This document shows positions 1-64,000 of a stretch of 64,000 bases of DNA, in pieces. The notes under the pieces are model-generated. The model ran no database searches. It saw only the letters and a program-made list of their open reading frames with translations, and was not told the DNA's origin. How positions within the stretch are numbered: position 1 is the stretch's first letter; each line of letters starts with the position of its first letter. The translations under genes and the position numbers were made by a program. The stretch comes from a virus: the IMG/VR virus record IMGVR_UViG_3300045971_000354, positions 64,001-128,000 of that record. One strand, 5' to 3'.

Positions 1-2
1 AT

Positions 3-3000
3 AAGTATCGTCCGTATTTCACGATATTTACACCTTTTACATCTGCATTCGATCAAGCAGAACAGGTAGGAGGAGTTAGTGCACCGTACGTAAATTGGGC
101 ACCTAACACTACCTATAATATTGGTGATATTGTATTCAACAGTGATCGCTATTATCGTGTGTTGGCAAGACATAACAGTGATACTACTTTTAATAAAGTA
201 TATTATCAATCATTACCGTATCTGCCAATAGTTGGCGGCGCAAGCGTTCTTCGCCGAACCGTATTTGATACTAGTGAAACTATTATTAATTACGGGTCTG
301 AATACTATTCTGTTCAAGATGTGGATGACTTAATTATGGGTTACGGTAAGTGGTTAGAATCTAAAGGATTTGTATTTAACGAGTATAATGGCGATTTAGA
401 TCATGTATTAGACTGGAGTTTTTCCGCTCGTGAATTTTTGTATTGGACTACTCAGAATTGGGCACCTAACTCAATTATTACATTGAGCCCATTTGCAAAT
501 AAATTAGTATTCCAATCAGATGTTGGAGTAGTTAATAGTATAACTGATTCTTTCTATGAATATAGTTTACTAAAAGCAGACGGCGGCGCTTTCCCTGAAC
601 ATAATTTTAGTATTGTTCGATTAGATGGCGTGTTCTCGTTAAGTACAGTTAACACTACTGACGGTATATATTTTGCCAGACTCAATCTTGTGCAAAAAGA
701 GCATGCATTAGTATTGAATAACTTTACAATGTTCAATGACGTTGTTTATGATGTTGAATCAGGATACCGCCAGCGCAGAGTTAAACTAAAAGGATTTAGG
801 ACAGCTAACTGGAACGGTGATTTCTTTAGTCCTGGTTTTATTTTCGATCAAGCAATAATAAACGATTGGCAAAAATTTACAGACTACGGAGTTGGGGAAG
901 TTGTTAGATTCTCGGGAAAATACTATTCTGCACCAAAGACTACTCCAGGTACTTCTGCATTTAATATTAATCAATGGATCCCGTTAGGAGATAAACCTAC
1001 TCCTAGATTGCTTCCTAACTTTGATTATAAGATTAATCAATTTGAAGATTTTTACAGTTTAGATATTGACAATTTTGATGTTGGGCAACAAGCTATGGCC
1101 CAACATTTAACTGGATATACTCCTCGTCCTTATCTGAACTATATTATTGGAGACCCTATTGCTCAATATAAGTTCTATCAAGGATTTATCAGAGATAAAG
1201 GTAGCCGTGCATCTCTAAATAACCTTAGTAAAGTTAGTTTAAACAATTTTCAAACTAGCGTAGACTTTAACGAAGAGTGGGCATTCCGTATAGGGCATTA
1301 TGGTGGATTTAACACTTATCAAGAACTTGAAATTAGTTTAGAATCTAATAAGTTCCTTGAGAATCCACAAATTATTGAATTCGTACCAACAAAACCGATC
1401 GGTACTTCTAATATTGTTTATTACAAAGATGCATCAGATGTAGTGGTTAAACCTGATAACTTTGATATTACATGTGTATTTGTTACAACATCGACTAGTA
1501 ATATTATAAAACTTCCAATAGCCGGATATGTTAGATTTGACGATGTATCTGCTACAGTATATAACCGTTCTAACATCTTAAATATTACTAATAATTCAAC
1601 ATTATTAGAAGGTGATACGTTCTGGATGGGATTTAGACCAGACGGTGAATGGGATGTTTTAAGATTATCTAAACAGCCTTCTGCTATATCAGACCTTGCA
1701 GTTTATATTCCTGCATCCTCGATGATTTTTAGCACATACTCAAGTCACAATCTCGCAGTCGGTGATTTAATTAGCGTTACTAAAATTGATCCCGCAGTTA
1801 ATGCTTGCTATGAAGTAATTGAGATTTTAAGCACTACTGAATTTATAGTCGCGTCGTCTCTTACTTCGTTGCCTAGCATTGCAACTCCTATTAACGGTGC
1901 TCTATTTGTTTTTAGCTCTTCGAGAGTAACTACATTTGACGATATTGCTAGTATTCCTTATTTAGAAAGATGGAAGGTTGGTGAAAAAATATGGGCAGAT
2001 CCTATTGATGAAAATGATACATGGAAAGTTTACGAAAAGAATGATAACTATCAACCAGTAGGTAATAATTTTACTGATGGAACAAATCAACCTGGCCAGA
2101 ATTTCGGGTCAGCAATCGCAGGTAGTTCTGATCATAAATTTATTATATCGTCGGCACCAAACTACATATCATTAACATCGTCCGGCACAGTGTTTGTTTC
2201 ATATCGTGATGTATTAAAAACTGCCCCGGAAATATTTTCATCATATACCCTTAATGACGGGTTAGGCGGAGGGTACTATACTGGAAACACTCCAACATTG
2301 TTTGGAGCTACACTAATTTTTAACCAAACAGCACGTATGGTAATTGCTGGTGCACCGTTAACTTCACAAGTTAGAAGCGTGTATCCGGGAACAGCTATAG
2401 TTAATGTAAACGGAGCCACAAATACTGGAACTGTTAATCAAGGAGTGGTTAAGCTTTCTTTATTAAAAGATGCAAATAGTAATTTTGCAGAATGGGCAGA
2501 TTCTACTGCTACTGTAACTGTAATTTCCGAATCCCCGGCTACATATTTTGGAGCAAGTTTAGCATACTCGGCAACTAACGGAAGATTAATTGTTGGCGCA
2601 CCGGGAAGTAACTCCATTTACGGATATACAGTTTCTGTATCGACTAGTTCAGTTAGCGTAGTTAAGAGTGGAAGTATTGTTGGATATGCCGGCGGATTAA
2701 AGTTCGGAACATCACTTACAGGAAATTTAGATTTAAGTATGTTTGCAGTAACTGATCCGTTGCATGTTTCTACATTGGGATCTTCTGGTACAATCCATGT
2801 TTACTATAATAACTGGCCAATTTCTTCTATCAGTTCTCAATCAATAACAGGCGACGATTTACCTATTCCTATGCAAGCCGGCGACACTTTTGCATCTTCT
2901 ATTAAGATGACTCAAGATGGAAAAATGCTAATTGCTGGTAGTCCATATGCATACGATCCTGTATTCGGCACTAAAACAGGCGTTGTTGATATTTTCATTT

Positions 3001-6000
3001 ATAATGGTATTAAATTTGTTCACAGTCAGAGAATTCATGCATCTACAGTTTCGTTAGATACTAAATTTGGTTATCAAGTTGATGTTAACGATAATGTTAA
3101 TTCATTAGTTATAGCAGCACATAGTCAATTTGCTTCGGCTAGTGCTACGTTTGACAAGTATGTTTACAACGATCCATTGCTATCACTAAAGCCGGTTTCT
3201 ACTACTTTTGATAGTAATTCTACTGTTTTTTATAGTAGTGAAAACAATACTGGCGATTCAAACATAGTACATAATTATGTAAAATCACCAACCGGATCTA
3301 AGTGGGTGTATGCTCAGGACCTTACAGTACCTGGAACTACTGCAACTGACTCGTTTGGGTCAGCTATATTTTTAAATGATAATTCTATATATGTCGGAGC
3401 ACCTGGATTTTCTAGTGTAGGAGTTGCAAGCAACGGGCAAATTTCTATATTTGATAAAACAGATATTAATGCGAATAGCTGGAATATATTTAGGCAACAG
3501 GAACCACTTGTTGATCTGGAACCAATTAAGCGTTCTATTACTATTGAAAATATTTCAGAACAGGTGAAAGATTATTTAGAAATAATTGATTCTGTTAAAG
3601 GAAAAATATTAGGAACAGCAGCCGCTGAACTAAAATATATTAGCTCTTATGATCCTGCGTTATATAATATAGGAGTTGACGGAGTTACAGTTAATTCCGA
3701 TGCCAACTGGCTTGATGAACATGTAGGTGAATTATGGTGGGATACTTCTTCTGTAAAATATATTTGGTATGAACAAGGCGATTTAGAATACAGAAAAAAT
3801 AACTGGAATAATATTTTTCCGGGCAGTACAATTGATGTTTATGAATGGGTGCGCTCGTCTTATCTTCCTTCGGAATGGAGCGCAGCAGAAAATACTAATG
3901 CAGGAGCAGCAGCCGGCATTAGTGGCCAACCTAAATTTACAAATGATTCTGTGGTGTCTGTTAAACAGTTTTATAATAGTAACAGCAATTCGTTCTCAAA
4001 TGTTTATTACTATTGGGTAAAGAATAAAACGACAGTACCTTCTAATATTCCGAATAGAAAGATTGCAGCATCCCAAATCTCTCAAAATATTGCGAATCCT
4101 GTAGGAAGCGGTGTGGAATTTTTAGCTTTTATTAGTCCAACTGCGGTTATTTTGGCTAATTACAAATCCTCTGTGATTACTGATACTGTTAATTTAAATA
4201 TTGGTTTCGATGTAATTAATAATTCTGCCAATCGCCATACAGAATGGGCATTGATGCAAGAGAATGATCCAAATAGTAAACCAAATTGGTTACTTGAAAA
4301 GAAATTAATTGATAGTTTACTAGGCCACGATAGTATTAATAATCCTGTACCTGATCCTGCATTACCTAGCAAATTAAAATACGGGATCGGTATTCGCCCT
4401 CGACAAAGTTTATTTGTTAATCGTAGAGAAGCTTTACGCAATATAATAGAATATTCAAATGGTATTCTACTAAACAATTTAATTACAGGCAAAGCTAATT
4501 TCAGCAATTTGTTAGCAGCTGATCAGCTCCCTGCCGCATCGACATATGATTCAATTGTTGAAGATATCTATATATTAGATTTAATTCCTACAAAGACTTT
4601 AAAAACTGCTAAAGTATCAGCAGTTGTTGATTCTGTTGGAAAAATAACTAATATTATTGTTGATCCGTTAGCCGCAGGTGCAGGTTATTTAACACCGCCG
4701 ACAATTACTATTAGTGATGTAGGCACCGGCGCAGAATTTAACGTAAATATTGATGTTCAAGGTAAGATCACATCAGTTGATGTTATAAAAGGTGGCACCG
4801 GATATTCAACAAGCATTGCACTAACAGTTAGACCATATACTGCAATTGTACGAACCGATTCTACTTCTGGCGGAAAATGGGCTAAGTATGAATGGGATGA
4901 TGTTGCATCCACATGGACAAAAACCAGAACTCAGAATTTTGATACTTCGATATATTGGAAATATATCGATTGGGCTTCGGCGGATTATAGTAACTTTACT
5001 ATCATAGAAGCTACAGTTCCATCACCATACGATTTATCTGAACTATTTTATCTTTCTACTGGTGCGTATGTTAAAGTGCAGAACGGCGGTGATGGTAGAT
5101 ATTTAATATTAAGCAAGACTTCGGGTACAGGCGGAACATTTGACAGCGATTGGAACATTGTCTATTCAGAAAACGGCACAATACAATTCTTAGATTCTAT
5201 TTGGAATTCAACTAACACTGTTTTTTCGTGGGATCAGATTGTTGGATTTGATGTTACTAGCTATGATCAAACTCCTGATGCTGAAATAAAGTATATTCTA
5301 GATGCATTAAAGGATGATATATTTGTTAATGAGTTTAAAGGATATTGGAATAAATTATTCTTAAAGGCAGTTCGATACGCATTAAGCGAACAGAAGTCTC
5401 TTGACTGGGCATTTAAAACAACATTTATTAGTGTAGTTAACAGTGCCGGCAGCTTAGATCAACGTCATACCTATAAGTTACAAAATGCTTCTTACTATGA
5501 AGATTTCTTAAATGAAATTAAACCGTATCATACAAAGATTCGTAAGTTTACAGAAGTATATACAGCTACTGATTTATCTCACAGCTTTAACACTGATTTT
5601 GATTTGCCGTCATTCTATGATAAACGCACTCTATCATTTAACACACCTTCGGCATATGAATTAACTCAATACCCTTGGAAAGCATGGAATGATAATCACG
5701 GATACGGTGTCTCAGTTATTAATATTTCAAACAATGGTGGTGGGTATACATCAACACCTATAGTAACTATTATTCCTGCTGTTGGTGATACTGGTGCCGG
5801 TGCAGAAGCAATTGCTTTTATATCATTAGGTACTGTAAATCGTATTATTGTTACTAACCCGGGAAGGGGTTATACAATAACACCTACTATAAAGATCAGT
5901 GGCGGCGGAAGCACTACTTTAAATTCTGCACAAGCTTATGCACAGCTCGGCGGAAGTCCAGTTCGTGCAAATAAAGTAAGAATGAAATTTGATCGAGTTT

Positions 6001-9000
6001 CAACAACTAGAGAAATTGGCAATCAGTATTTCTCACAAGTGTTTGTTGGTAATGGTATTGACTCTAATTTTAACTTAAAGTGGCTACCTCTTAACGATAA
6101 AACAACTATTTCGTTGACTAAAAATGGCATTCTACAGTTAAGTACTGATTATTCATTACTATTCTATAGTACGGCATACAAAACTCAATACGGACGAGCA
6201 AATAATTCTTACCTTAAGAAGTATGCGAGTTTGCAAATGTCGTATATTCCTGAGATTGGGGATGTTATTGAAATCACTTATCCTAAGAGTTTAGAACTAT
6301 ACACCGCAGTTGACAGAGTAGAAGATTACTATGCACCTAACGCAGGGATGCCTGGAAAAGAAATTGCACAAGTAATGAAAGGTGCAGAATATCCGGGAGT
6401 TTCGGTAGATACACTTCCACTTAACTTTGCCCAAGGTTGGTCGGGTACTGAAAGCGGCTGGGATAGTGCAGCATGGGATAATGCAGGATTAGTAGAAGGC
6501 TATTTGTCGTTTGCGACAACTGCATCGAGCCTTGCTCCTTTAACAATTCCGTTTGTTATTAATTCGGGTACACAGTTGAATGTCTATATTCAAGATATTA
6601 GCACAAACACATCTGTTGCACGAAGAATTGATGGCAGCTCTACCTCATCCTTAGTTCAAACAATTTTTGGTATTGGATCAGGTGCAATTGATAGAATTGA
6701 AGTTCCGGTTCCTGGTGCAGGATACGATGCAGCATTTCTTGATGTATTTGTAGCACCTCCGACTTCGCCGACTGGTAGAATTGCAAAAATTACTCCGAAT
6801 GTTTCAACCGGATCGATTGTTAGTTTTACTATTACCGATCAAGGAAGTGGATATCTTGTTGCTCCTGTAATTACAATTATTGAAAAACTAACTACAGGGC
6901 ATTCTACTAGCACAGTTACTATTCCTGCATTTGCTAATGCGATTATTAAGTCTGAATTTACTGCAACAAATACAACAGGTACAATTTCGTCGATACAAAT
7001 TCCTAGTAGTGTACTTACTGCTAGTACTTCATTAATTGTATTCCGCGAGTCAACTAGTGACGGTACAACGACTCCTACCGATGCCGACAGTTTAGATGCA
7101 TTAGTTTCCGGCGGCACATGGGATAAACTTACTGGTAAACTTAGTGGAGCATTAGGAGTTACTCCGGGTGATATAATTGTTGACGGCGATTCGTTCTTGT
7201 CAGCAGTTAGCAGCTATGCTCCTGAAGAATTTGTTCCAGGGCAAATTCAAGAAGCATTTGGAATTAGTGTTTATACAAAACCTCCAGTTGCTGCTCCGTT
7301 AATTGTTAATAAAAAGTATTGGGTAGACGGAACTATGTTAACTTATAAGTTAGGTACTACTCCGAGTAATCGAGATTCTGTTATTGCCACTTTCAATGGT
7401 CAAAAATTAGTTTCTAGTAGATACACTATAGACTTTGATGCTAATACTTTTACCTTTACTAATATAAATCCCGGTACCGGATGGTTAAGTTTAACTAGTA
7501 TGGGAGCAGGCACTGACTCTTTACTAAACTATACTACTGCGGTAAACGCAACTAGTTCTACAATAATTACTACCCCGGTTGCATATTCGGATGTTAAGAG
7601 TTCCTATGTAACTGTAAACGGTGTATCTATTTTAGAAAATGTAGACTATACACTAACAAGCGATAAATCTAGAGCTAAGTTTACTATAACTGCACCCGGC
7701 GTCATTCAGACATACTTGTTTAGTAAACCGTTTAAGTCATTCAGTGAAGTAACTGAGCAAATTATTATTTCAACAGGTACATCTACAACTTATGTATTAA
7801 CTCAACCTCCAGGGACAGTCGGCCCGTTCCATAACCAAGTAATTATTACAAAGAACGGATTAAGAATGTTACCTCCGGTGACTACTTATTATGAAGTTAC
7901 TAACGGACAACGGTCTTTTGATATTAGTTCGACAATTGTTTTTGATAGTGGAAAAGTTGATCTCCGACATTTAGAAGTTTATGTAAACGGAAAACGATCA
8001 AACACATTTGACTTTTGGAATTTTAATCAATCTGCAAATAAAGTTGTGTTTAAAAATGCAGCCTTAGTTGACGGTGATGTTATTGCAATTGTAGTAAAAC
8101 GAGATAACGAATACTTAATTGAGAATAATCAGTTAGAATTAATTTCTCCGTCTGCACCTAACGATGAATATCATATTACAGCGTTTACCAATCACGATCC
8201 TGATTTTATCAGAACAGAACGGTATACCGGTCGCGCTAGTAATCAATATGTTATGCAACGAAAAATAGTCGATGTTTCGTATGTATGGGTTTCTTACAAC
8301 GGTACCCCGTTGACTGCTAGCTTAGATTATAGTATTGATGCTACGAATAATGCAGTTCGAATCAGGGAAGGGATTTTTACAAGTCCCGACGATATTGTAA
8401 TTATAACAAGCTTTGCTGACTATATTCCACTTGATGTAACTGGATATAAAATCTTTAGAGATATGTTAGGTCGTACTCATTATAAGAGACTGAGTGCTCC
8501 TGATACTACTGAACTATTATTACCTTTGTCAATGGATGATGCTACTATCACTGTTAAGGACAGCAGTGTCTTAACCCCGGGACAACCTGCAAGAAATATA
8601 CCCGGAGTTGTTATGATCGATAAAGAACGTATTGAATTCTTTACAATCTCAGGGAATGTGCTCGGTCAATTGAGAAGAAGCACATTAGGAACTGCACCTA
8701 AGCCTGTGTATGATATTGGTACTTTAGTAATGGATCACGGAACAACCCAAAATGTTCCAGTTAACGAAGTTGTACAAAAGTTTGTAGTTACTGCTACTAC
8801 AACTGCTTCAGTTGTTGCAGGATATGTTTTAGATGGGATAACATTTGCTGCTAACACCCCGTATACTGATCAAGTTGAAGTACGATATGCAGGCCGCATG
8901 TTAATGAAACCGTTTATTGATCCTACAAATATTACAGTAACATACAATAACATAGCATATGATAGCGATCCTGCTCTAGATATTTTAGTAAATCCCGGAT

Positions 9001-9308
9001 TTGCAATCAATGCAGGCGGCGTACTGACCATTTCAACCAACAGCAACTTTATTCTTACAGAAGGTGCAAGATTAGAGGTTACTAAACGAATGTCTAATAT
9101 TTGGTACGATAGTCCAGCTTCAACGCTTACCCTTGCTAAAAATACAACTGCACAGGCTAAATTCTTAGCTGAAAAACCAGCAGCTTTACCGGCTGCAATT
9201 ATTTCATCAGCTCCGATTAATGTAACTGCTACTAGTGCAGTCTTGTATACAGAAACTGGCAGCATATTAACTGATGAAAATGGTAACCCATTAGAGGGCG
9301 GTATATAA
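3..9308 (+). CDS. Giant baseplate wedge/tail structural protein (5'-truncated by window edge)
   Basis: Frame is open from position 3 (KYRPYFTIF...) into the 159..9308 ORF. It has FG-GAP-like propeller repeats (FGSAIA..SSAP, FGATL..AGAP, FGASLA..VGAP) and repeated GxGY..P.I.I modules typical of myophage baseplate proteins, and lies in a tail gene block. Confidence 0.7.
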   Translation, partial: KYRPYFTIFTPFTSAFDQAEQVGGVSAPYVNWAPNTTYNIGDIVFNSDRYYRVLARHNSDTTFNKVYYQSLPYLPIVGGASVLRRTVFDTSETIINYGSEYYSVQDVDDLIMGYGKWLESKGFVFNEYNGDLDHVLDWSFSAREFLYWTTQNWAPNSIITLSPFANKLVFQSDVGVVNSITDSFYEYSLLKADGGAFPEHNFSIVRLDGVFSLSTVNTTDGIYFARLNLVQKEHALVLNNFTMFNDVVYDVESGYRQRRVKLKGFRTANWNGDFFSPGFIFDQAIINDWQKFTDYGVGEVVRFSGKYYSAPKTTPGTSAFNINQWIPLGDKPTPRLLPNFDYKINQFEDFYSLDIDNFDVGQQAMAQHLTGYTPRPYLNYIIGDPIAQYKFYQGFIRDKGSRASLNNLSKVSLNNFQTSVDFNEEWAFRIGHYGGFNTYQELEISLESNKFLENPQIIEFVPTKPIGTSNIVYYKDASDVVVKPDNFDITCVFVTTSTSNIIKLPIAGYVRFDDVSATVYNRSNILNITNNSTLLEGDTFWMGFRPDGEWDVLRLSKQPSAISDLAVYIPASSMIFSTYSSHNLAVGDLISVTKIDPAVNACYEVIEILSTTEFIVASSLTSLPSIATPINGALFVFSSSRVTTFDDIASIPYLERWKVGEKIWADPIDENDTWKVYEKNDNYQPVGNNFTDGTNQPGQNFGSAIAGSSDHKFIISSAPNYISLTSSGTVFVSYRDVLKTAPEIFSSYTLNDGLGGGYYTGNTPTLFGATLIFNQTARMVIAGAPLTSQVRSVYPGTAIVNVNGATNTGTVNQGVVKLSLLKDANSNFAEWADSTATVTVISESPATYFGASLAYSATNGRLIVGAPGSNSIYGYTVSVSTSSVSVVKSGSIVGYAGGLKFGTSLTGNLDLSMFAVTDPLHVSTLGSSGTIHVYYNNWPISSISSQSITGDDLPIPMQAGDTFASSIKMTQDGKMLIAGSPYAYDPVFGTKTGVVDIFIYNGIKFVHSQRIHASTVSLDTKFGYQVDVNDNVNSLVIAAHSQFASASATFDKYVYNDPLLSLKPVSTTFDSNSTVFYSSENNTGDSNIVHNYVKSPTGSKWVYAQDLTVPGTTATDSFGSAIFLNDNSIYVGAPGFSSVGVASNGQISIFDKTDINANSWNIFRQQEPLVDLEPIKRSITIENISEQVKDYLEIIDSVKGKILGTAAAELKYISSYDPALYNIGVDGVTVNSDANWLDEHVGELWWDTSSVKYIWYEQGDLEYRKNNWNNIFPGSTIDVYEWVRSSYLPSEWSAAENTNAGAAAGISGQPKFTNDSVVSVKQFYNSNSNSFSNVYYYWVKNKTTVPSNIPNRKIAASQISQNIANPVGSGVEFLAFISPTAVILANYKSSVITDTVNLNIGFDVINNSANRHTEWALMQENDPNSKPNWLLEKKLIDSLLGHDSINNPVPDPALPSKLKYGIGIRPRQSLFVNRREALRNIIEYSNGILLNNLITGKANFSNLLAADQLPAASTYDSIVEDIYILDLIPTKTLKTAKVSAVVDSVGKITNIIVDPLAAGAGYLTPPTITISDVGTGAEFNVNIDVQGKITSVDVIKGGTGYSTSIALTVRPYTAIVRTDSTSGGKWAKYEWDDVASTWTKTRTQNFDTSIYWKYIDWASADYSNFTIIEATVPSPYDLSELFYLSTGAYVKVQNGGDGRYLILSKTSGTGGTFDSDWNIVYSENGTIQFLDSIWNSTNTVFSWDQIVGFDVTSYDQTPDAEIKYILDALKDDIFVNEFKGYWNKLFLKAVRYALSEQKSLDWAFKTTFISVVNSAGSLDQRHTYKLQNASYYEDFLNEIKPYHTKIRKFTEVYTATDLSHSFNTDFDLPSFYDKRTLSFNTPSAYELTQYPWKAWNDNHGYGVSVINISNNGGGYTSTPIVTIIPAVGDTGAGAEAIAFISLGTVNRIIVTNPGRGYTITPTIKISGGGSTTLNSAQAYAQLGGSPVRANKVRMKFDRVSTTREIGNQYFSQVFVGNGIDSNFNLKWLPLNDKTTISLTKNGILQLSTDYSLLFYSTAYKTQYGRANNSYLKKYASLQMSYIPEIGDVIEITYPKSLELYTAVDRVEDYYAPNAGMPGKEIAQVMKGAEYPGVSVDTLPLNFAQGWSGTESGWDSAAWDNAGLVEGYLSFATTASSLAPLTIPFVINSGTQLNVYIQDISTNTSVARRIDGSSTSSLVQTIFGIGSGAIDRIEVPVPGAGYDAAFLDVFVAPPTSPTGRIAKITPNVSTGSIVSFTITDQGSGYLVAPVITIIEKLTTGHSTSTVTIPAFANAIIKSEFTATNTTGTISSIQIPSSVLTASTSLIVFRESTSDGTTTPTDADSLDALVSGGTWDKLTGKLSGALGVTPGDIIVDGDSFLSAVSSYAPEEFVPGQIQEAFGISVYTKPPVAAPLIVNKKYWVDGTMLTYKLGTTPSNRDSVIATFNGQKLVSSRYTIDFDANTFTFTNINPGTGWLSLTSMGAGTDSLLNYTTAVNATSSTIITTPVAYSDVKSSYVTVNGVSILENVDYTLTSDKSRAKFTITAPGVIQTYLFSKPFKSFSEVTEQIIISTGTSTTYVLTQPPGTVGPFHNQVIITKNGLRMLPPVTTYYEVTNGQRSFDISSTIVFDSGKVDLRHLEVYVNGKRSNTFDFWNFNQSANKVVFKNAALVDGDVIAIVVKRDNEYLIENNQLELISPSAPNDEYHITAFTNHDPDFIRTERYTGRASNQYVMQRKIVDVSYVWVSYNGTPLTASLDYSIDATNNAVRIREGIFTSPDDIVIITSFADYIPLDVTGYKIFRDMLGRTHYKRLSAPDTTELLLPLSMDDATITVKDSSVLTPGQPARNIPGVVMIDKERIEFFTISGNVLGQLRRSTLGTAPKPVYDIGTLVMDHGTTQNVPVNEVVQKFVVTATTTASVVAGYVLDGITFAANTPYTDQVEVRYAGRMLMKPFIDPTNITVTYNNIAYDSDPALDILVNPGFAINAGGVLTISTNSNFILTEGARLEVTKRMSNIWYDSPASTLTLAKNTTAQAKFLAEKPAALPAAIISSAPINVTATSAVLYTETGSILTDENGNPLEGGI

Positions 9309-9351
9309 ATTATGCTAGTAATACCACTAGAAATGCTTAATGATCTCATAA

Positions 9352-9357
9352 TAAATA
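9352..9357 (+). promoter_or_regulatory. T4-like late promoter motif (TAAATA)
   Basis: ATAAATA in the intergenic gap before the fibre gene; the same motif recurs upstream of ~17 genes in the window. Confidence 0.6.
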
Positions 9358-9401
9358 CATCATCTAGCGAAATGAATGCGGAACTTCTTCTTGGAACTTA
9401 A

Positions 9402-10562
9402 ATGACAAAAGTAACACAACTACCAATAGCAACAACTATTACAAATTACGGAGTATTCGTTATCGTTGATGGCGGAATTACTAAACAAATTGGTTGGCAG
9501 ACTTTAAAATCGGGAGCATTCAAAGGCGATACCGGAATACAAGGACCGATCGGTAATACAGGAACACAGGGTATTCAAGGGCCAATCGGAATAACCGGAA
9601 CAGCCGCTACTGTTGTAGTAGGCACTGTAGTTGCGAGTACTGTGACAACAAGTGTTACTGATGTCGGAACACCGGGTAGTGCAATACTTAATTTTGTGTT
9701 ACAGCAAGGTATTCAAGGTATTCAAGGTATTCAAGGACCGATCGGCAATACAGGAACACAAGGTATTCAAGGACCTATCGGATCAACTGGGACATTAGCA
9801 GATCTTCAAATTGGTATAGTTTCTACCGGAACTACTGCTACTGTTGGTATTTCTACTTCAAGCACAATTACAGCGGTATTTACGACATCAACTACTGCTG
9901 CAACAACAGCATCGTCGACGTTAACTACCATTATATTGACAACATCTTCGTCAATATCAACATCTTCGTCGACTGCAACTGTTTTTACTTTAATTACTAC
10001 ATCGACTACTATTTCAACATCTTCGCTAACTGCAACTATTGTTACGACAATTTCTACGGCAACTACTAGATACGGTACATTTCTTAATTTTGTATTACCT
10101 CCGACCCAGTCAACTGTTGGCATTGTTTCACTTACTACCGCTACTACTAGCACAGCAGGTGTGGTTAAAATTGGATCAGGAATTGATGTTTCGTCGAGCG
10201 GCACAATTAGTGTAACTCCGTCTAATGTGGTGTTTACTGGCGGAACTGTTAATAATAGTTCTACATTTACTAATAATCTATCAGTGTACGGAACATTTAC
10301 AGCGGCAACTTTATTAGTTGGCTCAACTGGCATTGGCACAGTGCAATCAACAAACGATCTTTCATTAAAAGCAGCAGGCATTATTACTACTAACGCACCA
10401 TTTGTGTTACCGAGTTATAACTCAACTACAACATTGGCAGCACTTGTTGGCATTCCTGTAGGTGCAACTGTTTTCGTTACAAATGCGCCAGGCGGTGCGC
10501 AACCTTGTTATTTCGACGGAGTACATTGGTATACATTTAACGGCAGAGTTCAGGTTCTATAA
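9402..10562 (+). CDS. Collagen-like tail fibre/spike protein with Thr/Ser-rich tract
   Basis: Two Gly-X-Y runs (GDTGIQGPIGNTGTQGIQGPIG), N-terminal KVTQLP motif, ATTSTAGVVKIGSGIDV fibre motif. Confidence 0.7.
   Translation: MTKVTQLPIATTITNYGVFVIVDGGITKQIGWQTLKSGAFKGDTGIQGPIGNTGTQGIQGPIGITGTAATVVVGTVVASTVTTSVTDVGTPGSAILNFVLQQGIQGIQGIQGPIGNTGTQGIQGPIGSTGTLADLQIGIVSTGTTATVGISTSSTITAVFTTSTTAATTASSTLTTIILTTSSSISTSSSTATVFTLITTSTTISTSSLTATIVTTISTATTRYGTFLNFVLPPTQSTVGIVSLTTATTSTAGVVKIGSGIDVSSSGTISVTPSNVVFTGGTVNNSSTFTNNLSVYGTFTAATLLVGSTGIGTVQSTNDLSLKAAGIITTNAPFVLPSYNSTTTLAALVGIPVGATVFVTNAPGGAQPCYFDGVHWYTFNGRVQVL
9705..9731 (+). repeat. 9-bp tandem repeat (CAAGGTATT)x3 within the collagen region
   Basis: Seen directly; encodes QGIQGIQGI. 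9540-9579 and 9732-9771 are also near-identical. Confidence 0.9.
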
Positions 10563-12115
10563 TGTTACGTTCATATTATGTTGTAGTGAGCGAACCTCGC
10601 TTTAAAGAAGAAATTCATAAAGAACTTCTGGCTGAAAACGGCAGCGATACTGTGCCTGATCGTTCAGTTGAGCATGAAGATTTAATGCCATTTAGTGAAT
10701 ACAATGGCATATTTTTAATGACAGATGCAGAAGCCGAGCGTCTTTCTACTGATTTTAGGGTTACAGATGTTCATTTGAGTGCAGAAGATCAAGGATTTAG
10801 TATTGTTCCCTGTGGTACTAAGCATTATCAATACGATAAAAATACCGCTACACAGACAGCAGCAATGAAAAACTGGGCGTTAGGCAGGTGCATTAGTCCT
10901 ACTGAAAACTTCGGCACCGCGGTTTCTACCTCAACATATACTTATACATTAACCGGTAAAGGGGTTGATGTTGTTATAATGGATACCGGTATTGAACCTA
11001 GTCATCCTGAGTTTGCAGTAAACCCAGATGGTACTGGCGGAACACGAGTAGTATCTATTGACTGGACTGCTTATGGAGTCATAACAAGTACTCCTACTGG
11101 CGGGTTCTTAGGTGATTGTGACGGGCACGGATCTAATTGTGCTAGTATTGCAGCAGGTAATACTTGCGGGTGGGCCAGTGATTCAGCAATTTATAGCATG
11201 CGAATAGTTGGAACAGGGTTGCCGACTGAACACGATATTTTAGATGGTAGAGTATTAGGGCTTGTAAACGAAATAAAAGCATGGCAGACTTTAAGACTAT
11301 TTCACCTTGGGAAAGCAGTTGATCCTTCTACTGGTTATCGTAGGCCTACTATTGTATCTTGTAGTTACGCTTATTTAAACACATATACTAACCTTAAGTC
11401 GATTACTTATAGAGGAGTAGCCTCTTTAACAACAACAACTAACGGCATTTTAGGAGCCCTTGGTCCTGCACAAGGAAATTCTGGGAACAGTCATGGTGTT
11501 CGGTATGCAGCAGTCGAAGCTGAGATTGCATCTGTAATTGCTGCTGGAATTATTGTTGTCGGTGCCGCAGGAAACGATAGTCATAAAATTGAAGTTCCGG
11601 CCGGAGTTGATTATAATAATTATTGGACAAATACTAGTAATCTTAGTTCTTATTACCACCGCGGCGCGACCCCTGGTTCTACACCGGGTGTAATATGTGT
11701 AGGTGCAGTTGCAGCCGCTCTACCTGAACATAAGGTATATTTTAGCTGTGCAGGCCCTCGAGTAAATATTTTTGCTCCAGGATATTACGTCATGGGAGCA
11801 TGGAGCAGTTCGACTTACGCTATTCCTTCAGTGCAAGATCCTCGAAACTCGTTATATTATTTTAGCAAGATTAGCGGCACTAGTCAGGCATGCCCGCAGG
11901 TTACGGGAGTAGGTGCATTATTATTAGAATTACGTCCTTGGATGAATTCAACTGATGTAACTAATGTTTTATCTAGTATTTCTAACAAAAATCAACTTAA
12001 CGAATCGTACTACGGGCAAACTGGAACGTATACAAATTCCGCTAGCTTACAAAGTGGACCAAGTAACTACTTGTATATGGCGTATAACCAGCCTATTCCG
12101 TTAACTATTACCTAG
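10562..12115 (+). CDS. Subtilisin-like S8 serine protease with N-terminal prodomain
   Basis: Catalytic motifs VVIMDTG (Asp), GHGSNCAS (His), AAGND (oxyanion Asn), SGTSQACP (Ser). Confidence 0.9.
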   Translation: MLRSYYVVVSEPRFKEEIHKELLAENGSDTVPDRSVEHEDLMPFSEYNGIFLMTDAEAERLSTDFRVTDVHLSAEDQGFSIVPCGTKHYQYDKNTATQTAAMKNWALGRCISPTENFGTAVSTSTYTYTLTGKGVDVVIMDTGIEPSHPEFAVNPDGTGGTRVVSIDWTAYGVITSTPTGGFLGDCDGHGSNCASIAAGNTCGWASDSAIYSMRIVGTGLPTEHDILDGRVLGLVNEIKAWQTLRLFHLGKAVDPSTGYRRPTIVSCSYAYLNTYTNLKSITYRGVASLTTTTNGILGALGPAQGNSGNSHGVRYAAVEAEIASVIAAGIIVVGAAGNDSHKIEVPAGVDYNNYWTNTSNLSSYYHRGATPGSTPGVICVGAVAAALPEHKVYFSCAGPRVNIFAPGYYVMGAWSSSTYAIPSVQDPRNSLYYFSKISGTSQACPQVTGVGALLLELRPWMNSTDVTNVLSSISNKNQLNESYYGQTGTYTNSASLQSGPSNYLYMAYNQPIPLTIT

Positions 12116-12117
12116 GA

Positions 12118-12123
12118 TAAATA
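12118..12123 (+). promoter_or_regulatory. Late promoter motif TAAATA, 5 nt before ATG
   Basis: GGATAAATA-TCACT-ATG; no SD. Confidence 0.6.
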
Positions 12124-12128
12124 TCACT

Positions 12129-12782
12129 ATGGATACTAACAAAACATCAATTTTAACTACTGCAACAGTGGAATCACACCCAAACGAACACAGCGGTTTA
12201 CACATTCAAGGGCATATTAAAATTTTTGACCCTCAAACTGAAGAAGTTTTCATCAATAAACGCAATGCAATTCATTATGAAAATTTTAGTATCGGGTTAG
12301 CGCAAGCAATGAGTAATCAAGGACAAGGATTTATTTCCGAAATGTGTTTCGGAAACGGCGGAAGCCGCATTGATCCTACAGGAATTATTACTTACCTTAC
12401 TCCAAATGCAGTTGGGTCAAATGCTAGTTTGTATAATCAGACTTATTTTAAGAATATTGATGCTACTAGTTCAAGAGATACAGACCCCTCTAGAAATTTT
12501 ATGGAAGTTCGACATATTACAGGAACTGCGTATAGCGATATTCTAGTAAGTTGCCTACTTGACTTTGGCGAACCATCGGGTCAGCAAGCATTTGATAATG
12601 CAACTTCTTCAGGTACTGCTTATGTATTTGACGAAATTGGATTACGCGGATATAATTTCAACGGAGAAGGTACTGGTATGTTGCTTACTCATGTTATTTT
12701 CCACCCTGTACAAAAGAGTTTAAACAGACTACTTCAAATAGATTACACAGTTCGTATTCAGAGTTTAACTAACGGGGCTTAA
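12129..12782 (+). CDS. Virion structural (baseplate/tail-associated) protein
   Basis: GHIKIFDP..NKRNAIHYEN and FDEIGL...LLTHVIFHPVQKSLNR..IDYTVRI pattern; located in the tail block. Confidence 0.6.
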   Translation: MDTNKTSILTTATVESHPNEHSGLHIQGHIKIFDPQTEEVFINKRNAIHYENFSIGLAQAMSNQGQGFISEMCFGNGGSRIDPTGIITYLTPNAVGSNASLYNQTYFKNIDATSSRDTDPSRNFMEVRHITGTAYSDILVSCLLDFGEPSGQQAFDNATSSGTAYVFDEIGLRGYNFNGEGTGMLLTHVIFHPVQKSLNRLLQIDYTVRIQSLTNGA

Positions 12783-12783
12783 A

Positions 12784-14022
12784 ATGAGTTATACAATAAA
12801 ATTTTCTGATCCTAATACTTCGGCAAAGCCTCCGATTGTTATACTTGATAATTCAAAAGATCAGAGCTCTACCAGCCTAACATTTCTTGGAAAAAATTAT
12901 CCAGGGTATGGGCAAATTGTTGCGGAAAATTTTCTGTGGTTATTAGAACACTTTGCCGGCCCCATTCCGGGACCAGTTAATCCTGTTCAAGGACAACTTT
13001 GGTATAACAACACCGACGGCAAATTATTAGTTAACGACGGTTCTTCGTGGTCGCCGGTAAACAGATTATTTCAACAATCAGTTGACCCGACAACTATTAG
13101 CTCAAATGTTAAACTCGGTGATGTTTGGGTTGACACTTCTAATCCAAACGGAATTCAATTAAAAATTTACAACGGGACTATTGGAAAACCTTGGTCTCAA
13201 ATAGGAAACAACGATCCTAATACCGGCAGCTTCCCGTATTTAGGAATATTAGATACTGACAATGCTATTCACACTGTTATTAAAGATACAATAGAAAATA
13301 GCGGCACTGTAATTGCAATTTACGCCAAGGAGGATTTTGTCCCTCAATCTCCTGATTTCGGGTTTAGCCAAATTAGAAAAGGAATTAACATTCCTGCTGA
13401 TGCTAGATTAAACGGAGCCTCGCAATTTGCATATTCATTAAAATCAACTCCTACTTCAGAACCTATCCTTACTAATTGTATTCTTAGAAACGATATTAAC
13501 CAGAGAATAAGTGGAACACTAAGTATCGGAGTTGATACTAACTCGTTACAGATTGGTTATAACAATTCGTTTATTTTACAAACAGTAAATCAGTACAATT
13601 CAAATTTTGTTAATACCTACCAATCTACTGCTACTTCACAGATTAGCGGAAAATTTACATTTAATTTACAAGTAGCTGGGAAATCTGCAGAACTACTTAC
13701 TGTCGATGGGGCAACTCAAACTGTCACAATAGGTGATGTTGGTAAAAAAATTAATGGCAATTTAAATGTTACTGGAGACGTTAGTTTTATTCCGGCAGGT
13801 TCGATTATGCCGTTCGCAGGGTTAGTTCCTCCAACAGGCTGGTTAATTTGTGACGGGTCGACTACAAGTACAATTGTTCGCCCAGCATTGTTCGGAGCAA
13901 TTCAATATAATTATGGTGGAACAGGATCAATTTTTAATCTTCCTAATCTTACAAACAAATTGTTTGCTACTAACGCAGTTAACACATCAACTTCGGCAAT
14001 AAAATATATTATAAGATACTAA
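12784..14022 (+). CDS. Tail fibre/baseplate protein with C-terminal tail-collar domain
   Basis: Shared N-terminal LTxxGKNYxGYG..ENFxxLLE.F..P.GQLW module; collar motif PAGSIMPFAG..PTGWLICDG..FNLPNL. Confidence 0.75.
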   Translation: MSYTIKFSDPNTSAKPPIVILDNSKDQSSTSLTFLGKNYPGYGQIVAENFLWLLEHFAGPIPGPVNPVQGQLWYNNTDGKLLVNDGSSWSPVNRLFQQSVDPTTISSNVKLGDVWVDTSNPNGIQLKIYNGTIGKPWSQIGNNDPNTGSFPYLGILDTDNAIHTVIKDTIENSGTVIAIYAKEDFVPQSPDFGFSQIRKGINIPADARLNGASQFAYSLKSTPTSEPILTNCILRNDINQRISGTLSIGVDTNSLQIGYNNSFILQTVNQYNSNFVNTYQSTATSQISGKFTFNLQVAGKSAELLTVDGATQTVTIGDVGKKINGNLNVTGDVSFIPAGSIMPFAGLVPPTGWLICDGSTTSTIVRPALFGAIQYNYGGTGSIFNLPNLTNKLFATNAVNTSTSAIKYIIRY

Positions 14023-14025
14023 ATC

Positions 14026-15975
14026 ATGAGTTATACATTAAAACTAACTAACGGTACGATTCTGCTTACACTTGCAGATCAACATTCTGACCGCATAACT
14101 ACCAGCCTAACAATGATAGGTAAGAATGTAAATGCCTATGGTACAGATCTTAATGATAACTTTATACATTTGTTAGAGAATTTTTCTAGTGTTAATCGTC
14201 CTATTAATCCATTAGAAGGTCAATTGTGGTTTAATGCTACTGATCAAAGAATTTATGTATATGCAAAGTCTCCATCTTCTTCAAATGATTTTAAACCAGT
14301 CGGCGGCCCAATTATAGGAAGCACATTGCCTTATAATGTTTCTACTGGAGACTTCTGGTTTGATACTTCTGCTAAACAACTTAAATTTTTAGCAAGTCCT
14401 GGTAATTTGTTTACCATAGGGCCAGCGTTCGATGCAGCAGCTGGAAAATCTGGATTGATTGTTGAAACTACTGCTACTACCGTTGGCCCAGCCTCGATAT
14501 TAGAGTTATATATTGATGGTCAAGTTCTTGGAGTAGTTAGTACTGATCAATATACTTTTTCCGTTCCGTACAACGGTATTACTACAGCAACCGCTGGCAT
14601 TAATCTTATTCCTGGGTATAAATTTGTTGGAACTGCAACATTTGCCGAAACGCTAATTTCACCTACTACCGGAGCATTGCTAACTGCTGATTCGTTTTTC
14701 CGTAAAGATACATACCCGATCTATACACAAGGGTTTACCGTTGCAAATGATTTTCCTGGGGTTATAATTGGATCTGGAACTGATATTCAATTATGCAATA
14801 CCGGTTCGAGTATTTTAGCAACATCGCCAGTTGCAACATTAAAAATTAACGGGTTGGGCCAAGATTTTAATTTAGACATTAATCCATTAACAACTAGCAC
14901 TAGACAATCCGCAGTGTATATTGATTCGTCGAATTCTAGAATTGGAGTTTTTAATACTAAGCCTTTGTACCCTGTTGACATTACTGGCAATGTTAATATT
15001 AACGGAAATCTTATTGTTACCGGGTCGTCGACTTATATTACTAGTGCTGATTTAAGAATAGAATCGAAAGTAGTAGAATTATCATCGGGCACTATTACTA
15101 ATGACGGTATTGCAAATGGCGGCGGCGTTAAGTTATTCGGAGATAGTGTTAAATCTGTGTTGTGGAGTCTTAGCAATAATGCATGGACTTCTAACGTTAA
15201 TTTTGATATTGACTCTACTAGCACTTATAAAATCGGCGGAGTTAGTGTAGTCCAAGCTGGCGGGCTAAGTTCGTCTGTTACTGCATCTAGTTTAACATCA
15301 GTTGGAAATTTAGTCAACGGTACTACTATTGGTCAAATAACATTTTCGACCTCTACGATTGGAACAACAAATTTTGTTCCATTATATCTCGGTAATCAAA
15401 ACACTGCAAATATTGATTTCGGCGGAAATACTCTTCAAAATGTCACTGCACCTCCGATGGGTGCTGGCCCATCGTTTGCACAGTATTCTAACTATGCTGC
15501 TACTAAGGGATATGTTGACGGTGCTATTTCGAATGTTCTTGGAACACAAAAAGGTCAATTCTCCACAACAATTGATGTGACAGGTCATGCACAGTCTCTT
15601 GCAGATCCGGAGTTAGATATTTACGTTCAGGCAATGCTTAACATGCTATACCCGTCATCGTCATCTGATCCTAGTGGAAATTATGGTATTTACGATGGCG
15701 CACGGGCACGAGTAATTGTAACTAGATATACATCTTACGGAGTTCCTTCAGTAGCTAGTGATTTTATTAATTTCGGCAATCCTGTGGTCCTAAACAACAC
15801 TAGTACCGAAGTTATTGCGTATTCTCAATTTATTCGAGCAGTAACTACTCTTCCTGTTACTCCGATCGGAATTAACAGAGGTATCAAACAATATATACTA
15901 TCAAGCGGTATTTGGATTGCGTATATTGTAACTGGTACAGGCAGTAATATTATCTACACCGACGGAACCTGGTAA
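14026..15975 (+). CDS. Tail fibre/baseplate paralogue
   Basis: Same N-terminal module (GKNVNAYG..NFIHLLENF..PLEGQLW); AATKGYVD fibre motif. Confidence 0.7.
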   Translation: MSYTLKLTNGTILLTLADQHSDRITTSLTMIGKNVNAYGTDLNDNFIHLLENFSSVNRPINPLEGQLWFNATDQRIYVYAKSPSSSNDFKPVGGPIIGSTLPYNVSTGDFWFDTSAKQLKFLASPGNLFTIGPAFDAAAGKSGLIVETTATTVGPASILELYIDGQVLGVVSTDQYTFSVPYNGITTATAGINLIPGYKFVGTATFAETLISPTTGALLTADSFFRKDTYPIYTQGFTVANDFPGVIIGSGTDIQLCNTGSSILATSPVATLKINGLGQDFNLDINPLTTSTRQSAVYIDSSNSRIGVFNTKPLYPVDITGNVNINGNLIVTGSSTYITSADLRIESKVVELSSGTITNDGIANGGGVKLFGDSVKSVLWSLSNNAWTSNVNFDIDSTSTYKIGGVSVVQAGGLSSSVTASSLTSVGNLVNGTTIGQITFSTSTIGTTNFVPLYLGNQNTANIDFGGNTLQNVTAPPMGAGPSFAQYSNYAATKGYVDGAISNVLGTQKGQFSTTIDVTGHAQSLADPELDIYVQAMLNMLYPSSSSDPSGNYGIYDGARARVIVTRYTSYGVPSVASDFINFGNPVVLNNTSTEVIAYSQFIRAVTTLPVTPIGINRGIKQYILSSGIWIAYIVTGTGSNIIYTDGTW

Positions 15976-15984
15976 GGAAAAATA

Positions 15985-18060
15985 ATGGCATATACTTTAA
16001 ACAAATCTAATGGCGGCACTTTAGTAGTAGTTGATGACGGTACAGTTTCTAGTGGTTTCAGCATTACATTTGTTGGGAAGAATGCTAGTAATTATGGCAG
16101 AATACAAAATGAAAATTTAGTTTATCTGTTAGAAAATTTTGCTAAGCCTGTACAACCATTAAACCCTATCCAGGGGCAAATTTGGTTTAATTCTAATCCA
16201 GTTGTAAATAGACCTGCTATATTTGACGGCACAAACTGGAGACCTCTTGCGGTTCTTCAGTATAGTAACGCTCCTACTGATACGTTAATTAATGCAGGGT
16301 CTAACCCGATAATTGATTTTGCAGCATCGACTCCTGGTGATTTGTGGATTAACAAAACCACAAATCAATTGAGTATTATTACTAATACCGGTCCTTTGTT
16401 AGTTGGCCCGGAGTCGGTTTTTGGGTTTAGCACCACTAAGATGTCATCTACTACAATGGCAGATGTAACAAATAGAAATCTGCCAGTAATTAATTTAACA
16501 ATTGATGGCGAAGTTCTCGGAGTAATTTCAAGCACACCGTTTGCGTCTAATGTTTCCGGATTCCCTAACGTAGTTAGAGGATTAACATTTAAAGATAATA
16601 CACTATCATTAACAGTGCCGTCGATTACTAGTACTTCTATTAACAGTACAATTTTAAATGTCTCAACATTAACCGCTGTTCAAATTACTGCATCAATAAC
16701 TTCAAGTACTAACGTTTTTAGTAATGTTGTCGATGCAAGCACTGTTAATGCAAGCACTGTTAATGCAAGTACCGCAATAATTACTCCCCAACTAACAGCG
16801 GCATCCGCGTTACCTGCATCACTTAACGGAGTTTGGAATCTAACTACAGGATCTACAATTTTACCGAGTATTAATTTAGGTAACAATTTAGGATCTGTTT
16901 CTAATCGATTCGGCACTATATTTTCAGGTGTTGGTGATTTTAACGCAGTATACGATAACGGATTTAGAGTCGTTACTGAAGGCACTATTGCAGGAAAGGG
17001 AGTTACTTCCTTATCCGGAACAGCAAATCAAATTACAGTAAGCACCAGTACTGGGGTTGTTCAACTTAGTTTACCTGGAGCAGTTTCTCTTAACACATTA
17101 AGTGTGTTACAACTATTTGTCAACGGATCACCTGTTGTGACTGAAGGCACTATTGCAGGAAAGGGAGTTACTTCCTTATCCGGTACAGCAAATCAAATCA
17201 CAGTTAGTGCTAGTACTGGAGTTGTTCAACTTAGTTTACCGAATACTATTAACGCCGGAGTGATTTCTGGGTCTCAGCTGTTCGATAACGGTTCAAGAGT
17301 AGTGACTCAAGCAACAATTGGACAACTTGGAGTATCATCGTTAACTGGTACAGCAAATCAAATTACAGTAAGCACTAGTACCGGAGGTGTTCAACTTAGC
17401 TTACCTGGTACTATTAATGCTGGGCTAATTTTTGCTAACGGATTATACGATTCTGGCGCTAGAGTAATTAGTACAGCTAATATTGGTACTTATGGAGCAG
17501 CATCTATTTCCGGCACCGCAGGACGCCTAGCTGTTTCAAATGTTAATGGGGCATATACTCTTACGTTGCCGGACAGCGTTTCGATTCCGACTATTTCTGT
17601 TTCCACATTACTAGCTCAAGGAACACAAAGCACTATATCCGGAAAATGGGTATTAGGTGCAAGTTCTTCACTACAAGCAACATATGCTGACTTAGCAGAA
17701 AACTACGAGTCAGATAAGCATTATATACCGGGTACTGTATTAGTATTTGCAGGTGATAAAGAAGTTACCGCATGTACTATTAAAACTGATAGGCGTGTCG
17801 CAGGGGTTGTTAGCTCTAATCCTGCATATTTAATGAATGTCGATTGTCCCGGTATTGCAGTAGCAGTTGCGTTACAAGGGAGAGTTCCTGTTAATGTTAT
17901 TGGTAAGATTGTTAAGGGCGATTTGCTTGTTACATCTGATCTTAAAGGATTTGCAGAATCAAATAATTCTCCTTGTATGGGAGCAGTTATTGGAAAAGCG
18001 TTATCTGACAAGGATTTTATCGGACCAGGAGTCGTGGAAGTTGCCATTGGAAGATTGTAA
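15985..18060 (+). CDS. Tail fibre paralogue with internal 55-aa repeats and C-terminal chaperone/autoproteolysis-like domain
   Basis: Shared N-terminal module; GVTSLSGTANQITVS..GVVQLSLP repeats; C-terminal YADLAE.Y...GVVS..PAY..N...VAL.GRVPV...KGDLLVTS (peptidase G2-like intramolecular chaperone pattern). Confidence 0.7.
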   Translation: MAYTLNKSNGGTLVVVDDGTVSSGFSITFVGKNASNYGRIQNENLVYLLENFAKPVQPLNPIQGQIWFNSNPVVNRPAIFDGTNWRPLAVLQYSNAPTDTLINAGSNPIIDFAASTPGDLWINKTTNQLSIITNTGPLLVGPESVFGFSTTKMSSTTMADVTNRNLPVINLTIDGEVLGVISSTPFASNVSGFPNVVRGLTFKDNTLSLTVPSITSTSINSTILNVSTLTAVQITASITSSTNVFSNVVDASTVNASTVNASTAIITPQLTAASALPASLNGVWNLTTGSTILPSINLGNNLGSVSNRFGTIFSGVGDFNAVYDNGFRVVTEGTIAGKGVTSLSGTANQITVSTSTGVVQLSLPGAVSLNTLSVLQLFVNGSPVVTEGTIAGKGVTSLSGTANQITVSASTGVVQLSLPNTINAGVISGSQLFDNGSRVVTQATIGQLGVSSLTGTANQITVSTSTGGVQLSLPGTINAGLIFANGLYDSGARVISTANIGTYGAASISGTAGRLAVSNVNGAYTLTLPDSVSIPTISVSTLLAQGTQSTISGKWVLGASSSLQATYADLAENYESDKHYIPGTVLVFAGDKEVTACTIKTDRRVAGVVSSNPAYLMNVDCPGIAVAVALQGRVPVNVIGKIVKGDLLVTSDLKGFAESNNSPCMGAVIGKALSDKDFIGPGVVEVAIGRL
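16729..16773 (+). repeat. 15-bp tandem repeat x3 (V[DN]AST)
   Basis: gtcgatgcaagcact gttaatgcaagcact gttaatgcaagtacc. Confidence 0.85.
16975..17405 (+). repeat. ~165-bp period intragenic repeat (3 clear copies, 4th degenerate to ~17570)
   Basis: 16975-17075 and 17140-17240 are nearly identical at DNA level; third copy at ~17305-17405. Confidence 0.85.
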
Positions 18061-18070
18061 GATCTACCGA

Positions 18071-18076
18071 TAAATA
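18071..18076 (+). promoter_or_regulatory. Late promoter motif TAAATA
   Basis: CCGATAAATACAC in the gap before 18095. Confidence 0.55.
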
Positions 18077-18094
18077 CACAAACTTGAAAATAAT

Positions 18095-20350
18095 ATGCCA
18101 TATACAATAAACAAAACTAACGGATTAAAAATTATAGTTGTTCAGGATGGCACTATTAATACTAGTGCGCTTGATATTACTTTAGTGGGCAAAAACTACA
18201 TAGGGTATGGCGAAGCTTTTAATGAAAATTTTGTAAAATTATTAGAAAATTTTGCAAATTCTACTCGGCCTGCTAAGCCGCTTGCAGGACAACTTTGGTA
18301 TGACACCACAGTTAATAAACTTAACGTGTATACTGGTGTTGGAACAGTTCCTTGGAAACCGATTGGTATTGTCAATAACGGAACTACTCAGCCAGTTTCT
18401 GCAACTTCAAATATTGGTGATTTATGGTGGGATGCAATTAACAAGAAGTTATTTGCATACAACGGGACAGAATGGACTATCATCGGCCCTTCAGTAGTTA
18501 AGGGCAGTAATAGTGGCGCATTTGCAGGTACTATTTTAAGTCAAAATGGCCCACCGGCAAAGTCGGTATTATTTCAATCAATTAATGGCACTCCGACGTT
18601 TGTATCTAGTACTGATCCGTTATACGCTTCTGACCTTTCTGATGCATCGGCTTCGTTATTCCCAAGAGTTTTTACGGGAATTACTTTTCCAAATACGGAT
18701 ATTAAAGGTATAAGTGTAACTGATATTTCAGTTCAAAATCAACCTAAAGGTCATATTCTTTGGGGTACTGCTGCATCATCGTTAGGATTGATAGTTGCAT
18801 CTACGGCAACCAGTGGCTTTTCGTATGTTGATGCCAACAACTTCTTACTTAGAAATGAATTAGCTAGTTTCGGCAATCAGTTAAGTCTTAAAGATAATAA
18901 TGGTGTTGTAATAGGTAATCCTTATGTAATGCAGGTTCATGTTGCTCCTACTAATGTTGGTAACGTGAGTGTGTTTGCAGGGTCTAGATTAAATCTTAAT
19001 GTTAACACTAGCTATGGAACTTATACTACTGTTGTATCAGCAGATGGTGCAAATAACAAGCTTAGTCTATTGCCGAACGCTACTATCCCTACAAATATCG
19101 GTAGTACACTTACCTCGTTTGATACAGGGTACTTCGGTACTGTAATTGCAAATACACTTACTGTTAAAACTTTTCTATACGAACAGCAAGAATTAGATGC
19201 AGTATATATTTCTGCAACAAAAATAAATGTTGCAACTACCGTAACAGCGGCAGTGTTTTCCGGATCTGGAGCAAAGCTAACCAATATACCAAACTCTGCG
19301 TTTATTGCAAGTACCTCAACTATTACTGCTGGGATTGGATTGAGTGGCGGCGGAACAGTAACATTGGGCGGCACTATTACACTTACTAATGCAGGTGTTC
19401 TAAGTATGACAGCGGGAACTGACACATCTGTGTCCGGACTTACTGGCGATATTAAAGTGTGGAATAACAGTACACTTCAATCTGTTACTAACCGAGGTGC
19501 AACTTCTAACAGTGTTATACAATTTACAAACTCTACAAACGCATCTAGCACTGCGACTGGATCATTACAAGTAGCAGGCGGCGCAGGAGTTGGAAAGGAC
19601 TTATATGTAGGCGGCAACATCTACATGGCTGGAAATAAAGTTGTTAATGTATCATCTGTATTAGCGGGAATTGGAATTGGTGTTACTCCTTCTCAAAGTT
19701 CTGGCACTGTTGCAATTTCTAATTCCGGAATTTTAAGCATTAACGGAACACTTGATCAAATTAATGTTTCGGTTGGAACTCAATCTCCAGTCCTTAGTTT
19801 ACCACAAAGTATCTCTCCTTTGTCGTTTGTTACTTTTGCCGGGGTAACTGTTAATGGCCTGTTAGTTACGACAAACAGTGTTACCACTCCTAGCCTAACA
19901 ACCGGAGCAACTGCCACTGCTGGAAATATTATCGGCCAATGGACATTAGGATCCGGCAGCACCCTACAATCAACCTATGCTGACTTAGCAGAAAAGTATG
20001 CTGCTGATCGAGTTTATACAGAAGGTATGGTGTTGGTAATAGGCGGTTCTAACGAGGTTACTACTACTTCAATACGTGCCAATGTAGCAGTCGCGGGCAT
20101 TGTGTCTATAAACCCTGCATTTAAGCTGAATTGTGCGGCAGGATCAGACGATTCTCACCCCTATATTGCACTAAAAGGCCGGGTTCCGTGCAAGGTTATT
20201 GGTCCAGTATACAAAGGCAATCTACTTGTAACTAGCAGTAAACCCGAGTATGCAGAAGCATTTAAGGACGGTGACAGCCCGAATGCAGTGTTAGGGATTG
20301 CACTTGCAGATATGTTAGATAATTTTGGTGTAGTTGACGTAAAAGTTTAA
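18095..20350 (+). CDS. Tail fibre paralogue with C-terminal chaperone/autoproteolysis-like domain
   Basis: Shared N-terminal module; STATGSLQVAGGAGVGKDLYVGG fibre motif; C-terminal YADLAEKY...IALKGRVPCKV. Confidence 0.7.
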   Translation: MPYTINKTNGLKIIVVQDGTINTSALDITLVGKNYIGYGEAFNENFVKLLENFANSTRPAKPLAGQLWYDTTVNKLNVYTGVGTVPWKPIGIVNNGTTQPVSATSNIGDLWWDAINKKLFAYNGTEWTIIGPSVVKGSNSGAFAGTILSQNGPPAKSVLFQSINGTPTFVSSTDPLYASDLSDASASLFPRVFTGITFPNTDIKGISVTDISVQNQPKGHILWGTAASSLGLIVASTATSGFSYVDANNFLLRNELASFGNQLSLKDNNGVVIGNPYVMQVHVAPTNVGNVSVFAGSRLNLNVNTSYGTYTTVVSADGANNKLSLLPNATIPTNIGSTLTSFDTGYFGTVIANTLTVKTFLYEQQELDAVYISATKINVATTVTAAVFSGSGAKLTNIPNSAFIASTSTITAGIGLSGGGTVTLGGTITLTNAGVLSMTAGTDTSVSGLTGDIKVWNNSTLQSVTNRGATSNSVIQFTNSTNASSTATGSLQVAGGAGVGKDLYVGGNIYMAGNKVVNVSSVLAGIGIGVTPSQSSGTVAISNSGILSINGTLDQINVSVGTQSPVLSLPQSISPLSFVTFAGVTVNGLLVTTNSVTTPSLTTGATATAGNIIGQWTLGSGSTLQSTYADLAEKYAADRVYTEGMVLVIGGSNEVTTTSIRANVAVAGIVSINPAFKLNCAAGSDDSHPYIALKGRVPCKVIGPVYKGNLLVTSSKPEYAEAFKDGDSPNAVLGIALADMLDNFGVVDVKV

Positions 20351-20353
20351 CCG

Positions 20354-20381
20354 TGAAAAAGCGCCCAAAGGCGCTTTTTCA
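20354..20381. terminator. Bidirectional intrinsic terminator between convergent blocks
   Basis: TGAAAAAGCGCC-CAAA-GGCGCTTTTTCA perfect inverted repeat with T-runs on both strands. Confidence 0.9.
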
Positions 20382-20397
20382 ATTCTAGCTAAACAAT

Positions 20398-21006
20398 TTA
20401 CGCACTTTCTGTAACAGAAACTTTCTTACCCTTGCTTTTGGGAGGATCAATCTCATCTGCCTCCTTACGCAACTTTGCAGCTTCTTTGTAAAGAGCATCG
20501 GCTTTTGATCGCAGATCGGCTGGACTTTGTACAGGATCTACAACTACCTCGGCTGGGACTTCGTCTACAATAACTTCTGCAGATTTTTTCGCATCGTCGT
20601 TAATAGTGGGAATTGTTGAGTTTGATCCGTCTTTAATCGACAAGTCATCTAACTTTACGCCTTTCTGTTCTGCGATAATGATATTCAACTCGTCTAATGG
20701 AATCGAAGTTTTATTATCTGGAGTAACTAGTACACCAGTAGTAGGAACCTTTTTAAGCAACCCGTTGGTATGAACATATTGCAACATGTTTGAACCGTCT
20801 GGGAATCTACGGACTGATAATACATCCGCAAGTTCATTTGCTTGCTGACCGGATTCAGATTCGACTAAGCTCATAAGAGCATCGTGATAAGAATCCATCA
20901 GTGCTTGGGTACCAATTACTAGTGCAGACTTTGAATCCCCGGGGATAGTGCGGTACGCAATAACGATCTTCGCCCCGTTGTTTTTCATTTTACCAACATG
21001 TTTCAT
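20398..21006 (-). CDS. Hypothetical phage protein
   Basis: 202-aa ORF with SD AGGAGA, operon-like spacing. Confidence 0.7.
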   Translation of the reverse strand: MKHVGKMKNNGAKIVIAYRTIPGDSKSALVIGTQALMDSYHDALMSLVESESGQQANELADVLSVRRFPDGSNMLQYVHTNGLLKKVPTTGVLVTPDNKTSIPLDELNIIIAEQKGVKLDDLSIKDGSNSTIPTINDDAKKSAEVIVDEVPAEVVVDPVQSPADLRSKADALYKEAAKLRKEADEIDPPKSKGKKVSVTESA

Positions 21007-21017
21007 ATGTTATCTCC

Positions 21018-21296
21018 TTAGGCTGCTGGTGCAGCTTCTGCTGGGGGAGCAACTACGTTTAAGAAGTCATTTAACTTATTAAAAGTTGCACCTACCGCAG
21101 CCATTTCAGTAGCACGGAATGCTCCGCGCTGACTTGCAACGTCAATAATAGCCCGTAGATTACCGAGGTCCTGAATAGTCAGTTCCGGAGGTGTTGCTGC
21201 CGCTTGCTCCGGCGATGCTACTGGTGCTGCTACTGGTGCAGTTACTTGCTTTGGAGCCGATGCTACCGATGCTGCTTGTTGTTCTTTCTTTGCCAT
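21018..21296 (-). CDS. Hypothetical protein (Ala/Pro-rich N-terminus, helical core)
   Basis: SD AGGAGA; tight packing. Confidence 0.7.
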   Translation of the reverse strand: MAKKEQQAASVASAPKQVTAPVAAPVASPEQAAATPPELTIQDLGNLRAIIDVASQRGAFRATEMAAVGATFNKLNDFLNVVAPPAEAAPAA

Positions 21297-21306
21297 TTAA
21301 GTTCTC

Positions 21307-21591
21307 CTATTTGTTCTTGTCCAAGTATGGACAGGCTAGACTTAACATAGTTAGTTCTTTTGAATCTTCAATCCCAATTTCTTGGATCTCTTCCAACTTG
21401 TTAATAGCTGGATTTACTCTTAACGTTTTTGCGATAGCATACCTACTATCTAAGTTAAGGTAAATCCACTGATCTATCTCTGTTATACGAAAGGTAACAA
21501 TGCTCATTTTAGCAAAATGTATTGGTATGTAATTTAGCCGCCGTGCATCTAATGCATTTAACGGATTTACCTCACCTCTTACTAAAGACAT
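21307..21591 (-). CDS. Hypothetical protein
   Basis: ORF preceded by perfect TATAAATA at 21605-21612. Confidence 0.65.
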   Translation of the reverse strand: MSLVRGEVNPLNALDARRLNYIPIHFAKMSIVTFRITEIDQWIYLNLDSRYAIAKTLRVNPAINKLEEIQEIGIEDSKELTMLSLACPYLDKNK

Positions 21592-21603
21592 TATGTACCT
21601 ACT

Positions 21604-22866
21604 TTATTTATAATATGCAGTCTGGCCGAATGGCGCAGTTATGGATTCGGTTCCATGAATAATAAACAGCGTTTCGCAGTAATCTTCATCTCCCCAACTT
21701 CCGCAAGGATATCCGTCCGTAAACATAATGAAACGCTTTGGATTAATATCGTTATTTTTCATAAACTCCCAGTTAGCTTCGAAACTAGTTCCTCCGCCGC
21801 CCTTCGGTTCGTAACTCAAAATATCATCGGCAGTATCACCGGTAAATTTTGCATATTGATATACGCTTGTATCAAAACACCACAGATCTAATTTGAAGTC
21901 GGTATATTCGTCCATAATACCTTTAACTTCGGAGAGCATATCACGTGCCATTGCATTTGAAATACTTCCACTCATATCCAGGCATACTGATACATCAATT
22001 GTATCTTCATTCATCATTCCGGGCAGTATTGCTCCGCTCATTTGACTTTTACGGTTCGGACGACTGAAGCTAAAGTTGCTTTTGACAATACTTTGGATGT
22101 TCATGCGTAGCATCTCACGCCAATCCATTTTTGGCTCAGTAAAGTCTTTAATCATACGTGCAACACCTGCCGGTAGATTGCCAGCACCTGCAGATTGCGC
22201 AGCACTAACCATCGCCTCTTTGATTTCGTCACGAATTTGTTTGCGTTCTTCAGCAGTTAGTTTCGGACGTCCTTTACCTTTTCCAGCACCTTCACCGTCT
22301 TGGTCACTGTCGCCTTCACTGTCGTCGCCATCTTCCATATGCTCGTCAAGCAGTTCGCCCAACTTACTCATATCAATCTTATCGGCCTTTTCATACAGGT
22401 CGTCGTAAATTTGTTCATACGACCAGTCGCGATATTTTGGATCGTAATAGACTTTCATAAAGTCTGGAAATTCTCCGATCTTTTCGTCCTTACAAATTTG
22501 ATTAACGGCAAAGTCGGCAGCAATATTAGAAAGTACTGGATCGCGGCTCTCACGACGTCCCATATGATCGAATACGTTATGTAGAACTTCGTGCCCGAAG
22601 CCGAACTCTGCAACTTTTGGGCTCATTTTATCAACAAAGCCAACATTGTAAAAGAAGTTTCGCCCGTCAGTTGCAATAGTCGGGCACCAATCACTTGCAT
22701 CCACAAGTGTTAACCGCGTTGCCATATTGCCAAAGAACGGATGACGAAGCAACAATCCAATTCGGGCAGTTACAAGCTTTTCAATAACTTTATTCTTTTC
22801 AGCTTGCGTAAATACTCGGTCTTTATCGACCTTGCCTACACGCTCTTGCTTCATTACTTTAGACAT
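21604..22866 (-). CDS. Metallopeptidase-like (HExxH) + vWA domain protein (DUF2201-like)
   Basis: IATDG, HEVLH, acidic linker, MIDAS DMSGS, GGGGTSF, FTDG; paired with an AAA ATPase. Confidence 0.85.
   Translation of the reverse strand: MSKVMKQERVGKVDKDRVFTQAEKNKVIEKLVTARIGLLLRHPFFGNMATRLTLVDASDWCPTIATDGRNFFYNVGFVDKMSPKVAEFGFGHEVLHNVFDHMGRRESRDPVLSNIAADFAVNQICKDEKIGEFPDFMKVYYDPKYRDWSYEQIYDDLYEKADKIDMSKLGELLDEHMEDGDDSEGDSDQDGEGAGKGKGRPKLTAEERKQIRDEIKEAMVSAAQSAGAGNLPAGVARMIKDFTEPKMDWREMLRMNIQSIVKSNFSFSRPNRKSQMSGAILPGMMNEDTIDVSVCLDMSGSISNAMARDMLSEVKGIMDEYTDFKLDLWCFDTSVYQYAKFTGDTADDILSYEPKGGGGTSFEANWEFMKNNDINPKRFIMFTDGYPCGSWGDEDYCETLFIIHGTESITAPFGQTAYYK
21605..21612 (-). promoter_or_regulatory. 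Late promoter, perfect TATAAATA
   Basis: Matches the T4 late consensus; overlaps the vWA gene stop. Confidence 0.6.
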
Positions 22867-22891
22867 TTATATTCCTTGTTGATGTATTACT

Positions 22892-22920
22892 ATTATACAG
22901 CATTATTTTGGTTTTGTCAA
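22892..22920 (-). promoter_or_regulatory. Perfect sigma70 promoter TTGACA-17-TATAAT
   Basis: Minus strand TTGACA aaaccaaaataatgctg TATAAT. Confidence 0.85.
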
Positions 22921-22926
22921 GTAAAC

Positions 22927-22944
22927 AAGGGCCTTTCGGCCCTT
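22927..22944 (-). terminator. Hairpin terminator after AAA ATPase
   Basis: AAGGGCC-GAAA-GGCCCTT followed by GTTT. Confidence 0.7.
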
Positions 22945-22946
22945 TC

Positions 22947-24026
22947 TTATTCCATTGCTGCAATAATGTACTTGCCGAACTTTTCGTGAAACTCATCAAA
23001 GCTTTTCAGCTTAGAAGCATCGAACGGTAGTCCGTATTGTGTAAGAGCAACTTTGGCTCCCATAACAGTTAGTTCAGTTGGGAAGTTATCCATCATGAAA
23101 CGGAAGAAGCAGTCTGCTTGATCGTTCCAGTCTTTTGCCTTCTTCTCATTTGCGGCTTGCAACTCGTAGCACAGAGAAATAGTTAGCGAATACATTGCAG
23201 AGATCTCACGAACTTGCAGTTTCTTGACCATACCTTTTAGGATATCTTCCGGCTTCGGCATTTGGTTTGCAACCTTACGGTGTGCCATAAACTTAACGGC
23301 AAGACCGTCACCCACTGCGCCTGCGATCAAATCAGTTAGTGTACCTTCGCTTAGGTCTTCGTCTGTTAGCAAATCAGATACAAATGACCAGCTTCGTGGT
23401 GTTGCGAATGCACGGCTTGAAGAACGGGGATCAAAATCGTACAAATCTTGTTTTGCGAAGCCCAAGTAACCGACTACTTGTTCATGGCACTTGTTCAAAA
23501 CAGCCCATTGTTCCCAATCGGCGTGATTAACCTTCAATTCCAGATGCAAGAAACGATTTGCAAGCGGTGCAGGCATACGATATGTAACACCCTTGTCCGA
23601 TTCACGGTTACCGGCAGCAACAATGCTAACACCTTTTGGTAGTACATAAGTGCCAACTCGGCGGTTCAAAATAAGTTGATATGCAGCCGCTTGTGTAGCA
23701 GGTGCAGCAGAGTTAAGTTCGTCCAAGAAAAGCACTGCGGTACTATCTGGATCGGACGGAAGTTCGGTCGGAGAAGCCCACTCCATGCGGCGCGTATCTG
23801 GATTAAAGAATGGGATACCCTTAATATCAGTAGGTTCCCACAGGCTCAAACGCACATCGACGACTTCGCGTCCTGTTTCGTCTGCGATTTGTTTAACAAT
23901 ATCGGACTTTCCAATACCAGGAGCACCCCACAAAAACACAGGACGTCCTACTTTAAAACAAGTACGAATTGCGGCCTTAGCTTCGTTTGGAGTTTGTGTG
24001 CGGTTTGCACTAGTTTGTTCTGCCAT
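22947..24026 (-). CDS. MoxR-like AAA+ ATPase
   Basis: Walker A GAPGIGKS, Walker B LFLDE, AAGN, PLANRF, TPRSW. Confidence 0.9.
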   Translation of the reverse strand: MAEQTSANRTQTPNEAKAAIRTCFKVGRPVFLWGAPGIGKSDIVKQIADETGREVVDVRLSLWEPTDIKGIPFFNPDTRRMEWASPTELPSDPDSTAVLFLDELNSAAPATQAAAYQLILNRRVGTYVLPKGVSIVAAGNRESDKGVTYRMPAPLANRFLHLELKVNHADWEQWAVLNKCHEQVVGYLGFAKQDLYDFDPRSSSRAFATPRSWSFVSDLLTDEDLSEGTLTDLIAGAVGDGLAVKFMAHRKVANQMPKPEDILKGMVKKLQVREISAMYSLTISLCYELQAANEKKAKDWNDQADCFFRFMMDNFPTELTVMGAKVALTQYGLPFDASKLKSFDEFHEKFGKYIIAAME

Positions 24027-24071
24027 TTACTTCTTCCTTAAAAGTTGATTAACTGCTTACACTATGTATAT

Positions 24072-24100
24072 AGTATAACACAGCCTAACAAGAAAGTCAA
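24072..24100 (-). promoter_or_regulatory. sigma70 promoter TTGACT-17-TATACT
   Basis: Read directly upstream of the AAA ATPase. Confidence 0.75.
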
Positions 24101-24492
24101 GCAGCTTCAGCATCGTTTTTTAGCGACATTGCTTTAGCAACGCCAAATTTTTGAACATCTCCGCTAAACAATATCAATTGCACAGCAGTTTTTTCTTTAA
24201 ACACAACAATGGATTTTTTATCAAGGAAATAAGGACCGTCAATGAACCGATCTAGCCAAATCATTACTTGATTTGTGAGGGTAAATTCGTTCGGAAATGC
24301 TATATCGTAGCTCTTCATATCCATATCATCAGTAAAAACTTTGAACCCTGCATCGGTTAGTCGCATACCACCTACGGCCTTTTTTCGAGGATTTATCCAA
24401 AGCACTGCAAGATTTTTTTCAAGTGCTTTTGGATCAGTCGGCCACCCCAATTGCGTACTAACAAGTTGGGTGAGGTGATGCTTTATGTCCAT
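24097..24492 (-). CDS. Hypothetical protein
   Basis: 131-aa ORF, TAATG coupling to the upstream gene. Confidence 0.7.
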   Translation of the reverse strand: MDIKHHLTQLVSTQLGWPTDPKALEKNLAVLWINPRKKAVGGMRLTDAGFKVFTDDMDMKSYDIAFPNEFTLTNQVMIWLDRFIDGPYFLDKKSIVVFKEKTAVQLILFSGDVQKFGVAKAMSLKNDAEAA

Positions 24493-24776
24493 TATTTTAA
24501 TACTTCGCCACTAGTTAGTTTATATACTTCAAAGTCATTACAGCCAAATAGCTTATTAAGTTTTTCTGCAAGATTTATTGCGTGGCCGCTATTTGAAAAT
24601 GACACTTTTTTATACTTTGGACCTACCAGCTGACCTATTAGACTTGTGGTTTTTAAGTTAACGGGCTTACCTTGAAAAAACACAGCCCAAATGGCGTCAG
24701 CTTCCAAAACCTGTTCAGTTTTGTAAGTTTTTTTATTTGTAACTTCGAGTAATACTTTAGGTTTTGGTCGGCTCAC
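24492..24776 (-). CDS. Hypothetical protein (MSRPKP...)
   Basis: 94-aa ORF, ATGA overlap with the endonuclease stop. Confidence 0.7.
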   Translation of the reverse strand: MSRPKPKVLLEVTNKKTYKTEQVLEADAIWAVFFQGKPVNLKTTSLIGQLVGPKYKKVSFSNSGHAINLAEKLNKLFGCNDFEVYKLTSGEVLK

Positions 24777-25333
24777 GAGATTCCCCTTTTTGAATACCTA
24801 GATTTTTGAGATTCTGATATTTTTCTTTTTGATTCTTCAGACATTTTTCGACCAATTGGCATTAGTTGCAATGCTCTCTTTTGTCGAATTTTTTCTATAG
24901 TTTCTTCAGAATGGGTTTTTCCAGACATTGGATTACTCTGGAGTTTTCTCGCTGCTTTAATTTTTTGTTTAGTTTCTTCAGAATGTTTGCGATTTTTTGA
25001 ATTTTCGCTTAAGATATGTCTACCGTTTTCTGTAATTCCGGTATCACCTCCCATTAACCCGTCTTCTGGTTTTAGGTTTGCGTAATCTTTCGATTCTACA
25101 ATATTATGCTCTTTTGAATATTGCAGTGCAAATTGTGTTAATTCATCTTTATCTGTAAACAGTTTAGACCAAATAGTGGCGATATCACGCCCGTGCTTTT
25201 TAAGGTGACGAGTCCAAACAATGCCAGATCCGAGATATTTTTCCGGATCTTGGATAGTCTTACCGAAGTATTTTAGCCCAGTTATATTATGTTGTTTTAA
25301 ATATAACCATGTAGGTTTAAAAGTTTTTTCCAT
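24773..25333 (-). mobile_element. Free-standing GIY-YIG-type homing endonuclease with NUMOD3 repeats
   Basis: WLYLKQH.ITGLKYFGKT..DP..Y.GSG..W; HSEETKQKI / HSEETIEKI / MSEESKRKIS repeats. Confidence 0.85.
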
Positions 25334-25334
25334 T

Positions 25335-25365
25335 CTGCGTATTCTCTTATATACGCAGTTATTTA
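25335..25365 (-). promoter_or_regulatory. Late promoter plus hairpin covering the translation initiation region
   Basis: Minus: TAAATA-A-CTGCGTAT-ataagaga-ATACGCAG-A-ATG (8-bp stem). Confidence 0.65.
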
Positions 25366-25387
25366 TCTTAATTTACCAGATGTGCAC

Positions 25388-25612
25388 TTAGAGTGTACCG
25401 CCATCAAACTTAATAGAGACATCACCGGTTTGTTGCACACTTAACGCAATTGCATCTAATTCACCTGCTAAACGTGTCATTACTACTGCTAAACTTTCTT
25501 CTAGCATAATGATGTCGTTTATAGGCAAATTTAACGTTTTCTGACCGCTTTTTCGTGCAATTCGAGCCTTTTCCAAGAACATTTCGATGGGTATTGTATT
25601 AAGCGGTTGCAT
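25388..25612 (-). CDS. Hypothetical protein
   Basis: ORF; start MQPLNT chosen because of SD-like AGGGA. Confidence 0.6.
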   Translation of the reverse strand: MQPLNTIPIEMFLEKARIARKSGQKTLNLPINDIIMLEESLAVVMTRLAGELDAIALSVQQTGDVSIKFDGGTL

Positions 25613-26093
25613 TGCTGTCCCTTGATACATTGTTTAAAATAGTACGCATTTCTAATTCAGTCTTAAAAGGACCCTTAAAATCGTAGCGTTCCAGTGTAAT
25701 TAGTTTGGGACAGAAGCTTTTAACCCATCCTTTCTTGAAACGGATTACATAGTAACCTGCACAATATAAACTTTTACTTTTGCTGCTCTTTGCATATATC
25801 GGCAAGTGCTTCTTTACATTCCACAACGGTCCGTATGCTTTTCCGTTCATTGGAAAGCCGTAAATATCCTGCGGAAGATCTTTTATCTTAGGTTCTTTCT
25901 TTACAACTGATTGATCAAGTGTAATTCCGAACCGTTCTTTAATCTCTGTAAGATCTCCGACTTCGATTTTTTGTCCACGATATAGAAAGCTATAACCCTT
26001 TTTATCTTTACTAAGAGTTCCGACTTTTTCACCGTCGGTTTCGATAATCCAAAACTTGTTTGGAACTAATACTTTTGCAACTGCTGCGATCAT
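25599..26093 (-). CDS. Hypothetical protein
   Basis: 164-aa ORF coupled to RNase H stop. Confidence 0.7.
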   Translation of the reverse strand: MIAAVAKVLVPNKFWIIETDGEKVGTLSKDKKGYSFLYRGQKIEVGDLTEIKERFGITLDQSVVKKEPKIKDLPQDIYGFPMNGKAYGPLWNVKKHLPIYAKSSKSKSLYCAGYYVIRFKKGWVKSFCPKLITLERYDFKGPFKTELEMRTILNNVSRDSNATA

Positions 26094-27082
26094 GAGTGGT
26101 ACCTTGCGTTTAATGGGTCGGCATAGCTTTGTGCTTGCTCGCTAATTTTTTGTAGATCGTATTGGGCACAAAACTTCATCAGTCTTACACCAACTTGAGC
26201 AACGTTCTTTTGTTTATCAATCTCTGCTTGGACTGTTTCGACCATTAATTTCTTAATATCTTCGGGCTGTGCAGTTAAGTCACATAATACAACGTTCCGT
26301 TGATAGTCGTCTAACACACGATGTTCGGCTCCTTCGTGATCAGTCCATCGCTGTAGCATCATATTATTCCATGCCCAACCTTTCTTATCACGATCTCCAA
26401 ATGCTTCGCGTAGCCCGACTTTGTTCTTACTGCCCTTTTCGCGAACACCTGGATATGCAGAGAAAATATTATCGCTAGTATCTCCGCGCATACACTTTTC
26501 AAATAACAACCATTGAGGATCAGGTTCGGGCTTTAGTAGTCCGGTCTTGCTATCCTTAACACGTTTGCCATTTTCATCGAAGTAACCTTCGTGTGTGGTA
26601 GTAATTTTCGATACACCGTTATATTGCTTAACATTAACTGCGATTAACTGTGCAAAGTCACCGTCTGTGCTGATAATAACATGATCATCTTCCGGATGTG
26701 CTTGAATAAATCCTGCAATAGTATCGTCAGCTTCGAGCTCCGGATTTTGCAAAACAGAGCAATTTGTTTTTTCAATAATAAAGTTTTTAAAATCGTCAAA
26801 CGTTTCCCAAAACAATTTATCTTCTTCTTGTTCTGCTGCGGTATGCTTTGCACGGGCATCGGTACGTTGACGCTTATACGGAGCATACACCTTTTTCCGC
26901 CAGCTTCGCCCTTCTAAGTGAAACACAACGTGATCACCTTTAAACTCTTTCCATGCCTTACGAACACTCATTAAGACAGTGGCAAGGCTCATGCCTACCT
27001 TGTCTTCAAGGGTTCCACGAACGACATGGCGTGCACGAAAAAATGTGTTTGCTGTGTCCACATGGATAAATGTTTTCTTCAT
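26090..27082 (-). CDS. rnh: T4 RNase H-like 5'-3' flap exonuclease
   Basis: HVDTAN, SWRK..Y..YK..R, EADD, ISTDGDF.QL, GD.SDNI motifs. Confidence 0.85.
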   Translation of the reverse strand: MKKTFIHVDTANTFFRARHVVRGTLEDKVGMSLATVLMSVRKAWKEFKGDHVVFHLEGRSWRKKVYAPYKRQRTDARAKHTAAEQEEDKLFWETFDDFKNFIIEKTNCSVLQNPELEADDTIAGFIQAHPEDDHVIISTDGDFAQLIAVNVKQYNGVSKITTTHEGYFDENGKRVKDSKTGLLKPEPDPQWLLFEKCMRGDTSDNIFSAYPGVREKGSKNKVGLREAFGDRDKKGWAWNNMMLQRWTDHEGAEHRVLDDYQRNVVLCDLTAQPEDIKKLMVETVQAEIDKQKNVAQVGVRLMKFCAQYDLQKISEQAQSYADPLNARYHS

Positions 27083-27456
27083 TAAGAGACCTCTGACTTT
27101 CCGTTGTTTAATTTATTGACATTGATGTAACCACTACCTCGACGATCCATCGGAATACCTTCATCATTTCCAATTTCTTTACAAAGATCTTGAAACCACT
27201 GATCTACAAGTTCTTCGTCAGTGACACCTGTGTAACCATTGTTACGTAACATTAACACAAAGTACTCGTTCCAGTCAAGTTCAAAAAAGCCGTTTCGTGG
27301 ATTCGTCGGATCTACTTTTGTATCTAGAACAGCTACCCAAGGTTCTTTACCTTCAGTTGCTGCCTTCTTAGGGTCGATAACAGGAGACTCACCTGCATAC
27401 TTTGCAGCTTCTTTACTTGCTGTGATGCCTAGGATTTTTTTAATTTTGTTTAACAT
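27082..27456 (-). CDS. Hypothetical protein
   Basis: Start at MLNKIK (TAATG coupling); GFFELDWN..F pattern. Confidence 0.65.
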   Translation of the reverse strand: MLNKIKKILGITASKEAAKYAGESPVIDPKKAATEGKEPWVAVLDTKVDPTNPRNGFFELDWNEYFVLMLRNNGYTGVTDEELVDQWFQDLCKEIGNDEGIPMDRRGSGYINVNKLNNGKSEVS

Positions 27457-27719
27457 TATTTTCTGCCATTGAAGTTCCATTTTAGGAACGCTGTTTTTTC
27501 TATATAATAAAATTCGTATATTTTAGCTATATCAGTAGGCAGCGAAGATAATCGTTGCCCTCTATAGCATTTAGTTAGCCACAACTTCTTTCCGGTCAAA
27601 AAACAATTATGCGGGATTGCACAATATTGTAAATGCCAATTGGTAGCATTTTGTAATCCCCAATCTTGACTTGGAGGCGATTGTGTAGTGTCGCCCATTA
27701 AGTTTGCTAACGTGCTCAT
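27456..27719 (-). CDS. Hypothetical protein
   Basis: 87-aa ORF translationally coupled on both sides. Confidence 0.55.
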   Translation of the reverse strand: MSTLANLMGDTTQSPPSQDWGLQNATNWHLQYCAIPHNCFLTGKKLWLTKCYRGQRLSSLPTDIAKIYEFYYIEKTAFLKWNFNGRK

Positions 27720-27919
27720 GTCTTACCCCACTTAATCTTTAGCCATATTCGTTCATGAATATAATAATCTATACTCAACAACATGTGTAAGATTGTTGCA
27801 AATCCAGTAGATTTTCCGATATCGCCTATTAACAAATATGTCCATAATATTGTGAATAACCACGCCGTTAGTCGGTATGTTATCATTCGTACTATGGTTC
27901 TTTTATGTGTCTCTATCAT
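27716..27919 (-). CDS. Small membrane protein (DUF2061-like)
   Basis: ETHKRT..R..TYR...YYIHERIW.KIKWG pattern, two hydrophobic segments. Confidence 0.7.
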   Translation of the reverse strand: MIETHKRTIVRMITYRLTAWLFTILWTYLLIGDIGKSTGFATILHMLLSIDYYIHERIWLKIKWGKT

Positions 27920-28800
27920 TATGCTAGTGCTGCAAACAAGTGCATCTGAGTTTGCATAATGAGTCCATTTTGCATACAGTACTGCCCAACATACTTGTGA
28001 TTAGCTTCGTTCTTGGCCATATTTAAAAGGCCGGGCTCCCACCAAGAAATTACTTCATCTACAGTACTTCGTTCTGCTATACTGATTGCGCCCTTTTCAG
28101 CACGTAACAGTTTAATCTTTTGAGGGAAGTCGTTGTACACATTCATCGGAGAACAGTAAATATCCTTACCTGTGTTAGCTTTCCATTCCAATGCCCAGTC
28201 AGGGACTGTGTTGTACGGAGTATTGGGATCTGCACTAATAACAAACTTTAAAACATTTGCTCGTTCTAAGATTGTCTTGCCTGGTTTTAGATACCGGGTA
28301 GGAGCTTTACCAAACTCTGCACATTTCGGTGAGCAAACAAGCGTAACACCTTCTGGTACCACTGTGTCGGGAATACCGTTGCTTTCGACTTGAACTGCTT
28401 TGAATACATCGCGTTGCTTATACATAAAATCTGTAATGTTTTCTTGCAACAATGGTTCGCCACCTGTCATTACCAATACAATATTAGGAAATAACCCTGT
28501 ATATGGATTTTGTGGAACTGCCCATTCTGGTGCAGTCTGACCTTTGTTAGTCCAATATGCTTTGATAGTCTCATCCATCTTATCTGCAATCTGATCAAAC
28601 GTCATCCAATCGCCGTCGTCAAAGAATGTGTCGCAGAATGAGCAATCTAAATTGCACTTTGCAAGGCGGATGAATAACGCAGGCATACCGGCATACGGTC
28701 CCTCTCCTTGCAGCGTGAAGAACATTGACGTAACAAATAAACTATCTTTAGGTGCGTCTCGAAAAAACTTCTTTCCGATCACTTCGTTGGTTCCAAAAAT
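27919..28800 (-). CDS. queE: 7-carboxy-7-deazaguanine synthase (radical SAM); probable ATT start
   Basis: F.TLQGEG..AG.PALFIRLAKCNLDCSFCDT, TGGEPLLQ, ESNG, CSPK, Q.H. The frame extends from the GTG at 28782 to ATT at 28800 with AAGGAG 7 nt upstream. Confidence 0.88.
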   Translation of the reverse strand: MFGTNEVIGKKFFRDAPKDSLFVTSMFFTLQGEGPYAGMPALFIRLAKCNLDCSFCDTFFDDGDWMTFDQIADKMDETIKAYWTNKGQTAPEWAVPQNPYTGLFPNIVLVMTGGEPLLQENITDFMYKQRDVFKAVQVESNGIPDTVVPEGVTLVCSPKCAEFGKAPTRYLKPGKTILERANVLKFVISADPNTPYNTVPDWALEWKANTGKDIYCSPMNVYNDFPQKIKLLRAEKGAISIAERSTVDEVISWWEPGLLNMAKNEANHKYVGQYCMQNGLIMQTQMHLFAALA

Positions 28801-28801
28801 T

Positions 28802-29062
28802 TTAATTCTCCTTAATTGTATCGAGCCACATGTGCTCAGTTACTTTGTACATTTCTAGTACATTAATATGCATGACTAACAATTTTTCATTAAGAGACAA
28901 CCAATCTAACATTGCTTGTGCATCCTGCCGACGACTAAACCGCATTGCTTTATTAGCATCTGTACTAAACTCTACCGAGTTAATAGGTCCACCAACAAAC
29001 CATTCAGGGCGTGACGCAGGGTGAGGTAAGTTAAGTTCAATTAGCCAAGCAATTTCATTCAT
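28802..29062 (-). CDS. Hypothetical protein
   Basis: Start MNEIAW with SD AAGGAG. Confidence 0.6.
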   Translation of the reverse strand: MNEIAWLIELNLPHPASRPEWFVGGPINSVEFSTDANKAMRFSRRQDAQAMLDWLSLNEKLLVMHINVLEMYKVTEHMWLDTIKEN

Positions 29063-29063
29063 A

Positions 29064-29354
29064 TTAAATCTCCTTAATTCCAAAGTGTTCTTTAATACAC
29101 TCAGTTGCTTCATATATGCCGTTAACAATGCCGTCTTCGTACATCGCTAATGTTTTATCTTTTGGTTCAGATTCTAAATATTTTGCATGATTTTCACTTA
29201 CGTTAATGCATTCCCGAACAATCAGCTCGGCGAACTTTTCCGCTTGCTCATTTGTGACAAAGTAATCTCTATCTTCAATGAGAGTTCGGGGATTGCCACC
29301 TAGAACATATCGCCACCCTGCTTGCTCAGCAAGTTCTTTAATTCGTTCGTTCAT
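29064..29354 (-). CDS. Small phage protein, MNERIKEL...EKFAELIVREC family
   Basis: Motif shared with 29737..30015 and 62332..62550. Confidence 0.7.
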   Translation of the reverse strand: MNERIKELAEQAGWRYVLGGNPRTLIEDRDYFVTNEQAEKFAELIVRECINVSENHAKYLESEPKDKTLAMYEDGIVNGIYEATECIKEHFGIKEI

Positions 29355-29355
29355 A

Positions 29356-29562
29356 TTATTCCTTAATCAATGTAGCGGACATTACTTTTGATAAACGGCC
29401 TACTGTTACTGTCATTTGATATTGCTGGCCTTTTTCTACTGTGTCAATATCTATTCCTGGCGTATCCTTGTTAAAGGAATATATCCAATCATCGTCTGTC
29501 CTAAGGTGAACTAACTTGAATCCTTCTAAGACTTCAAGCACTGTGCCAATAACTTCTTTCAT
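29356..29562 (-). CDS. Hypothetical protein
   Basis: 68-aa ORF, ATGA coupling. Confidence 0.55.
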   Translation of the reverse strand: MKEVIGTVLEVLEGFKLVHLRTDDDWIYSFNKDTPGIDIDTVEKGQQYQMTVTVGRLSKVMSATLIKE

Positions 29563-29735
29563 TTGTCCTCGTACTTCACAAGTTTAACATCAAACTCGTC
29601 GGCAAATGCTTCCGCTAATGCTGCGGTTAATTGTTCGGTTAATTCATCACATCCGGTTGCATTAGTTGCAAGCAACTCTTCCCAGAACTCGTGATTGCCT
29701 TCTGTAATAGTTAACTCGAATGTGTAGCGTTTCAT
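29559..29735 (-). CDS. Hypothetical acidic 58-aa protein (not in ORF track)
   Basis: MKRYTFELTITEGNHEFWEEL...KYEDK fills the gap exactly. Confidence 0.6.
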   Translation of the reverse strand: MKRYTFELTITEGNHEFWEELLATNATGCDELTEQLTAALAEAFADEFDVKLVKYEDK

Positions 29736-29736
29736 A

Positions 29737-30015
29737 TTAGTTAACTGGTTTGAACGAGTCTAGTATGACTGTGTCTGTTCCGAAGCTTTGCCCTGTTGAA
29801 GATAAAATATGATCAACTGCACGTCGAGCACATTCTTTGATAACTAGCTCTGCAAACTTTTCAAACACAATGTCAGGAATAACTAACACGCCTGCATCTC
29901 GTGCTAGCTGAACAATGTTCCCTGCAGTTTTTTGCGAGACAGAAGATGATTGATCTAATGTTGTTAAATATTCTCTGCTTGCTTGGCTTGCAAATTGATT
30001 AAGTAAATCATTCAT
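29737..30015 (-). CDS. Small phage protein, EKFAELVIKEC family
   Basis: FEKFAELVIKECA motif. Confidence 0.65.
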   Translation of the reverse strand: MNDLLNQFASQASREYLTTLDQSSSVSQKTAGNIVQLARDAGVLVIPDIVFEKFAELVIKECARRAVDHILSSTGQSFGTDTVILDSFKPVN

Positions 30016-30398
30016 TGTTTATCCTTTTTATAATTACCTTTACCTGGGATAGTGTTTCTAACGCCACCTACAGGATCTTCAACATCACCATTCCTCCGAG
30101 GAATCATATGAATATGCGGCCACATAACAGTTTGTCCAGCAGCTTCGCCGTAATTCATTCCAATGTTAAATCCATCCCATGCTCCACCATCTACTCCGTT
30201 CTTCCCGTGTTCTACTGCATCAGTAAATGCTTCATACAAAATGCTTATAGTGTTATATTTAGGCACAAAGAGCAAGTGGCCTTCTGTACACGGATATTTG
30301 TCTCTGAAAACGATTACATGAAAGTCGTCTCGAATAACATCATCCCACGGTGCTGTTGATTCGCTAATATGGTTTGGACCATTAAAAATTTTATTCAT
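30012..30398 (-). CDS. HIT-family nucleotide hydrolase
   Basis: D.YP..GHLLFVPK, GFNIG.N.G.AAGQTV.WPHIHMIPRR.GD (first His of the triad replaced by W). Confidence 0.85.
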   Translation of the reverse strand: MNKIFNGPNHISESTAPWDDVIRDDFHVIVFRDKYPCTEGHLLFVPKYNTISILYEAFTDAVEHGKNGVDGGAWDGFNIGMNYGEAAGQTVMWPHIHMIPRRNGDVEDPVGGVRNTIPGKGNYKKDKQ

Positions 30399-30754
30399 TT
30401 CTGACTATCTCCTGGAAGTACACGGTAATTGTCTTCGACACTATCCGGTGTGCTAACTTCAATTATAGTGCCTTTTTCAATACAAATCAACTGGTGTGGC
30501 TCTAGCGGCAAGTTACGCCAAACATCACCCTTTGATAAAACTGTTTCTTGCTGCGATGCATCTTTAGTAAGAATACTTACCACTATGAATTTTCCATCAA
30601 GCACATACCATGATTCATCTTTTTCAGCATGAAAATGCATACTGAATTTTGCACCAGCATTAAAATTCATTAGCTTACCACAATACTTGCTGTTAGTTGC
30701 CCAGATAAGTTCTGAACCCCATCCTTTTTCTACGCTTCCTGTGAGTCTTGTCAT
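30395..30754 (-). CDS. Cupin (mannose-6-phosphate isomerase-like)
   Basis: KGWG.E, SMHFH..KDESWYV..G, PHQL, EVST. Confidence 0.75.
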   Translation of the reverse strand: MTRLTGSVEKGWGSELIWATNSKYCGKLMNFNAGAKFSMHFHAEKDESWYVLDGKFIVVSILTKDASQQETVLSKGDVWRNLPLEPHQLICIEKGTIIEVSTPDSVEDNYRVLPGDSQK

Positions 30755-31293
30755 TTTAGCCACCAATTACTATATGGAAATTCTACTGATAAATCATCCT
30801 CTACGGTGTTGACCTCAACTCCGGTAAAATCCATTTTTACATTACATTTACTAGCAGTATTATCAACTACTACTGCAAACTTAACATTCTTATTCCATAC
30901 ATCCGCCCATCGAGAATGATTAGGTAAACACCCGCCTTGCCAATCTTCCACAAGCCAATTGAATGTTTCACCTGTTCTGTTAATATCATCAACTACAAGG
31001 ATATTTTTATTCAATTCGGGAAGTGTTCTAACGGTGTTAGTAGGCACTGGAAGTTCGTCACCTTCGTAAGGCAAGTACCCAAATGCATCTTCTGCAACCC
31101 ATAAATTACTCTCATCTTTGTTTAGAATTTGTAGAGGAACATTGAAGTACTGACTAATTAGTAGCGAGGGATATAATCCTCCGCCGTTAATTCCTACTAT
31201 GTAATCAGGCCTCCAACCACTGTTAGTAATCTCTCGGCAAATGCTTGAGATTATACTTTGATATTCTTGATGATTAAGAGTGAGCTTGTTCAT
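30751..31293 (-). CDS. Type I phosphoribosyltransferase (xanthine/guanine PRT-like)
   Basis: PDYIVGI.GGGL.P, PRPP-binding loop ILVVDDINRTGET, C-terminal FPY..WW. Confidence 0.85.
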   Translation of the reverse strand: MNKLTLNHQEYQSIISSICREITNSGWRPDYIVGINGGGLYPSLLISQYFNVPLQILNKDESNLWVAEDAFGYLPYEGDELPVPTNTVRTLPELNKNILVVDDINRTGETFNWLVEDWQGGCLPNHSRWADVWNKNVKFAVVVDNTASKCNVKMDFTGVEVNTVEDDLSVEFPYSNWWLK

Positions 31294-31747
31294 GTCGATC
31301 CTTTAAATATTTTTCGTGATTGATCCAGTTATTATTGACCAGGAATCCCCAATCTCGTTTATGTGGACCGGGCATAAACAACGTCCAGGCAACAACTCCT
31401 TCTTTTAGTTCAATACGGTGATAACTCTCGGGTTTACAAATACGAAAGTGTCCCGGACCTCGCCAGTGTTGAGTCTCTCCTACTTTTAATCCGTTTGCAA
31501 ATACAGGAGTCCATTCATAGTATCCGCCTTTAAGGATAAATGTAGCATATGGCCACGGATGATCATGCATATCATCTGGATCACCTTTAAGGAACTTATG
31601 TAAGAACACATTAAATGGAAACGCCTTTCGATCTTTAAGGAACAGATAATATCGTTCCAAGTAAGGCTTATTACAGACACGATCCATAATAGTGATCTTT
31701 CGACCTCTTTGATCCATCCAGTTTAAAAATTTGTTAGTAAGTGTCAT
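31274..31747 (-). CDS. Cupin-like protein (HDHPW family)
   Basis: YLERY..F.HKF..D....HDHPW...ILKGGY.E...HRIEL..WTLF..G...WGF. Confidence 0.7.
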   Translation of the reverse strand: MTLTNKFLNWMDQRGRKITIMDRVCNKPYLERYYLFLKDRKAFPFNVFLHKFLKGDPDDMHDHPWPYATFILKGGYYEWTPVFANGLKVGETQHWRGPGHFRICKPESYHRIELKEGVVAWTLFMPGPHKRDWGFLVNNNWINHEKYLKDRHEQAHS

Positions 31748-31916
31748 CTTGTGATTTGCAAAGTTCTAAAGTGTTTTTAAATTGATTCCACGCATTTTCT
31801 AAAGTTGGAAACTTTTTACAAAGCCTTCCGACTTGTAGTGGATCAGTTTTGTATTTGAGATAAATCTCATGTTGATCATCTGTCCAATCATCACTGTCCT
31901 TGTGTACTGTAATCAT
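31734..31916 (-). CDS. Hypothetical protein
   Basis: 60-aa ORF coupled to neighbours. Confidence 0.5.
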   Translation of the reverse strand: MITVHKDSDDWTDDQHEIYLKYKTDPLQVGRLCKKFPTLENAWNQFKNTLELCKSQDDTY

Positions 31917-32296
31917 GAAGCCTTCAACGCTTCGATTGTAATGATCTTAGAAATCTCAGTCCCAAGGTCCATGTCGTCATGTATAACATACAATCCAATA
32001 CCCGAGGTATCCTTGCGACGATTATACATTTGTGTTTCGATAATTGTACCGCCACGTGCTTTAATAACTTTAAATCGAATTGCTTGCTCAGACGCAATTT
32101 CGTCTGCTCGAGCAGGTTCTAGCTGTAGCCCTTGTACTTTATTCGCCCCACTTGTATTAGGATTAATATCGCTATTCAACCAGTTACGAACTCGTTGTTT
32201 AAATGTCATCGGTTTCTTTTCCGCGGTAATTGTATTATAATACTTTGGTTCGTATTCTGCTTTTGCAGAAGAAACTCCGATTAATTGTCCGTTCAT
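31913..32296 (-). CDS. Hypothetical protein
   Basis: ATGA overlap with folE stop. Confidence 0.65.
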   Translation of the reverse strand: MNGQLIGVSSAKAEYEPKYYNTITAEKKPMTFKQRVRNWLNSDINPNTSGANKVQGLQLEPARADEIASEQAIRFKVIKARGGTIIETQMYNRRKDTSGIGLYVIHDDMDLGTEISKIITIEALKAS

Positions 32297-32991
32297 CTTG
32301 GTGCCCATCCTTGTTGTAATGCAATGTTATCAAAAAACTCTTTCTTTACGCTAGCATCTTCTTTAAAAGCACCTTTAAGTACAGTTGTTTGTGTTAGCGA
32401 ACTATGCGCCATAATGCCCCTATTCTCGCAGCATCCATGTGTTGCTTGAATATAGACTGCTACGTTGTCGCTGCCAGTCGCTTTGCTAATCTCTCTAGCG
32501 ATATCATTACAGAGTTCCTCTTGTAAAGTACCACGGCGAGCACACCACTGAGCAATACGAGAATACTTGCTAAGACCAATGAGCTTTTGAGCGGCAATAA
32601 TACCAATATAAGCAACGCCGTTAACAGGCTGATGATGATGTGAACACATAGAACGGAGCTCACTACGTACAACCAACATACCTTCGTATCTATCTTGGCT
32701 ATCGTTTGGAAAAGCCGTTGCATCTGGTTCTCTTTCATATCGTCCACTCATTACCTCATTAAAGTACATTTTTGCAAGGCGTTTTGCTGTGCCTTTACTA
32801 TTAGGATCGGTTTCACGATCGATCAGAAGTGCATCGAGTACACTTTCAAATGCTGTAGTTGCTTCTCCGATTAATCTGGCTTTATCCATTTCTGAAACAT
32901 ATTCAGAAATATTATCGCCTGCCCAGAATCGCTTATTCTGCGAACGCATGTGATCGCGAATTACCTGTGAAAGGTTTTTACTATTTTCCAA
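32293..32991 (-). CDS. folE: GTP cyclohydrolase I
   Basis: T.KR.AKMY, SMCSHH, IGLSK..R, QE, H.C...RG motifs; TTG start with GGAGA SD. Confidence 0.93.
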   Translation of the reverse strand: MENSKNLSQVIRDHMRSQNKRFWAGDNISEYVSEMDKARLIGEATTAFESVLDALLIDRETDPNSKGTAKRLAKMYFNEVMSGRYEREPDATAFPNDSQDRYEGMLVVRSELRSMCSHHHQPVNGVAYIGIIAAQKLIGLSKYSRIAQWCARRGTLQEELCNDIAREISKATGSDNVAVYIQATHGCCENRGIMAHSSLTQTTVLKGAFKEDASVKKEFFDNIALQQGWAPR

Positions 32992-33035
32992 TTTTATTAT
33001 TCTCCGATGTTAAGCCAGTGGATTGGCATATAGCT

Positions 33036-33064
33036 AGTATACAGATTTATTTAGGATCTTGCAA
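33036..33064 (-). promoter_or_regulatory. sigma70 promoter TTGCAA-17-TATACT with TAAATA in the spacer
   Basis: Read directly upstream of folE. Confidence 0.6.
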
Positions 33065-33850
33065 CCTTAGCAACGTATTTTTCTTTACTGCGGCATCCAC
33101 TATATTCATATTCAATTCTAGATCTGCTGCAAATTTTAACAATGCAGAAGTATCTTTCGGGAAGCATGCTCCACCGAATCCATATGCTCCGTCCGGCCCC
33201 GGAACTTGCATATGACTCTTACCAATTCTAGGATCTGCTTTTACTAGTTCGGCAACCAATTTGTAATTACAATCTAATGAATTTGCCAACGCTTCTATTT
33301 CGTTCATAAACACAACCTTGGTTGCCATGAACGAATTAATTGTGTACTTTGCTAGAGATGCTTCCGCAATTGAGCAATACCGAATTGATTTTAAACTTGG
33401 CTGACTAATTTTTATTACTCGCTCTGCTTCGCGCATATACGCACTAACATTTCCACCGATGAATGCAAATTCTCCGTTGGCATAATCTTGCACTGCATTT
33501 GCCGCAGTTAAAAACTCTGGTGCATGCACTAAGTTAGGAAACCGTTCTTGTAATTTAGAATAGGTAGCCGGCGGCGCCGTGCACTTACTAATAATTACTC
33601 CTCGGTACTTTACATCATTTAGCTCTGCTAATACACTTTCCAATGGACCAGTATCGCATGTTCCGTCTGTACTTTGCGGAGTAGGAACAGATATAAAAAT
33701 TGCAGAGCAATCCTTTAGTTCTTCGTATGTTGCGTTTAATCCTTTATATGGATCACGCAAAACAACAGGCATCGTTATAGAATCAAATGACTGCTTAATT
33801 GCCCCGCCTACAAACCCTAATCCAATGATACCGATCTTTTCATTATACAT
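33047..33850 (-). CDS. UDP-glucose/GDP-mannose dehydrogenase family (short form)
   Basis: Rossmann GIIGLGFVG, FISVPTP, PEFL, K...N...ATKV.F.NE, GFGGACFPKD (catalytic Cys). Confidence 0.9.
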   Translation of the reverse strand: MYNEKIGIIGLGFVGGAIKQSFDSITMPVVLRDPYKGLNATYEELKDCSAIFISVPTPQSTDGTCDTGPLESVLAELNDVKYRGVIISKCTAPPATYSKLQERFPNLVHAPEFLTAANAVQDYANGEFAFIGGNVSAYMREAERVIKISQPSLKSIRYCSIAEASLAKYTINSFMATKVVFMNEIEALANSLDCNYKLVAELVKADPRIGKSHMQVPGPDGAYGFGGACFPKDTSALLKFAADLELNMNIVDAAVKKNTLLRLQDPK

Positions 33851-34926
33851 TATGTTATATTTCCTAAAAGTACATCTGCGTTAAAGAAATATTTAGACAA
33901 ATCTTCAGTTTGTTTTCGCAATTGTGGCAGACGTTTTATGTAATGCGTCATGGTAACAATAATGTGGTGACACAACTCTTGTCTATGTACTGTATAGCTA
34001 TCCCAATCTTTGGTCCATTCACTTGGATATTTAAATCCTTCGTGATACATTTCGGAATATGAAAGGCGATCTGGTACCATAGGTATAGCATCAACTAACG
34101 CCCCTTCGTAACATCCGATACCTAGTGTTTCTTGTAGACTTGCGCTAAACACAATCTTCGATTGACCTAGCAATGTATGATATTCTTCTTTGCTAAGTTC
34201 CTGATCTTGACAAACAATAAACTCGTACTGTGGTAATAATGTTGCAAGATCTCTAAAAATTTCAACCTGCTTTTCGGGCGCAATACGATGCGGAAACAAA
34301 ATAAGATCATGCTTTGATAAAGTTTTATATGGAGTAAGAGTTTCTTCCATATACTCCATTGGCCAACCAGTTTGCACAATTTTTTTATCGTATTCTGGTT
34401 TCCACCCTGTGATACGAGTCTTGCCATCTTGTAATAAATTATTTACAAACATTTCAATATGAAACTTAGTTGCAAAGTAGTTGAAATCTATTGCATGATA
34501 CAACGCTTTTTCGGTATGCCTAACCCAAGGAGCATTTCCAATCAATCGACCTAAAAAGTCTTGAGGATCATAACTGCCGGCGTGCCATAGTGCATGAATA
34601 GTAATTGGGATTTCCAATAACTCACTCATATACTTTAGGTTAATTATACCAGGATGCCATGCGTCAGTAAAAATAAAGTGGTCGCCCCCACGAATGGATC
34701 CGTCGCAAAACATACGGCCCATTTGCTCAACCTGGTTAGACTTATATACATTAGTCCCACCAAAATTGAGAAAAGCACCAGGAGTGGTAGCAGCAGGAAT
34801 ATCAGTAGGACCGGAAATAATTTGAACATTGAAGCCAGCCTTCTTAAAGAGAGCAGGTACACGAGACTTCCATTGTCCTGTGTACCTGGTACTCACCGCC
34901 TCTATATCGACGATGAAAATTGTCAT
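33850..34926 (-). CDS. GT-B fold glycosyltransferase
   Basis: FPHRIAPEKQ, SASLQETLGI...EG...P..LSY.E resembles the GT-B EX7E-type donor-binding region. Confidence 0.7.
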   Translation of the reverse strand: MTIFIVDIEAVSTRYTGQWKSRVPALFKKAGFNVQIISGPTDIPAATTPGAFLNFGGTNVYKSNQVEQMGRMFCDGSIRGGDHFIFTDAWHPGIINLKYMSELLEIPITIHALWHAGSYDPQDFLGRLIGNAPWVRHTEKALYHAIDFNYFATKFHIEMFVNNLLQDGKTRITGWKPEYDKKIVQTGWPMEYMEETLTPYKTLSKHDLILFPHRIAPEKQVEIFRDLATLLPQYEFIVCQDQELSKEEYHTLLGQSKIVFSASLQETLGIGCYEGALVDAIPMVPDRLSYSEMYHEGFKYPSEWTKDWDSYTVHRQELCHHIIVTMTHYIKRLPQLRKQTEDLSKYFFNADVLLGNIT

Positions 34927-35147
34927 TAGGACTCCTGGCGTTCCTTAGACTCGCGACGGGCCTTACGTTGCAAGAACTCTTGCGTCCGTTGCCAATCCTT
35001 ATACGCCTTGGATCGATACAGATCCGCCTGATCGAAAGCGATCATTTCAAACCGGCAATGATCATGCCACACATCAAGATCAGCAAAGATCTTGCTTACT
35101 TCTGGCTTCATAGTCAGATACTTACCGAGCCACTTTGGTGCTGCCAT
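34926..35147 (-). CDS. Hypothetical protein
   Basis: 73-aa ORF with AGGA SD, coupled to the GT gene. Confidence 0.6.
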   Translation of the reverse strand: MAAPKWLGKYLTMKPEVSKIFADLDVWHDHCRFEMIAFDQADLYRSKAYKDWQRTQEFLQRKARRESKERQES

Positions 35148-35162
35148 TTTTGTTTCCTATTA

Positions 35163-35543
35163 TTAAAAAGGATTATTAGAAAATTGAAGATATGCGCCAT
35201 TCTCGCCATCTTCGCTCACGTCAACCCAAACCTCACGATTTGGGTATCTTGCATTGATTGTTGTGTTTAGATCACGTGCAATCATTTCGCAGGATTTGAA
35301 ATCTAGCTCGAGTGTGCCGTCATTGTAGCAATTCTCAAGCCAGCGTTTAAATTGGATGAATTCAATATCTCGGTCGTCGTGTGTTACTGCAATCCAGACT
35401 TTGAAGTGAAAAATATGTCGATGCGGGAATCCCAGGAAGCTTACATCGGCAAGATTAATTGCGTCGGCCGCAGCAGGGTAACAGTGTATGCCTTCCTTAC
35501 GAAAGGTTACCCAAATCATTGATAGTTTATCGTTTGGTCTCAT
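35163..35543 (-). CDS. QueD-like T-fold protein with LxxxHRHxF motif (DpdL-like)
   Basis: EGIH.YP, LGFPHRHIF, DRDIEF, SCEM, SEDGENGA; lacks the QueD CxxxHGH motif. Confidence 0.7.
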   Translation of the reverse strand: MRPNDKLSMIWVTFRKEGIHCYPAAADAINLADVSFLGFPHRHIFHFKVWIAVTHDDRDIEFIQFKRWLENCYNDGTLELDFKSCEMIARDLNTTINARYPNREVWVDVSEDGENGAYLQFSNNPF

Positions 35544-36070
35544 TTGATGATCTTGTCGTTAGAGTATTGATCCCAAGATGTAAACTTACTACGATCTTTA
35601 AGATCGTGCAAGCTGTGTGACCATACACCTGGGTTAGTTGCTTTGAAATCCTTGTCATCAATTTTAATCATTGTGTTGTAGTTCCACAATTTGATGTAAG
35701 GAATAGGAACACGAATTTGCGGAATAAAATTATCAAATTCGTTCAAGCCGTTATCGTTAAATTCTTCTACCAGATGTAGAGGAATGTCGAGACTACACAG
35801 ATATCCCTTCTTAAGGAAATCAATTATCATGTTTTCCCAAGATTCCCAGGATTCAATATCAGTAGTATCAAAGTTGAAGCTATGATTTGCGCCAAAAAAG
35901 ATATGCTTAATAGCAACTCCGCACATAGTGAGCTTCATTGCAATATCTGTAATAGGTTGCACACCAGTTACAAACAATGTATCCATACCGTGTGCAGGGG
36001 TATGTTCCACCTCTACTCCAGTGAAGAATACAATGTTCTCTGCTTTGCCTTCTGTATAATCTCGTTTCAT
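35540..36070 (-). CDS. Hypothetical protein of the deazaguanine cluster
   Basis: 176 aa, G.EVEHTP.....TLFV.G, FFGANHSF, KIDD.DF.ATNPGVW. Confidence 0.7.
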   Translation of the reverse strand: MKRDYTEGKAENIVFFTGVEVEHTPAHGMDTLFVTGVQPITDIAMKLTMCGVAIKHIFFGANHSFNFDTTDIESWESWENMIIDFLKKGYLCSLDIPLHLVEEFNDNGLNEFDNFIPQIRVPIPYIKLWNYNTMIKIDDKDFKATNPGVWSHSLHDLKDRSKFTSWDQYSNDKIIK

Positions 36071-36076
36071 GCTACT

Positions 36077-36105
36077 AGTATAGTATATTTTACGTTATTT
36101 GTCAA
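36077..36105 (-). promoter_or_regulatory. sigma70 promoter TTGACA-17-TATACT, 6 nt before ATG (leaderless)
   Basis: TTGACA aataacgtaaaatatac TATACT agtagc ATG. Confidence 0.75.
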
Positions 36106-37741
36106 GCAAATCTACAAGATTTTGCAGCTTTTCATCTTCGGGGTCTTCCAAATCAACTTCATTAGATTTGGTAACATTTTCTACTTCGAACAAATTCATA
36201 AACTCGTTTTCAGCATTTCCGCCCTGCATTCTAGAACCTTCAAGTGCTTTTAAGAAAGGCGTTGCTTGATCGATTAGTGCAAACGCATCTGCTTTAGTTG
36301 TAGTATTAAATAATTCTTCAATAAAGCGGTCGAAATACAAAATGTTTCGTGGAACCCAATCGCTATATTCATCACTAGCCGCATCTTTACTTCCTAATTT
36401 ATTCCAATGTTTCCATTTAATAGTATCACGAGTTTTTGCAATTTCGATATCCATTAATTGTTGAGCACGTTGAACAGCTTTAATATGGCATTCGACATTA
36501 TGCCCCATCATCAATGCATACGCAAAGCTATCCCAGGAAGTCTTATTAGGAATCTTATTAAGTTTATTAAGCTTTGGCGGAACATGATAGTGCGATACAT
36601 TTAAGTGATCAAACTTGACAAGTTTCCCGTCTTTGCCTGTTAATTCGGCATCTGTTTTGCGTTCGCCTAAATCGTAGTAGCAAATATCGCCTACGGTTAA
36701 CCGACGTCCAGTCTCGCTTTCAAACGGGAACGGTATGTCGGAACCGGAAAGGGCTTTGTTGTCGAATCCTTTGTCCATAATAACGCTCCAACGCTTTGTA
36801 GTGTGTTGCGCGTTTGTGTAGACAAGTCCGTGCGCCGTTGCGATGAATGGGGATGCGCAGTCAAAAGAGATGGTAAGTTCTTCATTGATATGTTTCCTGA
36901 TTTGTCTTTGAATTAAGGTTAAGTAACAACTCCAATCTAATTGAGCAGTGCCCAAGAAGTGGATCCAATTTTTGCCTTTCAGCAAACCATCTTCACGCAA
37001 GGTCATAAGACGCTTTAACGTAATATCCATTTTGCACATGTTGGCGCCTCCGAATGCCCAACCTTCGGCAGCTTTATCGCCCCAAACCGCAGGATCACTA
37101 AACTCTTTAACGCCATTGTACCAATCTTCTGCAGACTGCCAGTCCCATCCTTGCAACACGTTAAGGAACTTTGTTTGTCCTAGCCGGTTCTTTAGGAAAT
37201 ACTCGTTGTTAAACTTTGTCTTATCCAAACAGTCTTGGACCGACTTTAGTCCAGTCTTCGGACTGTGATTGTGATCACACGCCCAGGTTGGGACGTCAAG
37301 CATCATTGACCAATCTGCTGTTAGCTCAAGCCAATTTAGAATGTCGTCGCGGGTTTTGTTTGCCTTAACTCCTTCGAAGTCTAGCCAATCAAATTTTAGA
37401 ACGCCTTTACCAATTTGGTATCCGCCGGAGTCTCCGAGAATCATAGTGTTCCCACGATCACGTTGTTGGATCATTGACTCCTGCGTCATACTCTTTGTAA
37501 GATCTAACTGTGCGTGGCCCGCAGAGTAAAGACCATATTTGTATGTGAAATATCCCTGTTCAGGATTTAAGAAGTTCATACCTTCGATTCCGCGATCAAA
37601 GCCGGCGGGAATACGATTTTTTGGAACAAACTCTTCTAGTCGCTGTTTAGCAACATAGGTACTATAGAAGCTAGAGATTGCTGGAAGAAATACTGCGTAA
37701 TCTCTCTGTAGAGGGGTTAAATTAACTGGTGGATTTGTCAT
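36095..37741 (-). CDS. TGT-fold guanine transglycosylase-like protein (DpdA-like)
   Basis: GDSGGYQ, MLDVP, LNVLQG, HFLG, SFDCASP correspond to TGT/DpdA core motifs; lies with folE/queE. Confidence 0.75.
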   Translation of the reverse strand: MTNPPVNLTPLQRDYAVFLPAISSFYSTYVAKQRLEEFVPKNRIPAGFDRGIEGMNFLNPEQGYFTYKYGLYSAGHAQLDLTKSMTQESMIQQRDRGNTMILGDSGGYQIGKGVLKFDWLDFEGVKANKTRDDILNWLELTADWSMMLDVPTWACDHNHSPKTGLKSVQDCLDKTKFNNEYFLKNRLGQTKFLNVLQGWDWQSAEDWYNGVKEFSDPAVWGDKAAEGWAFGGANMCKMDITLKRLMTLREDGLLKGKNWIHFLGTAQLDWSCYLTLIQRQIRKHINEELTISFDCASPFIATAHGLVYTNAQHTTKRWSVIMDKGFDNKALSGSDIPFPFESETGRRLTVGDICYYDLGERKTDAELTGKDGKLVKFDHLNVSHYHVPPKLNKLNKIPNKTSWDSFAYALMMGHNVECHIKAVQRAQQLMDIEIAKTRDTIKWKHWNKLGSKDAASDEYSDWVPRNILYFDRFIEELFNTTTKADAFALIDQATPFLKALEGSRMQGGNAENEFMNLFEVENVTKSNEVDLEDPEDEKLQNLVDLLDK

Positions 37742-38087
37742 GTTCTGTACTTAATATAATTGTAGCATCTAATTGCAGTTTTGCCTTTTCTAAATTCTCC
37801 ACCGCAATCTTTACAGCAGGATGTGTATCAGCCAATGTTTTTAGATTTGCTTCTTCGATCATTTTTTTCATGGCCCAATCGAGCGCCGCTTCTGAAGAAG
37901 GCACTATACCAATTGATCCAAGGGATCCGTTGACTGTTACCCATGACGCACCGTCGTACACCTCGAAGTTGTTATTTCTATAACGCACTAATCCAGCACT
38001 CGGCGCACCGTCGTTAATCCATATACTAGTAGGACCACCGCCTGACACATTAAGATGCTTACTTGTACTTGTTAATGCAGTTATCAT
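37722..38087 (-). CDS. Hypothetical protein
   Basis: 121-aa ORF coupled to the clamp gene. Confidence 0.6.
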   Translation of the reverse strand: MITALTSTSKHLNVSGGGPTSIWINDGAPSAGLVRYRNNNFEVYDGASWVTVNGSLGSIGIVPSSEAALDWAMKKMIEEANLKTLADTHPAVKIAVENLEKAKLQLDATIILSTEHDKSTS

Positions 38088-38821
38088 TATGCTTGTGCTG
38101 GAATGATGTATTTGTAAGTAGCAATACCACTATCGAGTTCGATTTGCATTGCACCGTCATTACTAATGCTAAACTTAGTATTATTGGCATCTGCAATCTT
38201 TAAAATGCTCAATACCTGGCTCACTGGCCATGTCCACGCCTTATTAAGCTTTCCTGTAACATCAGTTGCAAATACAAATTCGCCACCGTGTGTACTTTGA
38301 TCACCAAAGATAAACTTTAGATTCCCATCTTCAACCTTAGTTAAGAATGTTGCGTGTTCGCTGTTCGCCGCCGCTTGAAAGTTGAACCGCTGAATAGCGG
38401 AAACTGTCGGGTTAACTTCAACGTGCCAATTCACTCCACGGAACTTAACAGTCTTCAACTTCTCGTTAATAATTTCAGTGTTCATGAAACGATAGTCGTT
38501 CTTGAAGTCACCTGCCTTGTTTTCAAAGTGCAACCCTACCGGAATCGTATCACCGTTGCGATCTGCACTAACAATTTCAATTGTTGCATCTTCGCGATAT
38601 TCTGGACAGTCTAAATGAATCTTCAACTTATTAAGTTGTGGCATACCAAATACGCCCTTCATTTCTAGTTGTGGTTTATTGACCTCGCCATACATAATAA
38701 CACTACGGTCATCTGCCATGGAGTCGATTTTTGTGGACTTGTCTTCACCTGTAATCTTAACGATGTTAAGAAAGCCTAGATTGTGTGTATGTCCAACGAT
38801 GTCTTTAAGTAAGTCTTGCAT
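38087..38821 (-). CDS. Sliding clamp (gp45/PCNA-like)
   Basis: 244 aa, two-domain beta/alpha pattern ending YKYIIPAQ, directly downstream of PolB; clamp loader also present. Confidence 0.65.
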   Translation of the reverse strand: MQDLLKDIVGHTHNLGFLNIVKITGEDKSTKIDSMADDRSVIMYGEVNKPQLEMKGVFGMPQLNKLKIHLDCPEYREDATIEIVSADRNGDTIPVGLHFENKAGDFKNDYRFMNTEIINEKLKTVKFRGVNWHVEVNPTVSAIQRFNFQAAANSEHATFLTKVEDGNLKFIFGDQSTHGGEFVFATDVTGKLNKAWTWPVSQVLSILKIADANNTKFSISNDGAMQIELDSGIATYKYIIPAQA

Positions 38822-38838
38822 AATTTGTTCCTTTATTA

Positions 38839-38867
38839 AGTATATTTAGATCTGCGAGTAATGTCAA
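38839..38867 (-). promoter_or_regulatory. sigma70 promoter TTGACA-17-TATACT overlapping late TAAATA
   Basis: TTGACA ttactcgcagatctaaa TATACT. Confidence 0.75.
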
Positions 38868-38874
38868 ATTTATT

Positions 38875-41544
38875 TTATTCAAAGTCAAATAAATTTCCAA
38901 AGTTATTGTCTTGCGTAGTTGAGTCCAAGTCCCATTCTAGCACCCCAATAAGATTTTCTAGTTTGTTGTTGATAATAGTAGTTTCCATTTCAGAATGCTC
39001 AAACGGAAGATCTTGAAACCACTTTGGTAAGCGTAATTCATCAACCGGATACGCAACACTGCTATATCCCAACGGATTTTCTTTCATCTTGCAAACAATA
39101 ACTTTCATACCGTCTACAATATTAACGGAGTATTTGTCTCCGTTCATACGCTTCAATGTATTCCAATTGATTGATGCTCTAACGTGCCCTGGCATATTTG
39201 CCTTGCCGTATTTCTTTTCCTTTGCTTCGTATTCTGCAATATTATTTGCGCGTTTTGGACTACCTTTTTCCCAACCTGGCCGCGCCTTAAACTCTGTTCG
39301 GAATACTGAAATCATTTCTAGAATCTCTTTTTCTTCGGTACCGTTGAGTACCTTTGTTAGAATTTCTTCAAGGAATTTCTGCATAAACTCAGGAGTATCA
39401 CTGCGCTTTAAGTCAAGCCCCATCGCTTTAATCTTACCGGGCTTATCACCGGTGTCTTGTCGTTTGCCGTCCTTATCGTAGTACAAAACCGCATATCGCT
39501 TCTTAGTAATGAATAAGCCCTTAATAGCAACTATTTCTCGTCCTGCTTTAATAACTTCGCCGCGCGTTTTTGGGCAATGAAAGTCATCTAGCATGAATTG
39601 CGGGAATGTTGCATTTACTTCGTCGGCAATCTGATCATACAGTTGGATAACGGTATCTTTATTCCACGGAATTAATCCCTTCTGAATGTCTTTCTTCAAT
39701 GTATTGTATGCGCTGAAGTAAACAGAGTCAGTATCACCGTAGATTACGCTCTTTCCTATGTAATCGTAGTCGCCTGTAATGTATTCATTTACTTTGCCGG
39801 CCATATGACGAGCAATGCGTCGCCCTGTGAGGGTGGTTGATTGACCAATTCGATTGTCGAAAAAACGACAACCAGCATTAAGAATAGCACCATACAGTGA
39901 GTTAAGGTTAATTTTCTTAACCAGCTGGCGCTTGTCCCAATACTCTTCTTCAATTTTGTTGCCGGCATTAATTGCATCCTTTAGTTTTGCTTGCATTTCT
40001 TTACGTTCTTTGTACCAACGCTTTAGCAAGCCCGGAATAATTCCTTCTTTTGCGTATGTAAAAATAGTTCCGTTTGCACTTAGCATCCACGGCTGATTAC
40101 TTTCAAATATCATTTCGAATATTTGTGCACCACTTAGTACATCGGTACTTCCATCTTCCCAATCAACAATAATATCGTGTGATTTATCTTGATCCATAAC
40201 AAATTCGTATTCGTTACTACCGAATTTCCCTTCCCACGCAGCGGCAAACGAATTTCCCTTCGCTATCTTTGCATCAATTTCTACTTTTGTGTACTCGGGA
40301 CGTAATTGTCCGACAATTGTTTCGGGTCCCATGTTTAATGCACGAATTGCAGATGGATACAGAGAGTTAATATCCATTGATCCGATCCAATCGTGGATAC
40401 CTTTCTTCGGATACGCAACATATGCACCTGCGGCCTGCGAATCTACTTCGCTATCACGACTACGCCGACTTGGAACAATAAGACCTTTTGCGTGGGCTTC
40501 GTTAATAATCGCTTGCTCAGTAACAGCAACAGCACCCATCGTTGTTTGAATCAACACAGTGTTTTCGTGCGCTACTGTATTTGCAAGGTCGATAAACTTT
40601 AGCTTACGGTCTAACTTTTCTAACAGCATTGTATCTTGTCGATTATATTCAATAAACTTTTTAAAGTCGTTGTTATATAATTGATCAAGTGTGCCTTCGT
40701 ATGCTGTCTTATGTTCCCCTAGCTCGTATTCTGCAATAGCATCGAGTCTAAAACTATGACGTTCTTCATATGTGTACTTACGATACAGTTCCAAACTATC
40801 TACGTGAACGCGACCGATCAAGTCGTATGTTACCGCAGCTTTACCGTACTTTTCGTATTCGCGTTTCTTAGGGAATTGATTCCATAAGCACAATCTGCGA
40901 GTGTCGTCTTTACTCAACGCCTTGATAACGCGATTAACAGTGTACGGCATATCGAAGCCTTCGCTGTTCCAACCACTCATCACATCTGCATCTTCAATAA
41001 GATTCAAAAACATATCAAGCATTTCTGCTTCTGTTTCGTACAAGATTGTGTTTGGAAACTCTTTAACTGCGTCCTTTGCCTGCGCCATTGTTATTGTCTT
41101 TGGAGGTACTGCTAAACATACCAGTGTTTCTAACCATTGTAGATACACTGCGATTGCAGTAATGGGCATGAATGCATCTTCAGGACTTGCGTATCCACGT
41201 TCGGGATCGAAGTCTACCTCAATGTCCCAAAAAGCTACATTTAGTTTTGGGGAGTCTTTACCTAGATAGTTTTCTTCCAATACACGAAATACTGGATTAA
41301 TGTCGCTTTCGAATAGTTTTCGATCGCCGTGTATTTTTAGTTCTTTTGCATGTTCTTTCCAACTTTTGCTTACTACTCTGCTTAGTTGGTCACCAAATAG
41401 ACTTGTATACTTTCCCTTCTTATCGGGCTGGTAAAACATATACTTTGCCGGAAACTGCTGGTATACTCGATTACCTTTTACATCGCGTTCGACGACAGAT
41501 ACGATATCTGTCTCGCGGTCCCACCGTGCATCTACATAACTCAT
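38875..41544 (-). CDS. Family B DNA polymerase (gp43-like)
   Basis: Exo DIEV, GWNSEGFD, YNRQD; Pol DINSLYPS, KINLNSLYG, YGDTDS, KKRY. Confidence 0.97.
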   Translation of the reverse strand: MSYVDARWDRETDIVSVVERDVKGNRVYQQFPAKYMFYQPDKKGKYTSLFGDQLSRVVSKSWKEHAKELKIHGDRKLFESDINPVFRVLEENYLGKDSPKLNVAFWDIEVDFDPERGYASPEDAFMPITAIAVYLQWLETLVCLAVPPKTITMAQAKDAVKEFPNTILYETEAEMLDMFLNLIEDADVMSGWNSEGFDMPYTVNRVIKALSKDDTRRLCLWNQFPKKREYEKYGKAAVTYDLIGRVHVDSLELYRKYTYEERHSFRLDAIAEYELGEHKTAYEGTLDQLYNNDFKKFIEYNRQDTMLLEKLDRKLKFIDLANTVAHENTVLIQTTMGAVAVTEQAIINEAHAKGLIVPSRRSRDSEVDSQAAGAYVAYPKKGIHDWIGSMDINSLYPSAIRALNMGPETIVGQLRPEYTKVEIDAKIAKGNSFAAAWEGKFGSNEYEFVMDQDKSHDIIVDWEDGSTDVLSGAQIFEMIFESNQPWMLSANGTIFTYAKEGIIPGLLKRWYKERKEMQAKLKDAINAGNKIEEEYWDKRQLVKKINLNSLYGAILNAGCRFFDNRIGQSTTLTGRRIARHMAGKVNEYITGDYDYIGKSVIYGDTDSVYFSAYNTLKKDIQKGLIPWNKDTVIQLYDQIADEVNATFPQFMLDDFHCPKTRGEVIKAGREIVAIKGLFITKKRYAVLYYDKDGKRQDTGDKPGKIKAMGLDLKRSDTPEFMQKFLEEILTKVLNGTEEKEILEMISVFRTEFKARPGWEKGSPKRANNIAEYEAKEKKYGKANMPGHVRASINWNTLKRMNGDKYSVNIVDGMKVIVCKMKENPLGYSSVAYPVDELRLPKWFQDLPFEHSEMETTIINNKLENLIGVLEWDLDSTTQDNNFGNLFDFE

Positions 41545-41550
41545 TATTAT

Positions 41551-41625
41551 TCTCCATACCGCTTATGGCCGGCAACCTTCTATATAGCGAATTATGGCTC
41601 GCTGAACCTTTCTCTTAACTATTTA
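41551..41625 (-). promoter_or_regulatory. Tandem hairpin leader (putative translational operator) of DNA polymerase
   Basis: Two units AAGGTT-stem-GCCATAA(T/G)-stem immediately before SD GGAGA; TAAATA at 41620-41625. Confidence 0.6.
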
Positions 41626-41905
41626 TTAGTCGAACTAACGCAAGTGAATCAATACTGACTAGCAGTAAGTAGTTTGCCATCATTCCTGTACTTCTTCGTG
41701 TCCACGCCGCCCACCCAAATATTGCACATTGAGTCATGAATAATGGATACAAAATTAGGAAAGGCGGATTCGGAACTGTTAAGGCCATTGTAATGCTACA
41801 CGCAATACTCATTGCCCATGCAACTATTTCAAGAGAAAATCTTAACGGGTATGCTTTGAAGTCTTCTGTAATCCACTTCCGTGTATACGTAAAGAAATCT
41901 GCCAT
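41615..41905 (-). CDS. Small multi-pass membrane protein
   Basis: Three hydrophobic segments. Confidence 0.65.
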   Translation of the reverse strand: MADFFTYTRKWITEDFKAYPLRFSLEIVAWAMSIACSITMALTVPNPPFLILYPLFMTQCAIFGWAAWTRRSTGMMANYLLLVSIDSLALVRLINS

Positions 41906-42174
41906 TAATCTTCTTTCTTAAAGCTGTGGCCGCTAATATCTACAATAGTTTCAAGGTCGTCAAACTCACGGAATACTTGATCCCATTGATCTTTTTGTGC
42001 AATACGAATTGCTTTCTTAATGACACTAGGCTTTACTTCCAGTTCTTCTGCTACTGCTTTGATGGTATCATTAAGACCTTCAGTAAGGTCGGCTATTTCG
42101 GTCATTACGGTTACACCTTCGGAAATGATTTGCTTAATCTTTGCCTGTTCGGGCGCACCAAATACTTTACTCAT
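41905..42174 (-). CDS. T4 DsbA-like dsDNA-binding protein
   Basis: 89 aa; K..I.E......I......D.IK.VAEELEV....IKKAIRIA.K pattern resembles DsbA; SD AGGAGA. Confidence 0.6.
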   Translation of the reverse strand: MSKVFGAPEQAKIKQIISEGVTVMTEIADLTEGLNDTIKAVAEELEVKPSVIKKAIRIAQKDQWDQVFREFDDLETIVDISGHSFKKED

Positions 42175-42237
42175 ATAAATTCTCCTGTTAATGTTATATT
42201 GTATAGTATTTTCTTATGAAACACAACCCATCTGACA

Positions 42238-42307
42238 TAAATAAAAGTGTAGTTCGCGCACCTCGACAATGCCAACTACTCTAACAGTTTATAAGGAACT
42301 ATCAGCA
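42238..42307 (+). promoter_or_regulatory. Late promoter and structured leader of HNH gene
   Basis: TAAATA, then GTAGTT...AACTAC stem and AGTT-tataagg-AACT hairpin over the SD. Confidence 0.5.
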
Positions 42308-42901
42308 ATGATATTTATTGATAACAAATATACCCGTCGGTATAATTTAATTATTTTATCTGCTCAAAACAGAGTATTAATCGGTTACAAAGAAAAGCAT
42401 CACATTATTCCGAAATCTATCGGAGGTACTGATTCCAAAATTAACATAGTAGAATTAACGGCAAGGGAACATTTTATATGCCATCTTTTATTACGAAAAA
42501 TGGTAATCGGTAACGACAAAAGTAAAATGGCGCTTGCCGCATTTATGCTTACTACGGCATCATCTACTCAACAACGTTATAAAATAACAAATCGACGATA
42601 CGAGATTCTTAAGAAAGAATTTTCCGAAGCAAAGAAAAATAACCCCTCTCCTAAGAAAGGAAAAAAGATTACCGATCCTATTCAACTTGCTGCTATTAAG
42701 GCAGCAGTATTAAAGAGAGAAGAACGATATAAGTCAGGCGAGATGGTTAGGACAGTTGGCAAATATATAAGAACAGAAGAACATCGTACTCAACACGCAG
42801 AGGCTATAAAATCTCGACCTAATTTTACTACAAAGAATTATAAACATACTGACGCTACTAAAAAGAAAATAGGTCTAGCAAACACTAAACCTACTTCTTA
42901 A
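42308..42901 (+). mobile_element. Free-standing HNH homing endonuclease (inverted relative to neighbours)
   Basis: EKHHIIPKSIGG.D...N.V.LTAREHF.CH.LL; NUMOD3-like HTDATKKKIG. Confidence 0.85.
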
Positions 42902-42902
42902 T

Positions 42903-43742
42903 TTATTTTTTCTTTGCTGCTAAAGTTTCGATTAAGACATTTTCCAACCAAACTTCGTAGGATTCTTTCATCTTTCTTCTTCGCAATGGGTCAACAGCTT
43001 CTTTCTGAGCAGCTTTTTGTTTCTTTTTGTAATCAGCACTTGCTTTATCTGCGGCTACTTCTTTCTTAGAAGGTTTACCTTTTTGCAACTTAGGATCATA
43101 CAACGGCCCATTCCAATCGTTAGCTTCGCCTAAGCCGCGCTTTTTCATTTCACGATCGACTACTCGATTTTGTAATGCTTGTGGGCTGTGTGGTTCTGCT
43201 GGACCATCGACATCCTTGTATATTTTGCCCTTAAGATCTAAGTTCTTAATTGTTTTGTCATCGTGGCCTTTGTTACGCTTGACAATTTCGCCAGGCTTTC
43301 CTTGAGCTCCGCCCCAACCTTGCATACCACGCTTCACTTGCTTCACGCCACGCTTGATTGTATCGCCAATTCCTTCTTCTTGACTTCCGCCCTCTGGAAG
43401 ACCACCGTGCTTTACTTTGCTCCACTTTTGATCAGATCCTTGTGGAGTCATTACCGGACCTTCTGCCACTGTGCTACGATCGCACGTATTTCTCTTGCTG
43501 CAAGTACTGCATTCACATGTTTTAGTGGCACAAGATCTACCTTCTTCGAGTTGTCTTGCTAATTCAATTTGCAAGCTTTCTGCATATTCTTTATTCTTAT
43601 GCTTTACATCGCCTTGCTTTAATGCTTTCTTCTTATCTTTATGAGCACCAGCCGCTCCACTTTTTGCTTTTGCAGCCATAACTTGCTGATTAGGATTTCT
43701 GGGTTTCAGAGAAGGAATTTCGATTTTATTTTTGTTGCTCAT
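42903..43742 (-). CDS. Basic low-complexity protein, probable head-internal protein
   Basis: Start MSNKNK; Lys-rich segments separated by YAE|S, LEE|G, VAE|G, QEE|G, LGE|A, MKE|S. Confidence 0.6.
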   Translation of the reverse strand: MSNKNKIEIPSLKPRNPNQQVMAAKAKSGAAGAHKDKKKALKQGDVKHKNKEYAESLQIELARQLEEGRSCATKTCECSTCSKRNTCDRSTVAEGPVMTPQGSDQKWSKVKHGGLPEGGSQEEGIGDTIKRGVKQVKRGMQGWGGAQGKPGEIVKRNKGHDDKTIKNLDLKGKIYKDVDGPAEPHSPQALQNRVVDREMKKRGLGEANDWNGPLYDPKLQKGKPSKKEVAADKASADYKKKQKAAQKEAVDPLRRRKMKESYEVWLENVLIETLAAKKK

Positions 43743-44460
43743 TTGGCACCTTTTTACAATTATCAAAGTGATATTTTATCATATTATTTAGTCCACCTTC
43801 TTTGTCACAATGCGGACAGATTACACGTTTTTGAGGACCTGCCTTTTTACCTCGCACCGGGTTGTCTGATCTCAATTTTATTTCACTCATTAATTTTTTT
43901 GTTTCGTCTGAATGTTTTTTTCCTAAATTTGGCGGATTGAATTTTTGTGTTTCTTTTCGTTTAAGCTTAGTAGCTTCTGATTGCTTGTGACCAGTTTTTC
44001 TTGCTAACTTATTTTTATTAGCTATATCCGGATCTGGATGATTTTTGCAGTTATCGAAGTGATACCGAGATAACGCATTTCTTCCACCTTCTTTGTTACA
44101 ATGCGGGCAAGATATAATGCTGTGCGGTTTTTTGTTAACGATTTTAAATCGCTCGCCGGTAAGTTGACCGACCCGGCGCCTTATCCATCCGAACGATTTG
44201 TTGTTTGATCGATTACCTGCAGGATCAAAACACATAAGATGTGCAGCGTATACTAGCTTGGGGTCGCTGGGATAGATTTTGACTAATAGTTGATGAGCTA
44301 GGAAATGCTCTTCGGCAGTTAATTTGACTAAATTTGTTTTGCAGTTAGTTCCACCTACACACCGAGGAATAATGTGATGGTTTTCGGAATACACGTTAAC
44401 TGGCAATATTCGGATACGTGCGCGATCTATGAGGAGAGTGTAGTGCTTTTTATAATTCAT
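43726..44460 (-). mobile_element. Free-standing HNH homing endonuclease with CPHC zinc-finger and NUMOD3 repeats
   Basis: ENHHIIPRC.GG....NLV.LTAEEHF.AH.LL; two CPHC.KEGG...YHFDNCK; HSDETKKLMS. Confidence 0.85.
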
Positions 44461-44461
44461 A

Positions 44462-44484
44462 AAATAAGTTATTAAACTTATTTA
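44462..44484 (-). promoter_or_regulatory. Late promoter overlapping a perfect 9-bp inverted repeat at the HNH start
   Basis: AAATAAGTT-atta-AACTTATTT; TAAATA at 44479-44484. Confidence 0.5.
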
Positions 44485-44508
44485 TCTTATTGCGACAAAG
44501 GTGCGGAG

Positions 44509-44682
44509 TTATCTCTTTATTACGTTGGTAGGTTTTTTCTTCTTTGCTTTGCTACTCGTTGCCCCTGGGCCACCATTTAAAAATCCGTTTCCGTAGGCGC
44601 CTGTTGCAACGTTGCTTGCAATATTTGCAGATGAGATAGCTCCTTCACTTGCGGATTCTTTGAATAGTTCTTTTATTTTCAT
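44509..44682 (-). CDS. 57-aa probable internal head protein (not in ORF track)
   Basis: MKIKELFKE|SASEGAISSANIA...KAKKKKPTNVIKR; ATGA overlap with upstream gene. Confidence 0.7.
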   Translation of the reverse strand: MKIKELFKESASEGAISSANIASNVATGAYGNGFLNGGPGATSSKAKKKKPTNVIKR

Positions 44683-45062
44683 TTCTTACTCTTCTTCATC
44701 CAATTTGGAGTTGGACTATGCTTGTGTGTATCTTCGGGCTCGGAACTTTTAGACCAAGGTGTAACTCGTTTATGATCAGACGGTACAGTATTATACGCTG
44801 CCTGCATCATATTATCTTCTTCTTTTGTATAAGGATGTGTTGTATTATATTTTTCTACCCAACTCGACGCATCTACACCATCAATTTTTTTAGTGTCTTG
44901 ACCATGCGCCATTGCAACAGCCATTCCTATTCTATTCATATGATATATACGATCGTACCCACCGGTATCACGTGCACGGGACACGCCCTTCTGCACCGCA
45001 ACATGGTGGTCATGCATCTTTCCCTCGGGAGCGGTTTCTACAATAAGTTCTTTAATCTTCAT
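44679..45062 (-). CDS. Probable internal head protein
   Basis: N-terminus MKIKELIVE resembles the T4 capsid-targeting sequence. Confidence 0.65.
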   Translation of the reverse strand: MKIKELIVETAPEGKMHDHHVAVQKGVSRARDTGGYDRIYHMNRIGMAVAMAHGQDTKKIDGVDASSWVEKYNTTHPYTKEEDNMMQAAYNTVPSDHKRVTPWSKSSEPEDTHKHSPTPNWMKKSKK

Positions 45063-45346
45063 ACTGGTTTTTCACCTGTTAGTCCCGGTCTACTAAACCA
45101 AAGTTTGATGTATTCATCAGATCCTGGCTTAATATTATGTTGACGCATGAGTTCAACCTTGCTTACTTCATTAGTTGTATTTATAGGTTTTTGTTTAGCC
45201 TTGTATTCTGCAAGTCTTGCTTCAGCACCTAACCCGCCCATTAACTGGCCAATTTTTAGTTCGTGTATAGGATCATCGGGAGCAAGATAACAATCGTCGT
45301 CGCTATCTTTGCTTAGGTTATCACTAGTTATGTAGTATTGCTTCAT
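45059..45346 (-). CDS. Hypothetical protein
   Basis: 95 aa, ATGA coupling both sides. Confidence 0.65.
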   Translation of the reverse strand: MKQYYITSDNLSKDSDDDCYLAPDDPIHELKIGQLMGGLGAEARLAEYKAKQKPINTTNEVSKVELMRQHNIKPGSDEYIKLWFSRPGLTGEKPV

Positions 45347-48300
45347 TTCTGCTTTAGTTGTTCTAGTAAGCTAGCGATTTGAGTTTCCCATCCTTCGCCA
45401 ATTTTAACACCTTTTGACTCTACGCTTTCTGCACCTACTAAGTCACCTGCTTTTGCCCCACGCTTCTGATTGCGTAGTTGTCCAGCTGTTCCTAGCTTGT
45501 TCTTATCAGATCCGGAAAATGCACTCTTAGGTAGCATTGCTTCGGATTTTTTACCAGTAGCAGCATCGTGTCTAGCTTGCATTTTAGCAGTAAATGCAGG
45601 AGTTGCTGTTGACTTACTTTTCGTGATATGTGGACTATTCTTTTGAGTATTGCCCGGTAGCGATCTAGTCATTACTCCCGTTGCTGCTGCAATTGGAAAT
45701 GATTCGGTTTTCTTTGGCTCTTCCTTTTTAGGAATGCTCGACGGAATAACAGAACGTGATTGACGTGCTGCTGTCTTACCTTGCGAGTTTTGTACTGCTT
45801 TTGCTAATCTCAGTTTAGCAGAAGTTGACTCTGCTATATTTTCTGATATACTTTTTCGAATAGTAATATCATTTGGTTTAGATAACATTAACATAGATAG
45901 TGCTTTATCAAGAGAAGTTGCATCAGGAAAAAACGCCGAAGTCATTATTAAATTACCATTATACGATGCAAGAGGTTGTCGTGGCCATACATCTTCTGGA
46001 TCATTGTTAAATTCTAATTGTATTATTTTTTTGTCAGTTGGCTCTCTATAAATCTTTGTAATTTGTTTAGGAGTTCTGAATCCGAATAATTCTGCGTTAT
46101 CTTGTGATAATTGTAAGTTTAAAATAGATACTGATGTCCCTACATTAATCTGCATATTTTTACGCTGATCTAATTTTTTAAATGTTTCTAGAAATTGTTT
46201 TCCCGAATCTACTACTTTCGAAATACCTTCGAACACAGCTGAACTTAGCCGCGTAAAATGTGTGTGTGGCCCAATTGGCACTCCGCATTTTCTCATCTCC
46301 GGAATAAGCGATTTTTGGACATAATTAACAATTTCGTCTACAGTTAATTCTTTTACATAGAATGCAGTATACGATTCGGCCATTCTAGGATCGCCTTTTA
46401 ATTTTAATGCAGCATCTACTTGCTTTGCGTGTATCTTTTCTTCAGCACTTCGCTTTCCATTTACTCTATTAATACCTTTTCGTAATGAAGTAGGAGCAGG
46501 AGAATCTTTAAGATCCTTCTTGTACTTCAGTAGCTTATCAATAGTAAGTTCGGATATCTTACCTTCACCCATTGGCACTTTAACTCCGCGCTTCTGTAAT
46601 TCTGCTTGCAACGCTTGCAGCTTGTTTGGTGCACGGGCAATAGCATTGCGAATATCGCCTGCTATCTTGCTAGGTAATTTACTTAACACATCATTTACGA
46701 TCTGTTCAGCGTGACCTGCTTGTTGTCCGATGGCTGGATTCTTAGGAGACTTTGCTACCGGCTCGTCGTCATAATCATCCTCTTCTCCGGATGCTTCTAA
46801 CTCGCTTAGATAATTTCTAAAGTCTTGTTTCGCTTTAATCCACAACTGTGCCTTGCGAGCTAATTCTTGATCGCCGATCTTCTGTCCCATTTGTGCAAGA
46901 ATTTCGGGTAACTGATCTGCTAGTGCACTAAAGTTTTTAGGAAGTGTTCCTAGAAAATCATTTAACGGTGCAGCATGTCTCGGACTTTGTTGCGCCAAGT
47001 GGCGTAATTCTTTACCTAACTTGTTAAAGTAAAAATTATTGTACCAACGAGATGCAGCACCAGCGGCAACCATTTGAAATCCTTTTAGATCTCCTTTACT
47101 TGCATAAAACTGTTTTGCCATCTGTTTCATTGTTGCATACAATTGAAGAACTGGCTCCCCGATATCATTTGAAATTGCGCGAAGTGTAGATTTTAATTCT
47201 GGACCCTCATCGACAATATAGTTACCTATTCCAACTCCTGCCATCCTGTCTTGGTATTCTTTCACGGTATGAGTTATTATTTTATTTTTCAATGACCACT
47301 CGCTGAATTTTAGCCCTAACATTGTTTTAAATTTTTCTAGGTCGTTGATTGTTGGAAAAAATAATACAGTTTTGAGTAAGTCGCCTTCTACTGAATTACC
47401 TTCTGGAAATTGTTTCTTAACACCGTTTATTTCAAAAATTACCTTACCAGAAGTATACCTAAGTAATTTATATGGTTGATCAAAATGTGCAACACTTAAT
47501 AGGTGTGCAGGCAACATTGAAGTTATCGAAGTGTATACATACGATTTGCCTACTATCGGAGCATTACTATATATTTTTAAGAAATTTTGTAAATTTTTGT
47601 AATCGGCGCTGTTTTCAAATAACTTAGGAGTTTTTAGTAGTTCTTGTCGTAGGTCCTCTTCTTGCTCTTCCCATATTGGCTCTAATGGAATATTATCAAA
47701 ATCTTCAGAAATAATTGCCTGGAAATTAGTTAAGTGCGGCATAGTTAGCGCATTAAACAATCGCATCTCTGCAACTGGTGATCCTGCTGGTGTTACTGCC
47801 GGAGCAGCAGGCGCCGCAGGCTGTTGCGGAATATCTTGTACTCCCATCCCTTTCTTTGTTAGGTCCATTAAGTGCTTAATCCAATCAGCCCCTAACTTTT
47901 TAATATCAAATCCTTGGCTCCACACTTGAAATTGTTGCTCAGGAGTTGCATTTGGATCTTTTAAAATATTGCGAAGCTTAGTAAAGCTCATTCCAGTTCC
48001 GCGAGGTGTAACTTCTAAACTAACCTTGACATGTTCGTATCCTTGGAACTTATTAACAGCTTTCATTAATGCATTAGCAATGTTCATATTAGCGCGGTCT
48101 TCACCCACCATAATAATAATGTTGTCGTATCTTGGCGGCTTGCCCGGCAATGGATTAATTAACTCATGCTTGATTTTTTGTATTAACGATCCGCTATCTT
48201 GTACCGTACTAATATTGCTTGCATACTGTGGATACATTTTATGCCAGGTCTGTACTTTAACCGCTGGCGGAATAGGATCGTCTTTGCCTTCTGCATTTCC

Positions 48301-51000
48301 AATAAACAAATACGGATCTCCACCTACCTCTTTAGCTTTGTTAATTGTGTAATCAAATAATTGCTCGTGACCAATGTGTCCTACAAAACTTCCAATAGCA
48401 ACTACTGCGGTTTTACTAGAATTTTCACGAGGGCGTTCTGTTCTTGCAGTTGCCTTTGCTGCTAGTTTATCTGCAATAACTTTACGTTGTTCGGTACTAG
48501 TTACTTTAACAGGTCCAAGGCGAGTGTTTAACACTATGCCTTCGTAGTCTTGACCTAATATGTCTTTACCTACAATATTAGGATCTTCGGCAATTGCCTT
48601 TTCTAATGCAAGTTTAACTGGCTGTAATGCCGCAGCAACATCTTGCTTTCGCTTTAGACTACCGGGACTCTTATCAGCTAACATTGCCTTAAATTGTGAT
48701 ATGTTTTCTATTGGAGGAACTAACGCTGTTACATCTAACGCCTCGTTTTGTGTTAAGCTATTATCAATAAACATCACACTACCTAACTTTCCTACGCTAA
48801 GTAGTTCTTTTATGAACTCGTTTGCATTTGGTAATTCTTCGCCAGTATCTGCTTCTACTACTCGAAACGGAACAAGTGCAAGTTGGATACCTGATGGTAA
48901 CTTGTCATAATGTATTCCTACAAACTTTAGCTTTCCTTCCGGAGTTTCAGTTGCAAACGGCAAATATAATACTTCACAAGTTACTTGCTTGTTAAGTAAA
49001 AATTCAGGACCTAACTTGCTGTCGACTAATTTAACAGCATTCATCATCTCAGTGAATAAATCGTCAAACAGTTGAGCTCTTCCTAAAATTTCTGGATCAG
49101 TTGTTCCTTTCTTTTGATGATAGTCTACAAACCCTGCTTGATACCGAGGTGGTGTGTTACTTGTGCCCATGAAAGGCTTCCCGGCAGCATCCTTTCCAAA
49201 GCGCCCGCCAAATCCGTCGACTTTAACATTTAGTGGCATATTCTCCAACTTAAATGCACCATTGCCGTCGTGCAACTCATCTAACAAATCTAAGAAATCT
49301 ATAGTCTTTAGATCTCGTAGATGTGGCATTCCTTTTCTGAGTTGTGCTTTTACTTCTGGTTGCGGAATAGGATCCTTATTATGTTCAGTTCCGATAGCCT
49401 CTGCAACCGGTTGCTTTGCAGCAGACTTTGCTTTGAACTGTTCTTCGTAATTCATTGCTTGCTGCACTGCTTGCTTCCTTGTTTCTTGTCCATTTGCGAG
49501 TTTTAATGGCTTATGACCGTCACCGCCTAATACCATTATATCAAGTGCTGCTAGCTTTGTATCACGATCCCTAACTGGATCATCTTTTGTAATCATTTGG
49601 GCTTGCTGCCCAAATAAAATATCAATAAAATGTTGTGCAACTGCTTCGCGTTGTGTATCATCTAAATATCTGTTCATTAGATCTATTGTACCAACAAAGC
49701 TTTGTTGTAATTTTAAATCCTGAGCTTTTGGTTTTACACCGTAAACTTTCTGAAACTGCGATGAAAGATTTTGATCGTAGCTGCGTTGTGAAGGTTCGAG
49801 CAACTGCATAACAGGAATGCCGTCTTTTTCCATCGGTTGATTTGTTTCCGGATCGATGTATGGCTGATACTTTGAACTTAGACCACCGCCTTGTGCGCTT
49901 GTTACTGCAAACGAATAATCTGCATCAGTAACTGGTTCAGGGCTAATTTTTGTGCTCTTCTTTAAAACACGAGCAACATATTTTGTACTTGCTTGTGATG
50001 TAGGCAATGCACGGTTAATCCATTTGTGGAATACACCCTTGATGCCTGATGCCATATCGTCGTAATGAGAACTATGACTGTATGCAAACCAGTCAGATGG
50101 TTCATTCTTTTCTTTGTTATATGGTCCAAGCTCGTAGTCAATTTGAATCTTAACTGGCGGCTCATCTAGCATCCATAATGCAGATAGCGATGAATTAAAC
50201 CCGACAAATGTTCCATTACCGATCTTTTGACCTACAATAGATTTCAACCATGCAGCTACATCGTCGCCAATTTCTTGATCAACTTGCGTGTCGATGTCGC
50301 CGACTTTTACTTTCTTTAGCTTATTCATAAAGTCTTGAGTGCTAACACTCTTGACATCGAAAAACTGTAAACTGCTTCCACTGAACATTTTTCCAGATGC
50401 GATTAGCTTCGGATCCCAAATAGGACGTCCGTATGTTGCAGCAAACGAATCATTTTGCGCAGAAAGTAGTTCTCTGATCTTTCCTACCATGAAATCACGA
50501 TTATGCAATTTCAAATCAATTTCTTCGGCCTCGTGTTCTCCGGGCATACCTTGCCAACCGGGGCTTGTGTTTGATAAATTTCCACCTTCGCTAATTGCTT
50601 TTGCACTTAAAAATTCAGGATGCAGTTTATTAAACTCTCGCATAATAATGCCCGCGGCGATGTGAGCATCGTTTTCAGTTTGTGATCCTGTACTTGGATC
50701 CATTTTATCACCGTCAACGAATTGCTTTGCATGATGTAACTCGTGAGCTAATGTACGTAGACTATCTACTGGTTGACGATTACCTATAGCTAACTGAATT
50801 GTATAATTGTCTGGATTAAACTGCCCCATTGTTGGTTGCTGGGAATCTTGAATCTTCTTCTTCAAGATAATAGTCGGTAGCTTATCTAATTTTGTAATTT
50901 TCTTTGCAATAGGTAAGAATACGCGCAATATATCGTTGAAATCGTATTCACGAGATTCAGTTATCTTATTAAACTGAGTAACAAAATCATTTAATTTCAT
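45343..51000 (-). CDS. 1,885-aa multidomain polyprotein: zincin-like HExxH, Pol-beta-like NTase, ligase-like KxDG, HIGH nucleotidyltransferase, further modules
   Basis: RTLAHELHH; GSS...GDIDTQVD...QID; NVKVDG...YEGIVL..VK; GSFVGHIGH...VGEDR...SFTKLR. Confidence 0.7.
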   Translation of the reverse strand: MKLNDFVTQFNKITESREYDFNDILRVFLPIAKKITKLDKLPTIILKKKIQDSQQPTMGQFNPDNYTIQLAIGNRQPVDSLRTLAHELHHAKQFVDGDKMDPSTGSQTENDAHIAAGIIMREFNKLHPEFLSAKAISEGGNLSNTSPGWQGMPGEHEAEEIDLKLHNRDFMVGKIRELLSAQNDSFAATYGRPIWDPKLIASGKMFSGSSLQFFDVKSVSTQDFMNKLKKVKVGDIDTQVDQEIGDDVAAWLKSIVGQKIGNGTFVGFNSSLSALWMLDEPPVKIQIDYELGPYNKEKNEPSDWFAYSHSSHYDDMASGIKGVFHKWINRALPTSQASTKYVARVLKKSTKISPEPVTDADYSFAVTSAQGGGLSSKYQPYIDPETNQPMEKDGIPVMQLLEPSQRSYDQNLSSQFQKVYGVKPKAQDLKLQQSFVGTIDLMNRYLDDTQREAVAQHFIDILFGQQAQMITKDDPVRDRDTKLAALDIMVLGGDGHKPLKLANGQETRKQAVQQAMNYEEQFKAKSAAKQPVAEAIGTEHNKDPIPQPEVKAQLRKGMPHLRDLKTIDFLDLLDELHDGNGAFKLENMPLNVKVDGFGGRFGKDAAGKPFMGTSNTPPRYQAGFVDYHQKKGTTDPEILGRAQLFDDLFTEMMNAVKLVDSKLGPEFLLNKQVTCEVLYLPFATETPEGKLKFVGIHYDKLPSGIQLALVPFRVVEADTGEELPNANEFIKELLSVGKLGSVMFIDNSLTQNEALDVTALVPPIENISQFKAMLADKSPGSLKRKQDVAAALQPVKLALEKAIAEDPNIVGKDILGQDYEGIVLNTRLGPVKVTSTEQRKVIADKLAAKATARTERPRENSSKTAVVAIGSFVGHIGHEQLFDYTINKAKEVGGDPYLFIGNAEGKDDPIPPAVKVQTWHKMYPQYASNISTVQDSGSLIQKIKHELINPLPGKPPRYDNIIIMVGEDRANMNIANALMKAVNKFQGYEHVKVSLEVTPRGTGMSFTKLRNILKDPNATPEQQFQVWSQGFDIKKLGADWIKHLMDLTKKGMGVQDIPQQPAAPAAPAVTPAGSPVAEMRLFNALTMPHLTNFQAIISEDFDNIPLEPIWEEQEEDLRQELLKTPKLFENSADYKNLQNFLKIYSNAPIVGKSYVYTSITSMLPAHLLSVAHFDQPYKLLRYTSGKVIFEINGVKKQFPEGNSVEGDLLKTVLFFPTINDLEKFKTMLGLKFSEWSLKNKIITHTVKEYQDRMAGVGIGNYIVDEGPELKSTLRAISNDIGEPVLQLYATMKQMAKQFYASKGDLKGFQMVAAGAASRWYNNFYFNKLGKELRHLAQQSPRHAAPLNDFLGTLPKNFSALADQLPEILAQMGQKIGDQELARKAQLWIKAKQDFRNYLSELEASGEEDDYDDEPVAKSPKNPAIGQQAGHAEQIVNDVLSKLPSKIAGDIRNAIARAPNKLQALQAELQKRGVKVPMGEGKISELTIDKLLKYKKDLKDSPAPTSLRKGINRVNGKRSAEEKIHAKQVDAALKLKGDPRMAESYTAFYVKELTVDEIVNYVQKSLIPEMRKCGVPIGPHTHFTRLSSAVFEGISKVVDSGKQFLETFKKLDQRKNMQINVGTSVSILNLQLSQDNAELFGFRTPKQITKIYREPTDKKIIQLEFNNDPEDVWPRQPLASYNGNLIMTSAFFPDATSLDKALSMLMLSKPNDITIRKSISENIAESTSAKLRLAKAVQNSQGKTAARQSRSVIPSSIPKKEEPKKTESFPIAAATGVMTRSLPGNTQKNSPHITKSKSTATPAFTAKMQARHDAATGKKSEAMLPKSAFSGSDKNKLGTAGQLRNQKRGAKAGDLVGAESVESKGVKIGEGWETQIASLLEQLKQK

Positions 51001-51380
51001 ATCTTATACTCGCCTTTGATAATGTCTTTGTGGTGATGGTCTGCTAGGCGTTTGCATAACTCGATAAAAAACTCTTTAGTAAATGTATCAGCTGGATGCC
51101 CCTTCACTTCTTTATCCTTGTAATATTCTAAGCAGCCTTCTTTGGCCATTGGCAACCATCTCTTCCAATCGTGCCCGCTTATTTTGTCATCCTTCTTGTG
51201 CGCTGCTTTAATTTCCTTTGCATGTGGGAGGAAATGTTTCTTGTGTAGATCGTCGCTATCCAATATATGCCAAAATACAGCATCTGCAATTTTGCGTTCT
51301 TCTTCTTTTCCTAGGGTATCGGGATTACTATCCGGGTCAGAATCGTGTTTTATATTGCCAAAAAATTCAAATAGTCTCAT
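50997..51380 (-). CDS. Hypothetical protein, probable head-associated
   Basis: MRLFEFF N-terminus; late motif TAAATA at 51408-51413. Confidence 0.65.
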   Translation of the reverse strand: MRLFEFFGNIKHDSDPDSNPDTLGKEEERKIADAVFWHILDSDDLHKKHFLPHAKEIKAAHKKDDKISGHDWKRWLPMAKEGCLEYYKDKEVKGHPADTFTKEFFIELCKRLADHHHKDIIKGEYKI

Positions 51381-51416
51381 ATTAGCTCACAAGTAGTTAT
51401 TACCCTATATTTAGCG

Positions 51417-51884
51417 TTAAAAGTTTAGTGTGGCAGAATGTAGTGTGCCGCGGCTAAAGTCCATGCGTATGCGCAGCCATGCATAATTTCCCGTAAATTC
51501 TTTTAGATTTGTTTGTACAGGGTGGCTAATCGCACCACTAAATCCGCCGCTAATCCCTGCACCTCCAGTAGTTTCTAGACCTACATAGATTTGTTTCGTT
51601 TCTGCAATATCGACCCATTCTGCATCAACAGGATTCGGGTATAAGCTAGCTTGTACTAGCAATGACCCCATAAAACTTCCTTCAATAACGTATTGAATGG
51701 AATGAAGTACGCTTCCTAGCCCGTAGTACCCGCCCGCTTTTTCTTTTACGCTATACAATGTTAGCACAGGATCGGGTTTCCTGCCATCTACCATCTGTGG
51801 GAATGTTAGCCCTACTTGGGATGTGTGGGTATTTTTAGTCGACCACGGATTGTAAAATTCAAACGGTTTGCTTATTAATGGCAT
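51417..51884 (-). CDS. Hypothetical (likely virion beta-sandwich) protein
   Basis: GYYG...HSIQY..F.G....QASL...P...W..I...FTGNY.WLR; late motif at 51903-51908. Confidence 0.6.
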   Translation of the reverse strand: MPLISKPFEFYNPWSTKNTHTSQVGLTFPQMVDGRKPDPVLTLYSVKEKAGGYYGLGSVLHSIQYVIEGSFMGSLLVQASLYPNPVDAEWVDIAETKQIYVGLETTGGAGISGGFSGAISHPVQTNLKEFTGNYAWLRIRMDFSRGTLHSATLNF

Positions 51885-51916
51885 GTTTGTTCCTAGATAA
51901 ACTATTTACCAGCTTT

Positions 51917-52582
51917 CTAAGTATCTCTAAGAACGAACTCCTCTGCTCTCTTTACATACTTGCCTAAAAACAAGCTTACTAACAATAAGTGCGATTTATC
52001 ATGTACATATAAGAAGGGCCCTTGATAAAATCGTCGCCCTTTCCCGTCTAACCACTGTAATGTAGTCTTGCTTGCTTGGATAGTTTCTGGATAGTTATCT
52101 AACCATTTGAGAAAACTAGCCCGTTGGTGCTCAGGAAATGCAGGTCTTATATATACTCTATGCTTAAATTTACTCTGCGGAAGTTTGTTACACAACACCT
52201 GCGCTGATTTTTCTTGCAATGTTGCTAACTCTGTATCATTTGCAGGTGCAGATATACTTTTGACCCAATATGCCAACTCTTTCTTTATTTCTTCAAATTG
52301 TACAGGGTCATTTAGATACATTGTTATTGTATCATGTTCTACTCTGAGTTTTAGCCCTATATTTAGATATGGCTCTACATCATTTACAAATTGCAGCAAT
52401 GTCGGTTTGTTAATATGGACAGTTCGACTATTCCCAGCACTTGCATCTAATGTAGAGCCTGTACAAAACAATTTAGTTTTTTCAAGGCCCCAGTATCGTA
52501 AAAACGATGCTCCGTAGGTTTTTAGCTCTATACGGTAAGCCCACTTACCGTAATAAAGCTTATTTGTCTGAAAGACTTTCAT
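51917..52582 (-). CDS. Hypothetical protein
   Basis: 221-aa ORF overlapping clpA end. Confidence 0.6.
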   Translation of the reverse strand: MKVFQTNKLYYGKWAYRIELKTYGASFLRYWGLEKTKLFCTGSTLDASAGNSRTVHINKPTLLQFVNDVEPYLNIGLKLRVEHDTITMYLNDPVQFEEIKKELAYWVKSISAPANDTELATLQEKSAQVLCNKLPQSKFKHRVYIRPAFPEHQRASFLKWLDNYPETIQASKTTLQWLDGKGRRFYQGPFLYVHDKSHLLLVSLFLGKYVKRAEEFVLRDT

Positions 52583-54845
52583 CTTCAGTTTCTACCGCAG
52601 ATACCTTAGTCTTTGCAGACAATACTTCAATGAATTTAAAGGTAAATGCATCGTCAACAGCATCAATTTCAACGATTCCGCCAGCAACTAGTTTTCCGAA
52701 CAAAATTTCCTTGCTCAATGGCTTCTTAATATGTTCATCAATAGCACGGCCTAGCGGTCTTGCACCCATCTTCTTGTTAAAGCCCTTCTTAATTAACAGT
52801 TCAACGGCATCGGGGGTTGGCTTGATATGAACATTCTTATCCTTAATTTGCGCATTTAACTCGTCAATGAACTTCTTAACAATCTTAATCATTGTAGTCT
52901 GATCAAGTTTGCCAAACTGGATGACTCCGTCTAACCGATTGCGGAATTCAGGCTTAAAGAATGTGTTAACAGCAGCGTTAATTTCACCGTCTCGCTCTTG
53001 ACTACCAAAACCCACGGCGTTTTTCTCTTGATCAGATGCACCTAAGTTACTTGTTAAAATAACAATAGCATTCCGTCCGTCTGCTTTCTTACCGTTACTT
53101 CCAGTTACAAAGCCGTTATCCATCAACCCAAGCAAGATGTTGCTTACACTAGGATGTGCTTTTTCAATTTCATCAAGTAACAAGACGCAGTTAGGATGTT
53201 CTTGTAGTTTAGTTACAAGTTGTCCGGCATTATCTTCAAATCCGACATACCCGGGAGGAGCCCCAATGAACTTTGCAACACTATGTGACTCCTGGAACTC
53301 GCTCATGTCAAATCGGACTAGTTCAACTCCTAGTGATGCAGCAAGTACCTTTGCGGTTTCTGTCTTCCCGCAGCCCGTCGGGCCGACGAACAAGAAATTA
53401 CCAACAGGCTTATTATGCGACTTCAGTCCAGCTTGTGAGATATAGATCTTATCTAGCAGAATATCAATAGCTTTGTCTTGGCCGAATACTTTGCCGTGCA
53501 TATTCTTATCAAGATTCTTAAGATTTTGATTTTCTTTTGCAGCAACTTGTTCAAGCGGCAAATTAGCAATCTTAGCAACTTCAAAAACAATTTCGTCGTG
53601 ATCAACAATCCCGTTCTCTTCATCACGGACCTTAAAACGAGCACATGCACTATCAATCAGATCGATTGCTTTGTCGGGCAATTTCTTGTCGGTCATATAT
53701 TTGACAGAATATCGCACACTATCAATGACTGCTTGGTTAGTGATCTTTACACTGTGATGCTTTTCGTAATATTTCTTAAGGCCCTTGATAATTTTAATAG
53801 CCATTGCTTCGCTTGGTTCATCAATTACTACCCGTTGGAACCGGCGCATTAGTGCACGATCCTTTTCAAAGTGCTTGCGGAACTCGTCCCAAGTAGTTGA
53901 TGCAATAACTTTTAATGTGCCCTTTGACAATGCAGGCTTTAGCATATTGCTCATATCGTTTGAGCTTCCACTAACTGCACCGGCACCACTCATCATGTGT
54001 GCTTCGTCAATAAACAGAATACAATTCTTTTTCTTTTCCAACGCAGTAATGACTAGCTTCAGACGTTCTTCAAAGTCGCCACGATATTTAGATCCAGCAA
54101 GCATCGCTCCGATATCTAGACTATAAACAACATGTTCTTTGATATACTTTGGAACTGAACCTTCTACAATCTTACGAGCAAGCCCTTCTGCAATTGCAGT
54201 CTTTCCTACGCCAGGCTCGCCGATCATCATTACGTTTGACTTTTGTCGACGTGCAAGAACAAGTTGAATTTCTTCGATTTCTTTCTCACGACCGATTACT
54301 GGATCAATCTTCTTTTGCTTAACTTTAGCATTCAAGTTTGTGCAAAACTGTACAATAACCTTTTCGAGATTTGCATGAACTGCCTCTTCGTTTACTGAGT
54401 CCATGTCATCTGCTTTTTCTTTTGTGATAAATTCTAGGAACTCGTCTTTATCAATGTTCGCTTCTCGCATATAGTATGCAGCATGGCTTTTCTTTTCCGA
54501 GAACAAACTAATAAAGCAATCAATAGGTTCAATAATTGAGCGACCAGTAAACAGTACCTGAGTAAACGCACGATTCAACATACGCTCCATTGAGTGGGTT
54601 TTTCGTGGTTTAATATCCGGGTCAGTAGTTACGATATCAGTAAACTTTTCATCGATATGCTGTTCTACCGCAGCTTTTAGCGACTTTACATTAGTGCCGA
54701 ACTCGTCTAACAGCTTTTCAAACTTTGCATCTGTAACAAGCCCGTAAAGGAAATGTTCTAGAGTGATATATTCGTGATTGCGCTTCGATGCGGATTTTAC
54801 AGCTTGTTCGAAAATTACTTCCAAGTCTGAATTTGGTTCTAACAT
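52560..54845 (-). CDS. clpA: ATP-dependent Clp protease ATPase subunit ClpA
   Basis: N-domain HEYITLEH; NBD1 GEPGVGKT/LFIDEAH; NBD2 GPTGCGKTE/RFDMSEF/GAPPGYVG; VGF ClpP-docking loop; no ClpB middle domain. Confidence 0.92.
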   Translation of the reverse strand: MLEPNSDLEVIFEQAVKSASKRNHEYITLEHFLYGLVTDAKFEKLLDEFGTNVKSLKAAVEQHIDEKFTDIVTTDPDIKPRKTHSMERMLNRAFTQVLFTGRSIIEPIDCFISLFSEKKSHAAYYMREANIDKDEFLEFITKEKADDMDSVNEEAVHANLEKVIVQFCTNLNAKVKQKKIDPVIGREKEIEEIQLVLARRQKSNVMMIGEPGVGKTAIAEGLARKIVEGSVPKYIKEHVVYSLDIGAMLAGSKYRGDFEERLKLVITALEKKKNCILFIDEAHMMSGAGAVSGSSNDMSNMLKPALSKGTLKVIASTTWDEFRKHFEKDRALMRRFQRVVIDEPSEAMAIKIIKGLKKYYEKHHSVKITNQAVIDSVRYSVKYMTDKKLPDKAIDLIDSACARFKVRDEENGIVDHDEIVFEVAKIANLPLEQVAAKENQNLKNLDKNMHGKVFGQDKAIDILLDKIYISQAGLKSHNKPVGNFLFVGPTGCGKTETAKVLAASLGVELVRFDMSEFQESHSVAKFIGAPPGYVGFEDNAGQLVTKLQEHPNCVLLLDEIEKAHPSVSNILLGLMDNGFVTGSNGKKADGRNAIVILTSNLGASDQEKNAVGFGSQERDGEINAAVNTFFKPEFRNRLDGVIQFGKLDQTTMIKIVKKFIDELNAQIKDKNVHIKPTPDAVELLIKKGFNKKMGARPLGRAIDEHIKKPLSKEILFGKLVAGGIVEIDAVDDAFTFKFIEVLSAKTKVSAVETEDESLSDK

Positions 54846-54846
54846 T

Positions 54847-55335
54847 TTATTTCCTTTTAGATTTTTTAATACCGAGAGCCCATTTTAACGGGCTGACCCT
54901 ATCCTGAAACACTACACCTTCCAAATGATCAAGTTCGTGCAAAAAGCATTTACATTCGTATCCTGTAAATTCTGATTCTACAAACTCGCCCTTAGCATTC
55001 TGCCATCGTGCCTTAATTGCCTTTGGTCTTTTTATTTTAACATAAACTCCGGGAAAACTCAAGCATCCTTCTTCTAAATCTTCGATGTCGTCTGTATTTG
55101 CGATAACTTCTGGATTAAAGAAAGCGATACTATTTTCAGGTTTAAACCGATGCCCCATTACAAATACTCTAGCCTCAATGCCCACTTGATTTGCCGCAAG
55201 CCCGATGCCGTCGTGCTTAATCATTGCATCTTTCATATCTTGTTCAAGTTGTTCTGGGTCCGTTGACGGACTAGTGAAATCGAACTCGGGCATTCTCTTT
55301 CGAAGAATTGGATCTGGGAATTTTACAATTTTCAT
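54847..55335 (-). CDS. def: Peptide deformylase
   Basis: [21 protein letters not shown] motifs. Confidence 0.95.
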
Positions 55336-56147
55336 TTTATATCTAATTCTCTTAGTTTAATTTGTTGGTCTTCAGTTAGCATTGGAATACGCATATTAAG
55401 TCTAACTAGTATTCTTCCCCTTCTCGAAGGATCATTAAAGTTAGGCATTCCGTACCCCTGTAATGCTAGCACTGAATTGTTTTGTGTACCTGCAGGAATA
55501 ATTGCTTCTAAATACTTGTTATCGATACTGGATAGATTAATAGTCTTTCCGAGCATTGCATCTATGCAGCTTAGTTCGATTTCTTGAACTAGATCATCGC
55601 CCTGCCGAGTATATGTGTGATGTTCTGAAATTTGCACATTTAGCATTATATCTCCACGAGGGAGATTCGAGATCGAATCATCGCCCATTCCTGCTAACCG
55701 TAGTGTTTGGTTAGTATGGATGCCCCTTGGAATATTAATACTTAGGGTTTGATCGCGTCCGCTTGGCAATGTTATATTTACAACCATTTCTTTACCATTA
55801 AACGCATCTTCTAATGATATAACTGTTTGTAGTTGTAATGCGCGATTTTGTTGCCGTTGTGGATGACGACTAAACCCAAACAAATCCCCAAACGGACTTC
55901 CGTGCCCGAACATTGACTCGAAGTCACCGGGGAACCCGTGGTGATGCGACTGCTGTCGAGGATTATCGTGTTCTGCTCGTTTTTGTGGATCGCTTAGTGT
56001 AGCATAAGCTTCTTGAATTTCTTGAAACTTTGCAGTATCGCCGCCTTTATCGGGGTGATGTTTACTCGCAAGACTGCGAAATGCTTTTTTGATTTCGTCT
56101 TCGGATGCTGATCTCTCAACTCCTAGGGTTTGATAATAGTCCTTCAT
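55332..56147 (-). CDS. DnaJ-class co-chaperone (type II/CbpA-like, no Zn finger)
   Basis: J-domain DYY..LG...HHPDK; G/F region; C-terminal DnaJ domain. Confidence 0.92.
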
Positions 56148-56154
56148 TGTAATA

Positions 56155-56183
56155 ATTATACTACCTTTGAAGGACTATGTCAA
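56155..56183 (-). promoter_or_regulatory. Perfect sigma70 promoter TTGACA-17-TATAAT, 7 nt before dnaJ ATG (leaderless)
   Basis: TTGACA tagtccttcaaaggtag TATAAT tattaca ATG. Confidence 0.85.
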
Positions 56184-56196
56184 TGATCCGGCTCTG

Positions 56197-56514
56197 TTAC
56201 TTTACCATTGTGTCTACATTCGGAGAGTTCATTGCTGTAATCTTCTCTTGGCCTCTACTCCATGCAGCAACACCTAGAACTGCACCCATTGCCATGTGAA
56301 AAAATCCACCAGACTTCAATGTAATAGGATCCCACTGAACTAGTGTGTTATGAACAACTCCTTGTGCGCCAGTCCATAAGATTGGAAACACAATGAAATC
56401 AAATATGCAAACAGCCATGTACATCCACCCCATTGCAGGACGCCATTTTGCAGACATCCAATCAGATGACGGTAATGAACCGACGATATGTGTATTAGGA
56501 TCTATTTCTGCCAT
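56197..56514 (-). CDS. Holin-like membrane protein (3TM/GTA-holin-like)
   Basis: WRPAMGWMY...C.FDF...GAVLGVAAWSRGQEK; next to spanins. Confidence 0.65.
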   Translation of the reverse strand: MAEIDPNTHIVGSLPSSDWMSAKWRPAMGWMYMAVCIFDFIVFPILWTGAQGVVHNTLVQWDPITLKSGGFFHMAMGAVLGVAAWSRGQEKITAMNSPNVDTMVK

Positions 56515-56517
56515 AAC

Positions 56518-56634
56518 TTACTTCTTTGCTAACCAAGCTTGTACTTTTTCTTGAACAATCTTTGCCCAAAACGGTTGAGGGAAATTCCATCCAACAAACG
56601 CACCTACTAAAATCCACATAATTGTATCCGTCAT
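56518..56634 (-). CDS. 38-aa single-TM protein (not in ORF track)
   Basis: MTDTIMWILVGAFVGWNFPQPFWAK...; SD AGGAGA; TATAAATA at 56654-56661. Confidence 0.7.
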   Translation of the reverse strand: MTDTIMWILVGAFVGWNFPQPFWAKIVQEKVQAWLAKK

Positions 56635-56672
56635 AATAGTTCTCCTATATGCTTATTTATAGGTTTTACCGG

Positions 56673-56957
56673 TTATTTTGGCGGTGCGTTAAAGATTTCT
56701 TTTTGGTCGTTATACCATTTAATCCAATTATCTACTTCGATCTTGCATTCGCTATATTGTGCATAGTTATCTTTAACTACGCTTAACACAGTACTAAACT
56801 TCGTAGTGCCTTCTTCGATTAACTTTAAATCAGGGCATGCAACCATTAGTTCCTTTGGAACATCTGGAAATTTTTTATCTACTGACGGGACTTTAGGTAT
56901 GGTCCCCCAACAGCCCGCTAGCATCATTACAGCTAATAGGATTGATACTCTTTTCAT
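56673..56957 (-). CDS. Outer-membrane lipoprotein, o-spanin-like
   Basis: Signal peptide with lipobox LAGC, Pro-rich, two further Cys. Confidence 0.7.
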   Translation of the reverse strand: MKRVSILLAVMMLAGCWGTIPKVPSVDKKFPDVPKELMVACPDLKLIEEGTTKFSTVLSVVKDNYAQYSECKIEVDNWIKWYNDQKEIFNAPPK

Positions 56958-57397
56958 TTCTTGACTCCTAATGCAGCACTATTTAGGATACTAATAGCTT
57001 CTGGATCAATTACACACTGCGAATCGAGCTTCTTAGAAACTTCGTCAATATGTGTCTGAATAGCAGCCTGCGTAGCTTTAACTGACGCCATTTGTGTTTT
57101 TACTGCATCGGAAATTTCTTTATTCTTATCTTGACTTTGGGCTTCTGCAATTGCAGCCTGCGCCTGTGCTGCTTCAATTTGTGCTATATAGCTTTTTTCT
57201 GCTACATACCCGCCCTCAAAAAACACCCCTGCAAGTAAACATAGTGCACCTACTGCTTTTGCAAGTATTCCATATTCTGAAATACCTACAATATTCTTTG
57301 CGACAGCTCCCACTATGCTAAGTATAATTCCTAACACAATTAGTCCGTGCACTATCCATTCAACTGCACCGTTTGGTAAGATTGACATAAACCACAT
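56954..57397 (-). CDS. Inner-membrane i-spanin-like protein
   Basis: N-terminal TM segments, coiled coil, C-terminal Cys; overlaps o-spanin start. Confidence 0.65.
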   Translation of the reverse strand: MWFMSILPNGAVEWIVHGLIVLGIILSIVGAVAKNIVGISEYGILAKAVGALCLLAGVFFEGGYVAEKSYIAQIEAAQAQAAIAEAQSQDKNKEISDAVKTQMASVKATQAAIQTHIDEVSKKLDSQCVIDPEAISILNSAALGVKK

Positions 57398-58167
57398 TAC
57401 CAGATGTCCTTGGATAAAATAACAGCACGACTACCGTTGCGGATTAAGAAGTGCCCTTCGATCTTGTTAATATCGTAGTTACCTAAATACTTGTTTAGGA
57501 ATAATACTTGCCCTCTGCTCGATTCGTCTAACTGTAGCCCGCCTCTAAGTGCGTTCTTTAAGGTATTATATTCGCCTATGGCGATTAGTTTTGCAGTTAG
57601 CGGACCGGCATAGGGCTTTGTAAACGTAATTGTTTGACTCTCGCCCATTTCAACTGAGTCAATTGCACCTTGGTCAAAGAAATCTGTCACTTCTCCTTGA
57701 TCTTCTGACGATGTTCTTGCCTCGTATTCTTCGGGAGTTAAAGGAACTACTTTTGCAAAATCTTCTTCGGAAAAGTCGTATCCTTCTTTATCTTTATACC
57801 AGCGGAATCGCCAGTCTGAGCACTCGCATAGTTGTCCTAACCCTGCAAGTAGATCTTTAACATTACTTGGAGATTTTTTATCCCGTTCTAGTTCAACAAA
57901 TATGCTGTACTGTCCGTCCTTCTCTTCGCCCGAACTAACGTCGGCATCTAGAACGAAGTCGTAACCTTTCTCAATAAACTCCATTAAGTCAATTGCAGGT
58001 TCTTTATCAACAGCACGAAAACGAATAACCATTACGTCTTTGTCATTGCCCATCTTGCTTTCATATTGATCTATGGTGAAGTGATTGTCTACCATATCTT
58101 TAAGGTCGGACCTACGTAGGCCTTCCATTACTTTATTGACCTTGGACCGGTGCTGGCGTGTTGTCAT
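57397..58167 (-). CDS. Hypothetical protein
   Basis: 256 aa; ID.Y.SKMG.D, FIEKGY.FVLDADVS.GE; start uncertain. Confidence 0.65.
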   Translation of the reverse strand: MTTRQHRSKVNKVMEGLRRSDLKDMVDNHFTIDQYESKMGNDKDVMVIRFRAVDKEPAIDLMEFIEKGYDFVLDADVSSGEEKDGQYSIFVELERDKKSPSNVKDLLAGLGQLCECSDWRFRWYKDKEGYDFSEEDFAKVVPLTPEEYEARTSSEDQGEVTDFFDQGAIDSVEMGESQTITFTKPYAGPLTAKLIAIGEYNTLKNALRGGLQLDESSRGQVLFLNKYLGNYDINKIEGHFLIRNGSRAVILSKDIW

Positions 58168-58672
58168 CTGGCATTGCCTCCGTAGCTGCTGAATCTGGGT
58201 TCATTTCTGTGTTTGGATTGATCGTAATATGATCACGAACGTACTCGCTCTGTTGGCGCTTCTGTCCTTGATATATATCTTGCATAAGTTTTTTTGGCAT
58301 AGTAATAGATACTACCCAAATAGGGTGCGAATCAATCTTTCCTTTCTTTGTTCCTGGGCGAAAATCGCTTGCTTTGTAAACTTTACGTGGAACTAGCAGA
58401 TCTTCCTTTTGATATGTTACTTTGCAGCCGTAATCAAGCAATCTTGCTGCTGCTACAGGATCTGGCATATCTTCGTACGGCCACATAAACTTGCAAGTAA
58501 CTGCATGCCGATGTACTTCAGGACCAACAACTAGCTCGCCGTCTTCCCAGTTCTTGTACACATACAAATCTAGGTCGTCGATTACTCGTTCAAAATCCTT
58601 AAGAATCTTAAAAGCATCGTCGTTTGTTGTAAGTGTTTCAATGTTTTTGATTACATCTATAATATCATGCAT
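58133..58672 (-). CDS. Hypothetical late protein
   Basis: DFERV.D..D.YVY.NW..GE...GP; perfect TATAAATA at 58696-58703. Confidence 0.7.
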   Translation of the reverse strand: MHDIIDVIKNIETLTTNDDAFKILKDFERVIDDLDLYVYKNWEDGELVVGPEVHRHAVTCKFMWPYEDMPDPVAAARLLDYGCKVTYQKEDLLVPRKVYKASDFRPGTKKGKIDSHPIWVVSITMPKKLMQDIYQGQKRQQSEYVRDHITINPNTEMNPDSAATEAMPDDNTPAPVQGQ

Positions 58673-58786
58673 GGAAAGTTCCTAGTTATCTAGTATATTT
58701 ATACGATTCAAAATTATGCCATTTAATTACCCTTTTAGCATTAGAAGTTAAATACTTTTGCAGGTCCCCGACATAGGAGGTCACCA

Positions 58787-59542
58787 TTGTCAAGACTAAA
58801 ACGACGCGAACGTAGTACAGGGGCTAACAACAGTCCCGATCCTAGATTCAATGAAACTAAAAATCTTATTGAGATTAAAAACTACATCAAAAAGAAGCAG
58901 CAAGTCCAAATCATTCCTCGCAATACTAGCCAGGAAACATACTTAGAACTACTTAAGAACCCCAAAAAATACATTATTTTTGCTATCGGACCCGCCGGCA
59001 CAGGCAAAACGATGATTGGTGTTCAAATGGCCATTAAACAATTAAAAGAGGGGGTGATTTCTAAAATAGTAGTCACGAGGCCAGCAGTAAGTGTAGATGA
59101 GGATCACGGGTTTTTACCAGGAACATTAAATGAAAAGATGGCGCCCTGGACTCGTCCTATTTTTGATGTGTTTGAAGATTATTATCATCCGAAAGATATC
59201 CAAACGATGTTAGAAGATGGCGTTATCGAAATAAGCCCGCTAGCTTATATGCGTGGACGCACATTCAAAGACGCCTTTATTGTAGCTGATGAGATGCAAA
59301 ATGCAACTCCTAGCCAGATGAAGATGTTGTTAACTCGTATTGGGGAAGGTTCGAGAATGGTCGTTACAGGAGATTTACATCAAGCAGATAGACCAAACGA
59401 AAACGGATTGTTGGATTTTGTCCAACTTGTCCAATCACATAAGGGCCACAAAATGATTGACGTGTGCTGGTTTGAAACCAAAGACATCGAACGTCACCCT
59501 GTGGTTAAAGAAATTTTATCAATCTATAAGGAATTGGATTAA
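58787..59542 (+). CDS. phoH: PhoH-family ATPase
   Basis: GPAGTGKT, TRPAV, GFLPG, YMRGRTF, DEMQN, LTRIG, GDLHQ.D, RH; TTG start with GGAGG; TAAATA at 58749-58754. Confidence 0.95.
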   Translation: MSRLKRRERSTGANNSPDPRFNETKNLIEIKNYIKKKQQVQIIPRNTSQETYLELLKNPKKYIIFAIGPAGTGKTMIGVQMAIKQLKEGVISKIVVTRPAVSVDEDHGFLPGTLNEKMAPWTRPIFDVFEDYYHPKDIQTMLEDGVIEISPLAYMRGRTFKDAFIVADEMQNATPSQMKMLLTRIGEGSRMVVTGDLHQADRPNENGLLDFVQLVQSHKGHKMIDVCWFETKDIERHPVVKEILSIYKELD

Positions 59543-59571
59543 AAATCATTCAGCTTTAACTTAACCCAAAC

Positions 59572-59615
59572 AAAAACCGCATAACACTGACCTGCAACTC
59601 AGTTATGCGGTTTTT
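59572..59615. terminator. Bidirectional terminator
   Basis: AAAAACCGCATAAC ... GTTATGCGGTTTTT 14-bp inverted repeat between convergent genes. Confidence 0.85.
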
Positions 59616-59617
59616 CA

Positions 59618-59977
59618 TTAAAAGATACTAATAAACGAATGCCACATGCTTTCAACAAGATGATACACCCACATTACTCCCTGCCACAATAACCAGCATA
59701 CAAATGCAGTGCCTAGCAAATCGACCATCCAGCTAGATTTCGATGAACTATTATTTTCAGATTGCGGCTGATCATAATAAGTTTGGTTATATTGTTGGGG
59801 TACTTGACTAGCATTTTTTGCCGCAGCCCTCGCAGCATTTTCTGCGGCCTTTGCAGCTTTTTCTTGGACCTTAATCTGCTTTTTCTGTAATTCAATTTGT
59901 TTACAAACCGGGCATCCCATCCAAGTTAGTGTATTGCTTCCACACCCGCCACAAAAACTAGTTTCTGCATTTGCCAT
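59618..59977 (-). CDS. Zn-ribbon + coiled-coil + C-terminal TM protein
   Basis: CxxC...CxxC, Ala/Lys coil, hydrophobic C-terminus; own promoter. Confidence 0.6.
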   Translation of the reverse strand: MANAETSFCGGCGSNTLTWMGCPVCKQIELQKKQIKVQEKAAKAAENAARAAAKNASQVPQQYNQTYYDQPQSENNSSSKSSWMVDLLGTAFVCWLLWQGVMWVYHLVESMWHSFISIF

Positions 59978-60001
59978 AATAACTTTCTTTAATGTAATAA
60001 T

Positions 60002-60030
60002 AGTATAACATCATTATTTGGCAAAGTCAA
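60002..60030 (-). promoter_or_regulatory. sigma70 promoter TTGACT-17-TATACT
   Basis: Read directly. Confidence 0.75.
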
Positions 60031-60056
60031 GTACTAAATTACTCAAATTATTAGCA

Positions 60057-60983
60057 TTACTTCTGGAGTCTAGCCAATTTACAGAGCGTGGCTGCAAGGT
60101 TAATTTCTGGATCAGCAATAATTGCATGATCACACAAGCCTTGCTTAATAATTAGCAATGCACTATCCTTTGTATCGTCATCCTTGCCAAACAAATCTAA
60201 ATTGTCATAAAGCCAACGATAAATGTCTTCCATTTCTTCCGGACGAGCACTTGCACAAATCAACTTACGAGCTTGTTGAATCTTACCTGCCTTAAACAAT
60301 TCAACCATTTGCAGCTTGTAATCACCGCTGCTCGAATCACTTGCAGTTACACCCATCAATTTTCCATCCTGCACATTTTGTTGCACAAGATTGATACATT
60401 TACGCAGATCCGGATACGCAGCTTTTACAAAAGTGTCCAGCGTGTCTAGGTCAAAATCAATGTTCTCTTCCATTAGAATAGTTGCAACACGAGCAGTATA
60501 TTCATCCTGATCAACTTTATCAACGTGAAACGATTGACACCGACTATGAATAGCTGGCATAATTCGCTGCGGCAAGTTACAAGTAAGCACAAAGCGAGCG
60601 GTCTCGTGAAACTGTTCCATAACACCACGCAACACAGCCTGAGCATTATGCGTTAGGTAGTCTGCCTCGTCTAACAGCACAACCTTAAACGGTCCAAACG
60701 GAATCATACTAACAAAGTTGATGATCTTGTCTTTCAAGAAATCAACACCGTTATCGCGACTTGCGTTAATTTCCAACAGATCGAATTCTTCAATGCCGAT
60801 TTCATTCAGCAGCATCTTTGCCAATGTAGTTTTACCAATACCGGGACTGCCACTTAGCAGCAAATGAGGAATAGATTTCTCCTTAATCCAGCTATTAACT
60901 TGTCTCCGTTGATTTTCATCGCGAAACACGTATCCGTCTACTGTTTTAGGACGATACTTCTCTACCCACAATTCCTTAGCCAT
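60057..60983 (-). CDS. Clamp loader AAA+ subunit (gp44/RFC-small-like)
   Basis: WVEKYRP, GSPGIGKTT, EINAS, LDEAD, SRC, DLR. Confidence 0.93.
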   Translation of the reverse strand: MAKELWVEKYRPKTVDGYVFRDENQRRQVNSWIKEKSIPHLLLSGSPGIGKTTLAKMLLNEIGIEEFDLLEINASRDNGVDFLKDKIINFVSMIPFGPFKVVLLDEADYLTHNAQAVLRGVMEQFHETARFVLTCNLPQRIMPAIHSRCQSFHVDKVDQDEYTARVATILMEENIDFDLDTLDTFVKAAYPDLRKCINLVQQNVQDGKLMGVTASDSSSGDYKLQMVELFKAGKIQQARKLICASARPEEMEDIYRWLYDNLDLFGKDDDTKDSALLIIKQGLCDHAIIADPEINLAATLCKLARLQK

Positions 60984-60986
60984 TCT

Positions 60987-61451
60987 TTATCCTTTTTTAA
61001 GTTCTGCTTCTGTTACACGTTTGCGTAGACTACTGCTACTAAACGAATGATCTCTACCATTATACACAATTTGTATGCCTCTTGCAAGGCATTCGGCTTT
61101 TCCAGTAAATTCCTTATGCTCATATTCGACACCTAATATTCGCACATCAACCGGCAGGATAAGCAGCAAGTCTATGACATCTTTCTCCGTTTGATATACA
61201 ACTACTTCGTCTACATTACGATTGGTACTTAATTGAATTTGTCGTTCTACAATACTCTGAACAGGCGGATTCTTCGTATCCGGTCGATCAATAGTTGGAT
61301 CAGTTTGTAACGCTGCAATCAAGTAATCGCAATGATTCTTTGCTTCTGCAAGCATTGCGATATGACCTGCATGAAAAAGATCAAATGTAGAGAACGTGAT
61401 TCCAATCACAAGTCCTTGCTGTTTTAGTTCTTTAATTTTGTTAAATATCAT
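60987..61451 (-). CDS. Cytidylyltransferase (TagD/glycerol-3-phosphate CT-like)
   Basis: TFDLFHAGH, ER...L....VDEV, SSSSLR. Confidence 0.85.
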   Translation of the reverse strand: MIFNKIKELKQQGLVIGITFSTFDLFHAGHIAMLAEAKNHCDYLIAALQTDPTIDRPDTKNPPVQSIVERQIQLSTNRNVDEVVVYQTEKDVIDLLLILPVDVRILGVEYEHKEFTGKAECLARGIQIVYNGRDHSFSSSSLRKRVTEAELKKG

Positions 61452-61701
61452 CTTCTATTACCTCCATTTCCGGAATACACGGTTTATCGTTGCTTTCCCA
61501 TTCTGGAAAATAATGTAACCTATATTCTTTTCCGCCCATTTTATAATATTCTGTACTTGAGCGTTGATTGTTTGTTTCTTTGTAAGGCCCTACTAACATG
61601 AGGAGAAGCATAGTGTCGTTAAACTCTTTGCCCTCAATTTTTCGAGTCGCCGGCCCCATCACTTTTCGTATAAAGGCAAGAGCTTCTGCCTTTGTTTTCA
61701 T
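61441..61701 (-). CDS. Hypothetical protein
   Basis: 86-aa ORF in operon. Confidence 0.55.
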   Translation of the reverse strand: MKTKAEALAFIRKVMGPATRKIEGKEFNDTMLLLMLVGPYKETNNQRSSTEYYKMGGKEYRLHYFPEWESNDKPCIPEMEVIEDDI

Positions 61702-61868
61702 TAAACAAGTTCCTCGACAATCCCCAGCCCCTCTGCTAGAATAAGGAAGATGCCGCCTGCATATATTGCACCATAACAGAATGCAGCACCTGCTACGATG
61801 CGAAGTACACTCTTGACAAGAGATATATAGAAGTGACCTTTACTTGTATCTTTAGGTTGAATATTCAT
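61701..61868 (-). CDS. 55-aa membrane protein (not in ORF track)
   Basis: MNIQPKDTSKGHFYISLVKSVLRIVAG...LAEGLGIVEELV fills the gap with coupled stop/start. Confidence 0.65.
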   Translation of the reverse strand: MNIQPKDTSKGHFYISLVKSVLRIVAGAAFCYGAIYAGGIFLILAEGLGIVEELV

Positions 61869-62335
61869 TTTACGTAGATAATTTTATCGAAGCCTTCTGC
61901 TTCAGTTGGTTCTTCCCAGTTAGCTCGCATACTCTGCACAACTTCGGGAGGAATAGTTTTCCCCGGACGTGACGCAAGACGACGTTGCAGTTCCTTAGCT
62001 TCGGGAGTTTGAAACACGACTGCAATCATTTCGTATCCGCGCAACATGTTAAACTTTTTACGACGTGCTACCTTTGTAGTAGAAGTTTGATCCCAAACGA
62101 TATCAAGTCCTTGCTTTACTGCATCAACTACACTATCTGCCATTAGTTGAACCGCAGTTGGCATATAATCTTTAAACACATCTGAATAGGTCTTACCTTG
62201 TTCTTTTGCGTGTTTCTCAACATGGCCGTCAGTAGATACTAGAACAGTTTTGTTCCAGTCAAATGGCTGTTTTGCAATCCAGGTTGATTTCCCAGCACCT
62301 GGCACGCCTACTAAGATATATGCTGTTGGCTTCAT
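61865..62335 (-). CDS. P-loop kinase (AAA_33 / polynucleotide kinase-like)
   Basis: GVPGAGKST, STD, WDQT, R...R..K.IP..V, EGFD. Confidence 0.85.
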   Translation of the reverse strand: MKPTAYILVGVPGAGKSTWIAKQPFDWNKTVLVSTDGHVEKHAKEQGKTYSDVFKDYMPTAVQLMADSVVDAVKQGLDIVWDQTSTTKVARRKKFNMLRGYEMIAVVFQTPEAKELQRRLASRPGKTIPPEVVQSMRANWEEPTEAEGFDKIIYVK

Positions 62336-62550
62336 TTTGAAATTCCGAAATGGTCAGTAATATCACACGATGCTTCGAAAATAGGATCCGCAGTGTGCGA
62401 GTAATCTTTAGCCCTAATTAGTGTTGCACATTCTTTAACAATCAAATTGGCAAGGTTTTCAGAATACTCTAATAGCCCGTGTTCGAACAGCGTACCTTTT
62501 TCTGTTTGGTGCCTTGCTTGTTTAGCGAGTTCTTTAATTCGTTCGTTCAT
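62332..62550 (-). CDS. Small phage protein, MNERIKEL family
   Basis: True start MNERIKEL 5 nt after the -10 box. Confidence 0.65.
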   Translation of the reverse strand: MNERIKELAKQARHQTEKGTLFEHGLLEYSENLANLIVKECATLIRAKDYSHTADPIFEASCDITDHFGISK

Positions 62551-62555
62551 GCTAT

Positions 62556-62593
62556 ATTGTAGCACATAAGAAAGGGACTGTCAAGTCCCTTTC
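62556..62593 (-). terminator. Terminator hairpin overlapping the -35 box of a sigma70 promoter (TTGACA-17-TACAAT)
   Basis: Minus: GAAAGGGACT-TGAC-AGTCCCTTTC-TT; -35 at 62579-62584, -10 at 62556-62561. Confidence 0.75.
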
Positions 62594-62595
62594 GT

Positions 62596-62958
62596 TTATT
62601 CTAAAAACGGAGCAAGTTCCGGTGCAGTCCATCCGACTGGTTTGAGAACTTTACCATCTTCTCGTTTTCGAACCTTTCCTGTTTCTTTATCAATTTTGGC
62701 AAAGTTAGTTTTCATAACTTCTTTCCAAGCACCTTCTGCATCAAATCCGGCACTATGAATTGCCCCAATTGTAACAACTAGTATATCGATTAATGCATCA
62801 AGTTGTTCTAACTTGTCGTTTGCTTCAAGTGCATCGTTTAGCTCAGTATGTTCCTCATCAATTAACTTGATGTACATATCGTATTGCGCTTGATTAAAGC
62901 CTTCAACACTTTGGTCGCAAGCTCGCATAAATGTTGCTTGATCACGGAACGGATTCAT
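62596..62958 (-). CDS. MazG-like/all-alpha NTP pyrophosphohydrolase
   Basis: LIDEE..EL......DALID...V, W.EV..TN.AK...R.DGKVLKP.GW. Confidence 0.85.
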   Translation of the reverse strand: MNPFRDQATFMRACDQSVEGFNQAQYDMYIKLIDEEHTELNDALEANDKLEQLDALIDILVVTIGAIHSAGFDAEGAWKEVMKTNFAKIDKETGKVRKREDGKVLKPVGWTAPELAPFLE

Positions 62959-62959
62959 A

Positions 62960-63562
62960 TTATTTTTCCTTTTTTCTGTTTGCTTGTGCAAGTTTTCTTG
63001 CTTCGGACCAAGGTTTCCCTTTTAAATGTCCCCATTTCTGTTTCCGGTCATCCTCAGGTAGTTTCATCCTATCTGATGCCGCGTCTTTCATTTTATTTTT
63101 AATATCGTCGGAATGCGTCTTTCCACGATACGGATTATTCTCTCTCATCCATTCACTATGATTTTCTTTTCTTTCTGCTGCTTTAACAGGATCATTTTGA
63201 ATTTCTTCATATGACATTCCTTTGTAAGGGCTCGTCCTTCCTCTTGCAGAATTTCCTATTTTTTTCTTTGCGTCAGTTGTGTGAGAAAAAGTTCCACCAT
63301 CGCCCGATTCTGGTTTAAGATTTGCCCATTCAACTGCTTCTACTATATTCCACATTTTACTATATCGCAACCCTTCTTCTTTTATTTTAACAGGATCTTC
63401 ACTTTCGCACAATATTTCAGTATCAAATTCATATCCATGTTTATCCAAGTGTGCCCGCCATCGTGTGCCTGAACCGGGATACGAGTGCGGGTCTTTTGAA
63501 GAAGTTTTGCCTAAATATTTTAGTCCTGTAATTCGATGTGTTTTTATGTATAAGTAAATCAT
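62960..63562 (-). mobile_element. Free-standing GIY-YIG-type homing endonuclease with NUMOD3 repeats
   Basis: YLYIKTH.ITGLKYLGKT..DP..Y.GSG..W; paralogue of 24773..25333; TAAATA at 63568-63573, 5 nt before ATG. Confidence 0.85.
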
Positions 63563-63590
63563 ACAACTATTTATCACCGAAATGGGTTGG

Positions 63591-63968
63591 TCATGTTGGA
63601 ATATTGAAATTAAAGTTTGAACCGGCACCTGCTGCAATTCCTCGCATTACATCAGTTGGCTTTTCGTCGGTAATCATCATGATACCGTTATTGTCTGCAA
63701 CGTGCAATTCAGTAATGCTGCCGTCTGCATTTTCGTATTCGAAAGTTCGTGTCCATCGACCGTGTTCCATTAAAATCCAGTCACCTACCTTGACATCGAG
63801 CATATCGGGGCCTACTGCAAATACCTTACCCCAACGTGGTTTAATACCTTGACCTTTACCGTTGTCGCTTTGCAGGACAATTCCCGTGGCTGTTTTTTCT
63901 TCGCCGAAGTTCATGTCACTGACGAACACTCTATCTTTCAACGGGCGTAACGTACCTTGAATCTTCAT
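63591..63968 (-). CDS. groES: GroES-like co-chaperonin
   Basis: LRPLKDRV, TATGIVL, GKVFAVGP...VKVGD.IL. Confidence 0.85.
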   Translation of the reverse strand: MKIQGTLRPLKDRVFVSDMNFGEEKTATGIVLQSDNGKGQGIKPRWGKVFAVGPDMLDVKVGDWILMEHGRWTRTFEYENADGSITELHVADNNGIMMITDEKPTDVMRGIAAGAGSNFNFNIPT

Positions 63969-64000
63969 CTTATTCCTTTGGTGATTGATTGTTGTAGTGA

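Follow-up and report, generated by a model that had tools for sequence, protein, structure and literature searches.

The closest described system is that of Cellulophaga phage phiST, in which DpdL and DpdA3 lead to 2'-deoxy-7-deazaguanosine (dDG) in the DNA, and DpdL is the proposed decarboxylase of 7-carboxy-7-deazaguanine (CDG) that yields 7-deazaguanine (Cui, Hutinet et al., NAR 2023, PMC10516641). E. coli supplied with only dpdA and dpdL of phage ACP17 made no dDG (PMC10516641), and the pattern in which PA5oct DNA resists five restriction enzymes hints at a modified G (PMC12191111). PA5oct (Wroclawvirus), ACP17, Xanthomonas X1/BUDD, Burkholderia BCSR5, Sinorhizobium Phosso and Synechococcus BUCT-ZZ01 have uncharacterised clusters in which DpdL, a TGT-like gene and QueE are accompanied by a member of the glycosyltransferase family described here (24-51% identity); the DNA modification of these phages is putative.

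The window analysed here is a stretch of 64,000 nucleotides (positions 64,001 to 128,000 of IMG/VR record IMGVR_UViG_3300045971_000354) from an uncultured freshwater giant phage, the contig covering ~40% of the genome. A 7-deazaguanine DNA-modification cluster had been predicted in it downstream of PolB, and the gene identities obtained by homology bear this out. The named genes, between 27919 and 37741, were all found on the minus strand at the predicted positions:

38875..41544, minus strand, PolB, family-B DNA polymerase at the head of the gene string (Pfam DNA_pol_B E 2e-38, exonuclease domain E 1e-15)
38087..38821, minus strand, 244-aa protein in the sliding-clamp position (phrog_12062, E 1e-36)
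36095..37741, minus strand, predicted TGT/DpdA-like base-exchange enzyme, 548 aa, from fold and key aspartates; large divergent family
36077..36105, minus strand, sigma-70-like promoter motif TTGACA-17-TATACT (11/12 matches) ahead of the 176-aa gene
35540..36070, minus strand, conserved 176-aa protein (g176), kept in 39/39 close relatives
35163..35543, minus strand, DpdL, QueD-like T-fold, 126 aa (phrog_17812; motif LxxxHRHxF)
34926..35147, minus strand, 73-aa basic protein (pI 9.2), its stop overlapping the glycosyltransferase start
33850..34926, minus strand, GT4-like retaining GT-B glycosyltransferase, 358 aa (predicted fold, EX7E motif)
33047..33850, minus strand, nucleotide-sugar-dehydrogenase core, 267 aa (Pfam UDPG_MGDP_dh N-terminal and central domains only)
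32293..32991, minus strand, FolE, GTP cyclohydrolase I (Pfam E 3e-40; NCBIfam folE E 9e-41)
31274..31747, minus strand, cupin, 157 aa (phrog_4786 E 5e-36)
30751..31293, minus strand, type-I phosphoribosyltransferase (PRTase), 180 aa (Pfam Pribosyltran E 6e-10)
30395..30766, minus strand, second cupin, 123 aa (Pfam Cupin_2 E 4e-6; phrog_7851 E 8e-38; weak WbuC-family match)
30012..30398, minus strand, HIT-family (HinT-like) nucleotide hydrolase or transferase (Pfam HIT E 4e-9; NCBIfam HinT E 2e-12)
27919..28782, minus strand, QueE-like radical SAM CDG synthase (phrog_2076 E 6e-44)

PolB is 49-51% identical to the polymerases of PA5oct and Phosso, and the 244-aa protein, kept in 39/39 close relatives, has a Phosso homologue annotated as a sliding clamp. 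Most gene junctions overlap by 1-20 nt, which fits the translational coupling that had been suggested. The promoter proposed at 36077-36105 stood as a motif and is among the two best promoter-like sites in the 14.5 kb scanned, with a twin site (TTGACA-17-TATACT) at 38867-38839 ahead of the gene for the 244-aa protein, but the total count of such sites in these 14.5 kb was no higher than in shuffled sequence.

The T-fold gene had been read as QueD-like. The 126-aa protein contains LGFPHRHIF, fitting the DpdL motif LxxxHRHxF, and is 35% identical to phiST DpdL and 56% to ACP17 DpdL. Its assignment as QueD was rejected because the DpdL motif is present and the catalytic cysteine is missing, being replaced by leucine in the alignment with true QueDs; a true QueD was found outside the window, at contig position 142946-143335. 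The QueE-like protein contains TLQGEG and CNLDCSFCDT motifs, is 42% identical to ACP17 QueE and is matched by the NCBIfam QueE models below their cut-offs. QueC was found nowhere on the contig, an absence that is provisional for ~40% of a genome. Reading the T-fold gene as DpdL makes 7-deazaguanine, and not CDG, the base that the pathway is predicted to yield.

Like this locus, phiST has FolE, QueD, QueE, a DpdL with LxxxHRHxF, a highly divergent TGT-like gene and no QueC, and its cluster adjoins replication genes. Unlike this locus, it has no glycosyltransferase (HMM E > 0.1), g176, PRTase or dehydrogenase, and instead has MazG and an AAA_18 kinase-like gene; its DpdA3 of 259 aa is marginally alignable with the 548-aa protein (hhalign 83.9%, 84 columns). 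The clusters of the cultured phages differ in gene order, none has the dehydrogenase core, and g176 occurs in that of ACP17 only, while PA5oct shares the PRTase and also has a small NAD-Rossmann protein.

The 548-aa protein gave zero sequence matches in Pfam, PHROG, NCBIfam and PDB. Its AlphaFold2 model (pLDDT 89.4) had exclusively TGT among the top 50 Foldseek matches (E 2e-6), with a VIA Z of 19.0 across 307 residues, and the structure comparison thus upheld the predicted TGT/DpdA-like gene, with a TGT barrel and three key aspartates. Invariant in the family are D104-S-G-G-x-Q109, D149 and D294 (FDC motif), and since D104, D149 and D294 equal TGT D102, D156 and D280, the general-base, nucleophile and base-binding aspartates are all retained as judged from the alignment. 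In hhalign, the family matched the DpdA candidates of ACP17 (96.7% probability) and X1 (94.8%). One member adjoins QueF, QueC and FolE in Vibrio phage 2.275.O, and the family is found without the glycosyltransferase where QueC and QueF are present.

The predicted glycosyltransferase in the cluster was likewise confirmed, with a GT-B/GT4 fold and an intact EX7E motif. The AlphaFold2 model of the 358-aa protein (pLDDT 93.2) matched GT4 enzymes by Foldseek (E 2e-10), with VIA Z of 26.2 to sucrose-phosphate synthase, 24.9 to BshA and 24.6 to MshA. R214, E218, K219 and E266-x7-E274 are invariant in the family, whose profile matches a glucosyltransferase, PDB 8xsg (E 6e-6). These sequence and model features together indicate an apparently genuine and intact enzyme. 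With pI values of 6.0 and 5.6, this protein and the TGT-like protein are not basic as a whole.

The order TGT-like gene, g176, DpdL and glycosyltransferase is kept in 39/39 close relatives. A set of 80 more diverse glycosyltransferase loci falls into 7 clusters at 50% identity, and in 77 of these loci DpdL is no more than 4.5 kb from the glycosyltransferase (median 1 kb). Every cultured-phage record in which the glycosyltransferase is matched over its full length (18/18; PA5oct, ACP17, X1, Phosso and others) has DpdL too, and there the glycosyltransferase gene usually adjoins the TGT-like gene and not FolE or QueD. By gene neighbourhood, the glycosyltransferase is genetically locked to the deazaguanine cluster in close relatives and in at least seven divergent lineages. 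DpdL is found without it in phiST, RHph_I1_18 and Ahp1, which makes a step after DpdL the most likely place of action for the glycosyltransferase.

The remaining genes are less uniform. No match to g176 was found in Pfam, PHROG, NCBIfam, the PDB profile search or Atlas; its family alignment has 20 invariant columns, and the ACP17 homologue lies directly upstream of the ACP17 TGT-like gene. Its conservation marks g176 as a constant partner both in this lineage and in ACP17. The 73-aa protein, without a match in Pfam, PHROG or NCBIfam, occurs in 34/39 close relatives, as does the 157-aa cupin, which lies directly 3' of the glycosyltransferase in most and is faintly cysteine-dioxygenase-like (Atlas leads only, CDO_I, scores 0.78-0.82). 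The 123-aa cupin was found in 0/80 close-relative loci and the HIT protein in 24/39 close relatives. The PRTase is weakly purine-PRTase-like, with weak HGPRT and APRT matches.

We propose, with a probability of about one half, that the locus encodes a 7-deazaguanine DNA-modification pathway of the DpdL type into which a decorating glycosyltransferase is integrated, giving glycosylated 7-deazaguanine. By homology, FolE, QueD and QueE convert GTP to CDG, which DpdL processes, the published proposal being decarboxylation to 7-deazaguanine; the TGT-like enzyme would then replace guanine with the deazapurine in the phage DNA, and the glycosyltransferase would add a sugar from a nucleotide-sugar onto the DpdL product. 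By analogy, the sugar would most likely be added once the base is in DNA, as to our knowledge every known glycosylation of a nucleic-acid base happens after the base is in the nucleic acid. In T-even phages, alpha- and beta-glucosyltransferases glucosylate 5-hydroxymethylcytosine, and there as in our proposal a phage GT-B enzyme uses a UDP-sugar to decorate a non-canonical base that is already part of the DNA, the sugar being an optional addition to an earlier modification; however, those enzymes attach it to the hydroxymethyl group of a pyrimidine, and they are of other glycosyltransferase families with no sequence relationship detected. Mannosyl- and galactosyl-queuosine occur in animal tRNA, where a sugar is likewise placed on a 7-deazaguanine derivative after TGT insertion into nucleic acid, but this is RNA and the sugar sits on the queuosine cyclopentenediol, which the pathway here cannot make. 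The cupin beside the glycosyltransferase may make an acceptor hydroxyl, the PRTase may salvage the guanine set free by the exchange to GMP and then GTP, from which the pathway starts, and the dehydrogenase may be an optional extra of this sub-lineage. The restriction resistance of PA5oct DNA and the lack of dDG from ACP17 dpdA plus dpdL are experimental hints in favour of this reading. Counted against it, C7 of 7-deazaguanine offers neither a hydroxyl nor an amine to take a sugar, the glycosyltransferase and the TGT-like protein are not basic, and the closest structural neighbours of the glycosyltransferase have small soluble acceptors; the PRTase in the cluster, also counted there, is compatible with a nucleotide-level route as well.

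The glycosyltransferase might instead act on a small pathway molecule (free 7-deazaguanine or CDG, or a pterin formed as an intermediate or by-product), with the sugar being removed or never entering DNA, which would contain plain dDG as in phiST. Its nearest structural neighbours, sucrose-phosphate synthase, BshA, MshA, LmbT and pterin glucosyltransferases, are GT4 enzymes that use small soluble acceptors and not DNA, its N-terminal (acceptor) domain is rich in invariant aromatics (Y15, W19, F52, W90 and Y119), and the pathway begins with FolE and pterins. BGluT (UDP-glucose:tetrahydrobiopterin glucosyltransferase, PDB 5zes and 9v0l) shares the GT4-like fold (Foldseek E 2e-8 to 2e-7) and acts on a product of the FolE/PTPS branch. 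However, these two structures rank only 16th and 26th at ~10-14% identity, the acceptor of BGluT is a pterin side-chain hydroxyl, and GT4 folds all look alike. We know of no precedent for a transient sugar in deazaguanine pathways, and with the usual neighbour being the TGT-like gene and not FolE or QueD, we consider a small-molecule acceptor unlikely.

A pre-replicative route, in which the PRTase joins CDG or 7-deazaguanine to PRPP, kinases and ribonucleotide reductase give the dNTP and PolB incorporates it, with a secondary role for the TGT-like protein and the glycosyltransferase acting later or on the nucleotide, appears more doubtful still. TubE and ToyH couple a deazapurine to PRPP in tubercidin and toyocamycin synthesis, the HIT nucleotide hydrolase is adjacent, and the cluster directly follows PolB and the clamp-position gene. 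The PRTase occurs in 28/39 close relatives, in 47/80 diverse loci, in PA5oct and in L092, where it adjoins a 30%-identical TGT-like gene, but it is facultative, being missing from the ACP17, X1 and Phosso clusters, whereas the TGT-like protein is universal and keeps both catalytic aspartates. No guanylate kinase was found on the contig, where a MazG-like match was sub-threshold only, and the published view that deazaguanine is inserted after replication (PMC10516641) also counts against this route.

In the original prediction, the dehydrogenase supplies a UDP-uronic acid as donor and the glycosyltransferase uses it to uronosylate the deazaguanine. The two genes share a one-base overlap, and the family assignment stood for the N-terminal and central domains, which retain the NAD motif GxGxxG, PEFL and GFGGACFPKD with the catalytic Cys, and the catalytic Lys and Asn region. 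However, the C-terminal, UDP-binding domain (PF03720) is missing here and from essentially all 41 copies in relatives (nearly all 256-307 aa), and none was found anywhere on the contig. Co-occurrence with the cluster held for the glycosyltransferase (39/39; 77/80) but not for the dehydrogenase, which is present in 22/39 close relatives, at three different positions, and in 6/80 diverse loci. Thus, the missing domain and the facultative presence make a UDP-uronic acid donor unlikely as stated, and uronosylation very improbable. Least probable is a glycosyltransferase that is unrelated to deazaguanine and modifies virion proteins, the envelope of the host or some other modified base. GT4 enzymes with such roles are common in phage genomes, and a weaker GT4 match in Xanthomonas phage PhiXhv-12 lies beside GlmS and a deacetylase and not Que genes. 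Against this, the linkage to DpdL is tight and crosses lineages, the PhiXhv-12 protein belongs to another clade (25% identity across 69% of the length), and no thymidylate-synthase-type hydroxymethylase was found on the contig, provisionally for ~40% of the genome.

The known phage deazaguanines had been described as not glycosylated, and in agreement with this no glycosylated deazaguanine, and no paper describing a sugar-bearing purine in DNA, was found in the literature searchable here. If the proposed glycosylated 7-deazaguanine is true, the DNA of this phage would carry such a sugar-bearing purine.

The contig is 143,463 bp long, of which the window covers bases 64001-128000, and its completeness was estimated by CheckV at about 40%, so that the whole genome, at roughly 350 kb, would be that of a jumbo phage. 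All genes of the cluster are on the minus strand, with PolB first in the reading direction.

Genes of the cluster in reading order (window coordinates, strand, description). PolB and all genes from the dehydrogenase relative onwards were assigned by Pfam, PHROG and NCBIfam.
38875-41544, minus: PolB
38087-38821, minus: 244-aa protein at the clamp position
36095-37741, minus: 548-aa TGT-like protein
35540-36070, minus: 176-aa protein (g176)
35163-35543, minus: 126-aa T-fold protein (DpdL)
34926-35147, minus: 73-aa protein (g73)
33850-34926, minus: 358-aa glycosyltransferase (GT)
33047-33850, minus: nucleotide-sugar-dehydrogenase relative, 267 aa
32293-32991, minus: FolE
31274-31747, minus: cupin (157 aa)
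30751-31293, minus: PRTase
30395-30766, minus: cupin, second copy
30012-30398, minus: HIT protein
27919-28782, minus: QueE-like radical SAM protein with TLQGEG and CNLDCSFCDT signatures

The original prediction that these genes are translationally coupled agreed with the overlaps of 1–20 nt found at most junctions. The promoter proposed at 36077-36105 (minus strand) was likewise located there as TTGACA-17-TATACT in front of g176, and an identical twin at 38839-38867 (minus strand) precedes the 244-aa gene. The gene string has no sizeable intergenic gaps other than the two that hold these sites; promoter-like matches overall were not more frequent than in shuffled sequence. The region showed zero matches to phage records at the nucleotide level by megablast, and the TGT-like protein, g176, DpdL, g73 and GT had few or no matches in Pfam, PHROG, NCBIfam and the PDB sequence search. 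The identities of the TGT-like protein and GT were resolved by family profiles and predicted structures alone, not by database searches. For g176, no usable Atlas match was obtained, the PDB profile search returned chance matches only, and the “glycosylase” at its position in phage Phosso was found not to be a homologue (18% identity). The interval between the HIT and QueE genes (28802-30015) contains a run of small ORFs of 58–108 aa with no counterpart among 80 close-relative loci; in most relatives a 132-aa gene directly follows HIT or FolE and QueE is located elsewhere. Further along the window, a 141-aa ORF (62689-62880, minus strand; contig 126689-126880) showed a below-threshold match to MazG (E 0.013) and could be a candidate dNTP pyrophosphohydrolase relevant to nucleotide-pool control. 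PolB is uninterrupted in the window, and the polymerase gene of phage PA5oct is annotated as two parts around a Hef-like homing endonuclease gene (L002:5605-10831).

Scanning all 1.84 billion representatives with HMMER gave 879 clusters related to the TGT-like protein. In an alignment of 87 family members, D104-S-G-G-x-Q109, D149, H261 and D294 were invariant or nearly so, the window protein carrying D104-S-G-G-Y-Q109, and the invariant columns held no conserved Cys cluster comparable with the TGT zinc site (CxCxxC...H). TGTs made up 34 of the 36 matches of the family profile, and the Zymomonas mobilis enzyme (Z. mobilis TGT) was matched weakly (E about 0.6), with DSGGYQ aligned onto its D102 and D149 onto D156. 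D294 lies in an FDC motif and was equated through this common motif with the TGT nucleophile D280, which we take to be directly followed by C281 in TGT. Judged from these alignments, the predicted catalytic Asp of DSGGxQ, the nucleophile Asp and the Asp reading the 2-amino-4-oxo face of the base are all present. The AlphaFold2 model (pLDDT 89.4, pTM 0.90) retrieved TGTs as all of the top 50 Foldseek matches (E 2e-6, probability 1.0), and VIA-align superposed it on T. maritima TGT over 307 residues (Z 19.0, rmsd 4.4), with similar values for ArcTGT and QTRT1. The 548-aa protein is thus, by its predicted structure, a member of the TGT/DpdA superfamily with a TGT-type (beta/alpha)8 barrel, and the earlier TGT/DpdA-like call held in both the profile and the structure comparison. 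Within the superfamily, the family was related by hhalign to a 424-aa protein of phage ACP17 (96.7%, E 3e-10) and to the “queuine tRNA-ribosyltransferase” of Xanthomonas phage X1 (94.8%). The similarity to DpdA3 of Cellulophaga phage phiST was marginal (BLASTP E 1.8; hhalign 83.9%, E 8e-6, over merely 84 columns). On sequence grounds, the ACP17 and X1 candidates are the better match, and the protein was not assigned to DpdA3 as known in phiST and Campylobacter phages.

A member of the TGT-like family (E 5e-98 to the profile) was also found in the 349-kb genome of Vibrio phage 2.275.O, beside QueF, a YhhQ-type preQ transporter, QueC, an amidotransferase and FolE (locus L176, MG592671.1 330216-337242). 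The 370-aa gene following it is not the GT. From this arrangement, 2.275.O may have a preQ1/G+-type system whose DpdA has gone unrecognised. The occurrence of one family in both DpdL-type and QueC/QueF-type clusters means that it is partnered with two chemistries, as expected of an inserting enzyme, and from this gene context we infer that the TGT-like protein exchanges guanine in DNA for a 7-deazaguanine. TGT-like proteins of about 30% identity were also seen on two apparently bacterial contigs (L090:1440-2885 and L091:8001-9209), each adjoining an unannotated protein of ~560 aa with integrase or transposases close by; neither GT nor DpdL was found near the gene at these two loci, which may belong to a bacterial island with base-exchange enzymes of this family. 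At another locus (L092:200-2837), the gene of a 30%-identical TGT-like protein of 622 aa precedes a 77-aa ORF and a homologue (E 1e-10) of the window's PRTase, which makes this a third independent lineage pairing the two genes.

The 126-aa protein had been described as QueD-like, and its sequence pointed instead to DpdL, the proposed CDG (7-carboxy-7-deazaguanine) decarboxylase in which the CxxxHGH of QueD is changed to LxxxHRHxF (Cui, Hutinet et al., NAR 2023, PMC10516641). It contains L-GFP-HRH-I-F and shares 35% identity with DpdL of phiST and 54–67% with its counterparts in ACP17, PA5oct and Phosso. When eight DpdLs were aligned with three true QueDs, Leu stood in DpdL in place of the QueD Cys, and H41, E86 and E111 were common to both. 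A true QueD is encoded outside the window at contig 142946-143335 (PF01242, E 1e-16). QueC was not found on the contig, an absence that is provisional at about 40% of the genome. The company expected of a DpdL-type system was therefore seen: FolE and QueE in the window, QueD on the contig, a DpdA-like gene and no QueC. The original prediction of a 7-deazaguanine DNA-modification cluster was supported by this DpdL-type core. Because the 126-aa gene is DpdL and the contig shows no QueC, the predicted base is of the 7-deazaguanine (2'-deoxy-7-deazaguanosine, dDG) type rather than CDG or preQ0, resembling the plain dDG of phiST.

The glycosyltransferase assignment was upheld by a two-Rossmann GT-B model with intact EX7E and diphosphate-binding residues. 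R214, E218, K219 and the EX7E donor-site signature E266-x7-E274 were invariant among the homologues of five phages and then in 71 sequences, and the family profile matched a solved glucosyltransferase (PDB 8xsg, E 6e-6). Foldseek with the AlphaFold2 model (pLDDT 93.2) retrieved retaining GT4 enzymes from the PDB (E 2e-10). VIA-align gave Z 26.2 for sucrose-phosphate synthase, 24.9 for BshA and 24.6 for MshA, with PimB' and others also matched (overall Z 21–26 over ~300 residues), and the nearest viral model in BFVD was the ACP17 homologue (TM 0.9). The window protein did not match Pfam Glycos_transf_1 (PF00534); its ACP17 and PA5oct homologues scored 19–21 bits, below the 26.4 cut-off, and a precomputed PF00534 match is on record for several metagenomic homologues. 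The 358-aa protein is therefore predicted, from sequence signatures and model together, to be an intact GT4-type retaining GT-B glycosyltransferase. Xanthomonas phage PhiXhv-12 (L093; PV764601.1 120910-124144) has a more distant GT4 relative alongside GlmS and a BshB-like N-acetylglucosaminyl deacetylase; this set resembles a separate phage pathway based on amino sugars, with no relation to Que genes.

The adjoining gene had been placed in the UDP-glucose-dehydrogenase family. Its NAD-binding and central domains were recognised by Pfam (E 1e-14 and 3e-22), and GxGxxG, PEFL and GFGGACFPKD with the catalytic cysteine are kept, but the match stops after the central domain at about model position 294 of 413 and the C-terminal UDP/GDP-binding domain (PF03720) is missing. 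No other gene of the contig could supply this domain, since none carries it; the protein is therefore not to be filed as a UDP-glucose dehydrogenase, and the suggestion of a uronic acid was not sustained. As nearly all of 41 copies in relatives are 256–307 aa long, this is a stable short form and not a broken gene.

The association of these genes was followed in 80 close loci (GT identity 68–77%), 39 of which span PolB to an RNase H-like gene. The 244-aa gene, TGT-like gene, g176, DpdL and GT were present in all 39 and in the same order in most, DpdL lying ahead of the TGT-like gene in four. The other members were less constant: g73, FolE and the 157-aa cupin each in 34 of the 39, PRTase in 28, HIT in 24, the dehydrogenase core in 22 at three different positions, and QueE in 8. 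In a diverse set of 80 further GT loci collected with the X1 GT as reference (7 clusters at 50% identity), DpdL lay within 4.5 kb of GT in 77 (median 1 kb), PRTase was found in 47 and the dehydrogenase core in 6. Among cultured phages, DpdL accompanied every full-length GT match (18/18 records: the PA5oct group, Phosso, ACP17, X1, BUDD, BCSR5 and BUCT-ZZ01). GT immediately adjoins the TGT-like gene in PA5oct, ACP17, X1 and BCSR5, and in ACP17 it sits between dpdA and dpdL with a g176 homologue just upstream. DpdL was present with no GT nearby in the phiST group, RHph_I1_18 and Ahp1, and in 2.275.O the TGT-like gene occurs beside QueC and QueF, again with no GT. The co-occurrence expected for GT and dehydrogenase thus held for GT, which tracks DpdL, but not for the dehydrogenase, which varies. 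GT implies DpdL and DpdL does not imply GT, as would be expected if GT were an optional enzyme with the DpdL product as its substrate.

These findings can be arranged into a pathway. Homology supports a route from GTP to CDG through FolE, QueD and QueE, the processing of CDG by DpdL, and a TGT-type enzyme with its full catalytic set; the later steps are inferred, in which the TGT-like enzyme would swap G in DNA for the deazapurine and GT would add a sugar to the DpdL product. We therefore propose, tentatively and with a probability of roughly 0.4, that the phage group of the window, together with PA5oct, ACP17, X1, BCSR5 and Phosso, has a glycosylated 7-deazaguanine in DNA, formed when the GT4-type enzyme uses the DpdL product as substrate. 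The proposal is weakest at the acceptor atom, as C7 of 7-deazaguanine carries no hydroxyl. Our guesses are that the hydroxyl is perhaps made by the cupin that follows GT in most relatives, or else that the bond is an unusual one, perhaps even C-glycosidic at C7. In the sub-lineage of the window, the dehydrogenase without its UDP domain might oxidise the DNA-bound sugar.

The alternative that GT acts on a free base or a pterin is kept alive by its structural neighbours, all of which use small soluble acceptors and which include two pterin glucosyltransferases at ranks 16 and 26. Transfer on DNA is favoured by analogy with glucosyl-hmC and glycosyl-queuosine; the overall charge of the proteins was uninformative on DNA binding. 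The PRTase may point to synthesis at the nucleotide level, as for tubercidin, or, in another reading, it would salvage the guanine released by base exchange to GMP and GTP; because the gene is facultative, an accessory role is favoured. A GT for hydroxymethyl-pyrimidine was dismissed, as there is no thymidylate-synthase-like gene on the incomplete contig.

Two published results fit a glycosylated deazaguanine. Expression of ACP17 dpdA and dpdL in E. coli did not yield dDG, for which, the authors suggested, further enzymes may be needed (PMC10516641); PA5oct DNA resists five restriction enzymes, with a pattern that its authors read as a modified G of unknown structure (PMC12191111).

The DpdL-type deazaguanine DNA-modification cluster is already known. 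Its obligatory association with a GT4-type enzyme is, so far as we found, undescribed in papers and predicts a new base. Phage deazaguanines known to date carry small groups at C7, and no report of a glycosylated deazaguanine was found in the literature searched. If the proposal is true, these phages would provide what is, so far as we found, the first purine in any DNA to carry a sugar, and DNA bases would gain a new chemical class, the glycosylated deazapurines. It would offer an explanation of the failure of ACP17 dpdA and dpdL to give dDG, and, for PA5oct, which is under study as a therapeutic phage, it would suggest a possible structure of the modified G. Since several carriers are cultured, the idea is directly testable. 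A sugar-bearing base would matter to restriction enzymes, to CRISPR and glycosylase-based defences and to sequencing chemistry, and because metagenomes contain thousands of 90%-identity clusters each of the TGT-like protein and GT, the effect could extend to much of the jumbo-phage DNA in fresh and marine waters.

Follow-up and report, generated by a model that had tools for sequence, protein, structure and literature searches.

A candidate capsid-cargo polyprotein of a T4-like jumbo phage with prohead-protease-like sites at its module junctions

Precedents for cleaved and packaged phage proteins

Phage T4 uses capsid-targeting propeptides of 10-19 aa, and its prohead protease gp21 cleaves after the Glu of L/I-x-E (PMC9026906; PMC8442874), as the original prediction for the locus described here had stated. 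The T4 proteins IPI, IPII, IPIII, and Alt carry a short leader with hydrophobic positions that ends in [LI]-x-E. In the giant phages phiKZ, 201phi2-1, and SPN3US (proteases gp175 and gp245), a gp21-related protease likewise cuts many internal head proteins after Glu; their propeptides contain several sites, and the motif is S/A/G-x-E. All cleavages identified in SPN3US give N-terminal propeptides, self-cleavage of the protease aside (PMC10052503). Another precedent is provided by the polyvalent proteins, which are found in phages and conjugative elements. They unite 2-15 disparate domains in one polypeptide, the same domains also occur as solo proteins, and packaging, processing, and injection have been predicted for them, with an analogy drawn to RNA-virus polyproteins (Iyer et al. 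2017; PMC5512222). Furthermore, pairs of RlaP (Pol-beta) and RNA ligase in jumbo phages have been proposed to repair cleaved tRNA by restoring and then resealing it (PMC7824862).

We analyzed a window of 64,000 nucleotides (positions 64,001 to 128,000 of IMG/VR record IMGVR_UViG_3300045971_000354), in which the predicted 1,885-aa open reading frame (ORF) was present on the minus strand (Table 1). Like the T4 internal proteins, it starts with a short leader, which at aa 1-15 and with the terminal I-T-E fits the definition of a T4 propeptide (~10-19 aa, L/I-x-E; PMC9026906); the genome also encodes a gp21-family protease, small leader-tagged ORFs adjoin the polyprotein gene, and its modules resemble the diverse, fast-evolving T4 cargo that is thought to act at injection. 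However, T4 cargo is encoded by separate genes, is cut once (Alt at both ends), and consists of small basic inhibitors, whereas here six or seven modules and their leaders share a single frame, each junction has a site, and the cargo appears enzyme-like (nucleotidyltransferases, ligase-like). The proposal made here also differs from SPN3US, where the cleavages do not part a chain of unrelated enzymes. With the polyvalent proteins the ORF shares disparate domains (Pol-beta-like, RNA-ligase-like, HxGH, and a putative zincin-like one, beside three modules without assigned function) that exist in solo and reshuffled forms. In the polyvalent model, an embedded peptidase acts in cis, whereas the junctions described here bear the word of a morphogenetic protease that would act in trans, and the spacers resemble internalized leaders; text searches of PMC5512222 found no mention of either, and "prohead" occurs there only in the title of a reference. 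The likeness to eukaryotic-virus polyproteins put forward in the original prediction has been published before for polyvalent proteins of phages (PMC5512222). As in the RlaP-ligase pairs, a Pol-beta-type transferase lies beside an RNA-ligase-fold domain with a KxDG lysine motif; in contrast to them, the transferase is not Pfam RlaP, and the pair is fused, accompanied by an additional HxGH transferase, and apparently capsid cargo. The polyprotein is a variation on two known things, the T4 internal proteins and the polyvalent proteins.

Modular architecture of the ORF

Table 1. Coordinates in the window of the ORF, its parts, and adjacent features
Feature	Position	Strand	Remarks
Whole ORF (P0001)	45343..51000	-	1885 aa + stop
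Leader, aa 1-15, capsid-targeting-like	50956..51000	-	Ends I-T-E; pLDDT <50 at aa 9-18
Module A, aa 16-138, small, putative zincin-like HExxH metallopeptidase fold	50587..50955	-	Ends E138; coverage step
Module B, aa 139-534, Pol-beta-type nucleotidyltransferase-like	49399..50586	-	From invariant G-G-N to E534; invariant columns, solo homologues
Module C, aa 535-1078, RNA-ligase-like + PPAT/NMNAT-like	47767..49398	-	Ends E1078; fold matches
Spacer peptide, aa 1079-1099, like N-terminal leaders	47704..47766	-	Between E1078 and E1099
Module D, aa 1100-1248, rare	47257..47703	-	Between E1099 and E1248; insertion vs P0002
Short conserved peptide, aa 1249-1265	47206..47256	-	Ends V-D-E (E1265)
Module E, aa 1266-1479, all-helical	46564..47205	-	Ends M-G-E (E1479); pLDDT >90
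Segment F, aa 1480-1542, basic	46375..46563	-	Low-confidence model; ends M-A-E (E1542)
Module G, aa 1543-1720, alpha/beta	45841..46374	-	C-terminal [IV]-x-E conserved in relatives
Disordered tail, aa 1721-1885	45346..45840	-	Short conserved peptide cassettes
Upstream 127-aa ORF	50997..51380	-	Stop overlaps polyprotein start (ATGA); leader-like N-terminus; conserved neighbor
Downstream 127-aa ORF	44679..45062	-	N-terminal leader ends I-V-E; conserved neighbor
Late-promoter-like CTAAATAT	51407..51414	-	34 nt upstream of upstream 127-aa ORF

By our count, six or seven folded modules make up the chain together with several short peptides, instead of the about ten effectors originally predicted. 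The homologues, which range from 1036 to 3299 aa, number at least 488, and relatives of the polyprotein also bear lysozyme, RelA/SpoT-HD, GNAT, and ParB domains. A megablast search of the ORF against cultured phages gave no match, tblastn with the ORF retrieved single modules only, and Pfam searches with the whole protein and solo modules returned only sub-threshold matches.

Module A, which is carried by about one-fifth of the relatives, has a weak match to Pfam DUF6782 below the cut-off, a fold match to 1oz9 over aa 19-125 with a Z score of only 8.2, and a match to an IrrE-N-like protein in BFVD (43% identity). In the AlphaFold model, aa 21-126 contain HExxH, and the order of secondary-structure elements is that of the zincin-like domain definition, with three strands, a helix bearing HExxH, and another helix with Glu (PMC5512222). 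Most relatives with module A retain [I/T]-x-E in the leader. Module B possesses invariant GS, DxD, and D/E columns, and PF01909 was obtained as an atlas lead. Its profile found no match among PDB sequences at E up to 10, nor did six solo B proteins in Pfam at E up to 1. Assignment to the RlaP family (PF10127) was rejected, as a search of the genome for this family gave nothing at E up to 10. The ligase-like and HxGH domains dominated the results of the fold searches, so that module B was barely probed and novelty of its fold cannot be claimed.

In module C, the RNA-ligase-like domain (aa 550-845; fold matches with Z of 10.8-11.1) contains the KxDG motif, as K-V-D-G within aa 590-603, and aa 549-845 gave fold matches to nick-sealing RNA ligases (Z of 9.4-11.1). 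The PPAT/NMNAT-like HxGH nucleotidyltransferase spans aa 860-1055 (fold matches with Z of 12.3-13.7), and a PHROG cytidyltransferase match was also obtained for the module. Module E is present in one-third of the relatives and as solo leader-tagged proteins; its fold search gave only generic helical-bundle matches with Z below 8. The tail contains cassettes at about aa 1725-1766, 1821-1858, and 1862-1885 that are found at other positions in relatives.

Glu sites at the module junctions

The original prediction had proposed that modules are separated by x-x-E sites followed by G, A, or S. All 13 motif groups were found where they had been placed, namely, at E15, E138, E534, E1078, E1099, E1265, E1479/1484, E1542, E1720/1724, E1766, E1820, E1858/1861, and E1869. 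Three methods, based on steps in coverage and ends of HSPs in a set of 119 homologues, on AlphaFold linkers, and on an insertion relative to the closest homologue, independently placed module boundaries at E138, E534, E1078, E1099, E1248, E1265, E1479, ~E1542, E1720/1724, E1766, E1820, and E1858-1861, of which E1248 is additional to the predicted sites. However, the motif itself had to be redefined. Glu followed by G, A, or S is not enriched (23 observed versus 23.4 expected), P1' is not restricted to these residues, as illustrated by the E1078 site with R, Q, or M, and [LIVM]-x-E occurs at 1.75 per 100 aa in the ORF, a density that is ordinary for the genome. As judged from the sequences, the conserved determinant is a hydrophobic P3 together with Glu at P1, [LIVM]-x-E, and the signal is positional. 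In the query, E1766, E1820, and E1858 lack a hydrophobic P3, which is present at E1820 and E1858 in most of the relatives shown.

This positional signal is illustrated by the structure models. The AlphaFold model of aa 1-1095 has a mean pLDDT of 88.7, and values below 50 are confined to aa 9-18, 136-139, 531-546, and 1059-1095, each with one [LIV]-x-E site (E15, E138, E534, and E1078). All four disordered linkers thus contain a site, as expected from the original prediction; 4 of the 13 [LIV]-x-E sites fall into 6% of the length of this model, as compared to 0.8 expected. In a second model (mean pLDDT of 62), which is poor apart from modules E and G, module E exceeds a pLDDT of 90 and is bounded by breaks at aa 1255-1264 (E1265) and 1477-1488 (E1479). 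Motifs inside folded domains had been named as an observation that would speak against cleavage: the junction sites lie in linkers, whereas E575, E967, and E1282, also [LIVM]-x-E, lie inside domains. The latter are conserved as well as the junction sites, so that conservation alone is no mark of a cleavage site.

The comparison of relatives gave a similar picture. Of the internal homology breakpoints from an all-against-all BLAST of 120 family members, 35.5% were within 3 aa of [LIVM]-x-E, as compared to 8.9% of random positions, and control motifs (D, K, or Q at P1; S/A/G at P3) showed no excess in these members. Junctions of the phiKZ type, S/A/G-x-E, were rejected (10.0% of breakpoints within 3 aa versus 9.9% by chance). 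Aligned relatives had a site within 8 aa of E138 in 100%, E534 in 87%, E1078 in 86%, E1265 in 100%, and E1479 in 97% of cases, versus 18% on average for core positions taken at random, and the sequence flanking the junctions was merely 28-54% identical. The addition of cargo in frame at Glu sites, as originally proposed, agrees with the gain of module D relative to P0002, the closest relative (89% identical), which lacks aa 1095-1248 and has a single L-T-E site where the query has the module with a site on each flank. Two other relatives contain insertions of 170 and 217 aa exactly at E534.

Modules were also found as separate small phage proteins, either leader-tagged or starting right after the Glu. 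Among 177 relatives that begin with module B, 152 have a leader of 5-20 aa whose last residue is Glu and whose P3 is invariably L, I, or V, and in 21 others the start Met adjoins the G-G-N found after the site. Similar leaders were seen on the HxGH transferase, the ligase-like domain, and module E where these occur alone. The family contains 58 internal copies of leader-like spacers flanked by sites, as compared to 0.8 per shuffle, and the spacer at aa 1079-1099 looks like an internalized targeting leader. Gene 1-56 of Campylobacter phage vB_CcoM-IBB_35 encodes a protein 26% identical to module B (E = 1e-26) with a leader that ends I-L-E before G-G-N, and it is listed among the virion proteins of this phage (ESI-MS/MS, 17% coverage; PMC3322345 supplement). 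These data represent virion presence of a solo homologue, not cleavage. For the cyanophage "cytitidyltransferase" in virion proteomes, the literature searched contained nothing usable.

Proposed packaging and processing, and genomic context

The genome encodes a 211-aa Peptidase_S77 protein (gp21, PF03420), matched at G000:36508-36933, with 89 bits versus a Pfam cut-off of 27, in the gene order portal, acidic protein, protease, scaffold, and major capsid protein. The scaffold contains 6.9 sites per 100 aa, and the major capsid protein has L-V-E near residue 41. PF03420 had no match in five related IMG/VR fragments; as these are 12-21% complete, this negative result is uninformative. Considering that the cutting signal of a maturation protease is found at the module junctions, the chain is most likely loaded whole, cut in the capsid, and injected. 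We consider it probable that the ORF is a capsid-cargo polyprotein of a T4-like jumbo phage, packaged, cut by the prohead protease, and injected; packaging, cleavage, and injection of the polyprotein itself are what we infer. The comparative tests all agree with a head-packaged chain that would be cut after Glu and to which cargo would be added in frame; the original interpretation is partly supported.

An uncleaved multidomain enzyme, be it cytoplasmic or in the virion, in which [LIVM]-x-E is a conserved feature of linkers and domain ends, appears unlikely. It would agree with the ordinary overall frequency of the motif and with internal sites that are equally conserved, and the three nucleotidyl-transfer folds could form one repair machine; in addition, the virion RNA polymerase of N4 shows that a giant protein can be packaged without processing (PMC5512222). 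However, the same three-residue word occurs at junctions of unrelated modules whatever their neighbor, solo homologues have a removable-looking leader ending in this word or start exactly after it, double-sited leader-like spacers persist between modules, and the junction word matches the cleavage preference of a protease family that has a member in this genome.

Processing in cis by module A instead of the prohead protease has a still lower probability. The HExxH motif and zincin-like fold of this module would be in accordance with it, and zincin-like peptidases are a hub of polyvalent proteins, proposed to free other domains (PMC5512222). However, relatives retain the junction sites even though only about one in five carries module A, the module is itself bounded by such sites (E15 and E138), and the rule of a hydrophobic P3 and Glu at P1 is that of gp21. 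We know of no zincin with this rule. That Glu is common in linkers and sites were picked near boundaries by chance is very improbable. With 110 Glu in 1885 aa, ~34% of random positions are within 3 aa of some Glu, and E followed by G/A/S is at its expected frequency; yet chance is at odds with the fourfold excess of [LIVM]-x-E at breakpoints without any for control motifs, with L/I/V at P3 in 152/152 leaders, and with sites conserved at 86-100% in poorly conserved linkers.

In the preferred reading of a packaged and cleaved polyprotein, the ancestral unit would be a short capsid-targeting leader ending in [LIV]-x-E and followed by an enzyme-like module, and such units would have been chained in frame. 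The gene would be transcribed late, the leader or leaders would attach the chain to the prohead's scaffolding core, and the gp21-family serine protease would cut after Glu at [LIVM]-x-E sites exposed in linkers. This would release the zincin-like peptidase, the Pol-beta-type nucleotidyltransferase, the RNA-ligase-like/NMNAT-like double enzyme, three modules without assigned function, and a number of short peptides, most of them basic. The large products would be retained in the head and reach the host together with the DNA, and the Glu sites would be the places where complete cassettes of cargo are acquired or lost. At 210 kDa, the chain exceeds any cargo for which we found a report of packaging in the literature.

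More tentatively, leader-module cassettes with protease-site ends may be the unit by which capsid cargo evolves in a large clade of uncultured T4-like jumbo phages. Genes for internal proteins that lie side by side would fuse in frame, with the leaders kept as double-sited spacers, so that any number of cargos per chain could be carried into the head and freed there by the maturation protease. The invariant core of a Pol-beta transferase followed by the RNA-ligase-like/NMNAT-like enzyme might then be an injected kit for RNA-end repair or nucleotide-based counter-defense, acting before phage gene expression; this role of the enzymes in the host is a guess. If the polyprotein reading is true, a single leader, a short protease word at each junction, and freely exchangeable cassettes would be a simple way to load many proteins into a capsid, and nature would thereby offer a model for packaging several cargos in engineered T4 heads. 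It would also join the T4 internal proteins with the polyvalent proteins, which would gain a concrete and testable processing enzyme. Hundreds of proteins of uncultured phages and the solo relatives in cultured Campylobacter phages and cyanophages would become candidate injected enzymes, with a possible pre-expression RNA-repair kit among them.

The genomic context speaks in part against the preferred reading: the head module lies ~73 kb from the polyprotein gene, whose neighbors include genes of replication and of early type (DNA polymerase, Clp-like ATPase, and peptide deformylase). The upstream 127-aa ORF is translationally coupled, and the gene order is kept in most of 25 related loci. TAAATA was found within 60 nt upstream of 30 of the 113 genes, as compared to ~3 expected. 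This late-promoter-like word consists of six bases only, and some non-structural genes are preceded by the same word.

Glutamate sites and module junctions

According to the original prediction, the 1,885-aa polyprotein is packaged into the head and cut at x-x-E sites followed by G, A or S, and all the Glu sites listed there were found in the translation. As a cleavage motif, E followed by G, A or S showed no excess (23 seen versus 23.4 expected from composition). An enrichment relative to the other ORFs of the genome was not seen either, as the density of the T4 gp21-like site [LIVM]-x-E in the polyprotein was ordinary; it amounted to 1.75 per 100 aa, usual for this genome, and reached 6.9 in the scaffold and 4.7 in the protease. 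Judged from the sequences, the signal is the position of the sites, not their frequency.

A search among 5.8 billion proteins retrieved at least 488 relatives of 1,036 to 3,299 aa. Residues 136-1090 were common to all relatives found, residues 1-135 were present in only about one-fifth and residues 1265-1480 in about one-third of them, and the remainder was rare or shuffled. The HSP starts and ends clustered at aa 129-138, 529-547, 1054-1115, 1260-1265, 1470-1498, 1707-1731, 1758-1775, 1816-1824 and 1855-1873. When 120 members were compared all against all by BLAST, 35.5% of the internal homology breakpoints lay at most 3 aa from an [LIVM]-x-E, versus 8.9% of random positions, these breakpoints not being independent since the sequences are kin. 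The control motifs [LIVM]-x-D, -K and -Q and the phiKZ-type [SAG]-x-E showed no excess at the same breakpoints. Allowing a distance of up to 8 aa from the aligned position, a junction site was found in 100% (E138), 87% (E534), 86% (E1078), 100% (E1265) and 97% (E1479) of the relatives; at random positions of the core (modules B and C), the mean for [LIVM]-x-E was 18%. P3 of these five sites was L, I, V or M without exception, and P1' was variable (G at E138; A, S or N at E534; R, Q or M at E1078). Sites within folded domains were mostly kept poorly (5 to 57%); three of them, E575, E967 and E1282, were conserved despite this location, presumably for structural reasons.

The AlphaFold model of residues 1-1095 (100 sequences used) had a mean pLDDT of 88.7, with values below 50 only at aa 9-18, 136-139, 531-546 and 1059-1095. 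In agreement with the expectation that sites fall in linkers, each of these four disordered segments holds exactly one [LIV]-x-E (E15, E138, E534 and E1078, respectively); the linkers make up 6% of the region, and 4 of its 13 [LIV]-x-E sites lie in them, versus about 0.8 expected. A second model, of aa 1075-1885, was poor overall (mean pLDDT, 62). It resolved module E (aa 1265-1476, pLDDT above 90), flanked by breaks at aa 1255-1264 (the E1265 site) and 1477-1488 (the E1479 and E1484 sites). Module G was also resolved; here the model breaks at aa 1535-1552, at E1542, and the tail is disordered from aa 1740.

Module gain at Glu sites, also foreseen, was seen among relatives. Residues 1095-1248 are missing from P0002, the closest relative (89% identical), which has a single L-T-E where the query has I-S-E, module D and V-K-E; such sites again flank module D in two further proteins. 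Insertions of 170 and 217 aa occur exactly at E534 in the relatives P0046 and P0059. Irrespective of its neighbors, module E is preceded by [LIV]-x-E and terminates with M-[AG]-E; module G terminates with [IV]-x-E.

Strongly conserved, mostly basic peptide cassettes of about 25 to 45 aa, bounded by Glu sites, were also observed, at differing positions in different relatives (P0011, P0015, P0037, P0054, P0057, and others). Examples are a cassette starting with A-M-L-P-K-S and ending with D-L-V-G-E, another around R-M-S-A-A-V-K-L, and, at the C terminus, the unit C-W-K-G-Y...N-N-C, which resembles a zinc knuckle. These cassettes could be DNA- or core-binding peptides.

Leaders, solo homologues, and the link to virions

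An exhaustive HMMER search with the core against 1.84 billion representatives yielded 822 proteins at E values up to 0.001, among which solo forms of module B (about 350 to 380 aa), of the ligase-like domain (about 290 to 350 aa), and of the HxGH domain were frequent. Two kinds of N terminus were seen in solo B proteins: a short leader whose final [LIV]-x-E adjoins an invariant G-G-N, or a Met placed immediately before this G-G-N. Among 177 relatives in which module B is the first module, 152 had a leader of 5 to 20 aa (P3 being L in 89, I in 56, and V in 7), 21 were leaderless, and 4 were odd. The G-G-N after the presumed cleavage Glu was invariant in 37/37 aligned solo and fused B domains; in leaderless forms, it comes right after the initial Met. 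Having Gly as a free N terminus may be important to the module B enzyme.

The T4 capsid targeting sequence, quoted in PMC8442874, is a propeptide of 10 to 19 aa; it attaches to the prohead core, and gp21 cleaves it off after L/I-x-E (PMC9026906). The family leaders share this anatomy. Similar leaders were found on HxGH transferases and on solo forms of the ligase-like domain and of module E. In Synechococcus phage S-SSM7, a cultured cyanophage, the "cytitidyltransferase" (SSSM7_194; locus L034, 841-2223) has a near-T4 targeting leader ending in L-T-E, followed by a basic low-complexity stretch and the HxGH domain. This protein (T4-GC 190), which is common to T4-like cyanophages, may be an unrecognized capsid-packaged enzyme. 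In most relatives, the spacer after the core lies between two Glu sites and resembles N-terminal leaders; flanked internal leader-like copies numbered 58 in the family versus 0.8 per shuffle. On our reading, the spacers would be leaders of once-separate genes, retained on gene fusion.

Module B shares 26% identity over 346 aa (E value, 1e-26) with gene 1-56 of Campylobacter phage vB_CcoM-IBB_35, whose leader ends in I-L-E before G-G-N. The 1-56 protein is listed among those that ESI-MS/MS detected in virion preparations after purification, its coverage being 17% (Carvalho et al. 2012 supplement, PMC3322345), which shows virion presence for the family, not cleavage.

Giant phage proteins with several enzyme domains, predicted to undergo packaging, processing, and injection, have been described as "polyvalent proteins" and likened to RNA-virus polyproteins, the proposed processor being a zincin-like peptidase in cis (PMC5512222). 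The polyprotein relatives carry lysozyme, LysM, RelA/SpoT-HD, GNAT, ParB, deaminase, and sigma-70 region 4 domains, of which lysozyme, RelA/SpoT, GNAT, and ParB are shared with the domain list of that article. The general idea is already published. Our literature search found no description of junctions bearing the T4-type morphogenetic protease word independent of the zincin domain, nor of leader-like spacers. The analysis confirmed the observation in a sharper version, based on site position instead of a loose motif; the core of its interpretation is supported, with details corrected, and we consider packaging of the chain and its cleavage at these Glu sites probable.

Gene context and expression

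The IMG/VR viral contig is linear, has 143,463 bp (completeness of about 40% by CheckV), and contains several giant ORFs; the window corresponds to its bases 64001-128000. Its T4-type head module is made up of a portal, a strongly acidic protein of 350 aa, a gp21-family protease of 211 aa, a scaffold-like protein of 363 aa, and a major capsid protein of 391 aa. The closest counterparts of the family-B DNA polymerase are in Rak2-like and Atu_ph07-like jumbo phages.

Features of the polyprotein and its contig
Feature	Position	Strand	Description
Polyprotein ORF	window 51000 down to 45343	minus	1,885 aa by translation
Module A	aa 16-138		HExxH; small zincin-like fold
Module B	aa 139-534; window 49399-50586		invariant G-S, D-x-D, and further acidic pair; atlas lead to PF01909
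Module C, first part	within aa 535-1078		ligase-type domain, K-x-D-G; most like nick-sealing RNA ligases, Z 9.4-11.1
Module C, second part	within aa 535-1078		PPAT/NMNAT-like H-x-G-H transferase, Z 12-13.7
Peptide cassettes	window 45346-45840		bounded by Glu sites
Near-consensus sigma-70 promoter	window 56148-56200	minus	TTGACA, 17 nt, TATAAT; 5' of 271-aa ORF, further upstream than TAAATA
4,427-aa ORF	window 3-9308; contig 60025-73308	plus	extends upstream past the window
Homing-endonuclease paralogue (phrog_655)	window 43726-44460	minus	just 3' of polyprotein cluster
Homing-endonuclease paralogue (phrog_655)	contig 33229-33972	minus	adjoins major capsid gene
221-aa ORF with leader	contig 44172-44837	minus	outside the window, near head and tail genes

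The gene order Clp-like ATPase, 221-aa, 155-aa, and 127-aa ORFs, polyprotein, and 95-aa and 127-aa ORFs recurred in most of 25 related IMG/VR loci. Of the two 127-aa ORFs, the upstream one overlaps the start of the polyprotein and has an N terminus resembling a leader, and the downstream one has a leader ending in I-V-E. The word TAAATA was present at most 60 nt upstream of 30 of the 113 contig genes, versus about 3 expected; it was found 5' of most structural operons as well as 5' of the upstream 127-aa ORF, at -34. TAAATA is probably the late promoter of this phage, a variant of the T4 TATAAATA; the exact T4 late-promoter octamer was not enriched (4 in the window versus 7 expected). The leftward run is headed by the 271-aa ORF, which matched unnamed PHROGs only and whose N terminus reads like a DnaJ J-domain, and continues with a peptide deformylase, a 761-aa Clp-like ATPase, and the polyprotein cluster. 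Late expression of the polyprotein from an internal promoter would fit these data, if thinly.

Two homing-endonuclease paralogues were present in the contig. The 221-aa ORF near the head and tail genes has the late-promoter word 5' of it and an N-terminal leader ending in I-L-E, and is therefore another candidate packaged protein. The 4,427-aa ORF lies directly 5' of a row of tail-fibre-like genes (386, 517, 217, 412, 649, 691, and 751 aa), the last four of which have an N-terminal domain in common (phrog_15511 and phrog_14394).

Module identities

The invariant residues of module B are, at the sequence level, a hallmark of Pol-beta-type transferases; sequence searches gave no Pfam, RlaP, or PDB match for this module. 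No Glu site separates the two domains of module C. A Pol-beta-like transferase beside an RNA-ligase-like domain recalls the RlaP-ligase repair pairs of jumbo phages (PMC7824862), and our guess is that modules B and C might have an injected RNA-end repair role.
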